The notes below the pieces were generated by a model that did not search any database, was not told where the DNA came from, and saw nothing but the letters and a program-made list of their open reading frames with translations. Source: a virus (taxonomy: Duplodnaviria; Heunggongvirae; Uroviricota; Caudoviricetes). Taken from it: DNA of 64,000 nucleotides. Both the position numbers and the translations under genes were made by a program. Numbering within the stretch: position 1 is the stretch's first letter; the number at the start of each line of letters is the position of its first letter. The stretch covers positions 23,418-87,417 of the IMG/VR virus record IMGVR_UViG_3300040801_002879; one strand, 5' to 3'. Shown one piece after another: positions 1-64,000 of the stretch.

Positions 1-2
1 AT

Positions 3-3000
3 ATGATTGCTCAAATTATTTCTAGCTTTTTCGAAGCACACTCACCGCCTGATACTGGACCTCTACAACATATTGATAAGTGGGGTACTACATTATTTGA
101 CACTTATCTTGAGGGATTTGCAAAAGCAGACTTTGGTATTCTCAAAGATGTTGCTGGTTATATTGAACATATCCTAAGCAGTTGGATTGATATTGGTAAA
201 CTTGATGATGATGGTAACATGGAAGCTATGTTGCTTCAATTCAGACAGGATTTTGCTGGTCTTCTCTCTCAATTTAATGAGTTTGGAAGGGTAGCTGATA
301 GTGCTATCAGTGCAGTAACTGAGAGATTTGGCGAAGCTTCTGATGAAATTTTCAAGCTAATAAAATTGAACTTCCAATTAAAAAGCATTATCGAGGATAT
401 TGAGGGTGTTGAAAAGCGTAAGAAAGAAGTAACGCAAGCCTATAGAGACCAAGTACGTGACCTAATGAAGTCAAATATGTCTCTGGAAGAGCAAGCACAA
501 CTGCTCGGACAGTTACAACAAGAAAGAGACAAAGATTTAGCAATTCTTGATGAAGAACAGGAAATGCTAGAGGCTCGCAAAGATGCTGCACAAGAAGAGT
601 TAGACTTCCAAAAACAACTTCTCGATGCCTACAAAGACCAAGATGACATCTTTGCCGATATGCTCAAAGCTATGGAAGATATAAAAGATGCTTTGGGTGG
701 TGCTGGTGGTGGTTTATCAGACTTTGAACTCGAAGATATAGATGCTGAATTTGAGCTAGAGGGTATGGCAGAAGCTCAAGAAGCTATGGCAAGTTTTAGT
801 GAGGCTATGGCTAACCTCAATGGACAGGCTCTAAAGTTAGAGCTTACACTGAGAACTGTCTTTGGTACAATTGGAAGAAAATTACAAAGTCTTGCCACAG
901 ACAATATGGGAGAAATAATACTCAAGTCTGATGGTATGAAAGAACGTTTAACCTCTTTTGCTGAAACAGGTTTGAAAAGTATTTCAACACTTGAGTCGGG
1001 CACAAAAGATTATAACAAAGTTGTTCAAGACATGGTTGATATTTTCGGAAAAAACTTTATGGCAGACTTTTTCGATGATATGGAACTGAATGATACTACT
1101 TTAGATAGCACTGGTGTAAAAACGCAAGCTATAGTAGATGCCCTTGAAGAAATGGATGATGTAGATTTAGCGGGCTTTACAAAAGCTATACAAAATGCTG
1201 AGGGAGATACTGATGATGCTTTCTCAAGCATGACGAAGCTTGGTGAAGGCGTAGGTGAGCTCTTTGATGCGGTTATGCTTAAGATTGAGCCTCTCTATAA
1301 AAAGATTCGCGCCTTCTTCTTAGCTCTTAGCGGTCAAGAAGTTGATGATGAAACAATGACGATGACCGTTGATGGTGACGAAGTTGATATTGCAGGAATA
1401 GATGAGCTTGTAAATCTTGGGCACGAAATAAATCAAATATTTGCTGTTTTGGAAGAACGCCTACCCAAGATTCTCGGTTTGGTCGGACAAATTGGTGATA
1501 ATGTTCTTTCTGGTCTTGGAATTGACCTTGTTGCAGATGATATTTCTGGAAATGTAGATTCAATTTTAGGAGCTATACAAACCTTCTTAGAAAAAGTTGC
1601 TAGTATAGATAAGCCTGTACGAATGGCAATTGGTTTATTTTTAGCTATAAATGCTATAAAAACAGCATTTCAAGTAGGGGGCACTTCTCTTATAGCTCCT
1701 ATCATAAAAGGATTACTTGCACTGGGTAAAGGTGGATTAAGAGTCCTTATTTCAAGTGTTGGAGCAGTTCCTCTAACAATTTCTATACCTGTAGGTTTGG
1801 CATTACTTATTACAGGAATAGCGATTAAAAAAGAAATAAAAAGACATGATGATTTAAGAGAGGGATATGCTGAGTCTATTAGACAAGCCGCTGAAAATGC
1901 TAAATTAAAATATGATGGTGAATATATATATTCTGAAAAATTTTTAGAAGTTCTTATACCTTACAGAGCTCATTTATCCAGAATGGCTAGAGAAGGTATG
2001 ATTACAGATGAGGAATTTGAAGCTTGGGCACATGCACTTCAAAACTATGATTTTGCTTCTCAAGGATTAGATAATATGACAGGGGTTGATGTTCCTGTTC
2101 CTATTATTCCTGAACCTTATATAGATATGCGGGCTGAGGATGCTATTGCTAAAGCTATGCAGGATGCCTTAGATAGGTTAAAATTTTCAAGAAGTGCTGC
2201 GGGGGATTTCACTGCTGAAAATATGATAGCAGACGCTATTGAGCAGGCGGGTAATGCTGTTTGGGGAGCAACTCTTCCAGATGCTAATAATGCTGGACAA
2301 GAAGCTGGAAAATCTTACCTAGATGGAGTAACAACTGCTCTTTCTCAACCAGTAGAGCTAAAATCTATACAGGATATAGAGAATTGGGCTCAAATTTTTG
2401 GAATTACGCCTGAGCAGTTACTAACTGAAGATTTTGAAGGAGTTGAAGCTATTACAATTCCTGCTCCTACCTTAGCTTTTGATGATACTATCGTAGAAGA
2501 AGTTAGAGGATTAGTTGAGCAAATTGTAAGTGAATTTAATACTTTGTTTGGAGAGGCTGATTTTGCCCTTACAGAAACTGAGGGTGCTTCGATGGCACAG
2601 GGCATAGTAGACGGTTTACTCGCAGCTTTTTCTGTAACAACCATAAAAGCAGAAACATTATATGCTTTGGCAACAAATATGGCAGGTGCGTTATTCAATG
2701 CGTTTGCTCAAGGTGGTAATGCGGAAGCAATTGCTATGCTTCAAGACGTTGGTTTGGAGTGGGCTCGTATTATCAGTGAGTCTATGGATGCCGAGCTTTT
2801 TGACCCTAAAAACGCCCTTTCAAATTTTGTAACTATTGTTACTGATTTGAAAACTGCTTCTACTGGACTAGATGCAGGCTTTAGTATGGCACAATCTGCT
2901 ATTGAAAAGATTATTGGATATGTAGGTGATGGCACAGTTTGGAAGACTTTTGTAAGTGATGTAGCAACTCTTGGTGGCGAAGGAGTAGGTAGCTTTGGAT

Positions 3001-3401
3001 TTGCCTTTGTTCAAGGGTATACAGAAGCAGACAATCTAAAAACTTTCTTAGAAGGTGATTTTCTAACTGCTTTAGATAGAATTGTAGCTCTTTTCAATAG
3101 CCTGATGTCTGGTAATTGGAGCATAAAAGTAAGTGTTATTTATGAATCACTGAATAAGTGGCAAACAGGTGGCTCTGCAATTCCTGGGAATTTTGGAACG
3201 GTTGGAGAAACAGGTACAGAGTTCTTTGCTCCACCAATTAGAGGGCATGTTACCTCTCATTCTGAGTTATCAAGTATATTATCTGGTGGTGGGAAAGAGA
3301 CCAAGAAAGAAATTAATATGAATATTACAGGAAGTCCTGTTCAAATGACAGAAGATGAATTAATGAGAATGTTAAGACGTGTGGAGTTCTTATATGGATA
3401 G
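3..3401 (+). CDS. Tail tape measure protein, 5' end outside the window
   Basis: The ORF runs into the window edge and is over 1130 aa. The N-terminal part is charged and coiled-coil-like (EEQ, KDL repeats). Hydrophobic glycine-rich segments lie mid-protein (GLLALGKGGLRVLISSVGAVPLTISIPVGLALLITGIAI). It sits directly upstream of Dit/Tal-like tail genes. Confidence 0.8.
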   Translation: MIAQIISSFFEAHSPPDTGPLQHIDKWGTTLFDTYLEGFAKADFGILKDVAGYIEHILSSWIDIGKLDDDGNMEAMLLQFRQDFAGLLSQFNEFGRVADSAISAVTERFGEASDEIFKLIKLNFQLKSIIEDIEGVEKRKKEVTQAYRDQVRDLMKSNMSLEEQAQLLGQLQQERDKDLAILDEEQEMLEARKDAAQEELDFQKQLLDAYKDQDDIFADMLKAMEDIKDALGGAGGGLSDFELEDIDAEFELEGMAEAQEAMASFSEAMANLNGQALKLELTLRTVFGTIGRKLQSLATDNMGEIILKSDGMKERLTSFAETGLKSISTLESGTKDYNKVVQDMVDIFGKNFMADFFDDMELNDTTLDSTGVKTQAIVDALEEMDDVDLAGFTKAIQNAEGDTDDAFSSMTKLGEGVGELFDAVMLKIEPLYKKIRAFFLALSGQEVDDETMTMTVDGDEVDIAGIDELVNLGHEINQIFAVLEERLPKILGLVGQIGDNVLSGLGIDLVADDISGNVDSILGAIQTFLEKVASIDKPVRMAIGLFLAINAIKTAFQVGGTSLIAPIIKGLLALGKGGLRVLISSVGAVPLTISIPVGLALLITGIAIKKEIKRHDDLREGYAESIRQAAENAKLKYDGEYIYSEKFLEVLIPYRAHLSRMAREGMITDEEFEAWAHALQNYDFASQGLDNMTGVDVPVPIIPEPYIDMRAEDAIAKAMQDALDRLKFSRSAAGDFTAENMIADAIEQAGNAVWGATLPDANNAGQEAGKSYLDGVTTALSQPVELKSIQDIENWAQIFGITPEQLLTEDFEGVEAITIPAPTLAFDDTIVEEVRGLVEQIVSEFNTLFGEADFALTETEGASMAQGIVDGLLAAFSVTTIKAETLYALATNMAGALFNAFAQGGNAEAIAMLQDVGLEWARIISESMDAELFDPKNALSNFVTIVTDLKTASTGLDAGFSMAQSAIEKIIGYVGDGTVWKTFVSDVATLGGEGVGSFGFAFVQGYTEADNLKTFLEGDFLTALDRIVALFNSLMSGNWSIKVSVIYESLNKWQTGGSAIPGNFGTVGETGTEFFAPPIRGHVTSHSELSSILSGGGKETKKEINMNITGSPVQMTEDELMRMLRRVEFLYG

Positions 3402-4287
3402 AATAATTTGGAAAGACTCTACTAAGAGCATTTCCTTTGACACAAATAGTTTATTTGGTAGAGAGGGTGTTTCTCTCGTTCCTCTTTTTGGCAAATCTGG
3501 TTATATGCTTCCACCAGTTCGTCTTATTACAGATAACGTACCTAGACGACCAGGAAATGTTTTGCGAGAAAGAAAGGTTGAGGCTAGAAGAATTGACTTG
3601 CCTTTTAGACTTGAAACACTTAATTATAAAGACTTAGTAGATGCTCAGCGAGAGCTAGCTAGTTCTCTATTTAATTCTAGTGGAGACCTTGTTTTTAATT
3701 TTGCTGGAAAGCAAAGATATTTGAAAGATGTTAGTTATGTTGATGGGTTTTTGGGAGACGATAACGATGATAATGAGTTTGTTGTTTGGGCAAAATTCAT
3801 GCTCACTTTTGAGGCACATGACCCTTATTTTTATTCTTTAGATGAAGAAGAAAATATTACAATTAGTGCTTCTGTTGACCCGACAGCTTCTCCTGTATTA
3901 CTAGATACTAACTTTTTAGATAGTATGTTAGGGGAAAATCTCGTAGGAGATTCTTGGGAAATTACAAATCCTGGGGCTGATACTGCTTGGGTAAAGTGGG
4001 AAATTACTGGTCCTGTTGCTTCTGGTTTTACAGTTGGACTAGAAAACGGTCCTAGTCTAAAAATAAATAGAGCAATTGAAGATGGCGAAGTAGTAACGAT
4101 AGATACTTCCAGAGGACAAAAAATAGTTAGAAGCTCTTTAGTAGGTGATATTTTTAATTATTTAGATAAAACATCTAATCTTTGGGGATTTCCTAGAGGA
4201 ACTTCTAAAGTGGAACTAGGATTTAGTGGGTTTAATGCAGAAACGACAGTAAAAGGAGTGGCAAACGTACCTTATAGTACATTCTAG
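3394..4287 (+). CDS. Distal tail protein (Dit-like). The likely start is MDRIIW, overlapping the tape-measure stop; the ORF track gives 3379.
   Basis: It lies immediately after the tape-measure gene with an overlapping ATG/TAG junction, is about 300 aa, and is followed by a large tail-tip gene. Confidence 0.5.
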   Translation: MDRIIWKDSTKSISFDTNSLFGREGVSLVPLFGKSGYMLPPVRLITDNVPRRPGNVLRERKVEARRIDLPFRLETLNYKDLVDAQRELASSLFNSSGDLVFNFAGKQRYLKDVSYVDGFLGDDNDDNEFVVWAKFMLTFEAHDPYFYSLDEEENITISASVDPTASPVLLDTNFLDSMLGENLVGDSWEITNPGADTAWVKWEITGPVASGFTVGLENGPSLKINRAIEDGEVVTIDTSRGQKIVRSSLVGDIFNYLDKTSNLWGFPRGTSKVELGFSGFNAETTVKGVANVPYSTF

Positions 4288-4289
4288 CT

Positions 4290-6392
4290 ATGACTATTTT
4301 ATATAACTTAGTTCGGGTTTATACTAATACTACAGGAACGGGCATCGTTTCTCTTGGCAACGCTGTTTCTGGACACTTAACCTTTGAAGAATCGGGTGTA
4401 CAGGGTGGCGATGTTGTTTCCTATTCTATTATAGAGGGAAACAAGGTTGAGGTTGGTAGAGGTACTTATAACTCTGTTTACAAAACACTTTCGAGAGACG
4501 AAGTATATAGCAGTACGAATGGTGGCGCAAAAATAAGCCTTAGTGGTAATGGACAGGTTCTTATTACTGCTTTGAAAGAAGATTTTGACCATGATATTTT
4601 GCCTAATTTTGAGGCTAACGAGCACGTAGACCACTCACAAATAGATATTATAGCAGGTACTGGTTTACTTGGTGGTGGGAATCTACTCTCTGATATTACA
4701 CTATCAATAAATCAAGGGTATCAATTTCGCTGGACAGCAGACCAGATTTTCGAGCAGAGCGTATCAATGCTCTCTGGTTTACATGTTGGTGGTGAAAGTC
4801 CTGTAGATTTTGGAAACCTTGTTGTGGAAGGTGATTTGCAAGTTGGTGGAGCAACTATTTATTCTGGCGAGACCCACTTTAGCGAGCTAGTTACCACGTC
4901 TAAAGGATTACATATCGGTGGAACAACAGACCCTGATGCTCCGAGATTACAAAACCCTGATTATCCTCAAGGAAACCTTATTGTTGAGGGTAATACCACT
5001 ATTAAAGAAAGTTTATTTGCAGATAAATCTGGTCTTTTTGGTGCAAATTTAGATGTTTTGGGGCACATATCAGTTGATAAAACTGCTTCTTTTTACGGAA
5101 ATTTTTCAGCATATAGTAGTGCTTTAATAAGTGGGCAAACTAATATTCTTAATGGTTTAAGAGTAGGAGATACTCAAGAAGTAGATATTGGAAATGTAAC
5201 AATAAAGAATAGGCTCGGTATTGGAGTTATTTCTCCTGCTTATAAATTTCATTTATTGGGTGGTACAATTAGAGTTGACCCTAATAATTTGGAAGAAGAA
5301 AGATTTACAATTTTAGATGGTACGGATAGACCTATAGCTAATTTTGCAGGTCAAGCTATAAAGATGGGAGTAGCGGATAATCCTTATAAGCAAGTAGAAT
5401 TTCGCTCAGGAGCAGAAGATTCCTTTGGAGAAAATCCATTTATTTCTTTTGCTATTGGTGGTCAAGAAAGATTTAGATTTACGAATGACTCTAGTTTAGG
5501 AATAAATACTACTCCTTCTACTAAATTGGAGATTAAGAGCTCTTATGAAAGAGACTTTATAAAACTAGTTTTAGATGATATTAGATGGCATATCACTCCC
5601 CTGCTTTCAGGTGGCTTAGAATTTCGTTCAGAAGTTCCGAATATAGCACACCTAACTTTAGGGTTAGATAAGATACTATTAGGTAATTCTGTAGAGCTTG
5701 TAGATAATCTATTTATTTCCGAAGGGCTAAGCAACTCTATAGAGTTTGCACTAAACGGTAGCATTAAAACTACTCAAGGCTACTTAGACCTAAAACCACA
5801 AGAAAAGCTATACTTTTCTCCTGCTGGCAAACAAGCAGTAGTAAACGAGGGTGTAAGGTTACAATCTAAGGACTATGCAAGTAATGTTATGGGATGGGGT
5901 ATTTCTTATGATGGTATAGCCGATTTTAGAGAGGTTCGTGCAAATGAGATGAAAGTAAAAACATTTGTTTCGGACCAAGAGCAGGCAGTCGCTGGAAGTC
6001 AAATTATAAGCAAAAGTGTTTCTTCTTTATCGAGAGTTTTTGTTGCCCCTAGTCCTGGCAATAATAAGTTGTTGTTTGTTCGTAATTTTGAAGGTTTTCC
6101 TAACTATCGTGTATTTGCTGATGGTGATTATGTAAGAATTAGAACGATGCAAAGACGACCAGATGATACAACTTTTGTAGCTGATTGTTGGGGAACGGTT
6201 GTTAAGTCTGAATCAACTCCCGTAGAAGAGGGAGAACAATGCTATTTGTTCTATCGCTCAGCACTAAGCAGTGAGGAAAATATTCAAAAAGCTGGCACAA
6301 TGCCTGCTGGAACGGTTGTAGATATAGGAGCGTTAGTTTTAGATTATGGAAAAAGTGGTAGTGGTTTTATTGAGAGCACTGCTATAGGATAA
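4290..6392 (+). CDS. Tail tip / baseplate hub protein (Tal-like)
   Basis: It is 700 aa, lies directly downstream of the Dit-like gene, and is beta-rich and Gly/Asn-rich. The call rests on canonical siphovirus gene order. Confidence 0.5.
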   Translation: MTILYNLVRVYTNTTGTGIVSLGNAVSGHLTFEESGVQGGDVVSYSIIEGNKVEVGRGTYNSVYKTLSRDEVYSSTNGGAKISLSGNGQVLITALKEDFDHDILPNFEANEHVDHSQIDIIAGTGLLGGGNLLSDITLSINQGYQFRWTADQIFEQSVSMLSGLHVGGESPVDFGNLVVEGDLQVGGATIYSGETHFSELVTTSKGLHIGGTTDPDAPRLQNPDYPQGNLIVEGNTTIKESLFADKSGLFGANLDVLGHISVDKTASFYGNFSAYSSALISGQTNILNGLRVGDTQEVDIGNVTIKNRLGIGVISPAYKFHLLGGTIRVDPNNLEEERFTILDGTDRPIANFAGQAIKMGVADNPYKQVEFRSGAEDSFGENPFISFAIGGQERFRFTNDSSLGINTTPSTKLEIKSSYERDFIKLVLDDIRWHITPLLSGGLEFRSEVPNIAHLTLGLDKILLGNSVELVDNLFISEGLSNSIEFALNGSIKTTQGYLDLKPQEKLYFSPAGKQAVVNEGVRLQSKDYASNVMGWGISYDGIADFREVRANEMKVKTFVSDQEQAVAGSQIISKSVSSLSRVFVAPSPGNNKLLFVRNFEGFPNYRVFADGDYVRIRTMQRRPDDTTFVADCWGTVVKSESTPVEEGEQCYLFYRSALSSEENIQKAGTMPAGTVVDIGALVLDYGKSGSGFIESTAIG

Positions 6393-6402
6393 GGAGAAAA
6401 TT

Positions 6403-6813
6403 ATGGCACAAATTTCAGAAGCAGTTAAAAATGCAAGATTAAATGCAATTGAAACGGTAGTAGGGACAGCCCCTATTCTAAGAGTTTATGATGGTGGCGG
6501 GAGTATTCCTGCCGATTGCTCACAAGCAGTTGTAGGAACGCTACTTGTAGAAATTACTCTTCCCTCTGATTGGCTAAACGATGCTAATGGTGGGAGTATT
6601 ACAGGAATTATGGGAACTTGGTCAGATACTGCTTTAGCAACAGGGGAAGCAACTTATTTTAGAATTTATGCTTCCAATGGGACAGATTGCCATATTCAAG
6701 GAACGGTTTCTCAAACAGGTTTTGGTGGAGACCTAACTTTTGAGAGCACTGAAATTAGCTCAATTGGTGAGACGGTAACAGTAGCGACTTTTGCTCTTTC
6801 AGAGCCAAGCTAA
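6403..6813 (+). CDS. Hypothetical tail/baseplate protein
   Basis: It is 136 aa and tightly packed between structural genes, with AGGAG upstream. Confidence 0.55.
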   Translation: MAQISEAVKNARLNAIETVVGTAPILRVYDGGGSIPADCSQAVVGTLLVEITLPSDWLNDANGGSITGIMGTWSDTALATGEATYFRIYASNGTDCHIQGTVSQTGFGGDLTFESTEISSIGETVTVATFALSEPS

Positions 6814-6823
6814 AAGGAAATAA

Positions 6824-9800
6824 ATGGCTGATAATGGTTCAATAGTTGTTTTACTAGATGAGTTTTCTTTATTAGCACGTGAAACAGCTAGAAATGAAGT
6901 AGATATATTATTAGAAGATGCTTCGGTATCTTCTTCTGTAAACCTGCCAATTTCTGTAGAGACAGATAAAACTTTAGAAGATGTTATTAGTTTGTCTACA
7001 AATTATGCAGAGGTAGAGGCTATTCTGGAAGATGCCGAAGTAGATAATCCTATTATAGGGTCTCTTGAGTTTCTGTTAGAAGATGCTGACTTATCTAGTG
7101 CCTTAGATGTTTCTGGTATTCGCCTTGTAAAAACTTTAAACAATGCTACTCTAAATTCTACTTTAGAAGCTTCTGGCATAACTTTGGTAAAGACCTTAGA
7201 TAAAGCTTCTTTGTTTTCTTCTGTTATTGCAACAGGCGGGTCTCTAAATGTAGTACTTGATTACTTTGATTTAGAAAGTCAAGCTATTAGTGATAATCAG
7301 GTAAACGTAAGTATTTCTTTAGAGGATGTTTCTAAGACTATAGAAGCAGACCTGCTAGTACAATCACAACTAGAAAAAAGCTTAGAAGATGTTTCTGTTT
7401 CATCTTCATACTCTACAAATATAGTTGCAACTCTAGTAAAAGACTTAGAAGAGCTTACTGTAGATAGTGATGTAAAAGGAAATGTCTTTTTTCCTGCTGA
7501 AATTGAGTTTGGTGATGTTGTCTCTTCCGCAGAAGGCTATCTACTTACAGGATTACTAAGTCCATATCAAGATTTTGCTAACTGGACAGGACACCCTGCT
7601 ACAGGACAATCGCTAAAGGTGAGAATAGGAAATCTTAAGGGTGTAACAAACTTAGATGAGTTTGGTTTATTTGCAAGCTCTGGTTGGAATTTAGCTTCTC
7701 AAGGCACTATTGACGAAGAAAATATTCCTGATTCTGTTAGTCACTTGATTGCTAGCAACAAGGGAGTAAGAGCCTATAATATGGATATTACTCTCTTTGA
7801 TAATGGTGCGCCAGTTATAGAATTAAATCATTCCGTACCAAGCTTTGCTCTTGGCTCTACTCTACCATCAGGTTATAACTCTGGTGAAGGTATTTGGATG
7901 GGCAAGGACACAGACGATACTTATAAGTTTAGAGTGGGTGGCACAGGCGACCAAGATAATAGTATTCGATATGATGGGGATGCCTTAGAGATTAGGGGTG
8001 CAGAATTTATACAATATAATCTTTCTACGCCAGTTATTAGTCTAAATCCTGCGGGTCCAAGCCTAGCTATAGGCAACCCTGTTCCTGCTTCTTTTTCTGC
8101 GGGTGTTGGTTTATGGACAGGGTTAGATGGGGGAGAATTTAAATTTAGAATAGGAGACCCTACAGATGCTCGTTTAGAGTGGCTAACGGACACTGGAGAG
8201 TTAAACTTATATGGTACATCTCTGACTTTTGATGGTGAAGAGGGTTTTATAATTCTTACACAGTCATCATTATTTAAGGATATATCAGGTAACTTCACAG
8301 GCTCAGGCGTTTATATTGACAGTCAAGGTATTTCAGGTGTAAATTTAGACCAAGAACAGGTTAGAATTGACTCACAAACAGGTGAGATTATAGCTTCTGG
8401 CGTTCACCTAAATGCCTCTGGTATTTCTATGGTTGGTGGTACGTTTACTGTAGGACAAGCTACATCCTTTAGTTCTGGTATAGGTGTTTTCATTGGAGAA
8501 TTGCCCTCAGATGTACTAGTATCTGAATCACTAGGGGATTATATTTATAGTGAGGGTAGTGAGCTTGGCTATCAAGGAACAGATGAGTTCCGTATCGCTC
8601 TTGGCGGTGGTTGGGCTTTCAGAATTGGAGACCCTGCTGGTGATAGGTTAGAGTGGGATGGTAGTAACCTAAATCTCTATGCTCCTGTTATAAACTTGAT
8701 AGAAGGCATCTCAGACCCAACTCTTTATTTTAAGAGTCTCGCAGGAGACCCTCTGTTTACTGTAACCGCTTATGAAACGACAGTACCTATAGTTGAACTT
8801 AACTCTATAGGCACAAATGCAGAACTACATATTAATGCTGATGTTATAGATTTTTCTAGTGTGCCAACTGTAGATTCAGACCCAACAGAGGCTCTTCAAT
8901 TAGCTACAAAACAATATGTAGATAATAATACTGGCGGTGTTGAGGACCACGGTTTATTAACTGGACTAGGTGATGATGACCATACTCAGTATTTGAATAA
9001 TGCTAGACATGATACAACTACAAGACACACTCTTGGAACAGTTGTTCCCCACGATGACCATGGGCTATTGTCTGGTCTTGGTGATGATGACCATACCCAA
9101 TATTTGAATAATACTCGCCATGACACGACTACGAGGCATACGCTAGGTACGGTTGTACCACGGGATAGTACAAAAGCAGATGACGCTGATGTGGTGCATG
9201 ATACTGGTGATGAAACAGTTGCTGGTGTTAAAACGTTTAGTTCTATTCCCGTTTTACCCGCAAGTGACCCAACTCTTGCTAATCAGGCTGTAAGAAAATC
9301 TTATGTTGATAATGGTTATAGATATTTACAAACAGTAACATTTACTTCTAATGGCACTTTTTCAAAAGCTAATTATTCTGGTATAAGAGCAGTTAGAGTT
9401 CGTCTGGTGGGTGGTGGAGGTGGAGGCGCTGGTGCTCCCGCGACTGCTGCTGGGCAGGTTTCATGTGGTAGCGGTGGAAACGCGGGTGGCTACTCAGAAG
9501 AATTTATTTTGGCAAGTGTGTTAGCTTCAAGCGTGACTGTTACTATCGGTAGTGGCGGTTCTGGGGGGTCTTCGGGTGGGGACGGTGGAGGTGGTGGCAC
9601 AACAAGTTTTGGCTCGTTCTTGTCGGCGACTGGCGGGGGCGGGGGCAATGCTCTTGGCGCTTCGTCCAGTGGTGTTATTCCAGCGATTACAGCCGATGCA
9701 GCAGGTATAGGTTCTGGCGGCGACTTCAATACAAGAGGGGGTACATCTGGAGTAGCCCTCAGAAATGGTGACTCGGAGGTTTCGCTTGGTTCTAGAGGCG

Positions 9801-9982
9801 GGGACAGCCTGTTGGGTGGAGGTGCTGGGGGAAGATTCACAGCATGGCATGGTTCAGGTGGAGGCTGGAGTGCGGATGGCTACGGTGGCGGGGGTGGCGG
9901 CGCCTGTAACGGAAGTTCTCAAGGCGCCAAGAATGGTGGCAACGGGAAATCTGGAATAGTGATAGTAGATGTTTATATATAA
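6824..9982 (+). CDS. Tail fibre protein with tandem DDDHTQYLNN repeats and a glycine-rich C-terminal domain
   Basis: It is 1052 aa. A 39-aa segment (GLLTGLGDDDHTQYLNN.RHDTTTRHTLGTVVP) is duplicated in tandem. The C-terminal 200 aa are dominated by GGGG/GSGG runs. Confidence 0.65.
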   Translation: MADNGSIVVLLDEFSLLARETARNEVDILLEDASVSSSVNLPISVETDKTLEDVISLSTNYAEVEAILEDAEVDNPIIGSLEFLLEDADLSSALDVSGIRLVKTLNNATLNSTLEASGITLVKTLDKASLFSSVIATGGSLNVVLDYFDLESQAISDNQVNVSISLEDVSKTIEADLLVQSQLEKSLEDVSVSSSYSTNIVATLVKDLEELTVDSDVKGNVFFPAEIEFGDVVSSAEGYLLTGLLSPYQDFANWTGHPATGQSLKVRIGNLKGVTNLDEFGLFASSGWNLASQGTIDEENIPDSVSHLIASNKGVRAYNMDITLFDNGAPVIELNHSVPSFALGSTLPSGYNSGEGIWMGKDTDDTYKFRVGGTGDQDNSIRYDGDALEIRGAEFIQYNLSTPVISLNPAGPSLAIGNPVPASFSAGVGLWTGLDGGEFKFRIGDPTDARLEWLTDTGELNLYGTSLTFDGEEGFIILTQSSLFKDISGNFTGSGVYIDSQGISGVNLDQEQVRIDSQTGEIIASGVHLNASGISMVGGTFTVGQATSFSSGIGVFIGELPSDVLVSESLGDYIYSEGSELGYQGTDEFRIALGGGWAFRIGDPAGDRLEWDGSNLNLYAPVINLIEGISDPTLYFKSLAGDPLFTVTAYETTVPIVELNSIGTNAELHINADVIDFSSVPTVDSDPTEALQLATKQYVDNNTGGVEDHGLLTGLGDDDHTQYLNNARHDTTTRHTLGTVVPHDDHGLLSGLGDDDHTQYLNNTRHDTTTRHTLGTVVPRDSTKADDADVVHDTGDETVAGVKTFSSIPVLPASDPTLANQAVRKSYVDNGYRYLQTVTFTSNGTFSKANYSGIRAVRVRLVGGGGGGAGAPATAAGQVSCGSGGNAGGYSEEFILASVLASSVTVTIGSGGSGGSSGGDGGGGGTTSFGSFLSATGGGGGNALGASSSGVIPAITADAAGIGSGGDFNTRGGTSGVALRNGDSEVSLGSRGGDSLLGGGAGGRFTAWHGSGGGWSADGYGGGGGGACNGSSQGAKNGGNGKSGIVIVDVYI

Positions 9983-10166
9983 AGGAAATAAATAATGGGA
10001 CAAACAATATTTAGAAGCAGGGATTTATACGATAAATACTGGAACACACTATGTAGACCATGGTACTAGCGACCATCATCCTGAGTTTGGTATCCAGAAA
10101 TTAAATATTTAGAGCTTATTTATGTATGGAGTACTAGTTTCAATTGAAGTATTATAGGAGATTATA

Positions 10167-11159
10167 ATGGCAGAAAAAGCATTCAGTAGTTTTGACCCTT
10201 ATTCAGGGACACCCGCAGCAAACGACCTGTTTTTAATGACAGACGTTGACTTTACGGGGACTGAGAAAACGCATAATATTACATACAGTAATCTTATTTC
10301 TGGTTTACAACCAGCGTCTAGTGATTTATCTGGTTTAGCATCAGACTTGCCTTCTATTACAGGACTACTTTATTGGAATGGTGGGACAGAAGATGCCAGC
10401 CAGATTGTTGCTGGTGATGGTATTGTTATTGGAGCATCTGATATTTCAATAAATATAGCTGGTGATAGTGGTATTAGCATTACTGGTACTTCTCTAAAGA
10501 CAATTTCTTTGTCTAAGTTTGGACTTGGAGCGTTAGGAGACCCTACAAGCGAAAGTCTTTTACTAATATCATCTTTAGGTCTTTCTAGTTTTCTTGAAGC
10601 AGGCTCTGGTATTTCATTTTCTGGTGGAAGTATTTCTCTTAGCAAGTTGGGACTAGAAACCCTTTCAGACCCTAATGCTGATAGAATTATGTTTTGGGAT
10701 GATAGTGAGGATTCTTTAAAATGGCTAACGATTGGCGCAGACGCAGGATTAGCCATAAATAGTAGTGGTCAATTAGTTCATGCTCCTGAGCCTGTTGTTG
10801 TTTCTCTTAGAGCAGTTGAAGGAACAACAGACCTAGAAGCTGGTGTAGCAACTTATTGGACAGTGCCAGAAGAATTAAACTTAGCAACTATTTCTAATGT
10901 GGATATTGCTTTTGTTAATCTTAGTGGTAGTGCGACAGTAGCAGTTGATAGAGCACCAAAAGGAACGCCAACCAACTTTGCTAATATACTTACTCAAAAT
11001 CCTATTGTTACTTCTGGTTATAGTACGTTTGAAACAGGACAAACGAGAGGTACGAGTAGTAGTACTTTGGCTACAGGGGATAGACTAAGAATTACACTAT
11101 CAGGATTAAGCACCACAGCACCTCAAGGCTTAGATGTTATTTTTGGATTAGAGGTCTAA
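10167..11159 (+). CDS. Hypothetical tail fibre-associated protein
   Basis: It is 330 aa and Ser/Gly/Thr-rich, with an internal SLSKFGLGALGDPTSESLL / SLSKLGLETLSDPNADRIM repeat. It is followed by an ATGA overlap into the next fibre gene. Confidence 0.55.
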   Translation: MAEKAFSSFDPYSGTPAANDLFLMTDVDFTGTEKTHNITYSNLISGLQPASSDLSGLASDLPSITGLLYWNGGTEDASQIVAGDGIVIGASDISINIAGDSGISITGTSLKTISLSKFGLGALGDPTSESLLLISSLGLSSFLEAGSGISFSGGSISLSKLGLETLSDPNADRIMFWDDSEDSLKWLTIGADAGLAINSSGQLVHAPEPVVVSLRAVEGTTDLEAGVATYWTVPEELNLATISNVDIAFVNLSGSATVAVDRAPKGTPTNFANILTQNPIVTSGYSTFETGQTRGTSSSTLATGDRLRITLSGLSTTAPQGLDVIFGLEV

Positions 11160-12421
11160 TGAGAGTAATATGTGTTAGTGGCTCAAAGCCACCTGTTTCT
11201 CAAATACTTATGCCACAAGACGTAATTGTTCTATGGGCATCGGCTACTATTCCCGATGGGTGGGAAGCATTTTCTAGTGCACAGGGAAAGTTTATAAAAG
11301 GAGCAGGTGCGGGACAGATAGACTTAACAGGTGCTGGTAGTTTGACACATGCTCATACAACAAGCTTAACAAATTCTTCTGGAAGTCATGCTCACTTGCT
11401 AGACCCAAATATGAATAGTGCTTCTGGAAGTACAAATTTTTATACAGGTGGTTCTGGTGACACTGCTGCTGCAGGACATGGACACTCTCCTGGCAACTTT
11501 GATTCTGGAACTGGTGGCTCACATCAACATACGCTTTCTAATACTAATTCTGCTAGTAATTTACCGCCTTATAAAAAACTTTTGTGGATACGTTCTACAC
11601 AAGCTGATGTTGTATTGCCTATAAATGCTTTATTCTTCTATCCCTCAAGCACTGCTCCAACAGGATTTCAAAAATATGGCTCTATAACAGATGGTAGTTT
11701 TATTTATGGTGCTACTACAGGAGATATTGGTGGTACTGGAGGGGCATCTTCCCATACGCATACTAATCCTGATTCTGGTAGTAATGGTGCACATACCCAT
11801 CCTAGTGCTTCTACATCTTCTGGTTGGAATAGTAGTAATGGACCAGACGCAAATACATTTGGAGATGCAACAGTTTCTGCAAGGCACTCTCATAATTTTT
11901 CAGCCGATTTAACCAGTGCAGGAGCACATACACATACAATTGGTGCTACAGGTTCAGGAAGTAATTTACCCTCTTATGTTAACTTAGCATTAGTTGAATA
12001 CTTAAATGGTGAGAGTCTTCCTGCTAATTTAATTGTAGGTTTTTCTGGTAGCTCAGGTTCAATTCCTTCTGGATGGGCTCTTTGTGATGGGAATGGGACC
12101 ACAAATCTTGTTGATAAATATATAAGAGTGGTTACAGGAACGACAGGGGGTATTGGTGGAACAACAACACATAATCATACCATGCCAAATACAAATACAA
12201 CAGGGTCGCATAGTAATCATGGTGTAAATACAAGTGTAAGTAGTGCTGGCGGGGTGTCTGCGGTTGCTGGCAGTGGCTGGAGTGCCGCTTCTCCTTCGCA
12301 TAGTCATGGTTCATCAGCAGCGGTATATTCATCAGGAAGTCACGCCCATTCAAATCCTGATACAGGGTCATCAAACCATGAGCCCCCATATATTAAACTT
12401 TATTTTATTCAAAAGACATAG
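11159..12421 (+). CDS. Tail fibre protein with three His-rich collar-like (MdpB/phage tail collar-like) repeats
   Basis: Three repeats end in NLPPYKKLLWI, NLPSYVNLALVEYL and NHEPPYIKLYFI. They are rich in HxH/HTH motifs and G/S/T, a pattern typical of tail-collar domain fibres. Confidence 0.6.
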   Translation: MRVICVSGSKPPVSQILMPQDVIVLWASATIPDGWEAFSSAQGKFIKGAGAGQIDLTGAGSLTHAHTTSLTNSSGSHAHLLDPNMNSASGSTNFYTGGSGDTAAAGHGHSPGNFDSGTGGSHQHTLSNTNSASNLPPYKKLLWIRSTQADVVLPINALFFYPSSTAPTGFQKYGSITDGSFIYGATTGDIGGTGGASSHTHTNPDSGSNGAHTHPSASTSSGWNSSNGPDANTFGDATVSARHSHNFSADLTSAGAHTHTIGATGSGSNLPSYVNLALVEYLNGESLPANLIVGFSGSSGSIPSGWALCDGNGTTNLVDKYIRVVTGTTGGIGGTTTHNHTMPNTNTTGSHSNHGVNTSVSSAGGVSAVAGSGWSAASPSHSHGSSAAVYSSGSHAHSNPDTGSSNHEPPYIKLYFIQKT

Positions 12422-12441
12422 TGAGAAAAGGATTGTAGAGA

Positions 12442-12663
12442 ATGATGAAACAAAAATTGACAAAAGGACAAATCTTATCGTTAAGAGCTTTGGCAGAAAA
12501 ACGAGAACAGGTGATAAGTGTTCTTAAAGAATTAGCCGAAGCAGAACAAGACCAACTACATATGTTGGTGAAATTTTATGATTTGCCAGAAGACAAAGAG
12601 TATACAGTTACTCAAGAGGGAGACGAAGTTTTCCTTGTTGAAAAACCTGTAAAATCGGAGTAG
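12442..12663 (+). CDS. Hypothetical small protein
   Basis: It is 73 aa and charged, with an RBS-like GAGAATG context, and lies in the structural operon. Confidence 0.45.
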   Translation: MMKQKLTKGQILSLRALAEKREQVISVLKELAEAEQDQLHMLVKFYDLPEDKEYTVTQEGDEVFLVEKPVKSE

Positions 12664-12679
12664 TAAAAGGAGATAAATA

Positions 12680-13042
12680 ATGGCACTAATAACTGATAAC
12701 GCTTTTGATGCTGCACTAAGCTACATTAGCACGAATGGTACTGAGTTGCACATTCTTAGCCAAGCACCCGCATCTTTCGCTGATGTTGGTACATATACGT
12801 TGGGTAATGCAGTCCCAAGCTATACTGGACCTGCCAATGGTGATGCAAGTGGGCGTAAAATTACGGTAGACGCTATCTCAAGCGGTAGTGTTACTGGTGA
12901 TGGTACAGCTTCACACGTTGCTATTACTGATGGTGTGGGCGAGCTTATTGCATGGCAAGCTCTTGCTTCCTCACAAGCAGTTACCAATGGTAACACATTC
13001 AGCTTGACAGCATTTGACATCGAATTACCAGACCCCGCATAA
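12680..13042 (+). CDS. Hypothetical structural protein
   Basis: It is 120 aa, preceded by AAGGAGATAAATAATG. Confidence 0.5.
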   Translation: MALITDNAFDAALSYISTNGTELHILSQAPASFADVGTYTLGNAVPSYTGPANGDASGRKITVDAISSGSVTGDGTASHVAITDGVGELIAWQALASSQAVTNGNTFSLTAFDIELPDPA

Positions 13043-13123
13043 AGTAGGGTAAACTAATATGAATATGGCGAAGTACACCATATTATAATGTGGTGTATTT
13101 TGTCGTATCTATAGGAGATATTT

Positions 13124-16100
13124 TTGGCTCAGTTTGCTAGACCTAACTCTGATATAACAGTAGGTTCTTGGACCCCAAATACGGGTACTACGCTTTTTGG
13201 CGTTCTGGATGAAGCAACGCCCTCTGATGCCGATTATATTTCTTCTTCTCCTAATAGTAGCACTGCTGGTAGGGTAGGATTATCAAGTCTAAATGCTCCT
13301 TCTTTAGATACAGGGCATATTCTAAGACTTAGGGCAAGAAGCGGAAGACGTGGCACTGCTGTAATGAATTTCATGCTGTATCAGGGTACTACTTTGATAC
13401 ACGACTCTGGTGCAATTACACTAACCTCAACTGCCTACGGTGATTTTAATTTTACTCTTACGGAAGCAGAAGCTCAAAACATTACGGACTATACTAATTT
13501 GCAAGTTGAGCTTGATATTGCAAGCCCAGGCTCAGGTGAGTATGGTGAAATTTCTTGGGTTGAATTAGAAGTACCCGATGCTGTAGTATCAGATGATTTG
13601 ACTTCTCAGGATATTACTAGTGGTACACCTACGCTAGACTCCCCTACACTATCTCAAATACATTCACTATCTTCTCAAGAAATTACTTCTACTACTCCTA
13701 CGTTAGAACAAGCAAGTGTTAGTCAAGTTAGTGTGCTTACTGCACAAGAAATAAATTCAGGTATTCCTTTAATAGGGACTGCTACTCTTAGTGAGATTGC
13801 TGTTCTTACTCCTTTTTATATTAATTTCGGGAAAGGTAATGCCGAAGTTACTGGTATTACAGAAGTAGAAGTTGAGAATGGTATTTATAAAAGGGTATCA
13901 GATTATAATAATAGACCAAGATATATACTTAATGATAGTATTATTTATTATGAAGTTTTAGTAACACAAGAGACTTTCTACTGGCATATAGCTCAAATAA
14001 GTAGCGGTAAAATTTTATACAATTCTTTTGACGATAGTCTTACGCCTTTTGGACTTGCTTATGAACCAGCTCAAGGGTCAGGCGTACCAGAAGTTCAGGC
14101 TACGTCTGGTTCTATTCCTACGATTGATTCTTCAACACTCAGTATTGCTGCGGGGGTAGATAATCTTACCTCACAAGATATTTATGCTAGCGAGCCAGTG
14201 GTCGAGAGTCCTACTTTTTCACAAAAACATTCTTTGTCTACACAAGAAATAGTTTCTGGTACTCCTGCTATTCAACAAGCTAATATAAGTGTTTTAATTG
14301 GGCTTACTGCTCAAGATATTACGAGTGGTGCTCCTACTTTTGATGATATTTTAATATCCCAAGACCATGAGTTTAGTTCTCAAGGCATTTTAGGTGGTGC
14401 GCCTACCTTAGACCTATCTATATTGGCGCAAGCGCATATTCTTTCTATAAATGACCTACTAAGTACAGTCCCAACCCTAGCATCTTCAACGCTGTCACAA
14501 GACCACTCTCTTACTTCACAAGAGATTACTGCTGGTATACCTACAGTAGAATCACCTGATTTATCAGAAACAAATCAATTAGATTCCCAAGAAATTATTA
14601 CAACGATTGCCATTGAGCAATCCGACATATCACAAAATCATTCTCTTAGCGCACAAGAGATTACTTCTGGCGTGTCTACGATTGAATCTCCTTCAATCTC
14701 ACAACTCCACGACCTCGGCAGTAGTGAAATTACTTCTGGCGTTCCTACTGTCGAGAGTCCTATTCTTTCTCAATTACATAATCTAAATAGTTTAGAGATA
14801 AGCTCGCAAATACCAGAGATTAGCTTACCAACTCTTTCTCAAATTCATTCTCTGACTTCCCAAGAGCTTCTAAGCCAAATACAGGTAGATACGAGTGTTA
14901 TCAGTCAAGCTCATTCTTTAGATAGCTTAGAAATTACTTCTAGTCCAAATTTAGACCTAAGCACTCTTTCACAAGACCATAGTTTAGCTACAAGCGATGT
15001 TGTTAGCACACCTAGTATTGATTTTGCTAGTCTTTCAGAATCTAATGCTTTTATTGTAAATGATACAAGTTCTGGCACGCCTACAATTGATAATCCATCA
15101 CTAACTCAAAATCATGCCCTAACGTCTCTAGGCGTTTTAAGCCAAGTAGATATACAAACATCCTCAATAGAGCAGGTACATGCCTTAGAGAGCCAGCAAA
15201 TCGTTTCTAGCCCTATCGTAGAGTTTTCTTCACTATCAGAATCTAATGAATTTGGTGTTTTAGACCTTACAAGCACTGCTACATTCGAACAACCTTCTTT
15301 AGAGCAGGTTCACGAATTATCTTCACAAGAAATAAGCATAGGCACAACAGTTGAACAACCTAGCTTATCTCAAATTCATGGTCTAAGCTCTCAACCAATA
15401 CAGTCACAAATTGTTATAGATAGTCCAGATATATTAGAGGCAAATACTCTGATTGTATTAGATATTGTTTCTATTTCAACAATAGAGCAGTCTGCTATTA
15501 CACAAACCCATGAATTATCTAATAACGATATAGAAATTCAGTCTATTATCGAGCAGTCCAGCTTATCCCAAAATCATGCTCTTACTTCTCAAGAATTAGT
15601 AAGTACTGTTATAATTGAAAGTCCTACTGCATCAGAAGCAAGTCATAATTTGACAGCAAATGATATAGTAGGGTCAATTCCAGAGCTAGAAAGCCCTGTT
15701 TTTGAGCAAAATCATGTTCTAAATTTGCTTGAAATTGAATCTCAGATAGACGTAGAGCAACCATCTATAGCACAAGAACACTCGTTAACATCTTCTGATA
15801 TTCAAGGTGTTGTAACAATTGAACAACCGCTTCTAGCAGGCTCTCATGCACTAGGGTCACAAGATATAGCAATAATTCCTACTATTGAATCTCCTAACCT
15901 TTCTCAAGCTCATGCTTTATCTATCGAAGATATTGTAAGTCAAACAACAATTGATTCTCCTGCGCTATCTCAAAACCACGAGCTAGTTTCACAAGACCTT
16001 TCTAGCCAGATTATTATAGAGCAAGCTTCTACCAGCGAGACAACGGATAACCTAACTGCTCAAGATATTTTATCTGGTACGCCTGAGATTGCTCAGTCCA

Positions 16101-16492
16101 TATTTGGACAAGACCATGAATTAGGAAGCAGTGATTTAGTAGGGTTTGCTCCTATAATAAGTTCTCCAACCCTAGCGCAAGAACATAATCTACATCCTTC
16201 TGATATTTCTATTGAAACTTCCATAGAAGAAACTCAATTATCTCAAGAACATTTGCTTGTTGCTCAGGGCATAAGCAGTCAAACAATTGTAGATAATGTA
16301 TCTCTTGACCTTGAAATAACAACACCACAAGAGAGATTACAAAAGATAATCGAAGAAAACCGCGTTGTTGAAGTTGATTTTGAGGATAGATTTGTAACTG
16401 TCTTAGCAGAAAATAGAATGGTAGAAATTGAATTTGAGGATAGGTTTATTACAATATTACCAGAAAACAGGTTTGTAAAAGTAGAGGAATAA
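13124..16492 (+). CDS. Giant repeat-containing fibre/adhesin-like protein (paralogue A)
   Basis: It is 1122 aa. The N-terminal domain of about 150 aa (MAQFARPNSDI...) is followed by about 45 imperfect 19-aa tandem repeats (consensus approximately PTLSQIHSLSSQEITSGTP). A C-terminal triple ENRVVEVDFEDRF repeat follows. Confidence 0.7.
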   Translation: MAQFARPNSDITVGSWTPNTGTTLFGVLDEATPSDADYISSSPNSSTAGRVGLSSLNAPSLDTGHILRLRARSGRRGTAVMNFMLYQGTTLIHDSGAITLTSTAYGDFNFTLTEAEAQNITDYTNLQVELDIASPGSGEYGEISWVELEVPDAVVSDDLTSQDITSGTPTLDSPTLSQIHSLSSQEITSTTPTLEQASVSQVSVLTAQEINSGIPLIGTATLSEIAVLTPFYINFGKGNAEVTGITEVEVENGIYKRVSDYNNRPRYILNDSIIYYEVLVTQETFYWHIAQISSGKILYNSFDDSLTPFGLAYEPAQGSGVPEVQATSGSIPTIDSSTLSIAAGVDNLTSQDIYASEPVVESPTFSQKHSLSTQEIVSGTPAIQQANISVLIGLTAQDITSGAPTFDDILISQDHEFSSQGILGGAPTLDLSILAQAHILSINDLLSTVPTLASSTLSQDHSLTSQEITAGIPTVESPDLSETNQLDSQEIITTIAIEQSDISQNHSLSAQEITSGVSTIESPSISQLHDLGSSEITSGVPTVESPILSQLHNLNSLEISSQIPEISLPTLSQIHSLTSQELLSQIQVDTSVISQAHSLDSLEITSSPNLDLSTLSQDHSLATSDVVSTPSIDFASLSESNAFIVNDTSSGTPTIDNPSLTQNHALTSLGVLSQVDIQTSSIEQVHALESQQIVSSPIVEFSSLSESNEFGVLDLTSTATFEQPSLEQVHELSSQEISIGTTVEQPSLSQIHGLSSQPIQSQIVIDSPDILEANTLIVLDIVSISTIEQSAITQTHELSNNDIEIQSIIEQSSLSQNHALTSQELVSTVIIESPTASEASHNLTANDIVGSIPELESPVFEQNHVLNLLEIESQIDVEQPSIAQEHSLTSSDIQGVVTIEQPLLAGSHALGSQDIAIIPTIESPNLSQAHALSIEDIVSQTTIDSPALSQNHELVSQDLSSQIIIEQASTSETTDNLTAQDILSGTPEIAQSIFGQDHELGSSDLVGFAPIISSPTLAQEHNLHPSDISIETSIEETQLSQEHLLVAQGISSQTIVDNVSLDLEITTPQERLQKIIEENRVVEVDFEDRFVTVLAENRMVEIEFEDRFITILPENRFVKVEE
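13600..16310 (+). repeat. Array of about 57-bp imperfect tandem repeats inside CDS 13124..16492
   Basis: The periodicity is visible in both DNA and protein (SQxHxLxSQEIxSGxPTxE). Units are diverged at many positions. Confidence 0.7.
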
Positions 16493-16493
16493 T

Positions 16494-16787
16494 ATGATAT
16501 TAGAAAATAACCAAAGAATAAAAAGTTTAGGTGCTGATTTAGATTTTGGCTTTGATTTTACCGATTGGCTTGCGGAAGGTGAATCTATTGTGTCCCATGA
16601 GGTTGTATATGTAGATGATGCTTTAACCATTACAGATGATATGATTGTAGATGGTTTTGTGATTTTCTATGTGAGTGGTGGGGAGCTTGGTAGATGGCAT
16701 GACATTAGAATTAGGATTACTACAGATGCAACGCCTAAAGCTAGAATTGAAGAAGCAACTATGGAAATTTATGTGACACAAAAATAA
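16494..16787 (+). CDS. Hypothetical protein between the two paralogues (possible fibre assembly/chaperone)
   Basis: It is 97 aa and acidic. It starts one codon after the upstream stop. Confidence 0.5.
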   Translation: MILENNQRIKSLGADLDFGFDFTDWLAEGESIVSHEVVYVDDALTITDDMIVDGFVIFYVSGGELGRWHDIRIRITTDATPKARIEEATMEIYVTQK

Positions 16788-16817
16788 GATTTACGCCAAG
16801 AGTAGAGAGGTTAGATA

Positions 16818-19800
16818 ATGGCGCAGTTTGCGAGACCTAATTCAGATATAGCAATTAACGGTTGGACCACAACTCCGTTATATGCACAAATAGATGAGGC
16901 AACAGCTTCCGATACCGATTTTATCGAAAATAATGCGGTATCATATGCTGAGGTATCTCTCAATACTGTTAGTGACCCTAATCTTTCTTCGGGGCACGTT
17001 GTTCGCTATAGATATGGGCGTAGCGCAACAAACCGAACACTTACCCTTGTTGTTAGACTCATGCAAGGCTCTACCGAAATTGCCTCATGGACACATGTAG
17101 ACCCTTCTCAATCTTTTGTTTTAGCAGAACAAACTCTCACAACAACCGAAGCTGATTCAATTACAGATTATTCTAATCTTCGCTTACGTTTTGATATTAC
17201 TGCTATACAAAATAGCCAAACTTCAGGACAGGTTTCTTGGGCTGAGCTAGAAGTACCTGACCCCCCACCAAATAGTGCTTTAACTTCTCAAGAGATTACA
17301 ACAGGAACTCCTACAGTAGACCAGCCTACGCTTACTGAGACAAACATCCTCACTTCTCAAGGCATAAGTAGTACGGTTATTGTTGAACAAATCTCTTTAT
17401 CCCAAATACACATTTTAGGTTCTCAAGAATTATCTAGCACGATTCTTTTAGAACAAAGTAGTATTGGATTAGCTTATCTCCTAGACTCTCAAGAAATTAT
17501 AACAGGCACTCCCTCAATTGGTGCTTCTGAGCCAGCAGCATGGGCAGAATTTGTAGGACAAGAGATTCTTTCTCAGGTTGTTTTTGACTCTCCAACAATT
17601 TCGCAGATACATGAGTTAGTAGCAAATGATTTATCTTCTACGGTTACTGTAGGTAGTCCTGTAGGTGCTTTACCTGCTGAGGACATCTCTTCTCAAGTAA
17701 TAATAGAAACTCCTAGTATTTCTCAACACCACTCTTTAGAAGCTAATAATATTGTTTCACAGGCTGTTATTGAGGGAATGAACGCCTTTAATCCAGAGGA
17801 TATTTTCTTTATTCCTGACCTAGTAAGCTCTATTGAAATAGATGCTCCATCCATATTTGGACTAATTGATTCTCAACAAATCTCGGCAATTGAAGAAGAG
17901 GAAAGCAGTGGTACGGTAGCCTTATTAGACGGGGCAGTGTTAGGGCGTTCTGCTCTTGGGCAAAATGATATAAGCTTTCAAACACCTGCTTTTCTGAATA
18001 CGCCTTATATTATAGTATCTACGCCTAATGGATTTGAAACAGAGATAGATATTTCGTTACAGTCGGGTGCGTTTGGCGAAAACATAACTTGGGGCATAGA
18101 CGAACAATCAGGATGTGGTACTGCTTATTTTGGTGATGACCCTACGACATGGGGTGAAGAGACACAAGGACAATTTACAAACACATTATACTTTACGCCT
18201 TCGGCAACATGGAATCCCCCATACAGAATAAATATTTTTGTTACCGATGGCAATTATACAATTAGAACGAGTGTATTTATATACTTTGCAGGGGCATTGA
18301 CAATGCTAGCGGAGGTTTCGATGGATGATTATGAGATTTTCTTAGCGGATAGAGAATTTAATCTAGGCGCACAAATAGACAACTTTGTGGATGCAACTTT
18401 TGTTGTCAAATACAATGATGTTGGTACTTTTTCTATTTCAATGGATATAGAAGATGTTACCGACTTTGAGGGTAAGGTAAGGGCGGGTTGGGGAGAGCCT
18501 GATACAGGTACTTATGGCAATATTATACTAACTCGAAATGCTCAGCCTATCTTTTGGGGAATTGTTAAAGAATTTGAAAGAGAATGGGATGTTGATAAAG
18601 ACCTGCTTGTTATGAAGGGTGAGGACACCATGAGTCATTTGAAAGCTCGTCTAGCCTTGCCTAAGACAGACAGAGTTACAGAAACAAATGATGATGGTGA
18701 GGTTGTTCCTATCTATTCTTCAAGCATTTATCATGTTATCCCTTATCCTACAATCAGTGCAGTTTCAATAAGCTCTGGCAATCCTAATTCAGCTTCTGAT
18801 ATTGAAAATGTGGCTGCCGCTGGTGCGTCTGTAAGTAATGCAACGAGAGAATATCGAGTATGGATTGTTGAAAAAGGGGAAGATGGCGGTCCAGATAAGT
18901 TTGCTTGGAAAGAGATAAGCAGTGGAAACGCTGATGTAGACGGTATAAAGATTACTGGAAAAGCACAATCTATAGATAATGCGGTTGTGAGTATACAATT
19001 TGCTTCTATAGACGGTCATGCTCTTGGTAGTTTTAGTTCAAATTACTGGACATTTACTTTTAAGCAATCGAATATGTTTGCTGAGCAGGTTATTAAAGAG
19101 TATGTTAAAAAGAATATTGGTAGTGAGGCATTACCATTCAGACAAATTAGTGGTCTGGAAGTAGAGCCTTTACATACTCCTGTTTTGGGCAACTATGCTA
19201 GAGGTAGGGCAAGATTTGATATTTTACTAGAGTTTTTACAAAATATAGCTTTGCCTAATCTTCGTGAAGCAGAAGAAGATAGAAAACCAATTCATTTCTA
19301 TATGGATGGTCTCACTTTTAGAACAAGAGAAATAGCAGATTTAACGGATAGTGTAAAACTAAGTAAGAACTTAAACACTATGAGACGTTTCAAATACAAT
19401 GCTAAAGCTTCTACAGGAAACTATCTGTATGTTGGTGGTAAAGGTGAGGAAGGCGAGAGAGAGTTTATTGAGTGGGCTAACGATGAAGGAAGCATACCTA
19501 AATATGGTTTAATTGAGCGATTTGTAGATGCAAACGGTGGTGAAACTATTACAGACTTGTATGCGACTGCTATCGAGGAATTGGTAAAAACACAAGATAA
19601 TACTGTATTGGAAGTAGAGCCAATAGATAAGCCTTTTATGACTATTATTGATGATTATTGGGTTGGCGATAAGGTCACTGCGATTGTAGATGGTAGTGAG
19701 TTTCAGGAAATAATAAGAGAAGCTACTATAAAAATCAATGCGAATGAGGGAGCAGTAATTACTCCCGTACTTGGAACACCTGATACTCGAAGAAAAGAAT

Positions 19801-19865
19801 TATTAACATTATTCAAGACGGTACGAAAAATAGACTCACGTTTGAGTGGGTTCGAAAGGAGATAA
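16818..19865 (+). CDS. Fibre/host-specificity protein (paralogue B) with a distinct globular C-terminal domain
   Basis: Its N-terminus matches 13124..16492 (MAQFARPNSDI, SWxELEVPD). A shorter run of the same 19-aa repeats is followed by a roughly 650-aa non-repetitive domain. Confidence 0.7.
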   Translation: MAQFARPNSDIAINGWTTTPLYAQIDEATASDTDFIENNAVSYAEVSLNTVSDPNLSSGHVVRYRYGRSATNRTLTLVVRLMQGSTEIASWTHVDPSQSFVLAEQTLTTTEADSITDYSNLRLRFDITAIQNSQTSGQVSWAELEVPDPPPNSALTSQEITTGTPTVDQPTLTETNILTSQGISSTVIVEQISLSQIHILGSQELSSTILLEQSSIGLAYLLDSQEIITGTPSIGASEPAAWAEFVGQEILSQVVFDSPTISQIHELVANDLSSTVTVGSPVGALPAEDISSQVIIETPSISQHHSLEANNIVSQAVIEGMNAFNPEDIFFIPDLVSSIEIDAPSIFGLIDSQQISAIEEEESSGTVALLDGAVLGRSALGQNDISFQTPAFLNTPYIIVSTPNGFETEIDISLQSGAFGENITWGIDEQSGCGTAYFGDDPTTWGEETQGQFTNTLYFTPSATWNPPYRINIFVTDGNYTIRTSVFIYFAGALTMLAEVSMDDYEIFLADREFNLGAQIDNFVDATFVVKYNDVGTFSISMDIEDVTDFEGKVRAGWGEPDTGTYGNIILTRNAQPIFWGIVKEFEREWDVDKDLLVMKGEDTMSHLKARLALPKTDRVTETNDDGEVVPIYSSSIYHVIPYPTISAVSISSGNPNSASDIENVAAAGASVSNATREYRVWIVEKGEDGGPDKFAWKEISSGNADVDGIKITGKAQSIDNAVVSIQFASIDGHALGSFSSNYWTFTFKQSNMFAEQVIKEYVKKNIGSEALPFRQISGLEVEPLHTPVLGNYARGRARFDILLEFLQNIALPNLREAEEDRKPIHFYMDGLTFRTREIADLTDSVKLSKNLNTMRRFKYNAKASTGNYLYVGGKGEEGEREFIEWANDEGSIPKYGLIERFVDANGGETITDLYATAIEELVKTQDNTVLEVEPIDKPFMTIIDDYWVGDKVTAIVDGSEFQEIIREATIKINANEGAVITPVLGTPDTRRKELLTLFKTVRKIDSRLSGFERR

Positions 19866-19871
19866 AATATT

Positions 19872-20603
19872 ATGGCAGGAACTTCATATCCCTTTGCTGG
19901 TGATGCACTTAGTCCTATTGAATGGTCTCAAATGGCTAGACTTTGGCAACGGAGCGGTGTTGTGGCAGGTCAAGGGTCTGAGCTAGTAGTTACGGTATCT
20001 GGTGATGCTATTGTCGGTAGTGGTGCACTTTGGCTAAATGGATTTCTTTATCAGAGTGGGTCTACTCAAAGTGTGTCCTTGATTGGTGGGGCAACCACTT
20101 ATATTAATGCAAAAGTCGACTCTAACCCAACAAGTATAGATTTTATAGGCGAATCTTCTCCCGCACCTTCAAACAGTAAAGAAAAAATAACCATCGCTTC
20201 TGTCTCATCGGCAGGAGTTGTAACAGATTTAAGAGCTTATGCAGGAGAAACCTACTTACCACTTATTCTAGGTAATGGCGCAACAGCGATTCCTGTAGGC
20301 AAGTCTAAAGTAGGTATTCCTATCCCTTATGATGCTATGATTAAAGGTTGGAGTATTTATGGGGATGTAGCAGGACAGGTTTCTGTGCAGGTTCAAACTG
20401 CTACTTATGATAATTGGACAGCTACAGCAGGTACAACATTATTTACTGCTTCTGTTAATGCTGGTAGTATTAAAAATTATGGAAGGGTAAATCATACGAT
20501 TAGAAGGGGTGTTCTTATCAGACCTAATGTAACCTCTGTTAGTACGATGACTCAGGCAGTTCTAACGCTTGCTTTAGCTCCTATCTTGGTAACAGGAGCG
20601 TAA
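19872..20603 (+). CDS. Hypothetical structural protein
   Basis: It is 243 aa and tightly coupled to neighbouring genes. Confidence 0.55.
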   Translation: MAGTSYPFAGDALSPIEWSQMARLWQRSGVVAGQGSELVVTVSGDAIVGSGALWLNGFLYQSGSTQSVSLIGGATTYINAKVDSNPTSIDFIGESSPAPSNSKEKITIASVSSAGVVTDLRAYAGETYLPLILGNGATAIPVGKSKVGIPIPYDAMIKGWSIYGDVAGQVSVQVQTATYDNWTATAGTTLFTASVNAGSIKNYGRVNHTIRRGVLIRPNVTSVSTMTQAVLTLALAPILVTGA

Positions 20604-20604
20604 T

Positions 20605-21237
20605 ATGGCTGGAAATACTTCAATAGTTAGTGCCAGAATGTATCTAGGGAACGCTAATCAGTCTATCAATATTGATGGGGCTGATGGTATAGTGGTAATG
20701 AGTTATTCTAGTGTTCCTCTAACTGGTGTTGCTATAGGTGGTGGAGCACTTTCTCGTAAGTGGGTTTCAGGAGATGCTAGCGTCTGGTATAAACCCTTGC
20801 CTAATAGTGTTGGAAGTGCCACGCTGACTATTACTGCTTCAAGCGATGTGGTTTACGTAGTGGTAGCTCTTAAAAATGGGGCGGGTATTCGTTTTTCAAA
20901 ATCAGGCTATGGTTACACGCCTAGCGGTGGTGGAGAAATTGATTTAGACATCCCTGATGCTTATACAAGCCCAGGAAACTTATGCTTAGGAATGGTTGTT
21001 AGTGTTCCTAGTGGTGGTACATATTTTGAAAGACTAGGCGGTACAGCTTCTTGGACAATGCTAGGTGGGGGCTTGATGGGGGATGATGGAAGAATTGTAA
21101 GAATACCTTATTATAAAGTATCTGGTGGAAATGCCGAAGAATGGTACATTAAACATACTTATGGTGGTTTTTATTCTCTAACGACAGTTGTAGAAGGCTA
21201 TAATTATTCTGGTTTTTCTGCTGTCACAATGTTATAA
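20605..21237 (+). CDS. Hypothetical structural protein
   Basis: It is 210 aa and starts 2 nt after the previous stop. Confidence 0.55.
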   Translation: MAGNTSIVSARMYLGNANQSINIDGADGIVVMSYSSVPLTGVAIGGGALSRKWVSGDASVWYKPLPNSVGSATLTITASSDVVYVVVALKNGAGIRFSKSGYGYTPSGGGEIDLDIPDAYTSPGNLCLGMVVSVPSGGTYFERLGGTASWTMLGGGLMGDDGRIVRIPYYKVSGGNAEEWYIKHTYGGFYSLTTVVEGYNYSGFSAVTML

Positions 21238-21266
21238 ATTTTATTGGTAAAATTAAAGGAACTTTT

Positions 21267-22013
21267 ATGGAAAACATATTCACTGATAACCTCAATGCGA
21301 TTTTAGCGGGTGTTATCACTACGCTACTAACAATAATTGGCATCGTTGCTCAACGCTACTTGTCAAAAATTAAAAAGAATTTAGACTTACAAACTGCTCA
21401 AAAAACTCCAGAGGAAGCAGAAGAGGATATGGGGTTTAGTCTTTGGTGTGATAGAGCTATCATGGATATTATAGCAGAGACTAGAGTAAAGACGGACAGT
21501 GCTAGAGCATATGTTATCAGATTCCATAATGGAACTTATTTTTCCAATCGACAACCTATTTGGAAACTCACCTGTACCCACGAGTCGACTGCCAAAGGCG
21601 TAGAATATCTTACGACAAAAGATGTTCAATCACTTCCTGCCTCTAACGTACTTGATATTATTGTTCCTTTTTGGGGTGGTATAAGCAGAGGGGTAAAGCG
21701 CATAGATATTCCTGACCCAACCGTAGAAGGAGACTTAGACCCTAGAAATGGGGTTTATCTTATAGATACTGAGCAAATGGATTCTAGTATGGGGAAACAG
21801 TTGTTACGTAGTGAGGGTGTTACTTGTGCTATGAATATTCCTCTGGTTAGTCCTAAAGATGGGCGCATACTAGGCTTATTTGGTTTAGATTGCTTAGACT
21901 CCGTTAGAACGTTTTCTCCAGAAGAAATAGAAATGCTTAAAGACGTTGCTGATAGAATTTCTTATATTCTTTGTAGAGAAAAAGATGAGTCTGTTCCAAA
22001 CAACGGTAATTAA
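21267..22013 (+). CDS. Membrane-anchored hypothetical protein (N-terminal TM helix)
   Basis: It is 248 aa with an N-terminal hydrophobic helix (ILAGVITTLLTIIGIVA). It is the last gene before the terminator. Confidence 0.55.
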   Translation: MENIFTDNLNAILAGVITTLLTIIGIVAQRYLSKIKKNLDLQTAQKTPEEAEEDMGFSLWCDRAIMDIIAETRVKTDSARAYVIRFHNGTYFSNRQPIWKLTCTHESTAKGVEYLTTKDVQSLPASNVLDIIVPFWGGISRGVKRIDIPDPTVEGDLDPRNGVYLIDTEQMDSSMGKQLLRSEGVTCAMNIPLVSPKDGRILGLFGLDCLDSVRTFSPEEIEMLKDVADRISYILCREKDESVPNNGN

Positions 22014-22020
22014 AAATAAA

Positions 22021-22046
22021 CCCCCCGATTAAGGGGGGCTTTTTTA
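22021..22046. terminator. Bidirectional rho-independent terminator (CCCCCCgattaaGGGGGG followed by T-run)
   Basis: A perfect 6-bp GC stem with a 6-nt loop is followed by TTTTTT on the + strand and by an A/T-rich tail on the - strand. It lies between convergent gene blocks. Confidence 0.8.
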
Positions 22047-22060
22047 TCTCACGAATTTTC

Positions 22061-22840
22061 TTATTCGTCTAAAGCGTCAAATACAATTTGAGCTGCACGT
22101 TGTAGTGCTTTCTCTTCATCTGTAATCGGTTTGAACATCATACCGCTTTTAGCTTTGAATTTGCCAGTGAGATACTGGACAACAAACTTGCCAGTGCTTT
22201 CATCTTTCGATGCTTCTTCCAAAGTCTTACCCTTGAAAGGAATACCCATATCAGGTACAACCATGGCTTTAGCTTTTTCAAGCTCTTCTTTGGTGTATTC
22301 GATAGCTTCTTGAGCCTCTTCTGGCTCTTCATCACCGAGAGTTGTAGCAGAATAATTCTCTCCTACTTCACCCTTATAACCTGCGGGAAGTGCCCATTGA
22401 GGGAGCTTAGGAGTAGATTTAAGATTAACATATCTACCCTTTTTCTCAGCAGGGACCCAAGTTGCCCCAAGCTTATACAAATAACGCCCAATGCCCCATT
22501 TGATACCAGCACGTTTGAAGGCATCACTTAGACCGCCTTTGACAGATTCGAAAGTGGATTCGTTAGCACCATCAGATTTGCTAACCCACTCATCCCCTAT
22601 TTTGATAGCAATAGTGCAGATATATCCTCTGTCTCCACCGTCTCCTGAGATAGGCTTATAGCTGTCTTTCCAGTTTTCAGGTCCAACAACTTCGTCAAGG
22701 CGATTCATAACAGCACGAGCAGTAATATATGCTAATGCCATAGCCTTGTTAGTACGTTCTGAAAAACTACCTGCCCGCCATTCCACATCGGAAGGGTCAA
22801 AAGGCTCTAATAGTTTTTCGTGTAATTCTTTAAAACTCAT
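22061..22840 (-). CDS. Rad52/Sak-like single-strand annealing protein
   Basis: It carries the GIGRYLY motif and the overall pattern of Rad52/Rad22-family phage recombinases. It lies next to replication genes. Confidence 0.65.
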   Translation of the reverse strand: MSFKELHEKLLEPFDPSDVEWRAGSFSERTNKAMALAYITARAVMNRLDEVVGPENWKDSYKPISGDGGDRGYICTIAIKIGDEWVSKSDGANESTFESVKGGLSDAFKRAGIKWGIGRYLYKLGATWVPAEKKGRYVNLKSTPKLPQWALPAGYKGEVGENYSATTLGDEEPEEAQEAIEYTKEELEKAKAMVVPDMGIPFKGKTLEEASKDESTGKFVVQYLTGKFKAKSGMMFKPITDEEKALQRAAQIVFDALDE

Positions 22841-22851
22841 GTAATACTCCT

Positions 22852-23832
22852 TTAATCTAATTCGGCTCGATTTACAATCGGTAATCTCTTAATCAGGTCT
22901 TGCCTTATTTCTTCTGGCAACCGTGAGGTAATGTCGGGATAGAAGGGGATAGCCAAAACATCTACAATAAACTCTGTACCGTTGTCGTCTAATTCTTTCT
23001 TGACAAGCTCTACGATAAGAGCATCAGCCTCATCATCCCAACGATAGCTAATTTCTGGTTTCTTGAGAATATCGTGTCTAACATAATCAAGTACGTCTTT
23101 TACTCGCTCATGTTCTGCAACTTCTTCTAAGAGAGAAGCAATTGCGCCTTTGATTTGGTCTTCGGTATAATCCTTTCTACCATCAGGTAATAGGGGAACG
23201 TCTTCGATATTTTCGCCATACTTTTCCATAAGCCTGTCTGCAACCTCTGGCTCCATTTCAACTAACTCTGCTCCATTCCATTTGCCGAGAGTACGAAGGG
23301 TTTCGCTGATAGCATAAGGCTTAGCGATAATGGTTTTGAAAGTTTTCTCTAAATCCATGCCTACGTACTGACAGCGTTTGATTGTAGCAAGTCGCTGAAA
23401 TACCAGTGACCGAGAGACGTGACTAGCTTCACAAAAGTAGCCAATAAGGTCTTCCATTCTAGTGAAAGGCTCGCCAGTAAGGGGATTATTCATGCCTACA
23501 TAAATAGGCGTACCGTCTTCTCTAGTCATTTCCGTTAACCGATAGATACGGAATAAACCACGTTCCCGCAAAAGCCTTGATAGGTTTATATCCCTACTCG
23601 CTACCCTCAGTGTGGTTGCTACGTCTCCGTCTACAACTTCTGGCAGTTTTGCGCTGAACAACTCTGCGAATAGCGCAACTAGTCCCAACATCTGTTTCTT
23701 TAGTTTAGGGTCAATACTACCATTACTTTTCAGTGCGTCAAAAGCTTCCTGTAACTGGATGTCATTTACCAGTTGGGCTACTTCCTGCTCCGCACTATCT
23801 GTAAACCCTATATTTACAATTTCATTTGTCAT
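22852..23832 (-). CDS. Hypothetical protein (possible recombination partner)
   Basis: It is 326 aa and shares an operon with the annealing-protein gene. I found no recognisable motif. Confidence 0.55.
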   Translation of the reverse strand: MTNEIVNIGFTDSAEQEVAQLVNDIQLQEAFDALKSNGSIDPKLKKQMLGLVALFAELFSAKLPEVVDGDVATTLRVASRDINLSRLLRERGLFRIYRLTEMTREDGTPIYVGMNNPLTGEPFTRMEDLIGYFCEASHVSRSLVFQRLATIKRCQYVGMDLEKTFKTIIAKPYAISETLRTLGKWNGAELVEMEPEVADRLMEKYGENIEDVPLLPDGRKDYTEDQIKGAIASLLEEVAEHERVKDVLDYVRHDILKKPEISYRWDDEADALIVELVKKELDDNGTEFIVDVLAIPFYPDITSRLPEEIRQDLIKRLPIVNRAELD

Positions 23833-24218
23833 TATTTATCCTTTTTTCCATAGTTTAGATAAGTCTCAATTGGTGTGGTGTCTAAGAAGGTGTCAAGCTC
23901 GCCATCCAAATAAGCTAAGCGTGATTTATAAACCCACCAGTCTTTAGGGCACATATGGTCTTCTACCACTGTACCGTTTTCGTCAACAAACCTGATACCA
24001 ACATGCTCACCACACGTACACTTATCAGTGATAACCTTTTTCATGGTATCTAATTTGCGAATATATTTTGCACGTTCTGAGAGATTTTTTAGTTTGTTCT
24101 CGTCAACGCTCTTCTCGGTATCTTGAATAAACCGATTTACCTTTTGATACAAAGCAATCATGTTATCTTCAAGAATGTTCATGTGGGTCATTACGGTTTT
24201 TAATGCTACGTCACTCAT
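23832..24218 (-). CDS. Hypothetical Cys-containing protein
   Basis: It is 128 aa with CTCGEH...MCP motifs and an ATGA overlap with the upstream gene. Confidence 0.5.
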   Translation of the reverse strand: MSDVALKTVMTHMNILEDNMIALYQKVNRFIQDTEKSVDENKLKNLSERAKYIRKLDTMKKVITDKCTCGEHVGIRFVDENGTVVEDHMCPKDWWVYKSRLAYLDGELDTFLDTTPIETYLNYGKKDK

Positions 24219-25198
24219 TTATAACTCCTTTTGAAGTCTCCGTACCATGCACCACTAACATCTTCAATCGCTGTGGTAACAGAAAATGTATTGGATTTTC
24301 GTGAGTCTAAGATACCAATTTCCATTTCACTAGTGCCACTTTCATAGTCGGTATAAAAGATTGTGTTAGCTTCTTGGTGGGCTTTACTACCGCCCATAGC
24401 TGTCCATTTGCCTGTACCCTCTTTCTGCGCCCTCTGGCTAGTGAGAGATACCTGCGATATGAGGAACACCACTACACCATATTTAGCAACAAGCTCGCCA
24501 ATCTCACCAACAATTCTTAGCTGTTTCTCATAATCACTGAGACTTCTCATGTCACCAAAAGAATAAAGCTGTAGGTGGTCAATAATAAGAATTTTCATAC
24601 CATGGTCTTCGATTAGCTTTTCCCAACGTTTCATGCCAAGCTCTAAGCTACGAGTGTTACCTTGATGTGGGTTAGCTCCATATAAATATAAATTCCAATT
24701 CATCATTTCTGCCAGTGCAAAATCAATAGCTCTTTGCTGGTCTGCTGACCTGCTATTGAACCTTAGAAATTCTGGACTGATGCCTAACTCCATACAGGGT
24801 GTGTTTCTGCAAACAGGACAACTGGAATTATGTTGGTGTCCCTGCCTTAGCAAGTAGCGTGTTGCCACATTTGAAATCAGGGAGTCTCTATAACGATTAG
24901 GGGGCATACCTGATTCCAAGGTATCTACCACAATAAAAGGCTTTTCCTCTGGCTTGTTGCCCATCATAATATTAGCAATAACATTAATCATAAAAGTGGT
25001 TTTACGTTTCTTTTCGGGAGCCATTACAATGTTTAGCTCGCCATTGATAACGTCAATACCATAGAGAGCCATATCAAAAGGCTTGATACCATAAGGTACG
25101 AGAAGTTTTCTCTGTTCCTCTGGATTGCCCCAATCATCTTTAGTTGCCTCAATCAACGCCTGAATAGAGGGATTATATACTTTTTGTTCTTTTGTCAT
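24215..25198 (-). CDS. DnaB-family replicative helicase (RecA-like C-terminal domain)
   Basis: Walker-B-like ILIIDHLQL is followed by VVVFLISQVSLTSQR (the SQLNR-like motif) and a helix H4 region typical of DnaB C-terminal domains. A CPVCRNTPC insert is present. Confidence 0.7.
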   Translation of the reverse strand: MTKEQKVYNPSIQALIEATKDDWGNPEEQRKLLVPYGIKPFDMALYGIDVINGELNIVMAPEKKRKTTFMINVIANIMMGNKPEEKPFIVVDTLESGMPPNRYRDSLISNVATRYLLRQGHQHNSSCPVCRNTPCMELGISPEFLRFNSRSADQQRAIDFALAEMMNWNLYLYGANPHQGNTRSLELGMKRWEKLIEDHGMKILIIDHLQLYSFGDMRSLSDYEKQLRIVGEIGELVAKYGVVVFLISQVSLTSQRAQKEGTGKWTAMGGSKAHQEANTIFYTDYESGTSEMEIGILDSRKSNTFSVTTAIEDVSGAWYGDFKRSYK

Positions 25199-25461
25199 TA
25201 ACTTAAATCCTTCATAGCATCCCTAAGCTTTTGCTCTGGAATTTCAGTAAACATAGATACAATTTGAAATTCCCAATCCTCTACAAGATAAGGTAAGTAA
25301 GTATCTAAATCGTGGGATACTTCCCAAAATCTATTTACCATAGCTTCGGGAGCAGTATAGTAAACCGATGTTCGAGTAGCTTCTAAATTTCTTCTAAGGG
25401 TTGTTTCCTCTTCTGGAATAAGCTTCAACATTTCATCAATTAATTTTGCTAAGTCTCTCAT
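25198..25461 (-). CDS. Hypothetical protein
   Basis: It is 87 aa with an overlapping stop/start with the helicase gene. Confidence 0.5.
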   Translation of the reverse strand: MRDLAKLIDEMLKLIPEEETTLRRNLEATRTSVYYTAPEAMVNRFWEVSHDLDTYLPYLVEDWEFQIVSMFTEIPEQKLRDAMKDLS

Positions 25462-25521
25462 TTTACTCCTTTCTGAATTGTCTATCTATTATAGCACATG
25501 TTTAGTTAGTTGTCAAGTGCT

Positions 25522-27447
25522 TTAATGTGCTCCATACCAAGATTTAGCAATTCCTGGGTCTGCTTCTAGTGGGACTCTCATTTCAAAGACTTCACCTGTC
25601 TTTTCCATTATGTTTTTAGTAAGCTCAGCGACTTTTTCAGCTTGATTTTCCTTGACCTCAATCAGCAATTCATCGTGTACCTGTCCGATAATTCGAGCAT
25701 CGAAGTTCTTTTCTTTGAATAAATCATAGAGAACAACGGAAGCATAGTTGATTATGTCGGCTGCAGAACCTTGAATAATGCTGTTTACCGCCTGACGTTC
25801 TGCTCTACCACGTGTTGCACCATCGTAGGATTTGATACCCTGTAAGTGCCTTCTTCTCTTAGCAATAGTCCGAACATATCCTAGCTTCTTAGCCCAACGG
25901 ATAACATCATTTTTCCATTGTACCAGAGCAGGTCTCGCTTGCTCAAATCCATCAATCCATTCTCTAGCTTCGTTCTGATTAGGTCTAGGATAACCGCTAG
26001 ACTCAATTGTATCACAAAGTTTACGAGGACCAGCCCCATACGCCCATGCAAAGTTTAAGGTTTTGCCAATGCTACGTTCCACACCAACCAAATCTGCTGT
26101 CTGCTGGTGAGGGTCTCCACCTTCTCTGAATAGCTTGATATAGTTTTCATCCTGTGAATAATGCGCTAGAATACGTAACTCAAGCTGGCTGTAGTCACAG
26201 TTGACAATCATATAGCCATTTTTAGCAACAAATAATTTACGAATATCATCCCCTGTTTCGCCATGGGAAGGAATGTTTTGTAAGTTAGGACTGGAAGAAG
26301 ATAGCCTACCAGTTACTGTACCAGTTTGATTATAGTTTCCATAAATGCGTGGTTCATCGGTATCTTGAATTTCAACAAGCTCAATGAAAGGCTGAATGTA
26401 AGTGCTCAGGAGCTTGCTATACTTGCGGTAGTCTAACACTGCTGTAACAAAGCCTGAGTCATCCTCTGGCTCTAATCTCTGTAGTGCTAATACGTTTGTA
26501 CTAGGTGCGCCACTATTGGTTGTTAAGGTTGTTTTAAACCCTCTCTGCTCATATAAGTATTCAGCTAGTTGTTGAGTAGAGTTGGGGTTGAAGTCCTCTC
26601 CCGCCATCCCCTGCAATTTCTCTTCACAGGTTTTCATTTCTTGAAGGTATTTCTTTTCCAACACGTAAAGCTGTTCTTTATCAATACCTAGTCCTGATTT
26701 TTCCATCTGGTATAGGACAAAGATAAAAGGCATTTCGATATTCCAAAAAACATCCTCTACCTGTTCCTCTTTCAGATAATACTTCATCTTTTGCCAGAAG
26801 TCATATGTAAGTCTAGCGTCTAGCGCAGCATACCGCCCAAACTTTTGGGGGTCCATGTCTAAGGCGGTAATTTCTTTATGTGAAGAGAATTTCATTTCTG
26901 GTGGATTATCTTCCATCCCAAACAAAGGCGTTCCTTTTGCTGGATTTTTCTTGCGATACTCTTTCAAGTCCTCTTTGTATTTATCTCTTAACTCTTGATA
27001 TAGCTCTTTTTGCATATCCTTGAATGTAGGTAATTCCAAGCTTATGTTTAGATAGTGCTCAGATAAAGGCTTGAGTGCCTGACTTCTATTTTCATCCACC
27101 ATAAAGCTGGCAATCATTGTGTCTGCTACATTTACAAACTCAACACCTAGCTGAGAGATAAAGTGCAGGTCAAAGACTGCATTATGAAATACAAACAGGT
27201 GATTAGGGTCTTGCGCTTTTACTCGTAGCTTACTAGCAAAAGGTACAAGAGCATCCTGAGTGAAGTAGAAGGCGGTATCTTGATTAGCTATACTGATACC
27301 TACTATCTCATCCTGTCGGGGGTCTAACCCTGTTGTTTCGCAGTCTATACCGTATTCTGGTACAGAGCCTAGCTCCTTTAGTGCTTTCGGTACGTCTGAT
27401 TCTTTCGTGATGATTTGGTAATCAAATTCAAATTCTCTAGTCATCAA
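25522..27447 (-). CDS. polA: DNA polymerase I (family A) with a 3'-5' exonuclease domain
   Basis: Exo I GIDCETTGLD and Exo III YAALDA are present. Polymerase motif B KTLNFAWAYGAG and motif C QVHDELLIEV are present. Confidence 0.9.
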   Translation of the reverse strand: MMTREFEFDYQIITKESDVPKALKELGSVPEYGIDCETTGLDPRQDEIVGISIANQDTAFYFTQDALVPFASKLRVKAQDPNHLFVFHNAVFDLHFISQLGVEFVNVADTMIASFMVDENRSQALKPLSEHYLNISLELPTFKDMQKELYQELRDKYKEDLKEYRKKNPAKGTPLFGMEDNPPEMKFSSHKEITALDMDPQKFGRYAALDARLTYDFWQKMKYYLKEEQVEDVFWNIEMPFIFVLYQMEKSGLGIDKEQLYVLEKKYLQEMKTCEEKLQGMAGEDFNPNSTQQLAEYLYEQRGFKTTLTTNSGAPSTNVLALQRLEPEDDSGFVTAVLDYRKYSKLLSTYIQPFIELVEIQDTDEPRIYGNYNQTGTVTGRLSSSSPNLQNIPSHGETGDDIRKLFVAKNGYMIVNCDYSQLELRILAHYSQDENYIKLFREGGDPHQQTADLVGVERSIGKTLNFAWAYGAGPRKLCDTIESSGYPRPNQNEAREWIDGFEQARPALVQWKNDVIRWAKKLGYVRTIAKRRRHLQGIKSYDGATRGRAERQAVNSIIQGSAADIINYASVVLYDLFKEKNFDARIIGQVHDELLIEVKENQAEKVAELTKNIMEKTGEVFEMRVPLEADPGIAKSWYGAH

Positions 27448-27928
27448 ATATATCCTCTCTCGTCATTACCTGCTCTAGTGCTTTCTTTTCTCTACGTTGC
27501 TGTTCTTCTTCCTCTTTTTTCTTTGCTCTTACAATAGCAATTATTATACCAGCGTCACCTAGTATGCTTTTGAGAGATTGGCGATTTTTCCACGCAAACC
27601 TGTTACCATAAAAAGCTTCATGTAAAACTTCTTTAGCAATCTCTATGTCCATGTCACATTGTTCAAGCAGTTGTTTCGCAAAGCCTAATTCCCTGCGATA
27701 TTTAGCAGTACCTTTGCGAATATCCCAAACTACGTTTCTGGTAGCTGTAGATAGCTTTTCGCTAACATAGTCCTCAAACAATGTTAGAATTTGTTGTGTT
27801 GGTGAGCCTTCTGACGCTAGATACCACCCACCATTATAGAGAATAATGTCCTCTAAGCAGTTAGGGCACATACCGTCTTGTCGTCTTGTCTGGTTTGTTT
27901 TACAATTTGGGCAAATTGGCATCGACAC
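27437..27928 (-). CDS. Zinc-ribbon protein (CPNC...CPNC)
   Basis: An N-terminal double CxxC is followed by a C-terminal Lys/Glu-rich tail. It overlaps the polymerase start. Confidence 0.55.
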   Translation of the reverse strand: MSMPICPNCKTNQTRRQDGMCPNCLEDIILYNGGWYLASEGSPTQQILTLFEDYVSEKLSTATRNVVWDIRKGTAKYRRELGFAKQLLEQCDMDIEIAKEVLHEAFYGNRFAWKNRQSLKSILGDAGIIIAIVRAKKKEEEEQQRREKKALEQVMTREDIFDD

Positions 27929-28226
27929 CCATCCCTTCTAAGTTTCTTCTTATGCTCTGTAGATTATCTTCTATATTAATATGTGTAACTTCGCTCATTA
28001 TATCCCTAAGCTCTTGAAATTCTTCTTTATCAAGATTCATTCTGGAAACCACTCCATGATTTCTGACAAGAAGAGTGGCTGTTTTTTCGTTAGAATAGTA
28101 AATCAGGGATACGTATTCTCCTTTAAGATGGTGGGTTGCTTTTTTATCTATAGTAATTTTAGCCATTATATTCCTCAATTCCTTTATAATCAACATCGTG
28201 TCTTTTTGGTTCAATATCATTTTCAT
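27900..28226 (-). CDS. Hypothetical protein
   Basis: It is 108 aa and part of a compact operon. Confidence 0.45.
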   Translation of the reverse strand: MKMILNQKDTMLIIKELRNIMAKITIDKKATHHLKGEYVSLIYYSNEKTATLLVRNHGVVSRMNLDKEEFQELRDIMSEVTHINIEDNLQSIRRNLEGMGVDANLPKL

Positions 28227-28443
28227 TTTCTGCGATATAGATATGACCTTTCAATACAGACTGGTCTTTCTTTAGAATAATTCCTTCAATATCCTCAATG
28301 TTTTGCTCAGGATTTACAAAGATAGTTGTAGGCGTTCTTTTGTATTTCTTTTTAAAATGGGATAGTGCTTTTCTTCCTTCCTCTGCTGAAATAATACTGT
28401 TCTTTTTATTGAATTGAACATACCACATCATCATATCAGCCAT
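28159..28443 (-). CDS. Hypothetical protein
   Basis: It is 94 aa. Confidence 0.45.
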   Translation of the reverse strand: MADMMMWYVQFNKKNSIISAEEGRKALSHFKKKYKRTPTTIFVNPEQNIEDIEGIILKKDQSVLKGHIYIAENENDIEPKRHDVDYKGIEEYNG

Positions 28444-28446
28444 GGA

Positions 28447-28653
28447 TTAATCCCTTTTTAATGGAACGGAAATAATAAAAGCAGTTTCAATGCTGGCAAT
28501 TTGGTCGTCTCGCAAGAGAGTAAAATCCTCATAAACTTCGGGCAGGTCTGCCAGTTTCTCTCTAGCAATCTCTTCTGTCTCATAGGCAACATTATGTACC
28601 AAGAGAACATCGAAGGGTAATTCAAGTGTCCAATGATAAAACAATTTAGGCAT
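28447..28653 (-). CDS. Hypothetical protein
   Basis: It is 68 aa, followed by promoter-like TTGACA/TATACT upstream sequence. Confidence 0.45.
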   Translation of the reverse strand: MPKLFYHWTLELPFDVLLVHNVAYETEEIAREKLADLPEVYEDFTLLRDDQIASIETAFIISVPLKRD

Positions 28654-28758
28654 AAATATCTCCTTAGTCTAAGTATGTACTAAGTAAAGTATACTACATT
28701 TTAGTTAGATTGTCAAGGGGTTTGGAAAGAAAAAAGAGGGCTTTCACCCTCTCTTGTT

Positions 28759-28965
28759 TTACATATGTACTTGGTCGTGAGTGATAACTTCTGCTTCTTC
28801 AAGCATGTCTCGTGCTCGGATAATAGCATCGTACCTGACCTCTAAATCTTCGGTACTGAGTGCTTCATCAATAGCTTCTTTTGCGCCATCGAGCCAAGGG
28901 ATAGCTTCTTCACTCACATCTGTATAGATAAGCTCTCTAAGAACTTTCTTGTTCATCTTCTTCAC
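28759..28965 (-). CDS. Hypothetical protein
   Basis: It is 68 aa and acidic. Confidence 0.45.
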   Translation of the reverse strand: MKKMNKKVLRELIYTDVSEEAIPWLDGAKEAIDEALSTEDLEVRYDAIIRARDMLEEAEVITHDQVHM

Positions 28966-29152
28966 CTTTCTGTAAGTCCTGCGTCATTCGCTGTAAAGCG
29001 TAAGCCAATATTTTTAATACCAACTCTGTCTCGGCTGGAACTAGCGTTGAGTTTTGGTCCTTTCTTAAATCAAGTATCATTCTAGCCATGAGATTGTCAA
29101 GTCTTTTTACGTTTTGCTTTTCTCTGGTTGTCTTTATTCTTTTACGTGCCAT
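28937..29152 (-). CDS. Hypothetical basic protein. Start adjusted to MARKRIK, which has an AAAGGAG RBS.
   Basis: The longer ORF (to 29209) would run into the tRNA. The internal ATG has a good Shine-Dalgarno. Confidence 0.45.
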   Translation of the reverse strand: MARKRIKTTREKQNVKRLDNLMARMILDLRKDQNSTLVPAETELVLKILAYALQRMTQDLQKGEEDEQESS

Positions 29153-29178
29153 AGTGTATACTCCTTTCTTTTGAATTA

Positions 29179-29254
29179 GTAGTCGTGGGGGGAGTCGAAC
29201 CCAAACCAACCTGCGCCTTATAAGAGCGATGCTCTAACCATTGAGCTACACGAC
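29179..29254 (-). tRNA. tRNA. The anticodon-loop region is TCTTATAA, so the specificity is uncertain (possibly Ile/UAU-like).
   Basis: A perfect 7-bp acceptor stem (AGTCGTG/CACGACT) with discriminator A is present. The D-arm is GCTC-AATGGTTA-GAGC and the T-loop is GGGTTCGACTCC. The anticodon stem is imperfect when folded by eye. Confidence 0.6.
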
Positions 29255-29281
29255 TAAATATATCTTACCACAAATCTTGGG

Positions 29282-30613
29282 TTATGTCAAGCCACTACTG
29301 CCTAATTGTATTGTAGAAGGGTCTCTACTATATAGTCTTTCATATTCCTCATCCATTTGTATACTAGGACTATAAAATATTTTGCCTGTATTTCTAGCAA
29401 CCGCTTTAAAAAGGTCTACCCATTCATCATCTTCTAAATAATATTTTAGAACAGCATCTAATAGCTCTTGTGCGGAATTTATATTTGTATTTCTTGCAAT
29501 CTCTCTTACTTTGTTGCCAAGCGTATTTGAGGTAACAGCGTTTCTAAGATTTTCTATAAGAAGAATACCATTAAAATCTTTATCAGGTGCAGCATTGTTT
29601 AGATAAGAGATTATAACTGAAACAATATTTGTAGGAGCAGTAATATCTTCTAAAAATCCTTCTGGAAGAGGTTTACCTGCTTCTAGTCCTAGTTTTTGTA
29701 GTTTGCCTCTAATAACATTTGAAATTTGTTCAATACTATAAAAAGTAGTGAAGACTGCCTCTACTGTAAAGCTGTATACAAGGTTTCTGCCAAAACCCTT
29801 CATTACTTCTTCCCACTTTGTAGCGTTTATTCTTAATTCTCTTGAGGATTTTCTTCCCCAAAAATCCATGACTTCTGCCATATTCTTAGAGATTTTCTTT
29901 ACTTCTTGTTCTTGCATACCCATATTTGGAAACCATCTTGTATCATTTACTACTATTTTAGCATATCCAACAGTGCCATCATAATTTCTAAGGTCGGCAG
30001 TGTTTAGTCCTTTATTTTGTTTAGCATTATTACTACTAGTAGACTTAACTTCTATTGTGGTTTTTAACTCTGGAATAAAACCATCAGCGTTTTTTACCCA
30101 ATCTACTTCATCATAATGTTTGTCTAATACAGGGTCATAATATTTACTTAGCTGTGATACATATTGTTTTGTGCTGTTTACATTAAGAGGGTGTAGTAAA
30201 GTAAATCCTTCTGAGGGAGCTTTTTTAAGTTCCCTTTCTAGTGCTTTCTCATATTCCATTTCTACTTTATCAGCACGCCATTTGAAACTCCAATATTGAT
30301 ATTTTGCTCCTTCCTCACTCATAGTAGATTCAATTACGTCTGCTGGACCATGAATTACTTGATTTAGGCTAGATAATTCTTTTGCATGTACTCCTGAAAT
30401 TGAGAGCATTTCTTTATGGTAGTCTTTTATATCATATTTTTTACCTATTAGCTTATCGCCAGCATCTTTCATTTTATCAGCAACAAATTTTGCAGTAACA
30501 GATGTTTTATGTTGTTTAATTCTTTTTGTTCTGCCTTGTCTGTTTGCAGAAGCATTAAACATTGTTTGTTGAACTTGACTTAAAAGACCTGCATGTTCAT
30601 TTGTAATAGTCAC
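29282..30613 (-). CDS. Orphan 443-aa protein, markedly AT-rich relative to neighbouring genes (candidate horizontally acquired gene)
   Basis: The ORF is long and uninterrupted, and Lys/Asn-rich. Its composition looks lower in GC than its flanks. It lies directly beside a tRNA. Confidence 0.6.
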   Translation of the reverse strand: MTITNEHAGLLSQVQQTMFNASANRQGRTKRIKQHKTSVTAKFVADKMKDAGDKLIGKKYDIKDYHKEMLSISGVHAKELSSLNQVIHGPADVIESTMSEEGAKYQYWSFKWRADKVEMEYEKALERELKKAPSEGFTLLHPLNVNSTKQYVSQLSKYYDPVLDKHYDEVDWVKNADGFIPELKTTIEVKSTSSNNAKQNKGLNTADLRNYDGTVGYAKIVVNDTRWFPNMGMQEQEVKKISKNMAEVMDFWGRKSSRELRINATKWEEVMKGFGRNLVYSFTVEAVFTTFYSIEQISNVIRGKLQKLGLEAGKPLPEGFLEDITAPTNIVSVIISYLNNAAPDKDFNGILLIENLRNAVTSNTLGNKVREIARNTNINSAQELLDAVLKYYLEDDEWVDLFKAVARNTGKIFYSPSIQMDEEYERLYSRDPSTIQLGSSGLT

Positions 30614-30906
30614 TATCTGCTTGCTCCTATGTGCTTAATATTATATCTTGAGTGCTCATTTCTAAATTTATAATGAAAATACCTTCCCTTGCTAGGAGCA
30701 CCTTTCCAAAAGTAATAAAAATCATCATATGCTACGTTGTCATAGAGGTATATACGTTTTTGAGACTCATTAAACTCAACATACATTCTACCAACCGCTC
30801 TTTCAATTGAATTAGTAGAATTTCGTACCCACATTACTGCATTAATGTGAGAACTAGAAACTTTTTTCCAATCTCCTTTTTTAACCTCTTTAGCATAATC
30901 AGGCAT
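30613..30906 (-). CDS. KTSC-domain protein
   Basis: The segment VSSSHINAVMWVRNSTNSIERAVGRMYVEFNESQKRIYLYDNVAYDDFYYFWKGAPSKGRYFHY matches the KTSC domain signature (S.I.sv.Y....L.V.F..G..Y.Y..V....Y..f..A.SKG.Yf). Confidence 0.6.
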   Translation of the reverse strand: MPDYAKEVKKGDWKKVSSSHINAVMWVRNSTNSIERAVGRMYVEFNESQKRIYLYDNVAYDDFYYFWKGAPSKGRYFHYKFRNEHSRYNIKHIGASR

Positions 30907-30909
30907 AAA

Positions 30910-31131
30910 CTATTCCTTACGTTCTACAATTGCTTCCCCTGCTCCGTTCCTTCCTTTATATTGAGTAAAACCTTCATCAGCATAAATAACATTGGGAGTA
31001 GACCAACTTCTAATCAGCTTGCCCCCGCATTTTTCACATGGGGGTGGGTTGTGTCTATCTTCCATGTGCATTGGTATCTCGAATGTCTCTCCGCACTGTG
31101 TACATCTAAAATCATAACGTGGCATAATCAA
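30910..31131 (-). CDS. FmdB-like zinc-ribbon protein
   Basis: It starts MPRYDFRCTQCGETFE and carries a ...CEKCGG motif. Confidence 0.55.
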   Translation of the reverse strand: MIMPRYDFRCTQCGETFEIPMHMEDRHNPPPCEKCGGKLIRSWSTPNVIYADEGFTQYKGRNGAGEAIVERKE

Positions 31132-31268
31132 ATCCTTTCTCTAAGCTAGGAATAGTAAGGCAAGTATCAGGACAAGAGCCATGAAAGCACTTCCCATAAC
31201 ACCTATAAATATTCCCAAAATAAATCCTACTACTATTACTACAATCAGGTCAAAGAAGAACTTTATCA

Positions 31269-31556
31269 TTATTTTCCTTTCTGAATAAGTCTTACTACTC
31301 TTGCAGTAAGAAAGATTGTTGCGTATACCAATAAAGTATACACCAAACCCTGCCAGTATGTCAAGTAAGGAATACCCTCAATTTTTGAAAGCTGTGCCCA
31401 TACCAGCCAAGAGAGAGACGAGGTTACAAAAATCATAGCGATATAACCTGCTTGCAGAGCTTTCTTCTGTTTTCGCAAGGCTTTCTTTTGTTTTTCGACA
31501 TTTTTCTCTTGCATTTTCTTAATTTTCTTCATCAATTCTTCTTGTTTCTTATTCAT
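31269..31556 (-). CDS. Small membrane protein
   Basis: A Lys-rich N-terminus is followed by two hydrophobic helices. Confidence 0.5.
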   Translation of the reverse strand: MNKKQEELMKKIKKMQEKNVEKQKKALRKQKKALQAGYIAMIFVTSSLSWLVWAQLSKIEGIPYLTYWQGLVYTLLVYATIFLTARVVRLIQKGK

Positions 31557-32211
31557 TTTTAATTCCTTTCAGTATGTGATTGTATACTTTTTCAACGTGG
31601 TCTAAGAACTCTTGATAGGGAGTGTCGGTTTTCATGGAGTTACATCGCCAACAGCAAGGTACACAATTTCCTATTTCATATCCCTTACTGCTATCTTTCC
31701 TATCAACCCCATTTCCTTTACTTCTATCATCATAATCTTTAGAGTTTCCACCACAATAATGACAAGGCTTACTAACTATACTCCTAAACTGTTCTAATGT
31801 CAAGTCAAAACTAAGTCCTCTTCTTTTAGCACTGCCTTTATATTGCCAGTATTTCTCCCGTTTATTTGATGCTCCATGAATATAATTATGAGCATTTTCG
31901 CCTGTGTATAACATCGTGTTGACACATTTAGGACAATAAGTTTTTCCAAATCTTCTGTAACTACTTTCTTCTCTTGTAAATAGAGACCAAAAATTTGATG
32001 TGTGCTCTTCACCACAATTATCACACCTATATCTAACTGGTATCGTGCTACTGCTCATTAAGTCTTCTACAGCAACCTCTATTTTTGTACCTCTTGGTGT
32101 TACTAGTCTTCCCCTAGTATCTTTTTTTTCTGGTACATCATAACCTAAATCCATAAAATGTTGTTTATTTACACTTCCAATTCCAACTAATACAGTTTTA
32201 TCTATAATCAT
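31549..32211 (-). CDS. HNH endonuclease
   Basis: The C-terminal CHYCGG...D..KG.E..N.VPCCWRCNSMK is an HNH motif. Additional Cys pairs are present upstream. Confidence 0.7.
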   Translation of the reverse strand: MIIDKTVLVGIGSVNKQHFMDLGYDVPEKKDTRGRLVTPRGTKIEVAVEDLMSSSTIPVRYRCDNCGEEHTSNFWSLFTREESSYRRFGKTYCPKCVNTMLYTGENAHNYIHGASNKREKYWQYKGSAKRRGLSFDLTLEQFRSIVSKPCHYCGGNSKDYDDRSKGNGVDRKDSSKGYEIGNCVPCCWRCNSMKTDTPYQEFLDHVEKVYNHILKGIKNE

Positions 32212-32283
32212 TATCTGCTCCTTATTTTATATGTTGTCTTACTTACTCCAATCGAACTCAATAAGGTACAGAGTATTAATGGA

Positions 32284-33327
32284 TTATTTTATAAAGCTTA
32301 GTATGTGAACTATCACGTCTACTGTAAAAGAGTTTCCTAATGCCCGTAATCGTTGGGTTTTAGAGATAGGTTTCGTTTTGTCACCAAAATCGCCCATGGC
32401 GGTATAGCCCTCATAGAACGTTTGCAGTCTCTCGACCTCAGTTGGGTGAAATTCTCTTGCACCATCAACGTCTTTGAGTACGTTGTAAGGCACACCTTTT
32501 GCCCAATTAGCTACAACGGTTGCGCTCTTGCTATCTCGAATGTCTGAGTGGTGAGCAAAATCCCAATGGGTACGCCCATCTGCCACCCTACGATTCATGT
32601 AAGCTAAGCCCTTCTCACTCAAGGCAAGCTCTTCTCTAAGCTCTTTAATATGCTCTACTGCTTCGATTTTGATAGCTGATGGGATAGACCCACCACCAGA
32701 GTTAGCACGAATAGTAGGAGATTTCTCAAGAAAAGCACGCATGTTAGGCTCACTAAAGCCACCATAGATATTGTGGATAGCTACAGGAAACACGTTTGGG
32801 TACAGAACGTCTACTAATTCAATTCCTCTGTCCTCTGGTTGAGTAACGTTAGGAATGTTGGTCCAATACAGGCGTTCCCTGCGTTGTGCGCTAACGAGTG
32901 CGCTATCAATCAGGATAGGCTCTACTCCCATAATTTCAGTCATTTCATCCTGCCACTCCTGTTTCATTTTTACGTTTTCAAGCAGGAAATAAACATCAGG
33001 ATTTAGCTCTTTGACATGTTCAAGAATGTCTACAAAGTCATAGAACAGTCGGGAGTCTGACCCTTCCAGTCCTCTACCGTTACCTGCTCGGCTAAGCTGA
33101 GTGCAGGGAGACCCACCAATAACAAGGTCAATCTCGCCAAAGGGAATGTCCCACTCCTGCCACTTAGTAATATCGCCAAGCTGAATAGTATCAGGATGAT
33201 TAAACTGAGTGATAGCAATAGCATACTTGTCAATCTCACTAGCGTAGTAGGCATCAACTTCAATTTCTAATTCCTCTAGTGCTAATTGTGCTCCTGAAAT
33301 TCCGTCAAATAATGATAATACTTTCAT
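32284..33327 (-). CDS. DNA (cytosine-5)-methyltransferase
   Basis: Motif I LSLFDGISG, motif IV GGSPCTQLS and motif VI LLENV are all present. Confidence 0.85.
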   Translation of the reverse strand: MKVLSLFDGISGAQLALEELEIEVDAYYASEIDKYAIAITQFNHPDTIQLGDITKWQEWDIPFGEIDLVIGGSPCTQLSRAGNGRGLEGSDSRLFYDFVDILEHVKELNPDVYFLLENVKMKQEWQDEMTEIMGVEPILIDSALVSAQRRERLYWTNIPNVTQPEDRGIELVDVLYPNVFPVAIHNIYGGFSEPNMRAFLEKSPTIRANSGGGSIPSAIKIEAVEHIKELREELALSEKGLAYMNRRVADGRTHWDFAHHSDIRDSKSATVVANWAKGVPYNVLKDVDGAREFHPTEVERLQTFYEGYTAMGDFGDKTKPISKTQRLRALGNSFTVDVIVHILSFIK

Positions 33328-33581
33328 TCCTCTACTCCTTCTTTAATATAGCTGATAAGAAACTTTTGCAAGGTTTCAGGTAAATCTTCCCAATTTTTCC
33401 CTTGTCCTAAACCAACGGTGAAGTCGCCCTGATTGCTAGAAAATACGCCTTGTGGATGAGAGGGGCTGTCGCTTGCAGTAAGAGTTTCGTAGTTGTCTCC
33501 CCAATCAATTCCTATAATCCAGCAGTCGGCAAACCCATTATCAAATCCTATAAATTCAATTTGTTCTGGTCTCTCAAACAT
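33324..33581 (-). CDS. Hypothetical protein
   Basis: It is 85 aa, lies upstream of and is coupled to the methyltransferase gene, and has its own promoter cassette. Confidence 0.5.
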   Translation of the reverse strand: MFERPEQIEFIGFDNGFADCWIIGIDWGDNYETLTASDSPSHPQGVFSSNQGDFTVGLGQGKNWEDLPETLQKFLISYIKEGVEE

Positions 33582-33617
33582 TCGTATCTCCTTTGCTCTG
33601 TTTACTTAACTGTACTA

Positions 33618-33672
33618 ATTCTACTACATGCCAAGGGTAAAGTCAATGGTTTAATGTTAATAGATTGTTAAC
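33618..33672 (-). promoter_or_regulatory. Promoter cassette (GTTAACAATCTATTAACAT, then TTGACT-17-TAGAAT)
   Basis: The -35 is at 33641-46 and the -10 at 33618-23. Confidence 0.65.
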
Positions 33673-33940
33673 GCTTTATGTACGCATTTACTACAGTGCC
33701 AAAAGGATAGGGGGGTGTATGGTGTAATATGTCTATCCAATAAACATTTTCATCTAACATGACGATTGCCCCTCCTCTGTCTCGACATGTATAAGTACGC
33801 CCATCTAAAACAATCTCTGTACCAAAAAGTAATTCTCTAGGACAAGCGATAGTATTATTCTTGCCCCAATAATCCTGCCAAGGCTCTCCGTTAGCCATAC
33901 GAGAAATACATTCGCCATTGACAAAGCTAGCGCAATTCAC
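33668..33940 (-). CDS. Hypothetical Cys-rich protein
   Basis: It is 90 aa. Confidence 0.45.
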   Translation of the reverse strand: MNCASFVNGECISRMANGEPWQDYWGKNNTIACPRELLFGTEIVLDGRTYTCRDRGGAIVMLDENVYWIDILHHTPPYPFGTVVNAYIKR

Positions 33941-34044
33941 ACCGCCTTTAGCAGGAACGTAATAAGAAATCTTTACTTTTATAGGTACAAGGTTGTCTGC
34001 TACCTCTGTAGGGGTAGGCTCAACAGTCTCTACAGGCGTAGGGG

Positions 34045-34269
34045 TTACTGAGACTGGTTTGGAGTAAAATTTGTTTCACCGTTATTGATAATAACCTGAG
34101 CTTCCTGAATATAGTCGGCTAAACCATCACCGTTTATATCAATAAATCGGTTTTCAATTGTGACAACATTTGTTTCTTGCTGATTTGCATACAGATAAAA
34201 ACCAGCAGACACTATAAAAAGTGCTCCCAACAGTACAACAATAATTAGTTTTCTTACTTTATTATCCAT
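34045..34269 (-). CDS. Small membrane-anchored protein
   Basis: An N-terminal TM helix is followed by a DINGDGLADY-like motif. Confidence 0.45.
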   Translation of the reverse strand: MDNKVRKLIIVVLLGALFIVSAGFYLYANQQETNVVTIENRFIDINGDGLADYIQEAQVIINNGETNFTPNQSQ

Positions 34270-34281
34270 TATATATCCTTT

Positions 34282-34719
34282 CTAAAAATCTCTCATAATT
34301 AATCGCCAAAACTCATGTCTGGCGTGTAGGTAGCTAGGATGAAAAGGTCTGGTGTAATGTAGTGCTTCATCAAATTCTTCTCTATCCATGGGTTGTACAA
34401 TCTTATCTGTATGTGCTCGCCAAGGCTCTCCTTCGCCCCTGCGCCATAAGATAAACTCTACGCCCTCTTGCTCACAAATCCAAACATTCAGGAGCGCATG
34501 AATTTTAGTGACAACCTCAAAGAGGTCATCTTCATTTCCATGCTTCCAAACAGACCAGAAATGCTTGTCTCTGATAAGCTCTGACACTTTACGATGTTTT
34601 TTCGTGCCATATTGCTCATCAATAGGTCGAGTAGTCATATAATCTCTTTCTCTAGGCTTGAATTGCCAATTATCCAGATACTTCATTACCGTATGCCTGC
34701 GTTGTAAATAGCTCGTCAA
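34282..34719 (-). CDS. Hypothetical protein
   Basis: It is 145 aa. Confidence 0.5.
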   Translation of the reverse strand: MTSYLQRRHTVMKYLDNWQFKPRERDYMTTRPIDEQYGTKKHRKVSELIRDKHFWSVWKHGNEDDLFEVVTKIHALLNVWICEQEGVEFILWRRGEGEPWRAHTDKIVQPMDREEFDEALHYTRPFHPSYLHARHEFWRLIMRDF

Positions 34720-34942
34720 TGTAATAAAGTTGTGGCTTTACTTCAAAATCTTCGTAGTCCTCAAAATCAGGATGTTCGAAGTCCACAAAAAATCTAGCAG
34801 TCTTTTCATCATAACCACCATTTAGAATTTCTGCGTCTTGTGGAATTGCTTTGCAATAAGAGGTTTCCATTTCCAGAAAATTATCTTTTACAAATGCGTT
34901 CAATAGTGTATCAAACTTAATATATGCTCTTGCTACTCCCAT
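34670..34942 (-). CDS. Hypothetical protein
   Basis: It is 90 aa. It overlaps the downstream gene in a different frame, so the start may be later. Confidence 0.4.
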   Translation of the reverse strand: MGVARAYIKFDTLLNAFVKDNFLEMETSYCKAIPQDAEILNGGYDEKTARFFVDFEHPDFEDYEDFEVKPQLYYIDELFTTQAYGNEVSG

Positions 34943-35025
34943 TATATACTCCTTTGTCTAATCCAATTCCCTTATATTCTACTACATTTCTGTAATAAAA
35001 TCAAGGGAATTTTGTTAATGATTTG

Positions 35026-36243
35026 TTAAGAGGATTTAAAATTGTAGATAGGTTTGATGATTTTTAATATTCTTACGCTGTCCTGCACATTATCTACAAT
35101 ATCCTCTAAGCTTTTGTAAGCCATGGGTGCTTCATCTAAGGTACTTTGCCCTACCGATGTGGTGTAAATGCCTTCCATGGTGTCTCTAAAGTCCTCTAAG
35201 CTAAGCTCAGACTTTGCTTGCCCTCTGCTCATTAGCCTACCTGCGCCATGGGGAGCAGAGAAATTCCAATCAGGGTTGCCTTTGCCTTCACAAAGTAAGC
35301 TACCGTCTCTCATGTTGATAGGAATTAGTAGTTTCTGACCTTCATATGCTTCTACTGCGCCCTTACGGATAATATTGTCTTTGAAGCTAATAAAGTTATG
35401 AGTTGTGTGAAAAAAGTTAAATTGGTCCAATGCTCCTAAGCCTATATAATTTAGGATAACTCTAGCCATAACCTTACGATTATACTTAGCATATTCCTGA
35501 GCAATTTCCATATCGTGCAAATAATCTTCTCTATGTTGTCCTGTTAGAAAACATAGCTCAGCAGGATATTGAGGATGTTGCTTATCAAACTTAGCTCTAA
35601 GCTTTTTTAGCTCCTTAGAAATTTGTTTTTGCTTGCCTTCCTTCTTTAGGCGTTTAATCAATTCCTCTTGTTCTTTTTGGTAGCTAGCAGTGTTTTTACA
35701 ATCTTCTATTGCCAAATCCTGATAATATTTAGCAACCTGTAAGCCAAGGTTTCTGCTTCCAGAGTGGATAACTAAGTATAGGTTGCCTTCATCATCTTTA
35801 TCAACCTCTACGTAATGATTGCCTGAGCCAAGAGTACCTAACTGTGCTTCGTAATTTTTATCTGGTATGTTTTTTAGGCACTTTAGTTCTTTAATACTAT
35901 CAAATAAGGCTATAGGAGATTTGTGAGAGTTGAAACCAGCAGGTACGTATTCATGGATTACCTTGTCTAACTTTTCTAAATCCATTTCTATTTTACCTAA
36001 TTTGACTGTTAACATCCCACATCCAATATCAACTCCGACTAAATTAGGCACTACTTTATCCCCTAAGTTAGCAGTAAAACCTATAACGCACCCTGCTCCT
36101 GAATGTACATCAGGCATAATACGTACCTTAGCGTCTTTAGCGAAAGGTTGGTTTAGTAGTTGTATAATTTGTCCTTGTGCTGAGCTTTCTACTTTGTCTG
36201 TAAAAATTTTTGCTCTTCCGTATTTACCGTCTACAAAAAACAT
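35026..36243 (-). CDS. rtcB: RtcB-family RNA ligase
   Basis: The motifs MPDVHSGAGCVIG, GSGNHYVEVD and APHGAGRLMSRGQAK match the RtcB metal/GTP-binding and catalytic-His signatures. Confidence 0.85.
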   Translation of the reverse strand: MFFVDGKYGRAKIFTDKVESSAQGQIIQLLNQPFAKDAKVRIMPDVHSGAGCVIGFTANLGDKVVPNLVGVDIGCGMLTVKLGKIEMDLEKLDKVIHEYVPAGFNSHKSPIALFDSIKELKCLKNIPDKNYEAQLGTLGSGNHYVEVDKDDEGNLYLVIHSGSRNLGLQVAKYYQDLAIEDCKNTASYQKEQEELIKRLKKEGKQKQISKELKKLRAKFDKQHPQYPAELCFLTGQHREDYLHDMEIAQEYAKYNRKVMARVILNYIGLGALDQFNFFHTTHNFISFKDNIIRKGAVEAYEGQKLLIPINMRDGSLLCEGKGNPDWNFSAPHGAGRLMSRGQAKSELSLEDFRDTMEGIYTTSVGQSTLDEAPMAYKSLEDIVDNVQDSVRILKIIKPIYNFKSS

Positions 36244-36287
36244 GGTTGTCTCCTTTATATAAAAAATCCCTGCATTTCATTATAAGC

Positions 36288-36342
36288 ATTATACTACATA
36301 CTCTTCTGAAATGCAAGGATAAAATGTTAACAGATTGTTAAG
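36288..36342 (-). promoter_or_regulatory. Promoter cassette upstream of rtcB (CTTAACAATCTGTTAACAT, then TTGCAT-17-TATAAT)
   Basis: The -35 is the reverse complement at 36311-16 and the -10 at 36288-93. The repeat at 36325-42 is identical to the + strand copy at 60050. Confidence 0.7.
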
Positions 36343-36347
36343 AAATC

Positions 36348-37142
36348 TTATTCAGGATTTACCAAGTAATCTGCTATGTCAAACACTGGCTCTGTACCAC
36401 TGATAACCTGCGGTAATTGTCCATTCCAATTTGTCAAGAATAAATATTGGAGATAGCTCTCACTTAGTGCGCCTGTGTTATTCAAAATTTCTTGAGCATC
36501 AGCTTCTGCTTGAGCATTAATCTTAATTGTCTCAGCGTTAATTTCTGCTTGTTCTCTCTCTAATTTAGCAATTTCTACTTTCTGTTCCTGTACCTGTTTT
36601 TGCTCAATAGAGTTATTATATTCGGCTGAGAATTGAATGTCCTCAATATTTAGCGTTTGAATAATAATATAGAAAGGCTCTAATTCACTCTGTAATTGTG
36701 CTTGTGCTACCTGACTTAGCTCTTCTCTTTGAATAATAATCTGTTCTGCTGTATATTGTGCGGTAGCTGATTTGAACGCCTGTTCAATTTGAGGTTTAAT
36801 TATAATATCCTCATATTCCCTGCCAACTTCCTGATAAAGGTCGGCTGCACGCTCCCCAATAATTCTATAGTTGACAGAAACAATAGCTGATACTGCTTGT
36901 AGATTTGAGCTACCTGCTTCTGTTTGTAATTCAAGCTTTTGCGTTTGAGCAGACATTAATTTTCTGCCTTCAACAAGCGGAATTTTCAAACCAACGCCAG
37001 GATTTACTACTCTGTTGATAGCCCCAAAGCGTGTAATAACGCCTACGTGACCTGCTGGTACAGAGTACACTGAAAAAAGTACTACCACTACTAGCAAGAA
37101 CGCTCCTACTAGCCCTGCAATAAACTTACCTTCACTATTCAT
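36348..37142 (-). CDS. SPFH/band-7 (HflC/prohibitin-like) membrane protein
   Basis: An N-terminal TM helix is followed by an SPFH core (HVGVITRFGAINRVVNPGVGLKIPLVE) and a coiled-coil Gln/Glu-rich tail. Confidence 0.8.
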   Translation of the reverse strand: MNSEGKFIAGLVGAFLLVVVVLFSVYSVPAGHVGVITRFGAINRVVNPGVGLKIPLVEGRKLMSAQTQKLELQTEAGSSNLQAVSAIVSVNYRIIGERAADLYQEVGREYEDIIIKPQIEQAFKSATAQYTAEQIIIQREELSQVAQAQLQSELEPFYIIIQTLNIEDIQFSAEYNNSIEQKQVQEQKVEIAKLEREQAEINAETIKINAQAEADAQEILNNTGALSESYLQYLFLTNWNGQLPQVISGTEPVFDIADYLVNPE

Positions 37143-37153
37143 TTACTACTCCT

Positions 37154-37408
37154 TTACTCATATTGGTTTGGGTCACGGAAAGGACTTGTTCCTTTGCGAA
37201 AGTCAAGATACTTGTCCAATTCCGCTTTGAACTGCTCAATCTCAAATGGATTGAGGTCGAAGAACAAGGCTACTGCAATTGCTAAGCCCTGTCGTTTCTC
37301 ATTACTGTTTGGTCTTTCAGAGTCCTCTAAGAACAAGCTTCTGAAAGCTGTAGCCACTGCTACCTTACGAACTGCTTCGGGAATATCGTACCCACTTCTA
37401 TAAGTCAT
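37154..37408 (-). CDS. Hypothetical protein
   Basis: It is 84 aa. Confidence 0.5.
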   Translation of the reverse strand: MTYRSGYDIPEAVRKVAVATAFRSLFLEDSERPNSNEKRQGLAIAVALFFDLNPFEIEQFKAELDKYLDFRKGTSPFRDPNQYE

Positions 37409-37855
37409 TTATGACTCCTTTCGTTGGTATAAACCAACAACTAAAGCGATTATTGTTAAAACTACTGCTATAAACCATCTTGTATCAGTCGGATAAGCAG
37501 GGAAAAACCCAAGCCATTTGCCAAGCCATGTTAGTGTTAAGTAAATAGATGGTACTAGGCTACCTAATGCAATAATTACTTGTAATATTATACTAAGAAG
37601 GCTCTTACCAAAAAGTAACTGAGTGCCTGTAAGTCCAATAACTATTATAATTATTGTTAAAAAGGTAGCAACAAAGTTCATAAGAAATAGGCTTGCTATA
37701 ATACTAATAGTCGTATTAATAAGTGGGTTTTCAATAACACCCCCACCAATTACTATCCCCGACCATAAAATTACTCCCATGAGTGTATTAAATAAAAATC
37801 CTAAAAGTGGTTTTTTATTCATATTTTCCTTTCTATAAATACATATCTTGTTCAA
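37409..37855 (-). CDS. Polytopic membrane protein
   Basis: It has four hydrophobic helices and is AT-rich. Confidence 0.55.
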   Translation of the reverse strand: MNKICIYRKENMNKKPLLGFLFNTLMGVILWSGIVIGGGVIENPLINTTISIIASLFLMNFVATFLTIIIIVIGLTGTQLLFGKSLLSIILQVIIALGSLVPSIYLTLTWLGKWLGFFPAYPTDTRWFIAVVLTIIALVVGLYQRKES

Positions 37856-38177
37856 ACGCTATCAAAACAGCTTCTAAAGGGTCGTAAGAACCTCCACTAT
37901 TTATCTGGTCTGCCCTGAAAGCTGGTACGTGGGTATAGACACGCCAATAATCTTTATCGTTCTCATCTTCCTCTAACCTAGCCCCATATTCTAAAGGCTC
38001 TTGTGAAATGTCCCCGTTTCTATAAAACTGAAATGATATGAGGTCTCTTTTTTTCTGTATTTTCATTATACTAAAAAAGTCTCCTGCAATCGTAAGCGTG
38101 TATTCATTTTCCTCATATATTCTTGAAACGACAATTGCTATATGTTTTCTAAGCTGGTAAATCTTTGATTTAATCAT
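37833..38177 (-). CDS. Hypothetical protein
   Basis: It is 114 aa. Confidence 0.5.
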   Translation of the reverse strand: MIKSKIYQLRKHIAIVVSRIYEENEYTLTIAGDFFSIMKIQKKRDLISFQFYRNGDISQEPLEYGARLEEDENDKDYWRVYTHVPAFRADQINSGGSYDPLEAVLIAFEQDMYL

Positions 38178-38219
38178 AATTGTATTATACCATCTTTTCA
38201 GGATTTGTCAAGTCCAAAC

Positions 38220-39272
38220 TTAGACTAGTTTTGCAAACCTCTCTCTGGCGTTTTCATCCAGCACATAAAAATCATTCAAGTCTTTATGTTCTTCTGGTAG
38301 AAAGACAGGCTCTGTCATAAAAGGCATTAACTCTTGCCACCTACTAAGTGCATCCATACCTGCTTTATCATTATCAGGAACAGGTCTAAGTGTCCTGCCA
38401 TCCAGCTTGTCTCTAATTATCTTTACATGAGCAGTAGAAAGAGACGTACCAGATAAGGCTATTGCGCTATAGCCCCAATATATAGCTATCATAGCGTTTA
38501 GTGCCCCTTCCATAAGCAGAACATCACTTCTGTCTACAAAAGGTAATTCAATACCAAAAATAGGTTTTCTAAAATTAGGTACGCCTAGGTATTTGTTTCG
38601 GTTAAATTCTATTGCTCTGCCATACAGATACAAAGGGTTTCCTCTAGCGTCAACATCAGCAAATACAACCCTATTATGAAAAAACTCATAGAATTTGTTC
38701 TTGCCCTGTCGGACCAAACCAGCGTAGACCTGCTCTTTACGTGAAATACTTGCCAGCGAGAGAAAATCACTATCATATTGAGGACAAAAGCCAAAGTGCC
38801 ATTTGTCTAATACTTCTTGAGGGAGTTTTCTTCGTTTTATATAGTTTCGAGCTTGTGTATTTTCATTTAGCTCCCTCTTATAGAAGTACAACGCCATTTT
38901 CCAGAGGTAGGTCACGTTAGGAGTCCTCTTATGGTAGGTAGCAGTAGGTGTTTTGATAGTGCGAGTGGGTGTCTCATTCTCTAGGCTATCTAAAGCTTTT
39001 CTAAACATTTCAGTGTTACTAACATCCCACTCACTACCAAACTTAAGCATACCAACAAAGTCAATCAAGTCACCAGATACATTACAGCTACCCGCATGAC
39101 ATTTGAAGTACCAATTGCCATCAGCAGGGAATATAGAAAAGCTAGGTCGGGAGTCTTTGTGAAAAGGACATAATCCTAAATATCCGCTACCGCTTTCGTG
39201 TAATTCCATGCCAGCATTTTTAGCTACTTCTGGTAGACTATGTTTCTGCTTAATTCGAGAAATTCTGCTCAA
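38220..39272 (-). CDS. DnaG-type DNA primase (CHC2 zinc finger plus Toprim)
   Basis: GLCPFHKDSRPSFSIF...YFKCHAGSC is a CHC2 finger. The Toprim acidic motifs are EGALNAMIA and PDNDKAG. Confidence 0.75.
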   Translation of the reverse strand: MSRISRIKQKHSLPEVAKNAGMELHESGSGYLGLCPFHKDSRPSFSIFPADGNWYFKCHAGSCNVSGDLIDFVGMLKFGSEWDVSNTEMFRKALDSLENETPTRTIKTPTATYHKRTPNVTYLWKMALYFYKRELNENTQARNYIKRRKLPQEVLDKWHFGFCPQYDSDFLSLASISRKEQVYAGLVRQGKNKFYEFFHNRVVFADVDARGNPLYLYGRAIEFNRNKYLGVPNFRKPIFGIELPFVDRSDVLLMEGALNAMIAIYWGYSAIALSGTSLSTAHVKIIRDKLDGRTLRPVPDNDKAGMDALSRWQELMPFMTEPVFLPEEHKDLNDFYVLDENARERFAKLV

Positions 39273-39275
39273 GAT

Positions 39276-39767
39276 TTACTCCTGTACTTCGCCACTCTCG
39301 ATAGCTTTCACCAACGCACTACGACTACCATAGACATACTTGCCAAGAGCTTCAAGAAAACCATACTCTCTCGAATATTCATCATCTTCGCTAGGTCTAA
39401 CCGTTACGACTGTGCCATCCTTGAATTTCAAAGCGACAACCTGCTTCTTGTCGTTATAGAAAACCATTTCAGGTTTCACTTTCTCTTTAGCATCTTCCTC
39501 AGTTATGCCAAATACACTTTCAAAACTAATCATCCAACTACCACTTGCCCTATCCATATCCATATTTGCCATCGGTAATCCTTTCTTTTCTAACGTAATA
39601 ACTGTTTTAGGCTCTCCCATCCAACTGTTTTCTATCTCGACCTGAGTAACATAGTACTCATCATTGAGCAGAGGAAGGGGTTGTGTAACGTGTCTCAATT
39701 CTTCCACATTTTTCATTATTAATTCTGTATCTTTTGATATAATATCTCCAAAGCTCATGCTGTCCAA
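39276..39767 (-). CDS. Hypothetical protein
   Basis: It is 163 aa. Confidence 0.5.
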   Translation of the reverse strand: MDSMSFGDIISKDTELIMKNVEELRHVTQPLPLLNDEYYVTQVEIENSWMGEPKTVITLEKKGLPMANMDMDRASGSWMISFESVFGITEEDAKEKVKPEMVFYNDKKQVVALKFKDGTVVTVRPSEDDEYSREYGFLEALGKYVYGSRSALVKAIESGEVQE

Positions 39768-40003
39768 TACCTCACTTTATCTAAATCTCCATAATCGGGT
39801 AATTCCTTTCCACAATAAGGACAATATTCTAACCAATCTAAAAGGTCACAGGCTAGGCTACGAGAAATTCCTAGAAAATCCTCACCATCATAGATTATAA
39901 AATATTTTCCCTTAATAATGGCTTGTCTAAAATCCATGCAATAATCACCTTCTAAAGGAATGTGCCCTGCATCACTCGTAGGCACTAACGTTTTAATTTT
40001 CAT
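39755..40003 (-). CDS. Hypothetical Cys-containing protein
   Basis: It is 82 aa with a CPYCGKE motif. Confidence 0.45.
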   Translation of the reverse strand: MKIKTLVPTSDAGHIPLEGDYCMDFRQAIIKGKYFIIYDGEDFLGISRSLACDLLDWLEYCPYCGKELPDYGDLDKVRYWTA

Positions 40004-40359
40004 TAGATTACCCCAAGTTCAAAAAATTTACCAGAGGGAATAGTGTAAATATCACCCTTTTCAACAAAGATTTCATTTCTGAAAGTGAATACTTTTGGTC
40101 TTAGTCCACCAAGCGTATTATAAATATCATATCCTTTGATAACGCCACGAAACATATGGATAGGAAACTCTAACTCAGTCGTAGCTATTGCCACTAGAGA
40201 GCTTTTGTGAGGTACTAGCCAATCTTCGGGTATGTTCATGCCTAGTAAAGGCTCACCAAATCTGCTCAGAACATATGCTGTACCACCATTGACACTCTCA
40301 ATAAAGCTTTCTAATGCGTTTTCTAACAGAAAATTGGTAAATCCTTTTGTTGCTCCCAT
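40003..40359 (-). CDS. Hypothetical protein
   Basis: It is 118 aa. Confidence 0.5.
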   Translation of the reverse strand: MGATKGFTNFLLENALESFIESVNGGTAYVLSRFGEPLLGMNIPEDWLVPHKSSLVAIATTELEFPIHMFRGVIKGYDIYNTLGGLRPKVFTFRNEIFVEKGDIYTIPSGKFFELGVI

Positions 40360-40960
40360 ATCCTAGCTCCTTTACTCTATCTTGAATAAACTCATTGATA
40401 TAATTATAACGTATTTGTCCAGCTTTGTCAAGACTGAAATTCCCAAGTGCCCAAGACATGAACATATCAGCATAATCTTCTTTATAAGTCATATCCGTAT
40501 TGTTCTTATAGAACGGTTGCCCTCTAAGAGTACGCTCATATTTCCCTGTCTCAGGATTATAACCACTAACATGAATATAATTACCATCTTCATAATAGCC
40601 TAGAGAATAATCAGCAAGCTCTGACCCTGTTCGCCCTGTATCATTGATAAAGCGATGTCCTAACTCATGCAATAGTAGCCCATCCATAACATCGGACTCT
40701 ATATCGCCATAGCAGTAAAGACTAGCCCAACAAGATACATAAGGCTCGCCTGTTTCTACGTGCTGAAAGTGGAGTGGTCCAAATATCTCGAATATCACCC
40801 TACTCTCTGGTACGCCTGTAACCCCTGATAGCTTGCGTGCCAAGGGTGCTAGCTCGCTCTCTAACCATTCCTGCTCAAAGCCCTGCTGTGTTATGCCAAA
40901 CATTGAGCTAAGAACGGTTAGAATAATAATAAGCTTCATTAGAAGTCTAGCTCCGCACAA
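40298..40960 (-). CDS. Secreted HExxH zinc-metallopeptidase-like protein
   Basis: An N-terminal signal-peptide-like segment (MKLIIILTVLSSMFG) is present, with HELGHRF downstream. Confidence 0.55.
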   Translation of the reverse strand: MCGARLLMKLIIILTVLSSMFGITQQGFEQEWLESELAPLARKLSGVTGVPESRVIFEIFGPLHFQHVETGEPYVSCWASLYCYGDIESDVMDGLLLHELGHRFINDTGRTGSELADYSLGYYEDGNYIHVSGYNPETGKYERTLRGQPFYKNNTDMTYKEDYADMFMSWALGNFSLDKAGQIRYNYINEFIQDRVKELGYGSNKRIYQFSVRKRIRKLY

Positions 40961-41166
40961 GTTACAACATCTGCATTATGAGAGAATTTATAAACCTCAT
41001 CCCAACACATGCCACAATCTTTACAAGTAATTGTGCGCCATGCCTCTTCTTCATCACAATACAGGGGGTCTGCTTCCAGCTTTTTACTACCACATACAGG
41101 ACAAGTTTCTCTAGCTATTTTCATTATAAATCCTCTCAAAAGTAGTAACAAATCGTTTAGCCTCAT
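40939..41166 (-). CDS. Zinc-ribbon protein
   Basis: It carries CPVCGS...CKDCG motifs. Confidence 0.45.
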   Translation of the reverse strand: MRLNDLLLLLRGFIMKIARETCPVCGSKKLEADPLYCDEEEAWRTITCKDCGMCWDEVYKFSHNADVVTCAELDF

Positions 41167-41392
41167 CTAATAATGCTTTTGCTTTATCTTCTCTCATACC
41201 AATACTACTTTGATAAAATTTCTGTACGTCTCTTGCAAAGTGGTTGAAGTTTACCTTGTGTCCATTTATCATCAGGACAACGTGAAAACCTTTCTCATCA
41301 GCAGTATAGCTTTTGCCATCTTCTATTTGAGTACAAATTATAGTCCAAATCAAATCTTTTTCAGCATCTGAAAATTCTAAGTAGTCTTTCAT
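41111..41392 (-). CDS. Hypothetical protein
   Basis: It is 93 aa. Confidence 0.45.
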   Translation of the reverse strand: MKDYLEFSDAEKDLIWTIICTQIEDGKSYTADEKGFHVVLMINGHKVNFNHFARDVQKFYQSSIGMREDKAKALLDEAKRFVTTFERIYNENS

Positions 41393-41697
41393 TCCTCATC
41401 TTCTCCTTCATAATAAGAATATTTACGATAATCATTAATAGTATTAGTAACCCACTCTATAGTATACCATAAGAATAGTATTGGTAAAGTAGTAGCTATA
41501 ATTACTCCAAACCCATATCCTAGTAGAAAAAGTCCAAGAAGAAAAACTCGTAATATAGCAGGAGTTATTTCAATAAACAACTCAGTATATGGTGATATGA
41601 GTACTCCTACTAATATTAGAGCTAAAATTGAAGCAATTACAATGCCTAAATATTTAAGAGCTATTGCTACTATATAAGCTATTTTACTCGGTCTCAT
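41389..41697 (-). CDS. Membrane protein
   Basis: It has three hydrophobic helices. Confidence 0.5.
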   Translation of the reverse strand: MRPSKIAYIVAIALKYLGIVIASILALILVGVLISPYTELFIEITPAILRVFLLGLFLLGYGFGVIIATTLPILFLWYTIEWVTNTINDYRKYSYYEGEDEE

Positions 41698-41872
41698 TTT
41701 CTTCTCCTATCGTAATCCTCTCTCGATTTTTACCAGTGCCTTTACATTCAGGACAGGTAACTAGCTCAAAGCCCTTATCAGTCATAGCCCAAAGCCTACC
41801 TCTTCCTTTGCACGTTTCGCACTTAGTTATCTTGATATATTCCACAATTTCCTTTTTCTCGTGGTAAAACAT
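41684..41872 (-). CDS. Zinc-ribbon protein (CETCKGRG...CPECKGTG)
   Basis: It has double CxxCxGxG motifs of the DnaJ-Cys-repeat type. Confidence 0.45.
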   Translation of the reverse strand: MFYHEKKEIVEYIKITKCETCKGRGRLWAMTDKGFELVTCPECKGTGKNRERITIGEENETE

Positions 41873-42066
41873 TAGTCAAATTCCTGATGAATAGTCATTA
41901 CGTTGTGTGCCACCGAGCCTACTCGGACACCGCCACCAATAACTCGTACTGCTAGGTCATTATCTCTTACATAGAAAGTAAAAGTCTGGTCTCCAACCTT
42001 TATCAAAACTGATTCTACCTCTTCAATGTATTTAAAGCTTAATCTTTTTCCAACTTCAATATCCAT
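41872..42066 (-). CDS. Hypothetical protein
   Basis: It is 64 aa. Confidence 0.45.
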   Translation of the reverse strand: MDIEVGKRLSFKYIEEVESVLIKVGDQTFTFYVRDNDLAVRVIGGGVRVGSVAHNVMTIHQEFD

Positions 42067-42068
42067 TT

Positions 42069-42347
42069 TTACTCCTTTATCATCATGTGATAATAGTGGA
42101 TAACTTCTTCAAAAGCTTCCATGGATGATATTCCATCCTCAGCTATCCAAAAGGTTGCAATACGAGCAGTTAGTTCATCGTCAAAGAACGTGTTAGTATT
42201 CCAAACCTCAATCTTTCGAACAATATCAACTTCAAGAAAATCAATATCTTGAACAAGCCCATTAGCTTCAATAATATCTACGTGGTCTGGATATTCCATT
42301 TTAGTCCTTTCTAGGTATACTGTCACTTTATTTCTCCACGCTAACAT
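42069..42347 (-). CDS. Hypothetical protein
   Basis: It is 92 aa. Confidence 0.45.
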   Translation of the reverse strand: MLAWRNKVTVYLERTKMEYPDHVDIIEANGLVQDIDFLEVDIVRKIEVWNTNTFFDDELTARIATFWIAEDGISSMEAFEEVIHYYHMMIKE

Positions 42348-42504
42348 TCATGGTAGTGGGTGAACCACATTCGCAAGTGCTGTAAATCTTATCAGCAATT
42401 TGCCTTGAGAAGGTCGGGTCCTCTGCCCTAGCTAAATCAATGCTGACAGTAGTAGTAAGACCACACTTCGGACATTCGTAAACTCTAAATTCTTTGCTCA
42501 TCTA
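42342..42504 (-). CDS. Small zinc-ribbon protein of about 54 aa (below the ORF-track cutoff): MSKEFRVYECPKCG...CECGSP
   Basis: I translated it by eye. It has a double CxxC, sits directly behind a promoter cassette, and ends in TAA. Confidence 0.4.
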
Positions 42505-42585
42505 AAATTCCTTTCTTTGTTGACTTGACTATACTTATTTTACCACATTGTACGGAGAAGTCAAGTCAATTATGTTAACGGAATG

Positions 42586-42768
42586 TTAAGACTTCCATGA
42601 CCTCTCAATAACTTTTCCATCAGTGTCAACAATATACCAACCCCCTTTTAAGCTTTCGTCTACTATCATAGGCATCCCACCAATCTTATACTCCCGCCAG
42701 CGTTTCTCAATTTCAGGAGCACTCATAAGCTCATTATAAAATTCTTGTGATACATATATTCGCATCAT
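42586..42768 (-). CDS. Hypothetical protein
   Basis: It is 60 aa and overlaps the downstream gene start. Confidence 0.4.
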   Translation of the reverse strand: MMRIYVSQEFYNELMSAPEIEKRWREYKIGGMPMIVDESLKGGWYIVDTDGKVIERSWKS

Positions 42769-42962
42769 ACTAAACTCGCAAACCCATCTTCATCTGTACG
42801 GATAGAATAACTACGTGCATTACTCACTGGCTCATTTCTCTCATTGTCAAATATTTCTACTGCGTTACCCTTTTCAAGCTCGGTACGTGCAATATTCTCA
42901 TCATACTTACCAGTGTAAACAAATGCACCAGTTTCGCCATTATAAACATTCATGCTAATCAT
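42765..42962 (-). CDS. Hypothetical protein
   Basis: It is 65 aa. Confidence 0.4.
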   Translation of the reverse strand: MISMNVYNGETGAFVYTGKYDENIARTELEKGNAVEIFDNERNEPVSNARSYSIRTDEDGFASLV

Positions 42963-42964
42963 AT

Positions 42965-43183
42965 TTATTGCACCATATAAGTACTTTCTGCCTTATCAAT
43001 AAGGCTCATAATTATATTAGCCCCTGCTTGTCCTAAGCGGTCTTGCAAAGCAAATGCTAGCACCTCTCTAAAATGTTCTGTATGTGCTAAAGCGTGTCCA
43101 ATGTTACGAGTACCCTGTTCATAAATTTCTTTATCAAACTCTTTAGCTTTTCTCTCTACAAATTGCTGATGTGCGTTAGGCAT
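42965..43183 (-). CDS. Hypothetical protein
   Basis: It is 72 aa. Confidence 0.45.
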   Translation of the reverse strand: MPNAHQQFVERKAKEFDKEIYEQGTRNIGHALAHTEHFREVLAFALQDRLGQAGANIIMSLIDKAESTYMVQ

Positions 43184-43195
43184 GTTATATCCTTT

Positions 43196-43984
43196 CTAGT
43201 CATCCTCATAAAATAATGCGTGCTCGTGGTCAATAAGCAGGTAGTAGTGTCCATTACCACAGCCCCTGTATTCCTCACTATAGCTACCAGTCATTCTCTC
43301 AGGGTCGTAACTAACAGATACATCATAATAGTTAGGCACATCCTCAAATTCCCTGAAAGGCTCTTTATTTTCCATAGCTTCTTTCAATGCCTGTCTAATA
43401 TCGTCTGTTCGATACTTGCCAAAGTAAATGGTCTTGATTTTAGCATTTCTGCTCATTTTCCAGATAAGCTCTGATTGGATAACTTCGTTGCCCTCTGAAT
43501 TGATATAGACTAATCCCTCATGGATAGCTTTCAATTCATCGGTAACATCCTCATCCCACCCACGTCTTTCAACGGAGCGTGCTTTCTGCATATCTTTATA
43601 GCCAATTTCAAGCGCAATTCGAATGTTATCAGCGTATTTCTCGAATAAGCCTGATTGCTCTAAGTAGCCCAAAGCTGTTTTCCAGCTATCTTCCCAAACC
43701 TCAGCATCTGTTTTGCGTTTCTCAGGAACAACAACAGATTTGATAGTGCCAAGGGATAAGTAAGTGCCCCAACGTCTCCTGCCTTTAGAGTAAACAAATA
43801 TATCATCACTGTATACATTGATACGTCTTTTCTGGCTATAATCATCCCCATACTTAGGAGAATAATTAAGAGTTACTCGCACCTTCTCAAAGCGGTAGTT
43901 TTCATTAAGGTAGTCAATAAGCTTTGCTCGTTCTGCTGTTCTTTCCTCATATGTTTTATCTGCAAATTCAAATGTAACTGCCAT
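43196..43984 (-). CDS. Hypothetical protein
   Basis: It is 262 aa and is the first gene behind the promoter cassette at 44018-44073. Confidence 0.55.
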   Translation of the reverse strand: MAVTFEFADKTYEERTAERAKLIDYLNENYRFEKVRVTLNYSPKYGDDYSQKRRINVYSDDIFVYSKGRRRWGTYLSLGTIKSVVVPEKRKTDAEVWEDSWKTALGYLEQSGLFEKYADNIRIALEIGYKDMQKARSVERRGWDEDVTDELKAIHEGLVYINSEGNEVIQSELIWKMSRNAKIKTIYFGKYRTDDIRQALKEAMENKEPFREFEDVPNYYDVSVSYDPERMTGSYSEEYRGCGNGHYYLLIDHEHALFYEDD

Positions 43985-44017
43985 CTGTAATTCCTTTCTG
44001 TATTTGACTATGCTCTA

Positions 44018-44073
44018 ATTATACTACCAGCCATGAGAAAGTCAAGGCTATTTATGTTAAGAGATTGTTAACA
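44018..44073 (-). promoter_or_regulatory. Promoter cassette (GTTAACAATCTCTTAACAT, then TTGACT-16-TATAAT)
   Basis: The -35 is at 44040-45 and the -10 at 44018-23. Confidence 0.65.
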
Positions 44074-44333
44074 AAACCCTTATGAGTACTATCAATAGAT
44101 TTTTTTATTTCAGGCGTAACTGGTTGAGAAAAGAAAAACCAATTAGCCATTTCATCCTGTAGCATGAGAGGACAGTCGTCTGGTCTACCAACATCATCCA
44201 TCAAGTACAAATATGTACCAGTAATCCCACACTCGCCACCATGTTCGCTTACGGTATGAGCAAACGGACAATCCCAACAATTTTCATACATTTCCTCTAC
44301 CAATACTTTCTTTACATTATCAAATTTAGGCAT
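44052..44333 (-). CDS. Hypothetical Cys-containing protein
   Basis: It is 93 aa with CWDCP...CG motifs. Confidence 0.45.
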   Translation of the reverse strand: MPKFDNVKKVLVEEMYENCWDCPFAHTVSEHGGECGITGTYLYLMDDVGRPDDCPLMLQDEMANWFFFSQPVTPEIKKSIDSTHKGFVNNLLT

Positions 44334-44344
44334 AACAATCCTCT

Positions 44345-44542
44345 CTAAAACCGTTCCAATTTTCCATACTTATCAACATAGTAAGTATAATGAGATAGAA
44401 GTCTTTTTTCATTAAGCTTACGTGACATTACATGAAAAGCGTCTTTTGCTGGTTTCATTCTAAGAATAAACCTATGATTAGTGAAGTCATACTCTACATC
44501 GTCAACCTCTTGTACGTTAATTTCTACGATAAACTCTGCCAT
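44345..44542 (-). CDS. Hypothetical protein
   Basis: It is 65 aa. Confidence 0.45.
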   Translation of the reverse strand: MAEFIVEINVQEVDDVEYDFTNHRFILRMKPAKDAFHVMSRKLNEKRLLSHYTYYVDKYGKLERF

Positions 44543-44724
44543 TATAAAACCTTTCCAATAGCTTCGGATAATTCGAACAGTTCTTCCTCACGTAGGACAA
44601 TTTTCCTGAGACCCATGCGGATAAAAAACCAACCATCCTCATCAATTCCCACTTCTGCCATACCATTGTCCTCTTGCCAGATAACCTCTTCTTCGGGTAC
44701 GTAGTCGTCAAATAATTCATCCAT
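44542..44724 (-). CDS. Hypothetical acidic protein
   Basis: It is 60 aa. I preferred it over the overlapping alternative frame 44517..44720. Confidence 0.45.
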   Translation of the reverse strand: MDELFDDYVPEEEVIWQEDNGMAEVGIDEDGWFFIRMGLRKIVLREEELFELSEAIGKVL

Positions 44725-45206
44725 TAGAACCTCTCATTCACAATTTCAGCATCAGGATATTTTTCTTTCACTGCTTTGATATAAGCAGGAGTAGGTGAAA
44801 CATTCACTGTACGATATTCCCCTTTACCACAGTCAGAAGTAATGAGGACAATTTTATTCTTGCACAACCTCTTCCATTGTTTGTTTTCCTCATACTCATT
44901 AACCAACTCGTCAACTACAATATCAAGGCAACTATCAACAGTTGAATTGAATACAGGAACAGGCGGTAATGATTTAGCATACTCTCGTGCTTCGTCAAGC
45001 TTATCTTGATTGAGTACATCATAGCGATATTCGCCACCCCAAGCATCATCAGTAACAACTGCAATCCGTTTCCCATCGGCATACAAACTAGCCTGAAAAC
45101 CAATTCCCTCAACGCCTGTCCAAGTCTTGACATTTTTGACTTCTAGTTTCATTTCTAAACTCCTTTGCTCTTTGAATGTAAATGAATTATACCACTTACT
45201 AGCCAT
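44724..45206 (-). CDS. Hypothetical protein
   Basis: It is 160 aa and is the first gene behind the promoter cassette at 45186-45240. Confidence 0.55.
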   Translation of the reverse strand: MASKWYNSFTFKEQRSLEMKLEVKNVKTWTGVEGIGFQASLYADGKRIAVVTDDAWGGEYRYDVLNQDKLDEAREYAKSLPPVPVFNSTVDSCLDIVVDELVNEYEENKQWKRLCKNKIVLITSDCGKGEYRTVNVSPTPAYIKAVKEKYPDAEIVNERF

Positions 45207-45240
45207 AGGTCAAGGGTAGTTATGTTAACAGATTGTTAAA
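45186..45240 (-). promoter_or_regulatory. Promoter cassette (TTAACAATCTGTTAACAT, then TTGACC-16-TATAAT)
   Basis: The -35 is at 45208-13 and the -10 at 45186-91. Confidence 0.65.
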
Positions 45241-45502
45241 TCTCAAGCCTAATATTTTTATGTTTTTTAGCTTCTTCTCTAGCTTCTCTTCTTTCAATAA
45301 CTGCTTTTTCAACTGAAAGTTTAGCGTCTTTATCATTAATAAAATATCCCTCTAAATGAAATTGTCTAATCCAAAGGATACCTAGAACTCTTTCATAGAC
45401 CTCATACCAATACTCTCTTCTTCTGTAGTAGTAGCTATGAAATACTCTGTCTGTTCTTTTAAGTTTATACTTAGTCATTTTGTTTCTCCCTGAGATAATC
45501 AA
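45236..45502 (-). CDS. Hypothetical basic protein
   Basis: It is 88 aa. Confidence 0.45.
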   Translation of the reverse strand: MIISGRNKMTKYKLKRTDRVFHSYYYRRREYWYEVYERVLGILWIRQFHLEGYFINDKDAKLSVEKAVIERREAREEAKKHKNIRLEI

Positions 45503-45692
45503 ATATGATTTTCGCCATAACCTGCGTGGAGCGCAAGCCTTTAGCAGGATTAAAATTATTCATATGTCTAATCATATTATGAATAATGGTAAATCGTAAC
45601 ACAAGGTCACTCACCATTTGTTCATCAAATTCTACTTTAGCACCTTCCAATGCCCTGATAATAAAACCTCTGTAACCATAATCTTCTGTCAT
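45471..45692 (-). CDS. Hypothetical protein
   Basis: It is 73 aa. Confidence 0.45.
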   Translation of the reverse strand: MTEDYGYRGFIIRALEGAKVEFDEQMVSDLVLRFTIIHNMIRHMNNFNPAKGLRSTQVMAKIIFDYLREKQND

Positions 45693-45883
45693 TATTCTTC
45701 CTCTCTTATTGGTAGTAAGGTTTCGCCATGGAATTTAGCGTCACATTCCATGCAACTAAATATCCAATCATATACCCTATTATATAAATAATCCATAGCC
45801 CCGCCACAAGCAGGACACTGGTGATATGCTCTCATGCGATACTGCATGTAGTCTGCAAATGCTTCTAACCACTCATTAGCCAT
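45692..45883 (-). CDS. Zinc-finger protein. Start adjusted to MANEWLE, which has an AGGAG RBS.
   Basis: It carries CPACGG...CMECDAKF motifs. The internal ATG has a strong Shine-Dalgarno. The upstream extension overlaps a small TM ORF. Confidence 0.45.
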   Translation of the reverse strand: MANEWLEAFADYMQYRMRAYHQCPACGGAMDYLYNRVYDWIFSCMECDAKFHGETLLPIREEE

Positions 45884-46266
45884 TGTTATACTCCTATCAG
45901 TTGTGCGATAGCTGATATTAAATAAATAGTTACTATAATCATCAATAAGGTCGCAACAATACTTCCGAAAACTGTCCAAACAGGTACTACAAATTTCCAG
46001 AAAAGTTTCTCATGCCAGCTCTCTTTAAATCTCATTAGAATAATCCTTTCACCAACACTGCCAGCACTGCCAGCATAATCAATATTGCGAGTATGCTCCC
46101 GACTATTGAAAGCACCATAGATAATTTGTCAAGCCAAGTTTTCATATTAGTTTCTCCTAACTGTTTAGTTAGCCCTACCTATATCAAATATTAGGCACGC
46201 CTAACTTAACACTTTTCCTAGACTAAAAGCCACCCCAAATTGAGGAATGGTTAGTCCAAGTATAGA

Positions 46267-46461
46267 CTATTTATCACCTTTATAAAACCATTTTACGAGC
46301 AATTTCTGTACCTTCTGCTTTACATTCGCATCTTCTATTAGCTTTGCCAGCTTTTCTACCATAGGCATGATTACAAAGAACGCCAGCAAGAAACCAATTA
46401 TGCCAACAAGTAAGCCAATCTCTATTCCACGTAAAACGCCACCGATTAACTCATCTATCAT
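46267..46461 (-). CDS. Small membrane protein
   Basis: It is 64 aa with one TM helix. Confidence 0.45.
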   Translation of the reverse strand: MIDELIGGVLRGIEIGLLVGIIGFLLAFFVIMPMVEKLAKLIEDANVKQKVQKLLVKWFYKGDK

Positions 46462-46683
46462 TTACCATACTCCTTTGAATTTAGGCTTACACTCCGCATC
46501 CAACATCTGTTTCGCCATCACGTTTGCCAATCCTATTCCATAACGATGTTTCAAAGCTATGTGTACAACCAGAATAAAGTCATCTATTTCAGCAAATGCT
46601 TCTCCAAATGTGTTTGGATTATACTTGCCTAGCTCTTTATGTATTCTGTCAATGTGTTCCTGTCTAGCTACTGTTCGCTCCAT
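46462..46683 (-). CDS. Hypothetical protein
   Basis: It is 73 aa. Confidence 0.45.
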   Translation of the reverse strand: MERTVARQEHIDRIHKELGKYNPNTFGEAFAEIDDFILVVHIALKHRYGIGLANVMAKQMLDAECKPKFKGVW

Positions 46684-47044
46684 TAGTTACTCCTTTCATG
46701 TAAATAAGCATACCACCTTATTTATGTTTTGTCAAGAACAGTTACTCCAAATAGCCATCGTAAATGATAATGTATTCACTGGCGAAGTCAACTACCAACT
46801 GAAACCCACCATACTTATCATACAAGTCCTGTAAGTCCTGTATAGTACCGATATATACAGTTTCCACATGTTCGCCATCACAATTCCACACTAAGAATTT
46901 CATTCTACCACTCTCCTTTGACCACTAAAACAATCCCCCATATGAATACAATACCTATAACAATCAGTAAGCCAATATTCTGATTTTGCCACGCCATTAC
47001 TGTGACAAGCCCCAAAAGAAAAAATACAAGATTTCTAAATGCTT

Positions 47045-47242
47045 TCATTTTACCTCACTTCCACAAAACGGACAATAACTAAATTCATTATATTCTTCAT
47101 CCAATAATTCATATTGCCCAAACGTATTGGTGGATAACACAATCAACCATCTACCCTGTTCCTTCTTGATAGCTAACTTATGGAAAGCTTCTTCAAAGGT
47201 TGTACAGCATGGGGTGTGTTCTTTACCTTCGACAAACATCAT
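47045..47242 (-). CDS. Zinc-ribbon protein
   Basis: It carries CCTTFEE...CPFCGSE motifs. Confidence 0.45.
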   Translation of the reverse strand: MMFVEGKEHTPCCTTFEEAFHKLAIKKEQGRWLIVLSTNTFGQYELLDEEYNEFSYCPFCGSEVK

Positions 47243-47558
47243 ACATCCTCTCTAGTAATTCTCGAATATGCTTATGTAATCATCATCCCAACCCCTGCTT
47301 TCAAACTCATTCTTGATTGTCTGAAAATCTTCTTCATCAGGAAGTGTACCATCGAATAAATCGTTTGTCAAGAGAGAGGAAAGGAAAAGTATGAATTGTT
47401 TATCAGTCATTAAAACTCCTTATTTTACCCGTCTGGACACACACAAACAAGCCTCTCAAAATTCCCTGAGCCACGAGTGATAAGTGTACCCTCTTACCCT
47501 CTACTCGTCTCCTGAGCCTTCCTGTGCGTTCCTGTGCCTATTTACAGCCTGTTTCAGA

Positions 47559-47801
47559 CTACCAAAACAACTCTCTATCCGATATTCTCTCGATAGCCCA
47601 CACTATGCCCCATAATAATAACCCTGTTCCGACTATCGCAAGGATTGCCCATATACCCCCGATAAGGTAAAGCAGGTATAGTATTATTCCTGTGAATGTA
47701 AATGCTGGTATCATTATCATTGCTATTGCGAGTTTATCTAATAACTTCTCTTTGCTCATTTCTGCTCCTTCCAGCGAAAACCTTATACAAACGTTATCCA
47801 T
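47559..47801 (-). CDS. Small membrane protein
   Basis: It has two TM helices. Confidence 0.45.
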   Translation of the reverse strand: MDNVCIRFSLEGAEMSKEKLLDKLAIAMIMIPAFTFTGIILYLLYLIGGIWAILAIVGTGLLLWGIVWAIERISDRELFW

Positions 47802-47968
47802 AAGAATATGCCTGAGAATATAAGACTCATCAGTGCCATGGATGTAAGCTGTGCCACTGTTTGCCAGTCCTTCCTGCGAATATAGCTTACTATATAGCGT
47901 ATGAATAGTGCCACAAAGAAAAGGTGGACACCTGCGCCTATTCCCGCGAAAAACCTAAATATTATCAT
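47783..47968 (-). CDS. Small membrane protein with an MIIFRFFAG N-terminus
   Basis: It is 61 aa. The TTTTCGCGGGAA motif lies inside its first 12 codons. Confidence 0.45.
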   Translation of the reverse strand: MIIFRFFAGIGAGVHLFFVALFIRYIVSYIRRKDWQTVAQLTSMALMSLIFSGIFLWITFV

Positions 47969-48219
47969 TGTGTTAACTCCTGTAAGAGGATATGGTCATC
48001 TATCCCATACCCATCTAGCTCATATAGGAAACCGTTAGGCATTGTAGCGTAGCATCGAGTGATAAGGAATCCCTGCTCCCATGTCACCACGTCACCATAC
48101 AGTGCCTGTAAGTCTTGACAGTCTCTCAGGTCTGCTGTCGCTACTACTGAAAGCATTATGATTACAAAAATTGCAAACGCACCCAAAAAACCAAACATTA
48201 TTTTCAATCCATCATCCAT
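47965..48219 (-). CDS. Small membrane protein
   Basis: It is 84 aa. Confidence 0.45.
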   Translation of the reverse strand: MDDGLKIMFGFLGAFAIFVIIMLSVVATADLRDCQDLQALYGDVVTWEQGFLITRCYATMPNGFLYELDGYGIDDHILLQELTQ

Positions 48220-48220
48220 T

Positions 48221-48505
48221 TTAGTCTCTCCAATACTCTATGTGCCTGTATTCCTGCTTTGAGATAAGGGTGCGCCCATCATAGGTTTCATCCCTCTCTG
48301 TCACTTCGAACTCCGCTAAGGGATGTTCCCGCAAGGCGTGGTCCACCAGTGCGAATACAGTCTCTAATTCGATACCCATTATCCATGCGTTGAAGATACA
48401 ATTCCCGCTATGATTATATTGCGCTATCTTGAATGTATACTCGCCTTCCCCGCTATCCTGCGCTATTATATCTTCTATCTCCCGATTATAAGTAGCATTG
48501 TCCAT
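48221..48505 (-). CDS. Hypothetical protein
   Basis: It is 94 aa. Confidence 0.45.
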   Translation of the reverse strand: MDNATYNREIEDIIAQDSGEGEYTFKIAQYNHSGNCIFNAWIMGIELETVFALVDHALREHPLAEFEVTERDETYDGRTLISKQEYRHIEYWRD

Positions 48506-48514
48506 ACTTTACTC

Positions 48515-48859
48515 CTATTTTAAGGTGTGTCTGATAGCTATGTCCATAGCATATGCTACGAGACTATTACTTGCATCCTCATCGTCTCCTGTCAAAGCTC
48601 TTTTCCACGCTTCTACGGTCTGCACTGGTGATGCCAGTCTCAAAGCTTCTGTTACCGCTTCTACCAGCAGTTCCTCTTTCCCGCATTCATACAGGTGATT
48701 TGCCAGTGCACCTACCAGAGCAGGAATGTCATCATTCAACAGGTAGCCAGTGCCCCCCATATCCACGGTATCATTCTCGAAAGCTAGGGTGTAACAACCC
48801 TTCTTTTCCAGATAAAAATTCTTATCAACATTATCTCGCCAAAGTTCTTTGCCCATCAT
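48515..48859 (-). CDS. Hypothetical protein
   Basis: It is 114 aa. Confidence 0.5.
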   Translation of the reverse strand: MMGKELWRDNVDKNFYLEKKGCYTLAFENDTVDMGGTGYLLNDDIPALVGALANHLYECGKEELLVEAVTEALRLASPVQTVEAWKRALTGDDEDASNSLVAYAMDIAIRHTLK

Positions 48860-48913
48860 AACTCCTTTATATTCTCGTGACTAAACTAATTCTACCATAA
48901 GGTATCTTGAATG

Positions 48914-49135
48914 TCAAGCAACTGCTACCACTACGCCATAGGCTACGGTATCTTGAGGGTACTCCCGTGTCTGCCATGGGGATTCATACAGCCCCTGCCC
49001 GATACGATGTACCTGCACGTGCCCAAACTTGTCTCTCGTGGCATCATCCCATTCAACCATGTTGGTGTCTCCCTCTTCCCCGATAATATATAATGCCCGA
49101 ATGTCAAACTTTTCTGCTAACTCAATTAGTGTCAT
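48914..49135 (-). CDS. Hypothetical protein
   Basis: It is 73 aa. The motif TTTCGCGGGAAAGGAATAATATG lies at its translation start. Confidence 0.45.
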   Translation of the reverse strand: MTLIELAEKFDIRALYIIGEEGDTNMVEWDDATRDKFGHVQVHRIGQGLYESPWQTREYPQDTVAYGVVVAVA

Positions 49136-49156
49136 ATTATTCCTTTCCCGCGAAAT

Positions 49157-49531
49157 CTAGTCTAAACTTGTACTAAAATTATACCCCTGCTCCCGCAACC
49201 AGTCAAGTACCCCCTCACTACTCAACTGCCACCCCTGATAAGGCAATCCTGCGATAACCTGCCACTTATACCTTTGATAATAAAGAGCAGTATCAGCCCA
49301 CGTGTCTACTTTACTTTTATTCAACACCTTACTAAGGACTGTATACAATATTGCCCACGCTAGTTGAGCAGGACCACTCCCACCATACCCCCACTCAAAA
49401 CCTGTAGGAGAGTGATTACAATGCTCTAAATATAACGGAAGAGGTTCTGGCTCAAAACCAACCGCCCAATAATATACCTGCTTACTCTCAATTGGCTGTG
49501 CAGGGTCTCTACTTCCCGCGAAAATAATCAT
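49157..49531 (-). CDS. Hypothetical protein with an MIIFAGSRD N-terminus
   Basis: It is 124 aa. The TTTTCGCGGGAA motif lies at codons 3-6. Confidence 0.5.
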   Translation of the reverse strand: MIIFAGSRDPAQPIESKQVYYWAVGFEPEPLPLYLEHCNHSPTGFEWGYGGSGPAQLAWAILYTVLSKVLNKSKVDTWADTALYYQRYKWQVIAGLPYQGWQLSSEGVLDWLREQGYNFSTSLD

Positions 49532-49848
49532 TATATCCTTCCTCTCATGTACTTAGTAATATCTCGAAAGCCTACACCAATAACCTCAGACCAATCACCA
49601 TCATCGAGATTTTCCACCACATCCCCAATAGACATAGAGGTATGGTCCAACTGGAAGTCTCGGATAGCCTGCCTAGCTTCGCCATTAGGCGACCATATTT
49701 CCCCCTGCATTTGGACAAACACATCTTCCAAGTTCTCTGCCTCTAGGCGCATGATAGGTACATAGCAATTGGTAAAGTCCTCAAGAGCCTGTTCTGTATC
49801 TTGAATATAGTTCCTCTTATACCATACCTGATAATTAGGCATATGCAA
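49531..49848 (-). CDS. Hypothetical protein
   Basis: It is 105 aa. Confidence 0.5.
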   Translation of the reverse strand: MHMPNYQVWYKRNYIQDTEQALEDFTNCYVPIMRLEAENLEDVFVQMQGEIWSPNGEARQAIRDFQLDHTSMSIGDVVENLDDGDWSEVIGVGFRDITKYMRGRI

Positions 49849-50215
49849 ACATCCTTTCTAACTGTTCTGGAATATCGTAAAAATTGCAGTACTGATTCCT
49901 ACCCCCTGTATAATCCTTCTCATGTTCCGCAGTGCGAATGAGCAAGCGTTCAAACCATGAGTCCTGCCAGTAGCGCACATCTGAGATAGAGATATACACC
50001 CAACGGTCAAGGCTTTCATTGTACAGGAAACCAGAGGTTGTAAACCAGTTACCCTTCCAGCCTGTTTTCAACTCCCAACCTGTGCCTTTGAGCATACGTT
50101 TAAGGTCTGAACGTGTGTCTCGAATAAACTGAGCAAACGCATCAGACCGATTTTCGTGGGTTGTAGACCAACCCCTGTTATTGAAGTCGTAACCTACCCA
50201 TTTGCGTGCTTTCAT
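49835..50215 (-). CDS. Hypothetical protein
   Basis: It is 126 aa and is the first gene behind the TTGACA/TACAAT promoter near 50243-50275. Confidence 0.5.
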   Translation of the reverse strand: MKARKWVGYDFNNRGWSTTHENRSDAFAQFIRDTRSDLKRMLKGTGWELKTGWKGNWFTTSGFLYNESLDRWVYISISDVRYWQDSWFERLLIRTAEHEKDYTGGRNQYCNFYDIPEQLERMFAYA

Positions 50216-50304
50216 CTGTTATCTCCTATTGTCTCGTGACTTGACTGTAATAATTGTACCACATGCCAGCAGGTTGTCAAGGGTCAAATCTCGAATTGCT
50301 GCAC

Positions 50305-50430
50305 CAGTTCCCGCGAAATTTATCTTGATTTCGTATAGTTATTCCCGCGAAAATAAGGGTTTCGTATAGACAAAATATGTGCCATTTCGTATAGCCTAGC
50401 CCAGGAATTTGGGAGCATTTCGTATAGCCA
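50305..50430 (-). repeat. Iteron-like array: four CTATACGAAA words, two of them followed at N7-10 by TTTCGCGGGAA
   Basis: On the + strand, tttcgtatag is at 50329, 50360, 50385 and 50418, and ttcccgcgaaa is at 50308 and 50342. All copies share one orientation. Confidence 0.65.
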
Positions 50431-50461
50431 AACGAAGGGGGAGCTCCGCAAATCGGACTAT

Positions 50462-50653
50462 TTAGGTCCGATAAGGGGAGTTTTCAACCCAACAAAACCA
50501 TGAGAAGGGTGAGGTACGCATCCACCGCCCTGGGTTGAGTTTAGCTATTGCTCGCATGGTCTCAGGGTCTTGGTAGTTCTTATCAAGAACCACGAGCAAA
50601 GCATCTTCATCAATAACCTCAGCAGGTCTGTCACCATAATCAATTAGAAACAT
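50462..50653 (-). CDS. Hypothetical protein. Start adjusted to MFLIDYG.
   Basis: The ATG overlaps the upstream stop in ATGTTTCTAATTGA, consistent with translational coupling. Confidence 0.45.
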   Translation of the reverse strand: MFLIDYGDRPAEVIDEDALLVVLDKNYQDPETMRAIAKLNPGRWMRTSPFSWFCWVENSPYRT

Positions 50654-50834
50654 TTTGCTCCAATCTTTCAATGCGTTCTTTAGCAAGCTTTTTAACTGCG
50701 ATACCTCGTGCAATTGTCTTTCCCTCGTTGACAGCGTTAATGGTGTCAATCAATTCTTGCCAAGCCTCAATAGCTTGTTTGGTAAATCCAGCTCTTTCAT
50801 ATACAAGTGCGGTGTCTAATAATTCTAAAAACAT
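50640..50834 (-). CDS. Hypothetical protein. Start adjusted to MFLELLD, which has a GGAGGA RBS.
   Basis: The Shine-Dalgarno is 7 nt upstream of the internal ATG, and a TATAAT lies about 25 nt further upstream. Confidence 0.45.
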   Translation of the reverse strand: MFLELLDTALVYERAGFTKQAIEAWQELIDTINAVNEGKTIARGIAVKKLAKERIERLEQNVSN

Positions 50835-50888
50835 GTGTTCCTCCATTTCTAAATAGATTATACTTGAATTTCCCCCTATTGTCAAGTA

Positions 50889-51728
50889 CTAATCCCAAGT
50901 AATTCCTAAGATATAGTCGGATGCCTTTTGTGCCAATGATGCGCCTGTGAGTAACATCTGGCGGTCATTCTTGAGCACCTTTAGCCAGTGCTGAATGTAG
51001 GCGGTTGACTGCTGGATGGTATTGTCAATCCCTGCCTCAGCACATAAGAAAGCTGATGTAAATTCTGCCACCAATTCCTCAAGGCTGTACTTCTCATCCC
51101 CGAAAGTATTTTCGATTTTCCGATTGAGACGATTTTCTGCACCAGTGGAGTGTGCTAACTCGTGGAACAGCGCAGAATAAAAGTTGTCGGGAGAATTAAA
51201 ATCTTCTTTCAAAGGCATATGCACCTTATCAGTCGAAGGACTATAGCGAGCACTAATGCCACCAAATTCGATTACAGGAGCATTAGGCATACCCTGTACA
51301 ATCTCTTCTGCTCTCTCAACTGGTTCAAACTCTTCTGCTTTTGGCAAAGACTCGATAATCTCTTCTGCTTCATCAAGCTGTGAAATGGACCAAACCTTGT
51401 AGTAGCGCAACAATGGGAATTTATCACCTGTCTTTTCGCCAGCGTCATCTTTCTTGTCAATCCATTTAAAAAATGCGATATACTGAGGACTTTCACCCTT
51501 GCCAATGCGATACCCATGTTTCTTGATACTCTTGGCGGTAATCCAACGATTGACCCAACCCTCAACGTCTGCGGTATAAGATAATGTAAGCTGGTTCAAG
51601 CCACGATATACTTTGTTACTATCGTGATTGACTGCCCCGCTTGACCATGGCTGATGCCAAGGCAAATCACCCTTTTCCAAACCCTCAATAATCTTTCTGG
51701 TTACAATCTCTCTAATGTCTAATCCCAT
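50889..51728 (-). CDS. ardC: ArdC-like anti-restriction protein (N-terminal ssDNA-binding domain plus C-terminal HExxH metallopeptidase-like domain)
   Basis: The N-terminus (REIVTRKIIEGLEKGDLPWHQPW...YRGLNQLTL) matches the ArdC-N pattern. The C-terminal FHELAHSTGAENRLNRK matches the ArdC zincin motif. Confidence 0.7.
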   Translation of the reverse strand: MGLDIREIVTRKIIEGLEKGDLPWHQPWSSGAVNHDSNKVYRGLNQLTLSYTADVEGWVNRWITAKSIKKHGYRIGKGESPQYIAFFKWIDKKDDAGEKTGDKFPLLRYYKVWSISQLDEAEEIIESLPKAEEFEPVERAEEIVQGMPNAPVIEFGGISARYSPSTDKVHMPLKEDFNSPDNFYSALFHELAHSTGAENRLNRKIENTFGDEKYSLEELVAEFTSAFLCAEAGIDNTIQQSTAYIQHWLKVLKNDRQMLLTGASLAQKASDYILGITWD

Positions 51729-51763
51729 GATTTCTCCTGTTCACTTGTTTGTTAACTGTCTAT

Positions 51764-51834
51764 ATTATACCATTTTTCCGCCACCTGTCAAGCACTTTCA
51801 GAGATTGTTAACCTGTTGTTAACAAAAGAACTCC
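51764..51834 (-). promoter_or_regulatory. Promoter cassette upstream of ardC (GTTAACAACAGGTTAACAAT, then TTGACA-17-TATAAT, then leader TATAATATAGACAGTTAAC)
   Basis: The -35 is at 51787-92 and the -10 at 51764-69. Confidence 0.7.
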
Positions 51835-51885
51835 ACAAATCAGACCTTAATTGTCCAATTTGTGGAGCTCCGCACTTCGTATAGT

Positions 51886-52128
51886 CTACGAAGGCGGTTT
51901 ATTCTTTTCTGCTTTTGCATCTAGTTCCTTTACCTCATCAGCATCCAAGACTATCCTAATATGACGCTCCATGTTTGCCAAGGGGTAAAGCTCAACTATC
52001 CTACTCCCATCCTCATAATTATGAGAGATAAGATAACACTGGTTTTCTGTGTCAAATCCCCACCCATCAGTGTTGACATCCAAATTCTGCACTAAACTTG
52101 TGGTAGGTCTGAATTGAATTGAAGCCAT
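51886..52128 (-). CDS. Hypothetical protein
   Basis: It is 80 aa. It is followed by a hairpin plus T-run built from a GGAGCTCC element. Confidence 0.45.
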   Translation of the reverse strand: MASIQFRPTTSLVQNLDVNTDGWGFDTENQCYLISHNYEDGSRIVELYPLANMERHIRIVLDADEVKELDAKAEKNKPPS

Positions 52129-52267
52129 AATTTTCCTTTCACTAGTGAATAAGAGCTTGTCTTTGGTTCCGATAAGCGTGGGAGTTCATCACCCGTTGTT
52201 TCAAAGGACTTTCACCTTGCCTACGGTGGGATTTTAACCCTTAGTCCCAAAGTCTCCAAGCTCTCAG

Positions 52268-52340
52268 TACCCCTAGAAGGACTCGAACCCTCATTTCCTG
52301 TTTAGAAGACAGGTGCTCTATTCCATTGAGCTATAGGGGC
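52268..52340 (-). tRNA. tRNA-Arg (anticodon UCU)
   Basis: The acceptor is GCCCCTA/TAGGGGT with discriminator A. The D-arm is GCTC...GAGC. The anticodon stem CCTGT/ACAGG is perfect, with loop CTTCTAA. The T-arm is GAGGGTTCGAGTCCTTC. Confidence 0.75.
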
Positions 52341-52429
52341 AAATATCGGGCTGACAGTCCTCCGCAGTTAACTCTAATCGGTAGGTCACTTACGCTCTGC
52401 TTCTTTTAGAAAGACCCGATGTTCTCACG

Positions 52430-52684
52430 CTAGATTGTTGAAAACCGAAATTCTGCTGGCACGCCAACAAGTGAAGAAGGAACACTCACATTGTTCTCAG
52501 GATTGTCCTTGTCCAGATGCAACCAGATAAATCCTGTGCGGTCTGTAACTGTCACAAACGCTGTCTTGTCGTCATAATAGAAGTCTGACCCCGCCACTGA
52601 TTTTGTGGTGTGGCAATCTGTACCCACAAGTTCATTCACTTCACCGTCATATTTTTCAATCGCCAAAAAATAAAATTCATTCAT
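52430..52684 (-). CDS. Hypothetical protein
   Basis: It is 84 aa. Confidence 0.45.
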   Translation of the reverse strand: MNEFYFLAIEKYDGEVNELVGTDCHTTKSVAGSDFYYDDKTAFVTVTDRTGFIWLHLDKDNPENNVSVPSSLVGVPAEFRFSTI

Positions 52685-52743
52685 TTCGCTACTCCTTGTC
52701 TAAATTTGGACTAAATATATTCTACCATAAACCTTACTACTTG

Positions 52744-52944
52744 TCAAGCATAAATTTCAAAGTCATCATTCACTTCATAAAGGTCTGTAATCTCTGCAAG
52801 GGACACATCCTCAAGCATTTCCCATTCTGCCTCGCCTTTAGTTTCATTCTGGCTAGCAATCCTGCGTGCTTCCTCGATGCTATCCGCATCAATAATTGTT
52901 TCCCCTGAGTGTGGTACTGAATAACCTACGTAAAATTTAGCCAT
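52744..52944 (-). CDS. Hypothetical acidic protein
   Basis: It is 66 aa. Confidence 0.45.
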   Translation of the reverse strand: MAKFYVGYSVPHSGETIIDADSIEEARRIASQNETKGEAEWEMLEDVSLAEITDLYEVNDDFEIYA

Positions 52945-53161
52945 TTCTATCTCTCCTTGGTATTCTCTCGATATATTGTTCGATTTTCACTGTGTGCATC
53001 CGACCATCAGCCTTGCGCTCTTTGGTAAGGTGAAAGTTACTTCGCCATGCGTGCCCCTGCTCGCACCACGATACACCTTGGGGACAACGCTCTCTCGAAT
53101 AGACTTCCCCGCCACACTCAGGACAGTGCTCGGTGTCTACATAAATCCTCTCGATTGTCAT
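52937..53161 (-). CDS. Zinc-ribbon protein
   Basis: It carries CPECGG...CPQG..C motifs. Confidence 0.45.
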   Translation of the reverse strand: MTIERIYVDTEHCPECGGEVYSRERCPQGVSWCEQGHAWRSNFHLTKERKADGRMHTVKIEQYIERIPRRDRNG

Positions 53162-53295
53162 TCTTCATCCTCTCTCGCTACGAGCAGAACTTGATTACAG
53201 TCCTCACACTCAACGCATACCTCACCAATCAACTCATAATGAGTTATCACAATCTTGTGACCAACATGCTCAATTAAGATTTCCCAATCATTCAT
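53158..53295 (-). CDS. Small Cys-containing protein. Start adjusted to MNDWEIL.
   Basis: The longer ORF overlaps the upstream gene by 83 nt. The internal ATG abuts the upstream stop. Confidence 0.4.
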   Translation of the reverse strand: MNDWEILIEHVGHKIVITHYELIGEVCVECEDCNQVLLVAREDEE

Positions 53296-53296
53296 T

Positions 53297-53509
53297 TTAA
53301 TATTCCTCCATTGAACCACAACCGAACCTGCCTTCTGCCCTGTCAGCGCACCTGTCGCACTGGTAGCCGAGCTTGACATCCTTAGCGGTCAACTGGTTTT
53401 CTCGACCACATGTAGGACAAGGATACTCACGCTTGCCAGCACGTAAAGCGGAGCGACCCCAAGGGTTTGCAAATTCACTTCTATCTTCGTAACCGTAACC
53501 GTAACCCAT
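53297..53509 (-). CDS. Zinc-ribbon protein
   Basis: It carries CPTCGRE...CDRC motifs and is the first gene behind the promoter cassette at 53544-53606. Confidence 0.5.
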   Translation of the reverse strand: MGYGYGYEDRSEFANPWGRSALRAGKREYPCPTCGRENQLTAKDVKLGYQCDRCADRAEGRFGCGSMEEY

Positions 53510-53543
53510 TTTGTATCTCCTTTGTTGTTTCTTGACTGTCTAT

Positions 53544-53606
53544 ATTATAGGATATTCCAGCGAGAAAGTCAAGGGTGAATTTGGATTGTTAACCTGTTGT
53601 TAAACT
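53544..53606 (-). promoter_or_regulatory. Promoter cassette (GTTTAACAACAGGTTAACAAT, then TTGACT-17-TATAAT, then leader TATAATATAGACAGTCAAG)
   Basis: The -35 is at 53567-72 and the -10 at 53544-49. Confidence 0.7.
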
Positions 53607-53681
53607 AGGACAAATAAGACCAGGATTGTCGCATTTGCGGAGCTCCATTTCGGACTATTTAGGTCCGAATTGGAATATTAT

Positions 53682-53996
53682 TTATCCGATTGCTACCACC
53701 CTATACCAAACATCGTCAATCTTTCTAAGTTTATCACTGCGGAAGTCTGCAATTAAGTTCTGCAAGTCTCCGAGCTCGTAAGGCTCAGGCAGGGACTCGA
53801 CCAGACGCTTAGCATCAACCAGCCCAACCGCCCCATCTAAGGCAAAGCGTACAAATTTTATAGCCCCAATTTTGGTAAAAGTGTCATTCTTATTAAATTC
53901 CATATTTCGTGTAGTATTCATTAAAACCTCTTTCCTGTAGTAGTTAGGGACCCAATCCAACCGATAAGCACAAATATAAGTAGAAAGCCTATACAA
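53682..53996 (-). CDS. Hypothetical protein (TTG start in the ORF track)
   Basis: It is 104 aa. Confidence 0.4.
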   Translation of the reverse strand: MYRLSTYICAYRLDWVPNYYRKEVLMNTTRNMEFNKNDTFTKIGAIKFVRFALDGAVGLVDAKRLVESLPEPYELGDLQNLIADFRSDKLRKIDDVWYRVVAIG

Positions 53997-54004
53997 ACCA
54001 TATA

Positions 54005-54685
54005 CTAGCCCCCCTTTGCTGGTTGCGTACCGTGAATTGTCAGAGCAAATGACTCACCATTTCGAATGTGGTCAAAATCATCGGAAGGCTCATCAATGCA
54101 GGCAGGCGTAAGACCCATAGCCAGAGCATCCTCAACCGTTTCCACGACCTTAACCGCTGGTTCATCAGTCACCATGTTATCGAATACCCCACCGTATGAA
54201 TAAACAAGGCTCATATTTTCAGGCATATCCATTGACACGTAAGGCAACATTTTCGTATAGCCAAAGAAAATAATATCGGGGTTCATTTTAGCAACCTCGA
54301 CCCAAGCCAGAAAATAAGCTTTAGAGTAGAAGTCACCGCTGGCGTGTATACGTACAACCTCAACACGTGCAGGGATGTTATCGCTTATAAGCGTAGCCAT
54401 ATCTTGAATGGACAGACCCTGTAAAGCATCGAAGTTATCCCAATGATTAGAGCGTGCCGAAGGACTGAAAGCCTCAATGCTCGCGGCATAGCATCGGAAT
54501 TGGCAGTCTTTCCCATCTGTGATTTTACCAGTTTCTCGATTGGCAGTGGACTTGCAAATTTTAGCCGCTGGACATGTGTGACCCGCAGGCAGGTCAAACC
54601 CAACCACGTGTGTTTTAGGAATACCTAAATAATCGCCTAGCTCACGAAGTTTACGATTATTCTTAGAAAAATGAAGTGTGCTCAT
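54005..54685 (-). CDS. Hypothetical Cys-cluster protein
   Basis: It is 226 aa with GHTCPAAKICK...CQFRCYA motifs, and is the first gene behind the promoter cassette at 54720-54791. Confidence 0.55.
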   Translation of the reverse strand: MSTLHFSKNNRKLRELGDYLGIPKTHVVGFDLPAGHTCPAAKICKSTANRETGKITDGKDCQFRCYAASIEAFSPSARSNHWDNFDALQGLSIQDMATLISDNIPARVEVVRIHASGDFYSKAYFLAWVEVAKMNPDIIFFGYTKMLPYVSMDMPENMSLVYSYGGVFDNMVTDEPAVKVVETVEDALAMGLTPACIDEPSDDFDHIRNGESFALTIHGTQPAKGG

Positions 54686-54719
54686 TAGTGCCTTTCTTGA
54701 CTAGTTGATTGTAAGTACT

Positions 54720-54791
54720 ATTATACTATCTCACCGCCAGAAGTCAAGGGTAAAAAGCACCAATTTTCCATCGTTAACAATCTGTTAACAT
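54720..54791 (-). promoter_or_regulatory. Promoter cassette (ATGTTAACAGATTGTTAACG, then TTGACT-16-TATAAT)
   Basis: The -35 is at 54742-47 and the -10 at 54720-25. Confidence 0.65.
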
Positions 54792-54903
54792 TCCCCCGTT
54801 AATTCGTATAGTCTAGCCCCCAGGAATTAGGACAAATAGGACCAACTTTGTCCGATTTGCGGAGCTCCACATTTTTATTAACCTGTTGTTAACATTCCAA
54901 GCC

Positions 54904-54931
54904 TTGACAAGCCACGAGAAAAGAGTATAAT
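54904..54931 (+). promoter_or_regulatory. Sigma70-type promoter TTGACA-16-TATAAT for the gene at 54962
   Basis: The hexamers are consensus and are followed by the conserved TATAATATAGATAGTCAAC leader. Confidence 0.7.
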
Positions 54932-54961
54932 ATAGATAGTCAACAATAAAGGAGTTTTGAA

Positions 54962-55165
54962 ATGACAGAACGATGGGTAGAATCTGGTAAATTAGTTTTT
55001 CATGGTGGACAGTGGGTTTACTGCTTCACCACCTATGCAGGAGCAAAGGCTCATGCTAACCTAATGAACGCCTGTTCTTATAAATTTGAATATCGAGTGG
55101 AAAAAATAGACAATTTTTATTTCATTGGTATATATGATGAAGGAAGTTTCTGGACATACCACTAA
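54962..55165 (+). CDS. Hypothetical small protein (+ strand island)
   Basis: It is 67 aa, with its own TTGACA-16-TATAAT promoter, a conserved leader and AAGGAG. Confidence 0.55.
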   Translation: MTERWVESGKLVFHGGQWVYCFTTYAGAKAHANLMNACSYKFEYRVEKIDNFYFIGIYDEGSFWTYH

Positions 55166-55258
55166 TAAATACTCCTAATTGGACCTAATTAGTCCAGTTA
55201 CGGAGCTCCGCAATTCAGACTATTTGGGTCCAAATTGGGAGATTTTCAGGGGGTTTTC

Positions 55259-55435
55259 ACACTTCTTCACGCATTTTTCGCTTTCTTTCACGCTGTTTCT
55301 TGCGCTTAATTTCCTCTGCACGCTCACGCTGTAGGCGTTCAATCAGGAAGACGGACTTGCTCCCAACCGTCATACCGTTCCGTTGTTTGTTGCGTTTCTT
55401 GTCACGCCTGCGCTGTTTATCAATCTGGTAAGCCA
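55259..55435 (-). CDS. Highly basic protein of 58 aa (below the ORF-track cutoff): MAYQIDKQRRRDKKRNKQRNG...
   Basis: I translated it by eye. About 45% of residues are Lys/Arg. It has a GGAGAGGATTAAAATG RBS. Confidence 0.4.
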
Positions 55436-55437
55436 TT

Positions 55438-55659
55438 TTAATCCTCTCCTATAGGATAATAATTGTGTTGTTCAAAATCAAAAATATATGTTACTGGTTT
55501 GTCAACTTCCACGACCCGCCACTCATCTACACCCATCCAACGAGAAAATAAATCTCTCGCATAAGCTTCTGCCTCTTTCTCTGTGGCAAAGACTAAAGCG
55601 TTAGTATAGAATTTTTGTCCACCGATTTCCTTAAATTCTGCTTGAAAAGCCATGTTCAA
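55438..55659 (-). CDS. Hypothetical protein
   Basis: It is 73 aa. Confidence 0.45.
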   Translation of the reverse strand: MNMAFQAEFKEIGGQKFYTNALVFATEKEAEAYARDLFSRWMGVDEWRVVEVDKPVTYIFDFEQHNYYPIGED

Positions 55660-55698
55660 CTCCTTGTTGACTAATGTATAATAATCTTACCATGTCAC

Positions 55699-55884
55699 TT
55701 AGGAATTGTCAAGGGGCAATTTATAATCATCATCATCGGGCATAATTACGTCAACCAATTCCCAATCAGGGAACTTTTGACCCGCGAAATTTTTAAGGTC
55801 ATTTCGTGTAGTATTTTCGGGCACATCTACTGCAATCTCTTTAAATTTAGTCTTAGCTAAAATTACTCTAATTCGTATAGTCAT
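55699..55884 (-). CDS. Hypothetical protein; its start lies inside a duplicated AAGGAGCTCCGATGACTATACGAA module
   Basis: It is 61 aa, beginning MTIRIRV. Confidence 0.45.
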   Translation of the reverse strand: MTIRIRVILAKTKFKEIAVDVPENTTRNDLKNFAGQKFPDWELVDVIMPDDDDYKLPLDNS

Positions 55885-56008
55885 CGGAGCTCCTTTCGTA
55901 TAGTCATAGAGAGCTTGGTCTATGAAGCAAAGTCAGGAATCTCACCTAGTCGTGGACTGTAACCCATTAGCACTAGCGTGCCCGCATACATAGAACCAAG
56001 CCCTCTTA

Positions 56009-56089
56009 GTGGAGCCCGCAGGAGTCGAACCTGCTTCTCACCTAAGTACGTCTACCTAGGGTGCACCCTGCTGATTAAGAGTCGAGCCC
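56009..56089 (-). ncRNA. tRNA-like domain RNA with alanine identity elements and no anticodon arm (resembles a tmRNA tRNA-like domain)
   Basis: The acceptor is GGGGCTC/GGGCTCC with a G3.U70 wobble and discriminator A73. The T-arm GCAGG-TTCGACT-CCTGC is perfect. The 5' part GGGGCTCGACTC...AGCAGGG resembles the tmRNA 5' end. A sigma70 promoter lies about 100 nt upstream at 56197-56225. Confidence 0.45.
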
Positions 56090-56196
56090 CATAAATTATA
56101 TCCAGTGCCCGCCCACCGACACCGATGTTAGCCCGCCCATACACCTATTGGCTAACGCCCTCATCAACACAATCAAGGAGAAACATCACTATAAAG

Positions 56197-56225
56197 ATTA
56201 TAACACATATACTGATGTTTGTCAA
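56197..56225 (-). promoter_or_regulatory. Sigma70 promoter TTGACA-17-TATAAT driving the transcript that ends in the tRNA-like domain RNA
   Basis: The -35 is at 56220-25 and the -10 at 56197-202. No ORF lies downstream. Confidence 0.6.
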
Positions 56226-56232
56226 GTACTAA

Positions 56233-56305
56233 TTCGTGGCTGAGGATTTGAACCTCGTCTGCCTAACAGACCGCCCGCTTTTATTTTTATTCAAGCAACC
56301 ACGAA
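56233..56305 (-). ncRNA. tRNA-like element (non-canonical cloverleaf)
   Basis: A perfect 7-bp acceptor (TTCGTGG/CCACGAA), a T-loop GAGGTTCAAATCCTC and a hairpin GTCTG-TTAGG-CAGAC are present. The D-arm is A-rich and irregular. Confidence 0.35.
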
Positions 56306-56308
56306 ACG

Positions 56309-56366
56309 AGTCGTAGGGGGGATTTGAACCACACCATTCTCTAGTAGTCTTGTCCATTAGACGACT
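56309..56366 (-). ncRNA. Minimal tRNA-like element of 58 nt, related to the tRNA at 29179
   Basis: The acceptor AGTCGTC/TACGACT and T-loop GGTTCAAATCC are present. It shares AGTCGT...CCCCCC(N)ACGACT ends with the tRNA at 29179-29254. Confidence 0.3.
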
Positions 56367-56609
56367 ACAACTCTCAGTTATCTTGCGCTTGATAACTTTT
56401 CGTGGGAGAGCAGGGGTTTTCACCCTGATGCCTGTAGCCATCCCCTCTTACAGGCGTTCTCTCTCGGAGACTTCACTCATCTAACGAGACTTCTCACCCG
56501 AAAAATCATCAAACTAATGTTAAAGTTCTGGTGACTGTCAGTGTAAGCCGATTGCTATAATCTGATTACAAGTTTCCGACCTTTGCCGATTGCTTGCCTG
56601 TCACCTAAC
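56367..56609 (-). ncRNA. Promoter-driven structured non-coding RNA of about 240 nt, upstream of the tRNA-like elements
   Basis: A sigma70 promoter (-35 at 56639-44, -10 at 56617-22) sits upstream. No ORF longer than 35 aa is present. Several perfect hairpins are present (GCCTGTA..TACAGGC, GTTATC..GATAAC, CAGGG..CCCTG), plus a long-range GGTGACAG/CTGTCACC pairing and repeated GCAATCGGC and GAAGTCTC words. Confidence 0.45.
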
Positions 56610-56665
56610 TATTTATATTATACCAGCTTGCCTAGAGAAGTCAAGCACTTTATGTTAACGTTTTG

Positions 56666-56911
56666 TTATTCCTCTACGTAATACTGAGTAGTAATTGTAA
56701 GCGTGCCTTCTTCCTCAATATGCTTTGCGATATGAGCAAGCGCATCTAAAGCAGGATTTTTTGATTTTACCCAAGCCTCATCTTTAACAGATGTTTCTAT
56801 AAAAGCTTCGCTTTCGGGAAATATATTAAGAGTATATTCTTCTCCCTCTTCGCCCAATGGTGCATAATTTTTCTGCGTAATTTTAATAAGACCTAAGTGT
56901 AGTTCTTTCAT
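56666..56911 (-). CDS. Hypothetical protein. Start adjusted to MKELHLG, which has an AAAGGAG RBS.
   Basis: The promoter -10 (56944-49) lies inside the longer ORF version. The internal ATG has a good Shine-Dalgarno. Confidence 0.5.
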   Translation of the reverse strand: MKELHLGLIKITQKNYAPLGEEGEEYTLNIFPESEAFIETSVKDEAWVKSKNPALDALAHIAKHIEEEGTLTITTQYYVEE

Positions 56912-56943
56912 CCGTAACTCCTTTGTTGTGGTTAACTGTAATA

Positions 56944-57005
56944 ATTGTACCACCTATCTATAGTATGTCAAGGGTGTTTTGAAGTTGTTAACAATCCGTT
57001 AACAT
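56944..57005 (-). promoter_or_regulatory. Promoter cassette (ATGTTAACGGATTGTTAACA, then TTGACA-16-TACAAT)
   Basis: The -35 is at 56966-71 and the -10 at 56944-49. Confidence 0.6.
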
Positions 57006-57103
57006 TCGCCAGGAATAAGATAAATAAGACCTAATTACTCCAATTTACGGAGCTCCAAATCGGACAATTACAGTCAGAATTATCCGATTTAGATTTCGTA
57101 TAG

Positions 57104-57838
57104 TTATTTCATTATCTGCTCCTTTACAAAGTCCATGGTGCGGGTTTCCAATTCCTTTTGTAAAATTCTATCAGGCTCTTGTGCTTTGAAAAAAGCCTCA
57201 ACCTGCTCAAACTTGCGCTTGTGCCAATCATCAATCAAAGATAAGAATACAGCTAATTCTACCTCATTATTCTTAATCTTCATTAACATCCTTCTAAAGC
57301 GTGAGTCACTCTCAAACCAAAACGCCTCATTCATAGGCATACCGCTTGCCACTCGCTCCGCTAATAATAAAACTCTCAAAGCGTGGTGAGCATCCTTAGT
57401 ATCATAACCAAACTCATCAACAATAGGTTGAGTCTTTGCAGTACCTTTGTATAAGGTGCTCATTTTTTCTCGGTGCATCCCCAAGCAAGCAAACCCAAAG
57501 GAGCGCAAATGAATTTTTGAAATTCTATCAGCATTTTCTTTCAACCAAATAGGAAACCCACCAATACCACCATGAAACTTAGTTGAGAATAAAACCTCAA
57601 CAAAATTTGGATTAGCTTTCCATAACAAGTGAGATAATTGTCGGATGTCATGTACCGTATAATCAAACTCATCGGACTGCTTGCCATTAGAGAACATCCT
57701 ACCCTTGTATAAGTCCTCAAACGTGGGAGCAACAAAGAACTTCCAGTCCTCATCACTCGCAGGCGTGTTTAGATTATAGTTATGCGACCCTGTTAATGCT
57801 TGAATTATAACTCGTCTACCACCAAATCGTTCTGTCAT
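57104..57838 (-). CDS. Pol-beta-superfamily nucleotidyltransferase (RlaP/DUF-type, about 245 aa)
   Basis: The N-terminal motif ALTGSHNYNLNTPASDEDW fits hG[GS]x9-13Dx[DE] of minimal nucleotidyltransferases. The size fits stand-alone nucleotidyltransferases. Confidence 0.6.
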   Translation of the reverse strand: MTERFGGRRVIIQALTGSHNYNLNTPASDEDWKFFVAPTFEDLYKGRMFSNGKQSDEFDYTVHDIRQLSHLLWKANPNFVEVLFSTKFHGGIGGFPIWLKENADRISKIHLRSFGFACLGMHREKMSTLYKGTAKTQPIVDEFGYDTKDAHHALRVLLLAERVASGMPMNEAFWFESDSRFRRMLMKIKNNEVELAVFLSLIDDWHKRKFEQVEAFFKAQEPDRILQKELETRTMDFVKEQIMK

Positions 57839-57839
57839 T

Positions 57840-58046
57840 TTAGTCCTCTTTCAAGTGTTCAATTTTAGCTTTGATTATGTTCAGCGCATCCTCACGACCC
57901 GCCCAATACAATTCTGCATCACCACCACCGCAAGCGTCAAAGTTGCTCTTAGCGATTGTAATATCTCGGTCAATTGCTTTCAAAATCTCGTCTACTGTCA
58001 TGTTTATCTCCTTTAGTTGATTAGTTATATTATACCATCTTGCCAC
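57840..58046 (-). CDS. Hypothetical protein
   Basis: It is 68 aa and starts 2 nt after the upstream stop. Confidence 0.45.
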   Translation of the reverse strand: MARWYNITNQLKEINMTVDEILKAIDRDITIAKSNFDACGGGDAELYWAGREDALNIIKAKIEHLKED

Positions 58047-58156
58047 AAGAAGTCAAGGGTAAATCCCAAATCTGATAAATCGGATAAGATTTGTCTGAAT
58101 TGGAGCTCCGCAATTCGGACAATTCCCCTCTTATTTGTCCTATTTGCGGGCTGTGC

Positions 58157-58432
58157 TTACACATCTAAGGCTCGTACAACCTCTATCAAAGCATAGTCAT
58201 AGCAGTCATCCACATAGACCACATTAACCCGACTGGTAAACCATCGCCCAGGACCATTACTACCAGCAGGAACATGCCCTGTAGTATACATAAACAGCTC
58301 TCTAACATCTTCTTTGTCCTCTGGCAAAGGACCATCACATCTATCCTCTGCTACCATTCTAAAGAGGTTTACGCCTACATCTTGGTGTAATAAATAACCG
58401 CCAACCTTCTCAATCCTTACCTGTATATCCAT
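58157..58432 (-). CDS. Hypothetical protein
   Basis: It is 91 aa. Confidence 0.45.
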   Translation of the reverse strand: MDIQVRIEKVGGYLLHQDVGVNLFRMVAEDRCDGPLPEDKEDVRELFMYTTGHVPAGSNGPGRWFTSRVNVVYVDDCYDYALIEVVRALDV

Positions 58433-58683
58433 TAGTCACTCCACTCCATTCTATCATAAAATGCGCCAGCGTTCATTTCCATGGCTTGCTCTAGTACATC
58501 CATATCCTCATCACCAAATAACTCACGTTCTGCCTCTGCTACTTCCTCATCGGTGCAGTAGCTGTGACTTCCACACTCAGGGCACTTGCCTTCGTAGACT
58601 TCCTCTACGTACTGCGTGCCACAAGCGTTACAATAAACCCAATTGACTTCCACTAAATCGCCATTCCAATTTCGTACTGCCAT
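58432..58683 (-). CDS. Zinc-ribbon protein
   Basis: It carries CNACGT...CPECGS motifs. Confidence 0.45.
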   Translation of the reverse strand: MAVRNWNGDLVEVNWVYCNACGTQYVEEVYEGKCPECGSHSYCTDEEVAEAERELFGDEDMDVLEQAMEMNAGAFYDRMEWSD

Positions 58684-58945
58684 TTTGTCTCCTTAGACTG
58701 TTTGATTGATGTATATATTATAAGCTGCGGGAGCCAGAAGGTCAAGCGATTTTCGGCATCGTTAACAAATCGTTAACATTCGCCTGCGCCTGTCCCTGAG
58801 TCTAAATATGGATAAATCAGACCAGGTTTATCCGATTTCGGAGCTCCGCTAATCGGACTAATCAGGTCCAATTAGTCCAATAAGCCGAGCAAGCCAGCAA
58901 TCAGGATGCCTAAGCCAAACAGTATCATCATGCCTACGACTGCCA

Positions 58946-59124
58946 CTATTCCACCTCTCGCTCTTCAATAATCATCACGCTACGAGCCATGGGGCGCACA
59001 TTATCCAAAGCTTCTACAACCTCAATCTTGCGCTTTTCCTCTTCGGCACGCTCTCTGGTGGCAAAGACTCGCACTTCCCTTGCCCTGTCCTCTCTCTCAA
59101 ACATTATAAATACTTTACCAGTCA
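58946..59124 (-). CDS. Hypothetical Arg/Glu-rich protein. Start adjusted to MTGKVF.
   Basis: The longer version is Met-rich and overlaps the upstream gene by 60 nt. Confidence 0.4.
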
Positions 59125-59321
59125 TCATCATCCTCATCTTCCCAATCGTCATCCCAATCGTCATCACCAATATCAATGTCGCCTAAGCCAAACTCAGCGA
59201 GCTTGCGGTCAATTTCTTCCTCATCCTCATAAAACAGGTCTTCCATCATGTCATTAAATTCCTGTTCTTCTGCCCACATATCAGCTTCTGCATCAAATTC
59301 ATCTGCGTAAAAATCACTCAT
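59115..59321 (-). CDS. Highly acidic Asp/Trp-rich protein
   Basis: It is 68 aa with a C-terminal DDDWDDDWEDEDDDDW. Confidence 0.45.
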   Translation of the reverse strand: MSDFYADEFDAEADMWAEEQEFNDMMEDLFYEDEEEIDRKLAEFGLGDIDIGDDDWDDDWEDEDDDDW

Positions 59322-59784
59322 TGTTTTCTCCTGTAGTCTAAGTTTGTACTTACAATTATACTCAATTTCGCCAGCTTGTCAAGGGTTATCTGGAAAGTCG
59401 TCTTAGTTCCTTCCACATCAGCCCGAACATGAGTGAAAGAATGATTGTACCTACATTCCACACGCCACCTTGGATATAGCTTGCAATCGCTTGAACGGTT
59501 TCAATAATCAGGTTTTCCATCTCGTTTCCTCTCGTGTAGTTGACTGTATATATTATACACCCCTGCCCCTGCCCTTGTCAATAGCAAATTCCAGTTGTTA
59601 ACATAACGTTAACATTCAATTCGGACAATTCGGATAAGAATACTCCGATTTCGGAGCTCCCTAAAGTGGACAATTTAGGTCCAATTTGTCTTATTACATT
59701 TGTCATATCCTGGGTATAACATTCTGCTTGACACAGGAGCTGGCGTATGGTAATATTATTATATCAACAGAACAGGAGAAAATT

Positions 59785-60054
59785 ATGAGCACAGTTTATT
59801 TCCAGAACGCACAGGGCAACTTTGAAATTGACTTATACCATGACTGGGTAGATGAGGTTACAGGGGTTGAAGATGTGAACATCCTGAGCCTGTCAGAAGA
59901 TGCTCAAGAGTACGTACAACGTTTGCAAAACCTTGGCGGTGACGTAGAAGCTCAACACTCAGACGGTGATAAAATCTTATGCGAGCTATTAACAAAGCTT
60001 GGATATGGTGCAGTGGTGGAAGAATGGGAAAAATTACATCGGTGGTATTCTTAA
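59785..60054 (+). CDS. Hypothetical protein. Start at MSTVYFQ with an AGGAG RBS; the ORF track extends upstream from a TTG.
   Basis: A TTGACA-17-TAATAT promoter lies at 59728-59756. The Shine-Dalgarno is 7 nt before the ATG. Confidence 0.5.
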   Translation: MSTVYFQNAQGNFEIDLYHDWVDEVTGVEDVNILSLSEDAQEYVQRLQNLGGDVEAQHSDGDKILCELLTKLGYGAVVEEWEKLHRWYS

Positions 60055-60105
60055 CAATCTGTTAACATAAAATCGCTTGACTTCTCACTGGCAATCGCTT
60101 ATAAT
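60050..60105 (+). promoter_or_regulatory. Promoter cassette: TTAACAATCTGTTAACAT direct repeat, then TTGACT-17-TATAAT, then conserved leader
   Basis: TTGACT is at 60077-82 and TATAAT at 60100-05. The GTTAACA direct repeat is immediately upstream and overlaps the stop codon of the preceding gene. Confidence 0.75.
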
Positions 60106-60138
60106 ATATATAGTCAACTAGTCAAACAGGAGTTTGAA

Positions 60139-60402
60139 ATGAACGAAACATTTGGAATTACATACGAAATTAAAAATCCAGTTCCTTGGCAACCAAACAA
60201 AACGGTGCGAGTGAAAGATACAGGCTTTACAACGATGCACGATGCTAGCTCACGAGCTGGTAAGGAAATCCAGAAACCTTTCATCCAGTCGGTATGCTCC
60301 TACCAGCGTACAGGAAAAAATGCTGGTGCAATCGGTGTGTATCTGGCAAAGGATAGCCAAGGGCACGTGGTCAAGCGTGAGTACAATCCCTCACGTTCTT
60401 AA
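60139..60402 (+). CDS. Hypothetical protein
   Basis: It is 87 aa, with a consensus promoter cassette at 60050-60105 and the conserved AGTCAACTAGTCAA leader. Confidence 0.55.
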   Translation: MNETFGITYEIKNPVPWQPNKTVRVKDTGFTTMHDASSRAGKEIQKPFIQSVCSYQRTGKNAGAIGVYLAKDSQGHVVKREYNPSRS

Positions 60403-60404
60403 CA

Positions 60405-60452
60405 AAACGTTAACATTATAGGCTTGACTTTCAGGGGGAGATAGCCTATAAT
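60405..60452 (+). promoter_or_regulatory. Promoter cassette (GTTAACA repeat, then TTGACT-17-TATAAT)
   Basis: TTGACT is at 60424-29 and TATAAT at 60447-52. Confidence 0.75.
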
Positions 60453-60482
60453 ATAAGTACAGTCAACTAGTCAAGGAATTTT

Positions 60483-60740
60483 ATGAACACACGAACAGCT
60501 TATAAATTTGAAAATAAAGAATATACCACATGGGACAGCCTGTGTGAGGCAGTCGCTGAGGCACATCCTGAGCTATTGGATGATAGCATGGTAGATTTTA
60601 TCGAGTCAGAAGTTGAGGAAATCGAATATACAGCTTGCTATGCTTGCGGAGATTTTATCCCCAACACTGCACCCCCATTCCTCAAAGAAAAGGGTTGTTG
60701 CTCATGGCGTTGTATACAGGATTTGTACGATTATTCTTAA
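60483..60740 (+). CDS. Hypothetical Cys-containing protein
   Basis: It is 85 aa with CYACGD...CCSWRC motifs, and a consensus promoter cassette at 60405-60452. Confidence 0.55.
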   Translation: MNTRTAYKFENKEYTTWDSLCEAVAEAHPELLDDSMVDFIESEVEEIEYTACYACGDFIPNTAPPFLKEKGCCSWRCIQDLYDYS

Positions 60741-60790
60741 CAAATCGTTAACATTAGCCCCTTGACTTTTCAGAGCTAAGGGTCTATAAT
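60740..60790 (+). promoter_or_regulatory. Promoter cassette (GTTAACA repeat, then TTGACT-17-TATAAT)
   Basis: TTGACT is at 60762-67 and TATAAT at 60785-90. Confidence 0.75.
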
Positions 60791-60825
60791 ATATATACAG
60801 TCAAACAACAACCAAGGAGCAAAAA

Positions 60826-61062
60826 ATGACATTCGATAATAATTTTTCAGCAGACACCTTAGACGCAAAAGCCGACCAGTGGCAGGAACAGCAGGAAGTT
60901 TTAGCAGAACTGGCAGAAGTGACACGCATTGAGGAAAGCCTCAACGTTTCATTTGAGCAGGCGTTAGAAATTCGCAAAGACGCTTTACAGTCGGCAATCG
61001 ACAACACCAAGAGCGAGTTTGTACGCTCCGACCTTCAAGCAAAATTGGCATTATTAAGCTAA
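60826..61062 (+). CDS. Hypothetical coiled-coil protein
   Basis: It is 78 aa, with a consensus promoter cassette at 60740-60790. It is followed by a terminator. Confidence 0.55.
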   Translation: MTFDNNFSADTLDAKADQWQEQQEVLAELAEVTRIEESLNVSFEQALEIRKDALQSAIDNTKSEFVRSDLQAKLALLS

Positions 61063-61075
61063 ATCAGATAAGATT

Positions 61076-61108
61076 AGTCCAGATTGAGGGTCTGGACTTT
61101 TCTTTTGT
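61076..61108 (+). terminator. Rho-independent terminator (AGTCCAG-attgagggt-CTGGACT followed by TTTTCTTTTG)
   Basis: It has a 7-bp perfect stem, a 9-nt loop and a T-rich tail, at the end of the + strand island. Confidence 0.65.
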
Positions 61109-61154
61109 GGATAAATTGGATATAAAAGGTAGGAATTGTCCACTTCTCCCGAAA

Positions 61155-61232
61155 ATTAAGCCTCGTTTCGCATAGTCATTCTCCCGAAAATTTAAGGCGA
61201 TTTCGCATAGTCAGCGTTTCGTATAGCCAGTA
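61155..61232 (-). repeat. Tandem copies of the bipartite motif (GACTATGCGAAA-N10-TTTTCGGGAGAA, two copies, plus CTATACGAAA)
   Basis: A roughly 35-bp unit is duplicated in tandem and is related to the array at 50305-50430. Confidence 0.6.
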
Positions 61233-61741
61233 GCCTGGGTCCAGGCAACCGTAAATCGGATAAATAAGACCTTTTTTGTCCGAATTGCGGAGCTCCCTAA
61301 ATATGACAAATAGGGTCCAATTAGTCCAAATATAGACTATAAAAAAAGAGCCTTACAGCTCTTTCCTTACTTGAACTCGGATGCCATCGAGAGGTTGGCG
61401 TTCCGCTTGCTTCACTTTCTCGATAGCTTCCTCTTTACTCTCGGCTTCTACGAGCATCTGGTGTCGCCCACCGCCTGACATTGTGTAATATTGTACCTCA
61501 TATAATTTCATTATTTCACCTCGATTGTTGCAAAGATTTTATTTACTGTGTCCTGTACTAGCTTGTCCATTTCACCTGCATCCCCTGTTGCTGAATACTC
61601 GATTATTCCATAATAGTCGTCCCCAAATTTTTCTACTATTTCCATTACCTTGTTTCGTTTCTCTTCTTGTGTCATTTTAAGTCCTTTTCTTGATAAGTTG
61701 ATTTAATATTACCTGATTTTATCGGGGATGTCAAACCCCAA

Positions 61742-62227
61742 TTATTTGGAATTGTGACGCTTGACATACTCGATACGGATTTTAGCCTCAATGGGAGCTC
61801 GCCCCTTATTCTGCCGACCATATCCACAAAACCATAACTCGATTTCCTCACCGAAGTAATCGGATAAAAATTGTCTTAATTCTTCCTCATCCTCGATACC
61901 GTCTACCATCTCGTTCATTTCAGCGGGAAGAGCAATAATTTTCAAATCCCCACCCTCGCAGATGATGAAGTTGTCCATCTCGATGTAGTCGCTAGCAGAT
62001 GTTCCGAAATGGCAAGACTGCCAATCCCAATCAAAGCTAAAATTCGATGGCATCCAAATTTCAGCGAGTAGACCACGATTTAAGTACCGAGCACCTGTTC
62101 GCATTGCGCTTTCATCTTGAATATCGCAAACAATAACCGAACCGCCCATAGCCTCAATTTCAGCGACTGTCATATTTTTGGTAAATTGGACTTTTTTGGT
62201 CTTATTCATCGAGTAGCTCCCTTGCAT
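61742..62227 (-). CDS. Hypothetical protein
   Basis: It is 161 aa. A dense GTTAAYA repeat array lies directly upstream (62280-62340). Confidence 0.5.
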   Translation of the reverse strand: MQGSYSMNKTKKVQFTKNMTVAEIEAMGGSVIVCDIQDESAMRTGARYLNRGLLAEIWMPSNFSFDWDWQSCHFGTSASDYIEMDNFIICEGGDLKIIALPAEMNEMVDGIEDEEELRQFLSDYFGEEIELWFCGYGRQNKGRAPIEAKIRIEYVKRHNSK

Positions 62228-62524
62228 GTGTTAAATATCTGACTGTCTTAATGATAGCACGCCAATATTAACAGAGTATTAACAGCATGTTAAATCTTTT
62301 GACCAATTTTGTTAACATTATTAACAATCTGTTAATATTCTAATTCAGACCTTCTTTGTCCTATTTGTATATGGTTTGTATAACGTGCCAGGAACGATTG
62401 CTGCTCAGTAATTATGGACTATTCGGACCTTTTTTGTCCGATTACTCCCTTGTTGGGCGTTGTACAAAGGTTATACAGCTGACGCGGCTAGCCTCTCGTA
62501 AATTTTTCCCCCAAAATTTTTACC

Positions 62525-62845
62525 CTATTGATGCCCTTCTTCCATATCACCATCAGAGAAGTGCTTCATCGCTTCCCCGACCCCTGATACTCCCTCAAAG
62601 TCATACATCCCCCCAATTCGTACCAAGTCATCCCCCAACTTTTCTTTCAAACAGTGCTGGCATATATCGCATCTATACTGGTCTCCATCCCCAAACACTG
62701 AGCCAAACCCGCCAGTAAAGGCTATATGAGTAAACTCCTGTGTTTCCAACCAGTCCTCTTCATTATCATACTCTTTGCCACAAACGTCACAGACTATAGA
62801 TACGCATTTATTTGTTGTTCTGGTAATTTCGATATATTTTCTCAT
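62525..62845 (-). CDS. Zinc-finger protein
   Basis: It carries CDVCGKEY...CDICQHC motifs. Confidence 0.5.
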   Translation of the reverse strand: MRKYIEITRTTNKCVSIVCDVCGKEYDNEEDWLETQEFTHIAFTGGFGSVFGDGDQYRCDICQHCLKEKLGDDLVRIGGMYDFEGVSGVGEAMKHFSDGDMEEGHQ

Positions 62846-63105
62846 TATTCCTCAATATTCGGTGGCTCAGGAATATATATCCAGCACAGTACTTGTTCTA
62901 GGGTAAGGTATTCTAAGATTGAGAGCCAAGCGCAGAAAAGCTCTTCTTCTGGTTCATACCAGCCTATACTTACTCGGTTTGATTCTTTGTCAACAAATGC
63001 TATGAGTGCAAGGTCGTCTTCTGGTACTGCATCTTTTACAAATGTCCAGCCTTCTACTAATTCTTCTTCCCCACAATTGGGGCAAATATACTTAGTCATT
63101 AGCAC
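62845..63105 (-). CDS. Zinc-ribbon protein
   Basis: It carries a CPNCGEE motif. Its stop and the downstream start overlap. Confidence 0.45.
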   Translation of the reverse strand: MLMTKYICPNCGEEELVEGWTFVKDAVPEDDLALIAFVDKESNRVSIGWYEPEEELFCAWLSILEYLTLEQVLCWIYIPEPPNIEE

Positions 63106-63238
63106 CCTCTCACAATTGCTGTTCCAAAAAGAAACATAAGGAATAAGAAAAACACAAAGCCAGCAAGACTTCCTTCTTCAATAGAATCGCACATAAACTT
63201 AAACCAGAAACCAAAGCTAACTAATAAAATTATCGTAA

Positions 63239-63457
63239 CTACCATTTTACTATCCTCATTTCTTTTTGATTAGGGAACATAGGCAATAACTCTAAATGTA
63301 AATCTACAAGCTGTTCGCAAATAAATAACTCGAAAGTTTCAGGCTCTTTGCCAAGCACTGCTCGTAGCAAATCCCGAAACCTGATATATAATACGATTGA
63401 TTCGCCTGATTTTTTGTTGGATGATAATACTAGTTTCATTCTTCCTTCTTTCCCCAA
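63239..63457 (-). CDS. Hypothetical protein
   Basis: It is 72 aa. Confidence 0.45.
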   Translation of the reverse strand: MGKEGRMKLVLSSNKKSGESIVLYIRFRDLLRAVLGKEPETFELFICEQLVDLHLELLPMFPNQKEMRIVKW

Positions 63458-63681
63458 TCAGGCTGTCTTGCTTTTTCTACTACTAGATTAAGCCAATGAA
63501 GACAGAAAGCGGTGAGTTCATCCTCTGGCACTGTAATAAAATTTTCAGTCCAGTAATCAACCAGTTCAACCTGCTCACCATCATAAACTGTCAACTCTTC
63601 TGTACTCCAAATACAATCTTCTCGTATAGCTTTTATCTGTTTTCCCATACTATTCCTCTTTCCACATCGGATTAGGCACAT
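63436..63681 (-). CDS. Hypothetical protein
   Basis: It is 81 aa. Confidence 0.45.
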   Translation of the reverse strand: MCLIRCGKRNSMGKQIKAIREDCIWSTEELTVYDGEQVELVDYWTENFITVPEDELTAFCLHWLNLVVEKARQPDWGKKEE

Positions 63682-63844
63682 CGCCTAGATGAATATGATG
63701 TATTTCTTTTTCTAATTCTTTGAGAGCCAGTTCTAAGTGCTTTTGAGCCTTTCGGCAACCTTTGCCTTCTAAGTCCTTCAAACGACTTATTTCCCAAGAA
63801 ACATTAGTATAACAGTAGCGTAATTGGCGTTCTTTTTGGTTCAT
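63650..63844 (-). CDS. Hypothetical protein
   Basis: It is 64 aa. Confidence 0.45.
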   Translation of the reverse strand: MNQKERQLRYCYTNVSWEISRLKDLEGKGCRKAQKHLELALKELEKEIHHIHLGDVPNPMWKEE

Positions 63845-64000
63845 GGAAGTTCAATTTCTCCATACATTTGTATAGTATCACCTTTTTTGAAAGACTTGTC
63901 TTCGAAATAATATTTAAGAACATTGTCAAAATCAATGTGAGGAATTAATCCTTCCCAACCCTTATCAATTGTTACTTCCCAATCATTCGTTACCAAGCCC

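Follow-up and report, generated by a model that had tools for sequence, protein, structure and literature searches.

RtcB and RlaP are widely annotated in phages, and both have been proposed as counters to tRNA-cleaving immunity. RlaP, the "RNA-ligase-associating Pol-beta" family, is defined by its association with RNA-repair ligases (PMC12776372, PMC7824862). Recent work demonstrated that it extends damaged RNA 3'-OH ends by one or two nucleotides, a biochemistry known only for the Pseudomonas enzymes, and it has "three strictly conserved aspartic acids" (PMC12776372). Cooperation of RlaP with RNA ligases in phages was proposed (PMC12776372; PMC7824862), and PMC7824862, citing Burroughs & Aravind 2016, already presents RtcB, RlaP and tRNAs together as phage counter-defence. 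In the literature that we searched, we found no experimental proof that any phage RtcB counters tRNA-cleaving immunity. With the T4 system, in which Pnkp and Rnl1 repair tRNA-Lys cleaved by PrrC, the locus described here shares the proposed logic, namely that tRNA nicked by the host is resealed by the phage and translation thereby rescued. In T4 the ends are healed first and an ATP-dependent ligase seals them afterwards, whereas RtcB joins ends directly with GTP.

We analyzed a window of 64,000 nucleotides (positions 23,418 to 87,417 of the IMG/VR record IMGVR_UViG_3300040801_002879). It comes from an uncultured, siphovirus-like phage of a lineage without cultured relatives. Megablast with the locus as query had no match among 50,697 phages. 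The PolA of this phage was at most 32% identical to that of any phage, therefore no cultured relative could be used. Scans of IMG/VR with PolA, RlaP or the SPFH protein gave no useful relatives, and the scan with RtcB gave relatives at 55% identity only, with neither SPFH nor RlaP in their flanks. Exact sequence look-up found no record for the window RtcB or for protein P0006. The features are listed in Table 1.

Table 1. Features of the RtcB and RlaP regions and the tRNA genes, in window coordinates.
Feature	Position	Strand	Basis
tRNA-Ile (UAU), CCA not encoded	29179..29255	-	ARAGORN; Rfam tRNA 55 bits; 3' end read
Second cassette, same family (D3), immediately after rtcB	34943..35028	-	family comparison
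rtcB, 3'-phosphate/5'-hydroxyl RNA ligase, 405 aa	35026..36243	-	Pfam, PHROG, catalytic residues, dN/dS
RtcB promoter cassette, 104-nt spacer	36244..36347	-	sequence read directly; repeated cassette family; conserved in L025
RBS AAGGAG of RtcB cassette	36255-36250	-	sequence
-10 TATAAT of RtcB cassette	36293-36288	-	sequence
-35 TTGCAT of RtcB cassette	36316-36311	-	17-nt spacer to -10
Operator-like TAACAATCTGTTAACA in RtcB cassette	36340-36325	-	sequence
SPFH/prohibitin-type membrane protein, 264 aa, N-terminal TM helix	36348..37142	-	Band_7, prohibitin match
tRNA-Arg (UCU), CCA not encoded	52267..52340	-	ARAGORN; Rfam tRNA 69.8 bits; 3' end read
Structured non-coding locus, two promoters, ~700 nt, just downstream of RlaP-orf95	55900..56645	-	sequence, fold
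Long hairpin of non-coding locus	56003-55905	-	sequence
tmRNA-TLD-like cloverleaf, anticodon-less	56090-56007	-	Rfam tmRNA, fold
P2 of non-coding locus	-35 56225-56220, -10 56202-56197	-	sequence
Cloverleaf-like element, anticodon-less	56305-56233	-	fold
P1 of non-coding locus	-35 56644-56639, -10 56622-56617	-	sequence
RlaP-family Pol-beta nucleotidyltransferase, 244 aa	57104..57838	-	PF10127, PHROG 388, invariant residues

The rtcB product matched PF01139 in a Pfam profile search (5e-63, 214.1 bits, curated cut-off 27) and PHROG 1075, "tRNA splicing ligase", over residues 4-404, i.e. at full length (2e-133). We aligned it with E. coli RtcB, using the residue numbers of the Shuman-lab literature, which we checked against the K-12 sequence. 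The metal-binding and GTP-site residues and the guanylylated His were all identical. D72, C75, N142, H143, H160, H282 and H332 of the phage protein correspond to D75, C78, N167, H168, H185, H281 and H337 of E. coli, and R164, R336 and R340 to R189, R341 and R345. The catalytic residues were likewise identical in the alignment with human RTCB. The initial annotation had described a full-length RtcB with all catalytic motifs, and had named substitution of these residues as the point on which this description might fail; none of the tested residues was substituted, and the description stands. The dN/dS of rtcB was 0.07 in comparison with the relative on contig L025 (0.09 for the neighbouring primase), which indicates strong purifying selection.

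Homologues of RtcB were found in 693 phage records, annotated as tRNA-splicing or repair ligases. Like the phage proteins of PHROG 1075 (SPO1-like and Bastille-like Bacillus phages, Listeria A511, Clostridioides phiCD211 and many mycobacteriophages), to which it is approximately 49-54% identical over the full length, the window RtcB falls in the same length class, and its gene stands alone within the non-structural region. It also has in common with them a Lys/Glu-rich insertion of approximately 45 aa that E. coli RtcB lacks. The window phage itself is unrelated to these phages and has a smaller, siphovirus-type genome, unlike the large myoviruses. The nearest cellular homologues belong to Clostridium spp. 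(approximately 60% identity) and include the TROVE/Ro60-RtcB-WYL RNA-repair operon. In comparison with the bacterial operons (E. coli rtcBA/rtcR and clostridial Rsr(Ro60)-RtcB-WYL) the catalytic residues are the same, with 33% identity to the E. coli protein. However, the window lacks RtcA, RtcR, Ro/TROVE and a recognisable Y RNA, and the phage gene is under a phage promoter/operator cassette and not under sigma-54/RtcR control. We detected no TROVE domain in the scanned proteins and no Y_RNA or YrlA match in Rfam at E ≤ 1, so this is not an Rsr(Ro60)/Y-RNA/RtcB operon. The identity of a PrfH-coupled RtcB2 (TIGR03073) was ruled out, as the score was 104.8 bits with an equivalog cut-off of 271.8. 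A family search of the ORFs adjoining rtcB gave no matches and no prfH-like gene was seen. PHROGs yielded nothing for the ORFan neighbours, and none of the 10 proteins compared with PADLOC families, RtcB, SPFH, RlaP and neighbours included, was matched.

The claim that rtcB is driven by its own promoter cassette was borne out, as the spacer before the gene contains an operator-like site, -35 and -10 elements and an RBS, and is conserved in L025 (84% identity), where it directly follows the stop of orf84. In the second cassette TAACAAATCATTAACA overlaps the rtcB stop codon, and TTGATT-N17-TAGAAT begins the next unit (orf90, orf145, orf74). We read rtcB as a separate transcription unit of host type (sigma-70-like) within the block of replication genes.

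The gene on the other side of this cassette encodes a Band_7 (PF01145) protein (1.4e-32, 113.6 bits, cut-off 23.6, Pfam). It has the features of this family: an N-terminal membrane anchor (hydrophobic segment at residues 7-28, read from the sequence), the Band_7 domain and a C-terminal coiled coil. Among solved relatives prohibitin was the best match (2e-22, aligned over residues 18-225), followed by HflK (2e-7), and the protein was below all the NCBIfam cut-offs for HflK, HflC and FloT. The anchor, domain and coiled-coil region are those of prohibitin, HflK/C and QmcA; unlike them, this protein is phage-borne, lacks an NfeD or HflC-like partner, and has an endolysin neighbour in sister phages. 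The initial annotation gave the right coordinates but placed the gene immediately downstream of rtcB. Both lie on the minus strand, which places SPFH upstream (37142 to 36348, then 36243 to 35026). A gap of 11 nt separates its start from the preceding ORF, and it ends before the RtcB promoter, so it belongs to the upstream unit and the single operon proposed for the two genes is not upheld. On gene order, SPFH is best read as an accessory insertion that closes the unit orf114-TM148-orf84 and not as part of an RtcB-led operon.

The same annotation counted SPFH in the repair module. In such a module it might, for example, scaffold RtcB at the membrane or sense membrane-associated nucleases. SPFH and rtcB are neighbours in the same orientation, no terminator-like site was found between SPFH, rtcB and the second cassette, and one locus of the RlaP clade (L076) shows a weak SPFH homologue at a distance of 2.2 kb. 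Against this, the closest relative, L025, is collinear and carries the same promoter-RtcB unit, with RtcB 85% identical, but has no SPFH. We found no SPFH gene adjacent to RtcB in 50,697 phage records, no RtcB or RlaP near SPFH in 80 cellular SPFH loci, and no SPFH at 11 IMG/VR RtcB loci. In phages L015 and L016, which have no other gene in common with the window phage, the SPFH homologues (74% and 67% identical) come after GH25 endolysin genes; holin genes, too, adjoin homologues of SPFH. The other nearest homologues are on bacterial chromosomes, and the nearest cellular relatives are from Anaerolineaceae, as opposed to Clostridium for RtcB. We therefore consider a common module of SPFH and RtcB highly improbable. 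The distribution of its homologues indicates that SPFH is a recent, separately acquired membrane-scaffold gene unrelated to RNA repair.

The stand-alone nucleotidyltransferase reported at 57104-57838 is real and lies on the minus strand. Had it belonged to an unrelated family, the repair model would have suffered; it proved to be a member of the ligase-associated RlaP family. It matched PF10127 at profile positions 19-235 of 249 (41.8 bits, curated cut-off 23), and also PHROG 388. G17-S18, D29, D31, D59 and D64 were invariant in 23 homologues (32-81% identity). The Pol-beta G-S motif and the conserved aspartates are present, the aspartates being matched by conservation among homologues. No RlaP entry was detectable by sequence in the PDB. 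The dN/dS was 0.11 in comparison with relative L027. As in P. fluorescens PfRlaP and T4 NrdC.11, PF10127 was above cut-off, GS...DxD...D is conserved and the genome also holds an RNA ligase. Unlike these, the window RlaP is 21 kb from the ligase, belongs to a clade rich in Bacillota phages (98 of its 109 phage matches were in Bacillus phages), and is followed by a tRNA-like non-coding locus, not by rtcA. RlaP-RtcB and RlaP-tRNA neighbourhoods recur in relatives: among 80 metagenomic loci of the clade, which together span 667 kb and of which 46 reach 5 kb or more, 6 had RtcB in the fetched flanks and 9 had tRNA arrays within 3.5 kb. The suggestion that the enzyme might restore 3' ends came near to the published chemistry, because this family adds one or two nucleotides to RNA 3'-OH ends (PMC12776372); it is, however, not a CCA-adding enzyme.

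At least two tRNAs had been reported, and ARAGORN and Rfam identified them as Ile-UAU and Arg-UCU; CCA is encoded on neither, as was noted at the outset. Several tRNA-like RNAs had also been listed. This was borne out in part: ARAGORN and Rfam at gathering score recognise the two tRNAs only, and two further cloverleaf-like elements lie in a single non-coding locus. Relaxed ARAGORN runs (introns, low thresholds) gave only noise, and when we scanned strictly for T-arms, nothing emerged beyond tRNA-Arg, the TLD-like element and a single chance site. AGA makes up 42% of the Arg codons of the phage and AUA 30% of its Ile codons. Both tRNAs match heavily used codons, therefore no defence-related explanation of them is needed and they are no evidence for a defence conflict.

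On balance, we favour the explanation that RtcB and RlaP keep translation going during infection by resealing nicked tRNAs. Host or phage tRNAs nicked by metal-independent host ribonucleases (anticodon nucleases, toxin RNases) would be resealed by RtcB, which is predicted to join 2',3'-cyclic-phosphate or 3'-phosphate ends to 5'-OH ends in a GTP/Mn2+-dependent reaction via His332-GMP. By analogy, RlaP might re-extend a trimmed RNA 3'-OH end by one or two nucleotides. The integrity of the gene, the conservation of residues and promoter, purifying selection, the RlaP membership and the recurrent neighbourhoods of RlaP with RtcB and with tRNAs in relatives are directly supported by the sequences. 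From the genes we infer enzymatic activity, a tRNA substrate and a benefit in counter-defence, a role that the two proteins may have. Several points count against this explanation. Bacterial RtcB substrates include rRNA and mRNA too. RtcB and RlaP are 21 kb apart and are not co-transcribed. No other repair partner was found among approximately 60 window proteins (RtcA, Pnkp, archease, ATP-dependent ligase Rnl1/2, CCA-adding enzyme, TROVE/Ro, 2H, Hen1). Finally, RlaP leaves a 3'-OH while RtcB needs a 3'-phosphate, an incompatibility flagged by the RlaP authors (PMC12776372).

RtcB could also serve general RNA repair, resealing rRNA or mRNA that host toxins (MazF/RelE-like, colicin-E3-like ribotoxins) or infection stress had cleaved. 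Bacterial RtcB paralogues repair 16S rRNA with PrfH (PMC9304027), the Clostridioides phage homologues carry the annotation "release factor H-coupled RctB", and the window has no pointer specific to tRNA. We regard this as possible but unlikely, as the window RtcB scored far below the PrfH-coupled cut-off and no prfH-like gene was seen, and as RlaP, tRNAs and tRNA-like RNAs occur in the same genome and relatives of RlaP often flank tRNA arrays.

The structured locus beside RlaP is more unusual than the RtcB and RlaP set. It folds with z = -3.8 over 421 nt, and its cloverleaves with z = -1.9 and -4.1. The Rfam tmRNA match had 20 bits (E 4.7e-4 window-wide). In one cloverleaf the alanine identity set is complete (G3:U70, A73), and the T-arm resembles that of tmRNA. 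In L027 the promoters and several blocks are conserved, with a cloverleaf of different sequence in the equivalent position. GOLLD, ROOL, YrlA and ribozymes were considered, and none of them had an Rfam match at E ≤ 1. Pattern scans of IMG/VR for blocks of the locus gave either 0 hits or 62 chance 16-mers without extended similarity. The TLD-like element may be an attP copy of the 3' end of a host tmRNA or tRNA; however, it also comprises a 5' acceptor strand of its own and a D-like arm, it is part of a promoter-driven transcript, and we saw no integrase. The sequence that bears on the question of attP or gene capture versus mimic is GCAGGTTCGACTCCTGCGGGCTCCA.

RtcB might instead mature the RNAs of the phage itself, by ligating or circularising fragments of structured non-coding RNA or by joining processed tRNA pieces. 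RtcB circularises RNAs with cP/5'-OH ends, and the two-promoter locus with its two anticodon-less cloverleaves adjoins RlaP, a position conserved in L027. We find this quite improbable: no self-cleaving ribozyme or intron was detected (Rfam, E ≤ 1), the products of RNase P and RNase Z lack RtcB-type ends, RtcB is 20 kb from the locus, and most of the RtcB-carrying phages retrieved in our scans have no comparable locus in their flanks. It is also improbable, as we see it, that RlaP and the locus make up a previously undescribed phage RNA module of anticodon-less tRNA mimics, acting either as decoys or sponges or as substrates or scaffolds of RlaP and RtcB. Decoys would be aimed at host tRNA-targeting nucleases or tRNA-tail nucleases; substrates or scaffolds would loosely resemble the Y RNAs of Ro-RtcB operons. 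Any link of the locus to RNA repair is a conjecture.

In summary, the RtcB and RlaP set is an ordinary example of the published phage RNA-repair toolkit and reveals no new principle. The locus adds a clean, independently promoted and strongly constrained RtcB in a phage lineage without cultured relatives. The negative result is of practical use, as the SPFH neighbour is incidental and should stay out of RNA-repair models. The feature most worth following up is the tRNA-mimic non-coding locus beside RlaP, which could bear on the response of phages to tRNA-targeting defences.

We aligned the window RtcB with E. coli K-12 RtcB and, as a second comparison, with human RTCB. The protein matched PHROG 1075 'tRNA splicing ligase' over residues 4-404 (2e-133). 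The residues by which E. coli RtcB coordinates its two metal ions and GTP (D75, C78, N167, H168, H185 and H281), together with H337, the histidine that is guanylylated, were identical in the window RtcB (D72, C75, N142, H143, H160, H282 and H332, respectively). R189, R341 and R345 were likewise kept, and the same motifs were visible in the alignment with human RTCB. The initial annotation had described a full-length RtcB with its catalytic motifs, and no substitution of these residues was found. dN/dS of rtcB against L025, the closest relative contig for this region (85% amino-acid identity), was 0.07, as low as that of the neighbouring primase (0.09); purifying selection on rtcB is strong. 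Compared with E. coli RtcB, we observed a Lys/Glu-rich insertion of ~45 aa (residues ~179-226, window 35560-35710), common to both IMG/VR phage RtcBs aligned (L001 and L009). A PrfH-coupled rRNA-repair subtype was ruled out (104.8 bits vs 271.8 required). Phages often carry RtcB: in a phage collection of 2.3 Gb it occurred in 693 records, about once per 3.3 Mb.

The nucleotidyltransferase did not belong to an unrelated family. It matched PF10127, 'RlaP, RNA repair pathway DNA polymerase beta family', above the cut-off, and also PHROG 388. Alignment with 22 homologues (32-81% identity) revealed an invariant Pol-beta G17-S18 motif and invariant D29, D31, D59 and D64. The RlaP family owes its name to an association with RNA-repair ligases. 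In Pseudomonas, RlaP enzymes add one or two NMPs onto the 3'-OH of damaged RNA and help to bring back aminoacylation of over-trimmed tRNA, and according to the authors of that work the 3'-OH product is no RtcB substrate without a further step (PMC12776372). RlaP and rtcB lie 21 kb apart in the window. We sampled the neighbourhoods of 80 metagenomic RlaP-clade loci (667 kb in total; 46 loci spanned 5 kb or more) and compared them with the frequency of RtcB in the phage collection. RtcB was present in the flanks of 6/80 loci; at L046 and L071 it lay ~2 kb or less from RlaP, with matches in the same direction. In 9/80 loci tRNA arrays were found within 3.5 kb of RlaP, three of them beginning 290-690 nt downstream of it. 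Judged by these neighbourhoods, the association is real but loose.

Coordinates and main properties of features in the window
Feature	Position	Strand	Details
rtcB	36243 to 35026	minus	405 aa; PF01139, 214 bits (cut-off 27)
RlaP	57838 to 57104	minus	244 aa; PF10127, 41.8 bits (cut-off 23), profile positions 19-235 of 249
SPFH/Band_7 gene	37142 to 36348	minus	264 aa; 1.4e-32
Structured non-coding locus	55900-56645	minus	~700 nt, two promoters; just downstream of RlaP-orf95
First cloverleaf, anticodon-less	56305-56233	minus	73 nt, z -4.1
Second cloverleaf, anticodon-less	56090-56007	minus	84 nt; resembles tmRNA tRNA-like domain
ArdC-N + zincin MPTase-PolyVal protein	50889-51728	minus	anti-restriction type
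C5 cytosine methylase	32284-33327
Final plus-strand gene	21267-22013	plus	C-terminal GAF domain (4e-6)
Operator-like motif, examples	33655, 35013, 36325, 44055, 45223, 51806, 53587, 54775, 56653, 56989, 58763, 60052, 60400, 60738
Intergenic repeats, examples	50440, 53637, 55202, 58102, 58840, 59653, 61289

The same two tRNAs were called by ARAGORN and by Rfam, one for Ile (UAU) and one for Arg (UCU). CCA was encoded by neither, as had been noted initially, and no further tRNAs were detected in the window by either program at normal thresholds. AGA makes up 42% of the Arg codons of the phage and AUA 30% of its Ile codons. Both tRNAs decode these heavily used codons, and codon supply is enough to explain their presence. 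For the enzymes, tRNA repair is the best-supported reading of the sequence, and we consider it somewhat probable. During infection, an active RtcB would reseal translation RNAs broken to cyclic-phosphate/5'-OH ends, and RlaP would be available for rebuilding trimmed RNA ends. General repair of rRNA or mRNA by the same ligase seems unlikely, and its use in the maturation of phage RNAs is still more doubtful.

The SPFH protein had been proposed as a partner of RtcB, encoded immediately downstream. This order holds in plus-strand coordinates only; since both genes are on the minus strand, SPFH lies upstream. The protein has a hydrophobic N-terminal anchor and is nearest, among solved structures, to prohibitins (2e-22). 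L025 is collinear with the window at 32.7-46.2 kb (about 78% nucleotide identity), and its gene order is DnaG-orf116-orf138-orf84-cassette-RtcB, with SPFH absent; the ~900 nt at 36353-37256 of the window are matched there by only ~100 nt. The junction alignments placed the SPFH ORF, together with an RBS of its own, precisely after the stop of orf84 and ahead of the cassette. The two nearest homologues, at 74% and 67% identity, each directly follow a GH25 endolysin in a phage contig (L015, 9181-10816, also near a holin; L016, 8222-9854), and these phages have no other gene in common with the window phage. Homologues at 58% and 50% identity were found in bacterial chromosomes, and one at 38% within a different phage replication module.

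Neither RtcB nor RlaP occurred within 5 kb of SPFH in 80 cellular SPFH loci (721 kb). We searched 50,697 phage records by tblastn with an SPFH+RtcB fusion query (at least 80% query coverage at one place) and found no adjacent pair among them, and SPFH was absent from all 11 IMG/VR RtcB loci examined. Five independent tests agree that SPFH is not part of the RNA-repair module, and we regard a partnership with RtcB as highly improbable. SPFH starts 11 nt past orf84, and it belongs to the unit upstream of rtcB, fed by a consensus promoter at 38211-38184. In sister phages its homologues adjoin lysis genes, a hint of a lysis- or membrane-related accessory role. Save for an error of strand and order, the features described in the initial annotation are real; its reading of RtcB and the nucleotidyltransferase was right and that of SPFH wrong.

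The cellular kin of SPFH are nearest in Anaerolineaceae MAGs (43-54%) and those of RtcB in Clostridium spp. (about 60%), which is consistent with separate acquisition. RlaP was closest to Bacillus-phage proteins. The origins of the three genes appear mosaic and therefore give no basis for naming a host.

SPFH and rtcB are separated by a spacer of 104 nt with the sequence TAA(stop)-GATTTCT-TAACAATCTGTTAACA-N8-TTGCAT-N17-TATAAT-...-AAGGAG-N6-ATG. The proposal that rtcB has its own promoter cassette was confirmed at the level of a conserved sequence feature, because L025 has it at 84% identity, with the operator and both hexamers included. A second copy, whose start coincides with the rtcB stop codon, drives the following genes; no terminator-like site was found in the window sequence between SPFH, rtcB and the next unit. 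The operator-like TAACAA-N4-TTAACA had 38 matches in the window (up to 2 mismatches; 14.2 +/- 3.9 expected), a number reached by 0/100 shuffles, and many genes in the minus-strand block carry it just ahead of their sigma-70-type -35/-10 boxes. The motif, which contains GTTAAC palindromes, precedes the CCCTTGACTT/-10 promoters of many genes at 33.6-62.4 kb by ~8 nt. It probably marks the binding site of a phage regulator and a class of co-regulated genes. We also observed in L025 an extra 498-aa gene (11711-13207, faint PcfJ match) between homologues of window ORFs 33668-33940 and 33324-33581. This indel takes the place of the window promoter cassette at 33582-33667, the same situation as for SPFH, which suggests that cassette boundaries are insertion hot spots.

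Elsewhere the phage carries large siphovirus-type tail genes on the plus strand at 1 to 22 kb (Sipho_tail, BppL_N, Sipho_Gp37) and, on the minus strand at 22 to 64 kb, replication and accessory genes (Rad52/Erf, DnaB-like helicase, PolA, C5 DNA methylase, DnaG primase, ArdC/MPTase, GP88). The GAF-domain gene past the tail module is unusual at such a position, and no endolysin or holin was recognised within the whole window. The ArdC-N/MPTase protein, encoded amid many small genes, and the C5 methylase are candidates for further counter-defence genes. Dense intergenic repeat families were present at 50.4-62.4 kb, with GGAC(A/T)AAT...GGTCC units on either side of a GGAGCTCC palindrome, and several repeat-bearing gaps had far better folds than their shuffled versions (53510-53681, z -5.5; 54686-55256, z -5.8).

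The structured locus beside RlaP is unusually G+C-rich (0.46) and strongly structured (z -3.8 and -3.4). Rfam aligned its second cloverleaf to the two ends of the tmRNA model (20 bits; window-wide E 4.7e-4). The acceptor stem of this cloverleaf is 7 bp long and includes G3:U70, the discriminator is A73, the T-loop is the canonical UUCGACU, and the anticodon arm is replaced by a 10-bp hairpin with a tetraloop. Of the several tRNA-like RNAs reported initially, the two cloverleaves stand, but no additional tRNA does. In L027, a relative of the RlaP region (RlaP 81% identical), both promoters and several sequence blocks are kept, as is a hairpin whose stem is altered on both strands with pairing preserved. 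A cloverleaf of quite different sequence occupies the same position, the tmRNA-like element is missing, and the matching interval contains no called genes. Pattern scans of the sequence blocks in IMG/VR found no homologues beyond L027, and the locus has no Rfam family.

The counter-defence concept, of which the tRNA-repair reading is a case, is already in the literature: a phage RNA-repair model with RtcB, ATP-grasp ligases, RlaP, CCA-adding enzymes and phage tRNAs has been set out (PMC7824862, which cites Burroughs & Aravind 2016). The tRNA-mimic locus adjacent to RlaP is the only part of the finding that might be new.

Follow-up and report, generated by a model that had tools for sequence, protein, structure and literature searches.

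Two short words recurring at sigma70-type promoters of an uncultured siphovirus lineage are most likely docking sites for phage regulatory proteins

An intergenic gap near 50.3 kb, in the early-gene region of the viral record IMGVR_UViG_3300040801_002879 holds a cluster of two short words that recur, mostly singly, at other loci, and the question raised by this cluster is what reads them. For the window, by which the whole analysed stretch of 64,000 nucleotides is meant (positions 23,418 to 87,417 of the record), an initial annotation had proposed a replication-origin-like iteron cluster, binding sites for a phage regulator or a promoter class for a non-sigma70 factor. The analysis indicates that the words are real, conserved signals and that they are most likely docking sites for phage regulatory proteins at host-type promoters, a reading that is held with somewhat better than even confidence.

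The word CTATACGAA(A) occurs 11 times on the − strand of the 64-kb window and never on the + strand, and is, read on the − strand, the commonest 9-mer and 10-mer of the window. Exact CTATACGAAA is found on the − strand four times in array A (Table 1) and at 54251, 55894, 57094 and 61217, with no + strand copy, and when one mismatch was allowed there were 19 matches against 4.5 expected, a number reached by none of 100 shuffles. Exact TTTCGCGGGAA is restricted to five − strand positions, all listed in Table 1, and gave 7 matches against 0.43 expected in the window with up to one mismatch. The occurrences reported initially all exist, with several coordinates a few bases off. Two findings had been named that would speak against a signal, a frequency no higher than composition predicts and lack of conservation in related phages; both words are instead in excess over shuffles or expectation, and both are present in eight related uncultured phages (designated by L numbers). 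The words are spread over more than 10 separate loci spanning 16 kb, and in the middle and late regions (1-47 kb) no copies of either word were found beyond chance-level near matches. The claim that all copies are co-oriented holds for the window but fails for CTATACGAA in the distant relatives L006, L003, L133 and L134.

Table 1. Positions of the arrays, single sites and associated promoter elements in the window.
Feature	Position	Strand	Description
Array A	50308..50427	−	Four CTATACGAAA (50418-50427, 50385-50394, 50360-50369, 50329-50338) interleaved with two TTTCGCGGGAA (50342-50352, 50308-50318)
Palindrome GGAGCTCC (50440-50447) and GGAC-N7-GTCC inverted repeat (50455-50469)	50440..50469	−	Directly upstream of array A
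P50280, predicted sigma70-type promoter	50253..50280	−	TTGACA-16-TACAAT, with TG; predicted to drive operon 50215..47559 including the DUF6166 gene
Array B	61144..61226	−	CTATACGAAA (61217-61226), then two 35-bp tandem units, each CTATGCGAAA-N12-TTCGGGAGAA
Array C	55779..55903	−	CTATACGAAA (55894-55903), then GGAGCTCC, then CTATACGAAT (55871-55880) spanning the start codon of a 61-aa gene; inside that gene the bipartite unit CTACACGAAA (55802-55811)-N13-TTCGCGGGTC (55779-55788)
Single CTATACGAAA	57094..57103	−	Right behind the TAA stop of an RlaP-like gene; then hairpin modules, TTAAC pair and P56971 132 bp downstream
Single CTATACGAAT	54802..54811	−	Between hairpin/GGAGCTCC module and TTAAC pair; 64 bp upstream of P54747
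Single CTATACGAAG	51875..51884	−	1 base past a stop codon, 3 nt ahead of a strong intrinsic terminator (51871-51827)
Variant TCTCGCTGGAA	53555..53565	−	Inside P53572 spacer: TTGACT t TCTCGCTGGAA tatcc TATAAT
TTTCGCGGGAA	49513..49523	−	Codons 3-6 (F-A-G) of the DUF6166 gene
Variant TTGCGGGAG	49190..49198	−	Inside P49206 spacer: TTGACT gg TTGCGGGAG cagggg TATAAT
TTTCGCGGGAA	49145..49155	−	Leader of a 73-aa gene, 19 nt before ATG, abuts Shine-Dalgarno, ~+16 from P49206
TTTCGCGGGAA	47941..47951	−	Codons 6-9 of a 61-aa gene (MIIFRFFAG); orthologue in L002 at 12704
Variant TTTCGCTGGAA	47769..47779	−	19 nt before ATG of a 66-aa gene, abuts Shine-Dalgarno

Array A had been placed in an intergenic gap of about 250 bp just upstream of a sigma70 promoter, and this description proved accurate, the gap being 246 bp (between 50462 and 50215) and the promoter P50280. 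Its CTATACGAAA copies are 33, 25 and 31 bp apart, repetitive but irregular, the two TTTCGCGGGAA copies are 34 bp apart, and bipartite structure is seen in the last two units, where the gap to TTCGCGGGAA is 8 and 11. The array occupies the orthologous place upstream of the DUF6166-operon promoter in seven of the relatives, in 1-4 copies, and in alignment A1 (L001, L002, L012, L135, L003 and L133) the motif bases are invariant while the spacers have diverged. The −35 and the extended −10 of P50280 are likewise invariant in A1, and this promoter is without the TTAAC-N6-TTAAC pair that most other promoters carry. In array B the tandem pair noted earlier at 61155-61232 is a genuine repeat, but its coordinates had to be moved to 61144-61213 (35 bp, 2 copies, TRF score 103), with a third CTATACGAAA preceding at 61217. 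It is placed where a − strand operon and a + strand gene cluster converge, and has no promoter downstream on its own strand; similar copies at convergent ends were found in L133 (1137/1167, 4027, 6191), L006 (17220/17285) and L003 (125-256). The in-gene bipartite unit of array C, missed in the initial annotation, is kept in L002 (3830) and L135 (2404). RNA folding of array A was no better than that of shuffles (z +0.19), array B gave no structure beyond shuffles (z −0.16), and the repeat region had no Rfam match.

Arrays of this kind could be iteron-type origins, with a two-domain initiator binding the bipartite 32-35-bp unit at arrays A and B and with autoregulatory half-sites at promoters; isolated half-sites at promoters serve autoregulation by Rep proteins of iteron plasmids. 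Consistent with this are the tandem direct repeats at two or three loci, the bipartite unit with its modal gap of 12 bp, the TTC-N4-GAA symmetry in one half, the single perfect DnaA box (61106-61114) and moderately AT-rich stretch adjoining array B, and the 11-bp phased repeats that follow the unit in L006. An AT-rich unwinding element is however absent within 200 bp, as the minimum 40-bp GC was 0.275 at array A and 0.25 at array B, about the 5th percentile, where the 1st percentile of the window is 0.225, and local mean GC was 0.455 (A) and 0.42 (B) against a window mean of 0.394. The scan of about 60 proteins gave no initiator-family match, nor did the genes on either side of array A or B, and the replication genes (DnaB-like, DnaG and PolA, at 24-39 kb) are more than 10 kb away. 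The irregular repeat spacing, the variable array copy number among close relatives and the more than 10 dispersed single sites also argue against an origin, L003 lacks the DnaA box at the corresponding position, and no inflection is seen at 50 or 61 kb in the GC skew, which mainly reflects gene orientation. The origin proposed initially is thus unlikely: the lack of an AT-rich unwinding element, initiator gene or RNA structure, together with the unfixed spacing of the halves, disfavours both this reading and that of a non-sigma70 promoter.

The spacing of the halves bears most directly on the latter. In 17 bipartite units the gap was 0, 1, 2, 3, 8, 11, 12 or 13 bp with a mode of 12, the two halves start about 22 bp apart in most units, and solitary copies are the majority for each word. 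A promoter for a non-sigma70 holoenzyme or a phage polymerase, with CTATACGAAA as upstream and TTCGCGGGAA as downstream element, would draw on the resemblance of this start-to-start distance to −35/−10 geometry and on an orientation that follows transcription in the window. Such a promoter would not be expected to have a gap that is not fixed, or halves that stand alone many times, or TTCGCGGGAA sites within sigma70 spacers and 10 or 19 nt before start codons. Array A itself precedes a sigma70-type promoter, and no gene follows array B. The middle and late regions, where such promoters would be needed, lack the words, and one relative, L134, has swapped one half and kept the other. No sigma factor or RNA polymerase gene was found in the window, outside which about 23 kb of the 87-kb contig lies and in which many proteins are without family. 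The promoter class suggested initially is by these observations extremely improbable.

The placement of TTCGCGGGAA points instead to an operator. It favours three locations at sigma70-type promoters: within the spacer beside the −35, some 16 bp ahead of the −35, and in the leader near +15. Counted from the −35 start, 5 sites were at +7/+8 (0.16 at random; reached in 0 of 5000 runs), 5 at −18 to −15 (0.33; 1 of 5000) and 3 at +49 to +52 (0.33; 23 of 5000), and 23 of 66 sites were within −60 to +70 of a strong promoter against 10.8 expected, figures that are inflated by the counting of orthologous sites, which are not independent, and that refer to promoters predicted from consensus rather than to mapped starts. 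Sites near gene starts, abutting a Shine-Dalgarno sequence or start codon, numbered 15 against 7.8 expected. The variants in the spacers of P53572 and P49206 had been missed initially. The P53572 orthologue in L002 (6349) has TTCGCTGGAA at offset +8 from the −35 start, whereas the promoter orthologous to P49206, that of the 73-aa gene, carries its TTCGCGGGAA site at different positions in the four phages compared: full TTCGCGGGAG is in the spacer in L135 and L012, and in L001 and L002 the site precedes the −35 by 18 bp.

L134 is without TTCGCGGGAA, and AAGTCAGGG takes its place in locations of equivalent kind, namely at +7 in a spacer, at −17 at the ArdC promoter, in a leader and twice in array A. 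The earlier observation of the motif within the first codons of genes encoding MIIF..FAG was borne out for MIIFAGS (49531) and MIIFRFFAG (47968). In the DUF6166 gene the nucleotides of the motif codons are identical in 5 motif-bearing phages, while the motif-less L134 encodes the same FAGS as TTTGCTGGTAG, the F-A-G codons being TTCGCGGGA in the former and TTTGCTGGT in the latter. Judged from these aligned codons, the comparison shows selection on the motif at the nucleotide level. Of the roles first proposed, that of binding sites for a phage regulator is supported by the preferred promoter positions, the turnover at an orthologous promoter and the swapped motif in one relative.

The CTATACGAA-type sites are placed differently. 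Single words had been reported to abut stop or start codons; these exist, at the corrected coordinates in Table 1, and 9 of the 11 CTATACGAA copies fall in non-coding DNA, which makes up 21% of the sequence. About half of the CTATACGAA sites across all phages have a co-oriented strong promoter within 150 bp downstream, against about 17% estimated from promoter density, and enrichment is seen at 22-150 bp upstream with no fixed offset. An orthologue of the copy behind the RlaP-like gene is found in L002 (2520), and in L133 (5593) its counterpart is the variant CTATACGCA; the 54802 site has orthologues in L135 (3934) and L002 (5071/5088), doubled in the latter with the second copy followed by CTCGCGGGAA. 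CTATACGAAG lies 93 bp upstream of the ArdC-gene promoter P51791 and forms with the preceding CTTCGTAGA a 19-bp near-palindrome, seen as a + strand hairpin at 51875-51893; in alignment A2 this site is present in L001, L002, L012 and L133 and absent in L135, L134 and L003. At most sites in all relatives GGAGCTCC is within 3-14 nt of CTATACGAA. From this placement CTATACGAA is best described as an element of boundaries or of far-upstream positions that is linked to the palindrome GGAGCTCC.

The intergenic cassettes in which these sites stand are stereotyped, with GGAC-N7-GTCC hairpins, GGAGCTCC, the TTAAC pair and a near-consensus promoter, and the words could be mainly the conserved edges of recombining cassettes of terminator hairpins and promoter, resembling PeSL and kept for modular gene shuffling rather than for recognition by a dedicated protein. 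It fits this idea that CTATACGAA opens the cassette 0-1 nt past stop codons or tRNA 3′ ends, that gene content and order between cassettes vary in the partial loci of relatives (L135 and L133 have a 126-aa gene in another position), and that one orthologous junction has the motif in some phages and lacks it in others. Cassette edges would, however, leave the tandem multimerisation and the two-turn coupling to TTCGCGGGAA unexplained, and the exact 9-10-mer is kept while the neighbouring cassette diverges, with lineage-specific co-variation of word and palindrome, as for CTATACGCA together with GGGGCTCCC in L133. Recombination edges are accordingly considered quite unlikely.

The strand bias of TTCGCGGGAA calls for a different alternative. 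In seven phages 55 TTCGCGGGAA-type sites are sense and none antisense, including coding copies in all three frames, which in L003, as worked out from coordinates, are all used. The word might be read on the nascent RNA (as UUCGCGGGAA) or on the non-template strand, by a RegA-like translational repressor or a RegB-like endoribonuclease or as an ops/QBE-like site at which an elongation or antitermination factor loads, with CTATACGAA beside hairpins acting as a boxA/RAT element on read-through of operon-end terminators. In line with this, TTCGCGGGAA is recurrently 19 nt before ATG abutting the Shine-Dalgarno sequence, or +9 to +24 past ATG, in 6-7 gene families, 32-bp tandem repeats are found in a leader in L135 and L012, and CTATACGAA precedes hairpins or terminators by 3-4 nt at 51.88 kb, at 57.1 kb and at orthologous sites. 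The copies in spacers and ahead of the −35 are nevertheless outside the transcript of that promoter and yet at sharply preferred offsets, the swapped motif of L134 retains DNA-level offsets, the arrays lack RNA structure, and CTATACGAA is opposite in strand to the flanking genes at several places in L006 and forms inverted pairs in L003 and L134. Such a strand-specific reading, in which a phage factor would load onto RNA polymerase at dozens of TTCGCGGGAA sites (AAGTCAGGG in L134), is considered unlikely. If true, loading at spacers, leaders, ribosome-binding sites and gene bodies would amount to a genome-wide ops/QBE-like or RegA/RegB-like switch of the whole delayed-early block, and would account for a total sense-strand bias that a plain repressor leaves unexplained.

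The words are strictly one-stranded in the window, which would also suit sites of a strand-specific transaction on the DNA, for example single-strand nicks of the T5 type or signals for packaging or injection stop, and an HNH endonuclease-like gene, a weak match, is located at 31549-32211. Tandem copies 25-35 bp apart and fixed promoter offsets are unexpected for nick or packaging sites, and orientation flips with local transcription in L133, where a − strand CTATACGAA copy serves a − strand promoter, making sites of this type very doubtful. A lox-type site, which has 13-bp inverted arms on both sides of a 6-8-bp spacer and works with a tyrosine recombinase, was rejected, as there is only a 9-base likeness to the loxP arm (TATACGAAG), only 1 bp separates the arms of the sole inverted pair in the window (51875-51893) and there was no recombinase match; literature matches to the word were lox variants and primers only.

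In the preferred explanation, that of docking sites for regulators, each word would be a separate cis-regulatory DNA element in an uncultured and apparently virulent siphovirus lineage that probably transcribes from host sigma70-type promoters, the predicted promoters then being real start regions. TTCGCGGGAA would serve as operator, on or next to the core promoters of the delayed-early block at 50.3-47.5 kb, for a DNA-binding regulator specific to the lineage, in the simplest case a repressor. These operators lie in the spacer, shortly before the −35 or within the initial 15-25 transcribed bases, and binding of the regulator there would repress the promoters or control their timing. CTATACGAA would be a second protein-binding element tied to GGAGCTCC, marking borders of transcription units, in most cases with a co-oriented promoter 22-150 bp downstream, and array A may be a composite control region in which both are multimerised. 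As the units of about 31-35 bp correspond to roughly three helical turns and the halves start roughly two turns apart (about 22 bp), bound proteins could share one face and act jointly on P50280. A simple repressor leaves the all-sense orientation of TTCGCGGGAA unaccounted for, including about 20 coding sites, where composition (GC skew) is estimated to predict about 3:1, and the sites abutting Shine-Dalgarno sequences or starts would also fit an RNA-level operator. Counter-evidence to the operator model is further that CTATACGAA has no fixed promoter distance and is also at convergent operon ends with no downstream promoter. Among about 60 window proteins there was no HTH, RHH or winged-helix match in Pfam, and the 10 proteins around array A had no such match in PHROGs.

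The cassettes resemble the PeSL cassettes of T4-type phages, which consist of a stem-loop plus an early promoter (PMC2839356, PMC4122927). Here too, small composite units of stem-loop or terminator and early promoter are repeated between small variable early genes, with a conserved nucleotide sequence between flanking genes that differ, but the PeSL hosts are myoviruses unrelated to the present siphovirus, and the cassettes here have extra discrete words (CTATACGAA, TTCGCGGGAA, GGAGCTCC and the TTAAC pair) and tandem arrays. In theta plasmid iterons and lambdoid origins, a Rep protein with WH1 and WH2 domains binds 19-22-bp iterons, and half-site operators are found at the rep promoter. Direct-repeated bipartite units with one half reused at promoters are shared with these systems, whereas the unit here is longer (31-35 bp) and irregular, lacks an adjacent initiator or AT-rich unwinding element, is dispersed and is unstable in copy number among close relatives. 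The lambda Q binding element and RfaH ops act at one or few operons and need a pause signal; they are similarly orientation-dependent and located in the promoter spacer and first ~20 transcribed bases, but the present word has dozens of sites, some of them 16-70 bp ahead of the −35 and others well inside genes. The operators of global regulators at promoters include lambda OR/OL, phi29 p4 sites, RK2 KorA/KorB operators and T4 MotA boxes. MotA-dependent promoters lack a −35, whereas both −35 and −10 stay consensus here, and compared with all these operators the present site is asymmetric and always on the sense strand even inside genes, and two different words are coupled two helical turns apart. 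Like them, TTCGCGGGAA is a short word over-represented at many promoters of one replicon, at preferred positions over or beside the core promoter and multimerised at a control hub; the motifs are conserved in relatives while the flanks diverge (alignments A1 and A2), TTCGCGGGAA turns over at the orthologous promoter of the 73-aa gene, and this word changes as a unit between relatives, as do lambdoid immunity types.

The 10-mer CTATACGAAA and the 11-mer TTTCGCGGGAA lie where the initial annotation had placed them, with coordinates shifted by a few bases only, and its claim of co-orientation holds, all exact copies in the window (eight and five, respectively) being on the minus strand. Read on that strand, CTATACGAAA is the top 10-mer of the 64 kb (8 to 0) and its 9-mer core CTATACGAA the top 9-mer (11 to 0). 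Frequency above expectation was likewise found: with at most one mismatch CTATACGAAA occurs 19 times against 4.5 expected, a count that no shuffle reached, and TTTCGCGGGAA matches seven times against 0.43. Non-coding DNA, 21% of the region, holds 9 of the 11 exact CTATACGAA copies, and the middle and late regions of the window hold no copy of either word. The reported cluster of four CTATACGAAA copies within 100 bp (in array A) is real, and the tandem copy at 61.2 kb (array B) consists of two units of a 35-bp tandem repeat. Another frequent word, TTCAAGATA, is mostly coding (I-Q-D) and was dismissed as a signal.

No megablast match to the window was found in the cultured-phage collection, where the best PolA match (tblastn) has 32% identity; judged by these comparisons, the lineage is one without a close cultured relative. 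Tail genes occupy the plus strand up to 22 kb of the window, and the minus strand carries a replication block (Rad52-like, DnaB-like, PolA, DnaG, RtcB and C5 methyltransferase) together with some 18 kb of small genes with more than 15 predicted near-consensus sigma70-type promoters. Promoter-like sites number 91 against 42 expected. PolA homologues of close relatives (P0003, P0005, P0006, P0009, P0021, P0054) contain the intein/homing-endonuclease domains PF14890, PF05204 and PF14528, which are absent from the window PolA.

Through homologues of the ArdC-like protein of the adjacent gene, syntenic contigs were obtained from eight related phages (ArdC identity 81-55%), and a metagenome scan with the bipartite pattern returned only two loci, one of them a true further relative. 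Conservation in related phages, on which the initial annotation had made its reading depend, was observed for both words, which recur beyond array A. IMG/VR scans seeded with the 126-aa protein and PolA, or run with the bipartite pattern, found nothing; the end sequence of the window was also absent from that collection. The pattern CTATACGAAA-N10-40-CTATACGAAA gave 24 matches in IMG/VR and 96 in GTDB genomes; none has the other words, and they are therefore regarded as chance or unrelated repeats that provide no clue to a prophage or host. Searching the literature for the words brought up nothing but lox-site variants and primers, and a nine-base resemblance to a loxP arm was judged coincidental. 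Neither do the words match what we take to be the Spo0A, CodY and LexA boxes of host factors.

Coordinates of the features, in the window unless a related phage (L-number) is named
Feature	Location	Strand	Remark
Array A	50308-50427	-	four CTATACGAAA copies at 50329-50427
Array B	61144-61226	-	
Third bipartite unit	55779-55811		inside 61-aa gene; kept in two relatives
Rejected small ORF	50451..50320		TTG start, weak Shine-Dalgarno match
GGAC-N7-GTCY	50455, 51842, 53652, 54839, 55181, 55217, 58855, 59668, 61267, 62347, 62425		
Palindrome GGAGCTCC	50440-61296		11 copies, all within this range
Extended palindrome	61258-61327		up to 38 nt
TTAAC pairs, examples	58761-58776, 56987-57002, 54773-54788, 51807-51822, 45224-45239, 36326-36341	-	
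TTAAC pairs, examples	60051-60066, 60399-60414, 60737-60752	+	
Four small genes	59686-61062	+	
Bidirectional terminator	61076-61098		adjoins array B
DnaA box TTATCCACA	61106-61114		30 bp downstream of array B
Stretch without ORF	55905-56225	-	about 300 nt
Promoter of that stretch	56225-56197	-	12/12 consensus
tRNA-like core	56007-56090	-	
C5 cytosine methyltransferase gene	32284-33327		
AAGTCAGGG	L134: 5463, 9920, 10933, 11527, 11547, 11612, 13222	+	
CTATACGAA-type copies at convergent operon ends	L133: 1137/1167, 4027, 6191		
T-arm-like stretches	L006: 10980-11830		
Tandem run	L006: 15180-15235	-	
TTCGCGGGAG repeats	L135: 10173-10280, L012: 3807-3848 (record coordinates)	-	32 bp, 3-4 units

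In arrays A and B the basic unit consists of CTATRCGAAA, a gap (mode 12 bp), TTCGSGRGAA and about 3 bp, 31-35 bp in total. Array A is preceded by a GGAGCTCC module and then followed by P50280, the predicted promoter of the DUF6166 operon (TTGACA-16-TACAAT with TG). It occupies the orthologous place in seven phages with 1-4 copies of CTATACGAA and 1-3 copies of TTCGCGGGAA, the type to which TTTCGCGGGAA belongs, and its motif bases are invariant in alignment while the spacers vary. A small ORF over array A was rejected as a gene because copy-number differences in relatives break its frame. A structured RNA was also rejected, both arrays folding no better than shuffles (z = +0.19 for A, -0.16 for B) and giving no Rfam match. 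In the related phage L006, the sequence that follows CTATACGAAA-N11 is a tandem run phased at 11 bp, TTAGCGGGAAAAT CAGCGGGAAAAT CAGCAGGAAAAT TAGATGGAAAAT, in which the second word is multimerised in degenerate form and A-tracts are phased.

The arrays had been proposed to be replication-origin iterons, which is improbable: no AT-rich unwinding element lies within 200 bp of either array, family scans of about 60 window proteins detected no replication initiator (nor a sigma factor, RNA polymerase or recombinase), and skew shows no inflection. Repeat spacing is irregular, copy number unstable and dispersed sites are many. The DnaA box near array B, the only perfect one of the window, is unconserved, being absent from the comparable place in L003, and possibly stands there by chance. 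A promoter class for a non-sigma70 factor, with the two words as its halves, is hardly credible, since the gap between the halves varies from 0 to 13 bp and each is also found alone. Copies of one half are embedded in sigma70 spacers or stand 10 nt ahead of start codons, no gene follows array B, the middle and late regions are devoid of copies, and L134 has swapped one half only.

For TTCGCGGGAA the observations point to an operator. Among seven phages its sites (at most one mismatch) number 55 sense and 0 antisense. Measured from the -35 start of strong predicted promoters, five sites lie in the spacer at +7/+8 (0.16 at random; reached in 0/5000 runs), five at -18 to -15 (0.33; 1/5000) and three in the leader at +49 to +52, about +15 of the transcript (0.33; 23/5000). 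At the orthologous promoter of the 73-aa gene (P49206 in the window) the site turns over between phages, being in the spacer in L135 and L012, at -18 and in the leader in L001, at -18 in L002, and represented in the window by a variant in the spacer and a copy in the leader. L134 has no TTCGCGGGAA at all and keeps the CTATACGAA-type words; AAGTCAGGG is found there at the same kinds of place, namely at spacer +7, in a leader, twice within array A, beside a -35 and at -17 of the ArdC promoter, a position taken by TTCGCGAGAA in L012 and L135. The N-terminal F-A-G-S of DUF6166 is coded as TTCGCGGGAAG in five motif-bearing phages and as TTTGCTGGTAG in L134, and in L003 TTCGCGGGAA occupies all three reading frames, as worked out from coordinates. 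At the level of sequence comparison, these five lines of evidence show selection on the nucleotide word, in a fixed relation to predicted core promoters and co-evolving with something that reads it, as is characteristic of an operator with its regulator. In L135 and L012, TTCGCGGGAG repeats stand directly 5' of a start codon, and their last, degenerate unit provides the Shine-Dalgarno sequence.

Reading of TTCGCGGGAA at the RNA level, or coupled to transcription, would account for the complete sense-strand bias and for sites that precede start codons by 19 nt; it leaves the spacer and upstream offsets unexplained and is unlikely. A Chi-like role was rejected, the word being too long and the offsets promoter-specific.

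Intergenic regions between 50 and 62.5 kb are assembled from a small set of modules: a GGAC-N7-GTCC inverted repeat, the palindrome GGAGCTCC, CTATACGAA, a TTAAC-N6-TTAAC pair 7-14 nt upstream of the -35, and a predicted sigma70-type promoter. The GGAC-N7-GTCC repeats flank GGAGCTCC and at times form longer palindromes. The palindrome changes by lineage, the types set against GGAGCTCC being GGGGCTCCC (L133), GGGGCCCC (L134) or GGGCCGGCCC, with TTTGGGCCGGCCCAAA in L006, and its centre is always RGCY. The TTAAC pair, equivalent to GTTAAC-N5-GTTAAC or an 11-bp direct repeat of TGTTAAC, accompanies at least 16 predicted promoters on both strands (33.6-62.3 kb) and also occurs in relatives; P50280 and P49206, both with TTCGCGGGAA, are without it. 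It resembles sites of the OmpR/PhoB family or of CtrA type (TTAA-N7-TTAA). Four small plus-strand genes, inserted in the otherwise minus-strand early region and ending at a bidirectional terminator, each come with a TTAAC pair and a promoter of their own (10-11/12 consensus). A further consensus promoter heads a stretch without ORF, whose tRNA-like core matched the tRNA-like ends of tmRNA below threshold (20 bits; gathering score 47, E = 6e-6); ARAGORN found nothing in the stretch, and T-arm-like stretches of a similar kind occur in L006. RtcB, an RlaP-like RNA-repair protein, tRNA-Arg(TCT) and tRNA-Ile(TAT) are likewise encoded by the phage.

CTATACGAA is nearly always found 3-14 nt from the GC-rich palindrome, on either side, and the pair changes jointly between lineages (CTATACGCA with GGGGCTCCC in L133; GGGGCCCC in L134). 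About half of its sites are followed, at 22-150 bp, by a strong promoter of the same orientation, against about 17% estimated from promoter density, and comparison across sites gave no fixed distance. Its orientation follows the promoter, since a minus-strand copy in L133 stands 22 bp upstream of a minus-strand promoter. Copies also occur at convergent operon ends without a downstream promoter (array B and L133) and immediately behind a stop codon or the 3' end of a tRNA, and several in L006 are oriented against the flanking genes. CTATACGAA may be a second element that binds protein, of a boundary or upstream type, a reading less certain than that of TTCGCGGGAA. That the words are edges of intergenic, PeSL-like cassettes would agree with CTATACGAA often opening a stereotyped cassette; such edges leave the tandem arrays and the two-turn coupling unexplained, and we consider them very unlikely.

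We infer that the promoters of the block starting at P50280 are controlled by a lineage-specific regulator, which would bind TTCGCGGGAA on and near them and set their timing; repression is the simplest mode, given that -35 and -10 stay consensus. A second factor would bind CTATACGAA and the palindrome at unit boundaries, and array A, with both elements multimerised on roughly one helical face, may act as a control hub. No HTH regulator was detected in the Pfam scan of about 60 proteins or with PHROGs (10 proteins around array A), the family scans yielding only weak, sub-threshold zinc-ribbon matches.

If this is true, the lineage would possess a regulatory code that is compact and readable, with at least four discrete DNA words set around host-type promoters, and it would supply a ready-made set of orthogonal operator and promoter parts. 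The wholesale exchange of one word in a sister phage would be a natural experiment on regulator-operator co-evolution, and comparing motif type (TTCGCGGGAA or AAGTCAGGG) with gene content in complete genomes could reveal the regulator. No concept is overturned. Operator arrays and regulatory cassettes are well known in phage early regions; the arrays described here belong to no named family, words and lineage being new and the kind already known. They would work like the operator sets of global regulators of phages and plasmids, and the cassettes around them are similar to PeSL cassettes (PMC2839356, PMC4122927).

Follow-up and report, generated by a model that had tools for sequence, protein, structure and literature searches.

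In enterobacterial chromosomes, REP/BIME sequences are imperfect palindromic units of ~35 nt that occur as inverted pairs around a short linker in intergenic or 3' locations, with presumed roles in stabilising the mRNA upstream and in protein binding. Bidirectional intrinsic terminators consist of a symmetric, G+C-based hairpin between an A-run and a T-run. In T4-type phages, promoter-early stem-loop (PeSL) cassettes (Arbiol et al. 2010, PMC2839356; Comeau et al. 2014, PMC4122927) carry a conserved stem-loop just upstream of a near-consensus sigma-70 early promoter; these repeats lie between small early ORFs whose function is unknown, have a lineage-specific stem-loop consensus (PMC4122927), include degraded half copies, and border the insertions, deletions, and replacements by which close relatives differ. 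Cluster O mycobacteriophages carry 34 copies of an invariant 17-bp palindrome, TGTTCGGNNNCCGAACA, presumed to be a protein site affecting transcription (PMC4351075), a role shown for the stoperators of Cluster A phages (PMC9283540). Both kinds of site number in the tens per phage genome.

The window, a 64-kb stretch of phage DNA analysed at full length, contains a family of elements that shares features with each of these systems. The core octamer GGAGCTCC occurs at 11 exact sites, all between 50.4 and 61.3 kb and none elsewhere in the window, against an expectation of 0.65, and 0 of 100 shuffles reached this number. All 11 are intergenic, lying outside credible genes. The sites, their coordinates, and their position between genes are as the first-pass annotation had them; its consensus is close to the one derived here (from the dyad outward, CTCC-gc-AAATCGGAC-aannnnGGTCy-nATTTGTCC), and it was correct to reject a CRISPR array. 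Its description of 11 long near-perfect palindromes was overstated, since two arms flank only seven cores (53639, 55202, 57049, 58102, 58840, 59653, and 61289), one arm flanks three (50440, 51864, and 54861), and the core at 55886 is bare. The full core palindrome is retained where one or both arms are lost. Variants of GGAGCTCC with one mismatch occur at a chance-level number and none has arms, so the core is either exact or absent in the window.

Every arm forms a separate hairpin (xGGAC-N7-GTCCx), with stem flanks that co-vary both in the window and in relatives. Complementarity of the 8 positions flanking RGAC-N7-GTCY was compared between cognate pairs and 2000 partner shuffles. Cognate flanks scored 5.08 versus 3.98 +/- 0.36 in the window (5 of 2000 shuffles as high), 4.75 versus 4.30 in the close group (3 of 2000), and 4.54 versus 3.54 in other relatives (0 of 2000). 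Perfect 12-bp arm stems are numerous, and the differences between them are compensatory changes. The folding energy of a single arm is −11 to −12.5 kcal/mol per 46 nt; shuffled arms reach −5.5 +/- 2.7 and chimeric arms −9.4. The hairpin dyad occurs at 12 window sites, all within 50.4 to 62.5 kb, where 1.4 were expected. RNAalifold recovered no structure common to 85 arms, and pairing in the named helix was mostly reproduced by column shuffling. Arm folds had no significant strand bias (sense equalled antisense, p = 0.62), the sense-strand G-U:A-C ratio of 59:34 was close to a composition-only prediction, and the sole strand asymmetry was a modest excess of A in arm loops on the sense strand.

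Processing of early RNA by RNase III is familiar from the early region of phage T7, and the first-pass annotation had offered RNase III or stability hairpins among four functions, which as a group are partly supported. If the whole palindrome formed one long hairpin cut by RNase III in a polycistronic early RNA, elements would be expected where they are found, between early genes, and whole-element folds are indeed stabler than shuffles for most copies (z −1.7 to −6.9). However, the elements are predicted to fold into local arm hairpins with stems (~12 bp) shorter than RNase III needs. Conservation also extends to half elements and to the bare core, and nearly every cassette has a separate promoter. 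Ungapped arm-to-arm pairing is low (7 to 21 of the 30 positions nearest the centre), and cognate arms are no more complementary than arms of different elements (8.67 versus 8.53 for non-cognate arms, or 9.51 within a genome; permutation p = 0.84). With no selection for arm-to-arm pairing and no consensus fold, the long hairpin is largely refuted, and we consider RNase III processing of the whole palindrome barely credible.

Nine of the 11 elements directly follow stop codons and precede consensus sigma-70 promoters (TTGACA-N16-18-TATAAT) by 45 to 160 bp, and the remaining two separate convergent genes. For example, the full element at 57014 to 57092 (elements have no assigned strand unless one is given) follows the stop of gene 57104-57838(−) and precedes TTAAC boxes and promoter 56971-56944(−), the full element at 53603 to 53692 lies between the stop of gene 53682-53996(−) and TTAAC boxes with promoter 53572-53544(−), and the full element at 58068 to 58150, which follows gene 58157-58432(−), precedes the −35 hexamer of promoter 58056-58029(−) by 45 nt. 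The full element at 58805 to 58886, also upstream of TTAAC boxes and a promoter (58745-58717(−)), has the top sense-strand fold of all elements (−48.7 kcal/mol, z −6.2). Half elements have similar surroundings. At 50440 to 50485, a core (50440 to 50447) and one arm with dyad GGAC-N7-GTCC at 50455 to 50469 are past the stop of gene 50462-50749(−), with promoter 50280-50253(−) downstream of the element, and on the + strand the arm closes in GGGGAG, with TTTT after it. The half element at 51817 to 51871(−) follows gene 51886-52128(−) and precedes both TTAAC boxes and promoter 51791-51764(−). Its core (51864 to 51871) and single arm pair on the − strand over 19 positions, from 51871 to 51827, around a 7-nt loop, and TTTGTT comes next (predicted fold −43.9 kcal/mol, z −6.9). 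This terminator-like arrangement bears out the stem and T-run called earlier at 51.86 kb.

Terminator character extends to a minority of arms. A T-run follows the GGRG arm end in 16 of 91 arms clade-wide, in both directions, and such arms look like outward-facing terminators. The full element at 55163 to 55250, between convergent genes 54962-55165(+) and 55257-55436(−), has two CTCC...GG(G)AG arm hairpins with T-rich tails, one per direction. The bidirectional-terminator form is thus realised at 55202, and in one direction only at 51864 and 50440. In contrast to bidirectional intrinsic terminators, most copies lack a U-tract, and within the window only 51864 and 55202 have a canonical sense-direction terminator look. 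The bare core at 55886 to 55893 lies 1 nt upstream of ATG 55884 of gene 55699-55884(−) and is flanked on both sides by a duplicated ATGACTATACGAA, in agreement with an earlier report of a duplicated gene start at 55.88 kb. Orthologous sites keep an arm in L012 and L007 and carry GGAGCCCC in L005; the L012 and L007 sites show that the window phage has undergone deletion of an arm at 55886.

We tentatively favour, at slightly less than an even chance, a model in which the element is a bidirectional cassette-boundary module, PeSL-like in action, that combines terminator or 3'-end hairpins with a constrained junction. Such a module would mark the boundary between independently promoted early-gene cassettes. 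It would consist of two mirror-image hairpin units. In each, GGAC pairs with GTCC to form a conserved apex with a 7-nt A/T loop, above a lower stem that is variable and co-varies. The palindrome GG-AGCT-CC would arise where the two units meet at their G+C-rich stem bases. In a transcript, the unit beyond the centre would act as an outward-facing terminator or 3'-end hairpin, and because the module is symmetric it could serve transcription from either side. Two-way action would explain why modules sit past stop codons and before the next sigma-70 promoter, why they also occupy convergent and divergent junctions, and why they would still fit after cassette inversion. A 3'-end or terminator role for single arms is likely, since each arm is a selected short hairpin.

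The elements fit the published account of PeSL cassettes in their layout and in a stem-loop consensus specific to the lineage (PMC4122927). Unlike PeSL cassettes, which have one stem-loop, these elements join two mirror-image hairpins at an exact palindromic junction, the hairpin apex is conserved across the clade, additional boxes (TTAAC-N6-TTAAC and CTATACGAA) lie between hairpins and promoter, and inversions occur besides indels. The window phage also comes from an unrelated lineage; its family-A DNA polymerase has at most 32% identity to any entry in the phage collection. The elements resemble REP/BIME in their paired inverted palindromic units, short linker, and intergenic or 3' placement, but they are on a phage, number about a dozen, and lack the GTAG motif, and no RAYT or Y1 transposase was found among the searched phage ORFs. 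A search of 185,579 reference genomes found no multi-copy counterpart.

The elements are repeated, orientation-free sequences located at the borders where related phages have replaced or inverted cassettes, and in this respect they act like the PeSL cassettes of T4-type phages. All + strand genes of the region are bracketed by cores, and every inverted gene block is bracketed by elements. An inverted one-gene slot has as its left border the half element at 54820 to 54868 (arm and core), which the divergent promoters 54747-54720(−) and 54904-54931(+) share, and as its right border the full element at 55163 to 55250. Compared with L007 and L010, the three-gene block 59686-61062(+) has the opposite orientation and the reverse gene order, and cores bound it both in the window and in L007. 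One of its borders is the full element at 59618 to 59700, between divergent promoters at 59581(−) and 59728(+); the second is the full element at 61252 to 61335, in a promoter-free vicinity. This second element (core 61289) may hardly be transcribed, since it sits between two ordinary convergent terminators (61076-61098(+) and 61370-61339(−)). In four relatives, the core-bounded slot upstream of the GP88 gene is occupied by three gene sets that are unrelated to each other. An earlier suggestion of PeSL-like recombination hot spots is therefore supported as an evolutionary outcome.

These borders could also reflect a dedicated site-specific system that recombines early-gene cassettes in the manner of a shufflon or integron. 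The expected order of binding element, 8-bp crossover spacer, and binding element is found as an 11-8-11 layout, GTCCGATTTGC-GGAGCTCC-GCAAATCGGAC. A need for identical spacers in partner sites would explain why the core is exact within a genome while the arms are degenerate, and a palindromic spacer would permit inversion as well as excision. Inverted blocks and the replaced slot are bounded exactly by cores, and the asymmetric hybrid cores GGAGCCCC and GGGGCTCC are clean half-core chimeras, but single C-to-T transitions explain these hybrids equally well. Window ORFs from 22 to 64 kb and the genes annotated in L005, L007, L010, L012, L150, and L152 yielded no integrase, resolvase, or invertase domain, and the binding arms are missing at the cores of two relatives (L054 and L055). 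Ordinary homologous recombination between the 60- to 90-bp repeats by the phage Erf/Rad52-type annealing protein (22061-22840) would suffice, and we judge a dedicated system improbable.

A boundary module of abutting hairpins accounts less well for the core itself. Among close relatives the octamer varies only at positions 3 and 6 (GGRGCYCC), which cannot pair with each other within one hairpin, and variation is always by transition. A stem-base role leaves unexplained that six of eight positions are invariant in ~60 copies from six phages, and also that L054 and L055 carry a lone, armless GGGGCCCC between an ordinary terminator and a −35 hexamer, 5 to 20 nt upstream of the hexamer. Conservation of an identical 8-mer between copies, and between phages whose GP88 proteins share 61 to 88% identity, distinguishes the elements from ordinary terminators. 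The junction is constrained in sequence far more tightly than a stem base requires. This may reflect an additional level at which a symmetric protein recognises the site, or repair and recombination centred on the dyad.

One protein can regulate or insulate promoters as a group, as with KorB at OB sites. The core, possibly with the GGAC-N7-GTCC dyads, could likewise be a double-stranded DNA operator for a symmetric, sequence-specific, phage-encoded protein that regulates or insulates early promoters as a group, a role compatible with hairpin functions of the arms. Its exactness in the window, the symmetric variation at positions 3 and 6, and the survival of the whole palindrome after arm loss point in this direction, as do the lone cores near −35 hexamers in L054 and L055, where GGCC is avoided everywhere except inside cores. 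Also in favour of an operator, G13-C25 of the arm dyad is invariant in 85 of 85 arms and A14-T24 in 83, and arm G+C content is periodic at 10.5 to 11 bp. The 34 invariant copies in Cluster O, for which such a role has been proposed, provide a precedent (PMC4351075). Like those sites and the stoperators (PMC9283540), the core is a short exact sequence, cluster-specific and in mostly intergenic copies within one genome; Cluster O sites, in contrast, are genome-wide and lack both hairpin arms and a fixed relation to promoters, and stoperators are asymmetric, orientation-dependent, and from temperate phages with a known repressor. Against an operator, 81 ORFs from 22 to 64 kb and the called genes of relatives yielded no helix-turn-helix, ParB-type, or other DNA-binding family, the sole match being a weak one to "transcriptional regulator" for a 52-aa ORF (61353-61511, E = 2e-4). 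No gene family tracks core presence, a weak test given partial loci. Core-to-promoter distance ranges from 5 to ~160 bp, two cores have no promoter nearby, and asymmetric hybrid cores are tolerated. The non-palindromic junction of L023, GGGA-CCCC-TCCC, which stands in the same architecture, also speaks against an operator. Co-evolution of protein and sites would make the core differ between lineages, and more distant relatives have other G+C-rich junctions at the same place (GGCCGGCC, GCCCATGGGC, and GGACCGGTCC); conservation of the architecture around a changing junction favours the boundary module. The dimeric-regulator operator proposed in the first-pass annotation is compatible with the core, but the ORFs searched yielded no binding protein, and we regard it as possible, though unlikely.

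The genome shows extreme avoidance of many kinds of short palindrome, yet the core is retained, and GAGCTC beyond the cores is scarce (5 observed versus 11.9 expected). Both patterns would suit a target of restriction-modification or methylation, for instance by the C5-methyltransferase that the phage encodes at 32284-33327(−). The methylation state of the target would then modulate the promoters beside it or protect a site that the phage cannot lose. All variants seen would fall within a specificity of the GRGCYC type, restriction-modification enzymes typically combine exact recognition with R/Y degeneracy at symmetric positions, and the variable position is C/T, as from deamination of methylated cytosine. 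The single test of this link, also raised earlier, was negative: the target-recognition region of the methyltransferase is alike in phages with GGAGCTCC (the window and the L007 contig) and with GGGGCCCC (the L150 contig), and so does not co-vary with the core. Junctions GGCCGGCC and GCCCATGGGC do not match GRGCYC, and confinement of the target to cassette borders is left unexplained, making a methylation target very improbable.

Arm-type dyads also occur apart from any core. One, GGAC-N7-GTCT at 62188 to 62202, overlaps the start of gene 61742-62227(−), a second at 62347 to 62361 lies within a control region at 62.24 to 62.52 kb, and a third, TTCGGACC-TTTTTT-GTCCGATT, is at 62425 to 62439.

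Tail-fibre genes occupy the + strand from 1 to 22 kb, and the − strand from 22 to 48 kb encodes a family-A polymerase, a primase, a DnaB-type helicase, an Erf/Rad52-type annealing protein, endonuclease VII, RtcB, and a C5-methyltransferase. From 48 to 64 kb runs a series of small ORFs, mostly acidic and on the − strand in nearly all cases, so the − strand is the sense strand for the region considered here. This region contains about 20 TTGACA-N16-18-TATAAT promoters close to the consensus, and an extended −10 is present in many of them. It thus resembles an early region that host polymerase transcribes and that consists of many short cassettes, each promoted separately. Near and distant searches of the phage collection returned no DNA match to phage records, and the family-A polymerase is at most 32% identical to any phage record. 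Protein-level matches to cultured phages were distant only, such as the 33 to 39% identity of the GP88-family protein (54005 to 54685, − strand), which has an invariant Cys cluster, to Synechococcus phages; together with the extreme avoidance of GATC, GGCC, and CCGG described below, this makes a cyanobacterial host possible. Fragments identical to the window are present in JGI metagenomes, and the clade, widespread and uncultivated, occurs in freshwater, wetland, and sediment metagenomes.

The 8-base palindromic core GGAGCTCC occurs 11 times in the window, always between 50440 and 61296, compared to 0.65 copies expected. The first-pass annotation had described a family of 11 long, near-perfect palindromes lying between genes. 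The count and the intergenic placement (11/11 outside genes) stand, but the uniform length does not: seven cores are flanked by two arms, three by one arm, and one is bare. The bare core, 55886 (elements are named by core coordinate), is 1 nt upstream of a start codon, and comparison with the orthologous sites in two related phages, L012 and L007, places a deletion of its arm in the window phage. One-mismatch variants of the core occur at chance-level frequency and none has arms, indicating that the core is either exact or absent. Directly after stop codons, nine of the 11 cores lie 45 to 160 bp upstream of promoters matching 11 or 12 of 12 consensus positions. Such a set of near-identical short palindromes in intergenic, promoter-upstream positions has the arrangement of an operator array for a dimeric regulator, such as the OB sites of KorB or the palindromes of Cluster O phages. 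A CRISPR array, which requires regular direct repeats and uniform spacers, was rightly discounted at the outset, as the elements are palindromic, are spaced 341 to 1775 bp apart, and have genes between them.

Read outward from the dyad, arms follow the consensus CTCC-gc-AAATCGGAC-(7 nt)-GGTCY-nATTTGTCC. Complementarity between the two arms of one element (alignment score of 8.67) was no greater than between noncognate arms (8.53 across the whole set and 9.51 among arms of the same genome; permutation P = 0.84 for 36 elements from six phages), which eliminates a single long hairpin or cruciform. The proposal that the elements form long RNase III hairpins fails for the same reason, since processing of the T7 early type needs a duplex of about 20 bp or longer between the arms, and predicted folds consist of separate arm hairpins. 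Single arms folded at −11 to −12.5 kcal/mol, compared to −5.5 for shuffled sequences and −9.4 for chimeras. The dyad GGAC-N7-GTCY is found at 12 sites in the window, all from 50.4 to 62.5 kb (1.4 expected), and the eight positions flanking it co-vary, with a cognate pairing score of 5.08 in the window versus 3.98 when partners were shuffled (5/2000 shuffles). The same covariation was present in the close group (3/2000 shuffles) and in other relatives (0/2000). Perfect 12-bp stems are frequent, with double changes distinguishing one from another (for example, cccaattc/gaattggg, cccaatta/taattggg, ccctaatc/gattaggg, and cccaatgt/acattggg), and the apex pairs are near-invariant, with G-C in 85/85 arms and A-T in 83/85.

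Each arm is a hairpin on its own, so that two hairpins stand back to back and the palindrome GG-AGCT-CC is the meeting point of their two G+C-rich bases. RNAalifold over 85 arms returned no common fold and no single shared register, and a helix between units 1 and 3 of the arm (GGACAAA/TTTGTCC) was discarded, with 60.5% paired compared to 60.9% in shuffles. Fold energies had no strand bias, sense and antisense being equally stable (P = 0.62), and the sense-strand G-U to A-C ratio of 59:34 was not significant beyond base composition. Loops of well-paired hairpins were mildly A-rich on the sense strand (151 A versus 99 T). Resemblance of the arms to DnaA boxes or to IHF or Fis sites, judged by eye, was poor, and cleavage at GGAG by T4 RegB was dropped because relatives use the core GGGGCCCC.

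Some arms have the character of terminators. The intrinsic terminator noted earlier at 51.86 kb was borne out on the − strand (51871 to 51827), where a G+C-rich hairpin with a 19-pair stem and a 7-nt loop is followed by the U-tract TTTGTT. Similar hairpins with U-tracts are formed by both arms of element 55202 and by element 50440 on the + strand. Across the clade, 16/91 arms have a terminal GGRG with a T-run behind it, in both directions, and these are predicted to be outward-facing intrinsic terminators.

Elements also coincide with the borders of genes that have been replaced or inverted. Every + strand gene of the region is bracketed by cores, namely, a one-gene slot (54962 to 55165) between cores 54861 and 55202 and a three-gene block (59686 to 61062) between cores 59653 and 61289. 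All four close relatives share the slot, which is invariably flanked by two cores and located immediately upstream of GP88. Its contents comprise three unrelated gene sets, encoding a 67-aa protein in the window, 69- and 62-aa proteins in L005, and, in both L012 and L007, a protein of 154 aa. The three-gene block, core-bounded in the window and in L007, is inverted relative to L007 and L010, with its gene order reversed. A further cassette (49835 to 50215) is placed after another element in L007. Because the elements are palindromic, any two copies are direct and inverted repeats at once, and exchange between them can delete, replace, or invert the DNA in between.

We tentatively read each element as a bidirectional cassette-boundary module, an interpretation that has the best support of those considered and that we regard as plausible though slightly short of probable. 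Its hairpins would terminate or cap transcripts arriving from either side, ahead of the next promoter, and cassette exchange would be a side effect for which the module serves as substrate. The arms would thus be selected for termination or 3′-end protection, and any cause assigned to core invariance, like any mechanism assigned to the recombination, is likewise conditional.

Comparisons were extended to relatives by using the adjacent GP88-family gene as a handle. GP88 identity to the window was 88% for L005, 87% for L012, 76% for L007, 67% for L010, and 61% for L150, and 80 more distant loci were also retrieved. In all close relatives, elements lie at syntenic junctions, and variation among about 60 core copies is limited to transitions at positions 3 and 6 (GGRGCYCC). 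The window, L012, L007, and the majority of L005 copies have GGAGCTCC, and L010 and L150 have GGGGCCCC. Hybrid cores (GGAGCCCC and GGGGCTCC), all with normal arms, account for three copies in L005, five in L150, and two in L010. GGCC is entirely absent from the window phage, consistent with the A/T form that its core takes. In more distant relatives, the arms and their placement are retained, but the hairpins meet at other G+C-rich junctions: GGCCGGCC in L048 (13 copies), GCCCATGGGC in L039, L041, L050, and L051, GGACCGGTCC in L028, GGACCWGGTCC in L020, ACCCGGGT in L060, and the nonpalindromic GGGA-CCCC-TCCC in L023. Arms shared across differing junctions indicate that the hairpin unit is older and more widespread than any single core. 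The junction is lineage-specific, yet tightly held within each lineage. Two loci, L054 and L055, have a solitary, armless GGGGCCCC between an ordinary terminator and a −35 hexamer, and their GGCC sites are essentially confined to these cores.

Two observations are left unexplained by the boundary-module reading: six of eight core positions are under near-absolute constraint, and L054 and L055 have solitary cores. Both point to a symmetric protein that recognizes the double-stranded junction, either a regulator or a recombinase or nuclease. The regulator version has a precedent in Cluster O mycobacteriophages, which carry 34 invariant palindromes presumed to be regulator sites (PMC4351075). The 11-8-11 layout and exact core match also resemble tyrosine-recombinase core sites, shufflons, and integrons, in which inverted binding elements surround an identical 6- to 8-bp spacer. 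However, Pfam and PHROGs scans found no symmetric junction-reading protein. No DNA-binding protein for the core was recognized among the 81 ORFs of the window, which falls about 23 kb short of the whole genome, or among the called genes of relatives, and for most early ORFs no family could be detected. No recombinase gene was found from 22 to 64 kb of the window or in six related loci, all from incomplete genomes, and gene-family presence and absence across 42 loci gave no clean pattern. It seems unlikely to us that a dedicated symmetric protein, whether a recombinase, a nuclease, or a global early regulator, reads the lineage-specific palindromic junction, with junction identity (GGRGCYCC, GGCCGGCC, GCCCATGGGC, and others) defining compatibility groups. 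Were this so, this large uncultivated clade would have a system akin to an integron or shufflon, in which self-contained early-gene cassettes, each with its own promoter and terminators, are excised, exchanged, and inverted, and the choice of palindrome in a lineage would be limited by the restriction sites it must avoid.

The boundary-module reading finds its closest known counterpart in the promoter-early stem-loop (PeSL) cassettes of T4-type phages, which have been described in the same terms. No other part of a phage genome is as mosaic as the early region, where the majority of unknown genes for host takeover and anti-defence are located, and exchange of early cassettes is understood through only a few examples, such as PeSLs. 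Both systems place a stem-loop directly upstream of a sigma-70-type early promoter, between small early ORFs, and both are associated with indels or replacements between close relatives, here the core-bounded slot and the inverted block. The stem-loop consensus of PeSLs also differs by lineage, and half copies occur in degraded form (PMC4122927). Excision of minicircles between tandem elements is a further trait of PeSL cassettes. PeSLs reside in hyperplastic regions of T4-type myoviruses, which the present elements do not; given that this phage and T4 are unrelated, the element is PeSL-like in its working and not a member by descent. The elements thus extend this type of boundary to a clade of unrelated, uncultivated phages, in a more elaborate form, with an apex conserved clade-wide, a junction palindrome that switches between lineages, and direct comparative evidence of replacement and inversion. 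The module offers a defined sequence for in vitro study of bidirectional termination or insulation, possible recognition of the exact 8-mer by a protein, and recombination, and a simple signature for locating cassette borders in metagenomic phage contigs.

REP and BIME elements are likewise intergenic and paired, their imperfect palindromic units being inverted about a linker, but they have many copies in host chromosomes and a RAYT transposase. No Y1 transposase domain was found, and a search for core plus arm in 185,579 reference genomes returned 57 single matches in unrelated taxa, at or below chance, which removes a host-derived, prophage, or REP-like origin. The only match in a pattern scan of IMG/VR was a coincidence inside a zinc-ribbon coding sequence, and a protein-based IMG/VR scan returned nothing.

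A link to methylation or restriction-modification, also raised by the first-pass annotation, was not upheld. The C5-cytosine DNA methyltransferase (32284 to 33327, − strand) has a target-recognition region that is conserved between GGAGCTCC phages and a GGGGCCCC phage and does not co-vary with the core; the region between motifs VIII and IX is almost invariant in homologues 67 to 100% identical, including those of phages with different cores. Short palindromes are avoided in the window, with GATC (175 expected), GGCC (87), CCGG (40), GAATTC (25), GATATC (20), GGTACC (16), ATGCAT, CTCGAG, and ATCGAT all at 0 and CGCG at 12 (51 expected). GATC was absent from every related locus checked, and extreme palindrome avoidance extends to L005 to L152, which indicates that the hosts carry many restriction systems. 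Within each lineage, the junction palindrome is composed solely of tolerated sites; L054 and L055 are the exceptions.

In relatives, the early region opens with a short RuvA-like protein of about 140 aa that has RuvA_N and HhH domains but no domain III (L007, 2337 to 2750; L010, 34 to 453; L150, 1 to 177). A tblastn search found no copy in the window, and the gene of the window phage may lie beyond 64 kb; a junction-binding protein of this type beside hairpin-rich DNA may be relevant. An ArdC-like anti-restriction protein (ArdcN and zincin peptidase domains; 50889 to 51728, − strand) and the GP88-family protein are both conserved anchors of the early region. An RNA-repair set, all on the − strand, comprises an RtcB ligase (35026 to 36243), an RlaP-family nucleotidyltransferase (57104 to 57838), tRNA-Ile(TAT) (29179 to 29255), and tRNA-Arg(TCT) (52267 to 52340), which points to a defence against anticodon nucleases of the host. 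A protein in which 34 of 68 residues are Asp or Glu (59115 to 59321, − strand) is possibly a DNA mimic. Adjoining core 55202, a 59-aa protein with 23 Lys/Arg residues (55257 to 55436, − strand) is conserved in 15 related loci, core-bearing and core-less alike.

At the Rfam gathering threshold, the window contains two tRNAs only. In a gene-free stretch at 55985 to 56450 (− strand), several motifs resemble T arms (GGTTCGA/GGTTCAAATCC type), and the stretch is served by promoters of its own (56225 and 56644). ARAGORN made no call there, and a weak Rfam tmRNA/tRNA-clan match (56007 to 56090, − strand) scored 20 bits against a gathering score of 47; the motifs may belong to degenerate or unusual tRNA-like RNAs. 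A candidate hydrophobic micro-ORF of 19 codons (MMILFGLGILIAGLLGLLD; 58887 to 58946, − strand), read by eye, has its stop codon within an arm of element 58840, in the outer unit, and similar DNA is present in L005 and L007.

Two other motifs recur in the region. The tandem direct repeat TTAAC-N6-TTAAC (GTTAACAAnnnGTTAACA), with an 11-bp period, occurs at about 20 places from 33656 to 62336 (39 strand-matches versus 8 expected), for example, at 51807 to 51823, 53588 to 53604, 54773 to 54789, 56987 to 57003, 58761 to 58777, 60050 to 60066, 60398 to 60414, and 60736 to 60752. Its proximal box lies about 10 to 15 nt upstream of a −35 hexamer on the promoter's own strand, with spacing like the TTAA-N7-TTAA of CtrA- and OmpR-type response-regulator boxes. 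Unlike the GGAGCTCC elements, the repeat is present also at 33 to 46 kb, and it is found in L005, L007, L010, L012, and L150. The 9-mer CTATRCGAA has 14 copies (0.7 expected), 13 of them at 50.3 to 61.2 kb and all on the sense (−) strand (50330 to 50427, 51876, 54803, 55872, 55895, 57095, and 61167 to 61226), a strict orientation that contrasts with the cores. Arrays of it at 50308 to 50430 and 61150 to 61230 have 25- to 33-bp spacing and alternate with TTCCCGCGAAA, and in L041, which has CCCATGGG cores, the 9-mer directly flanks the core.
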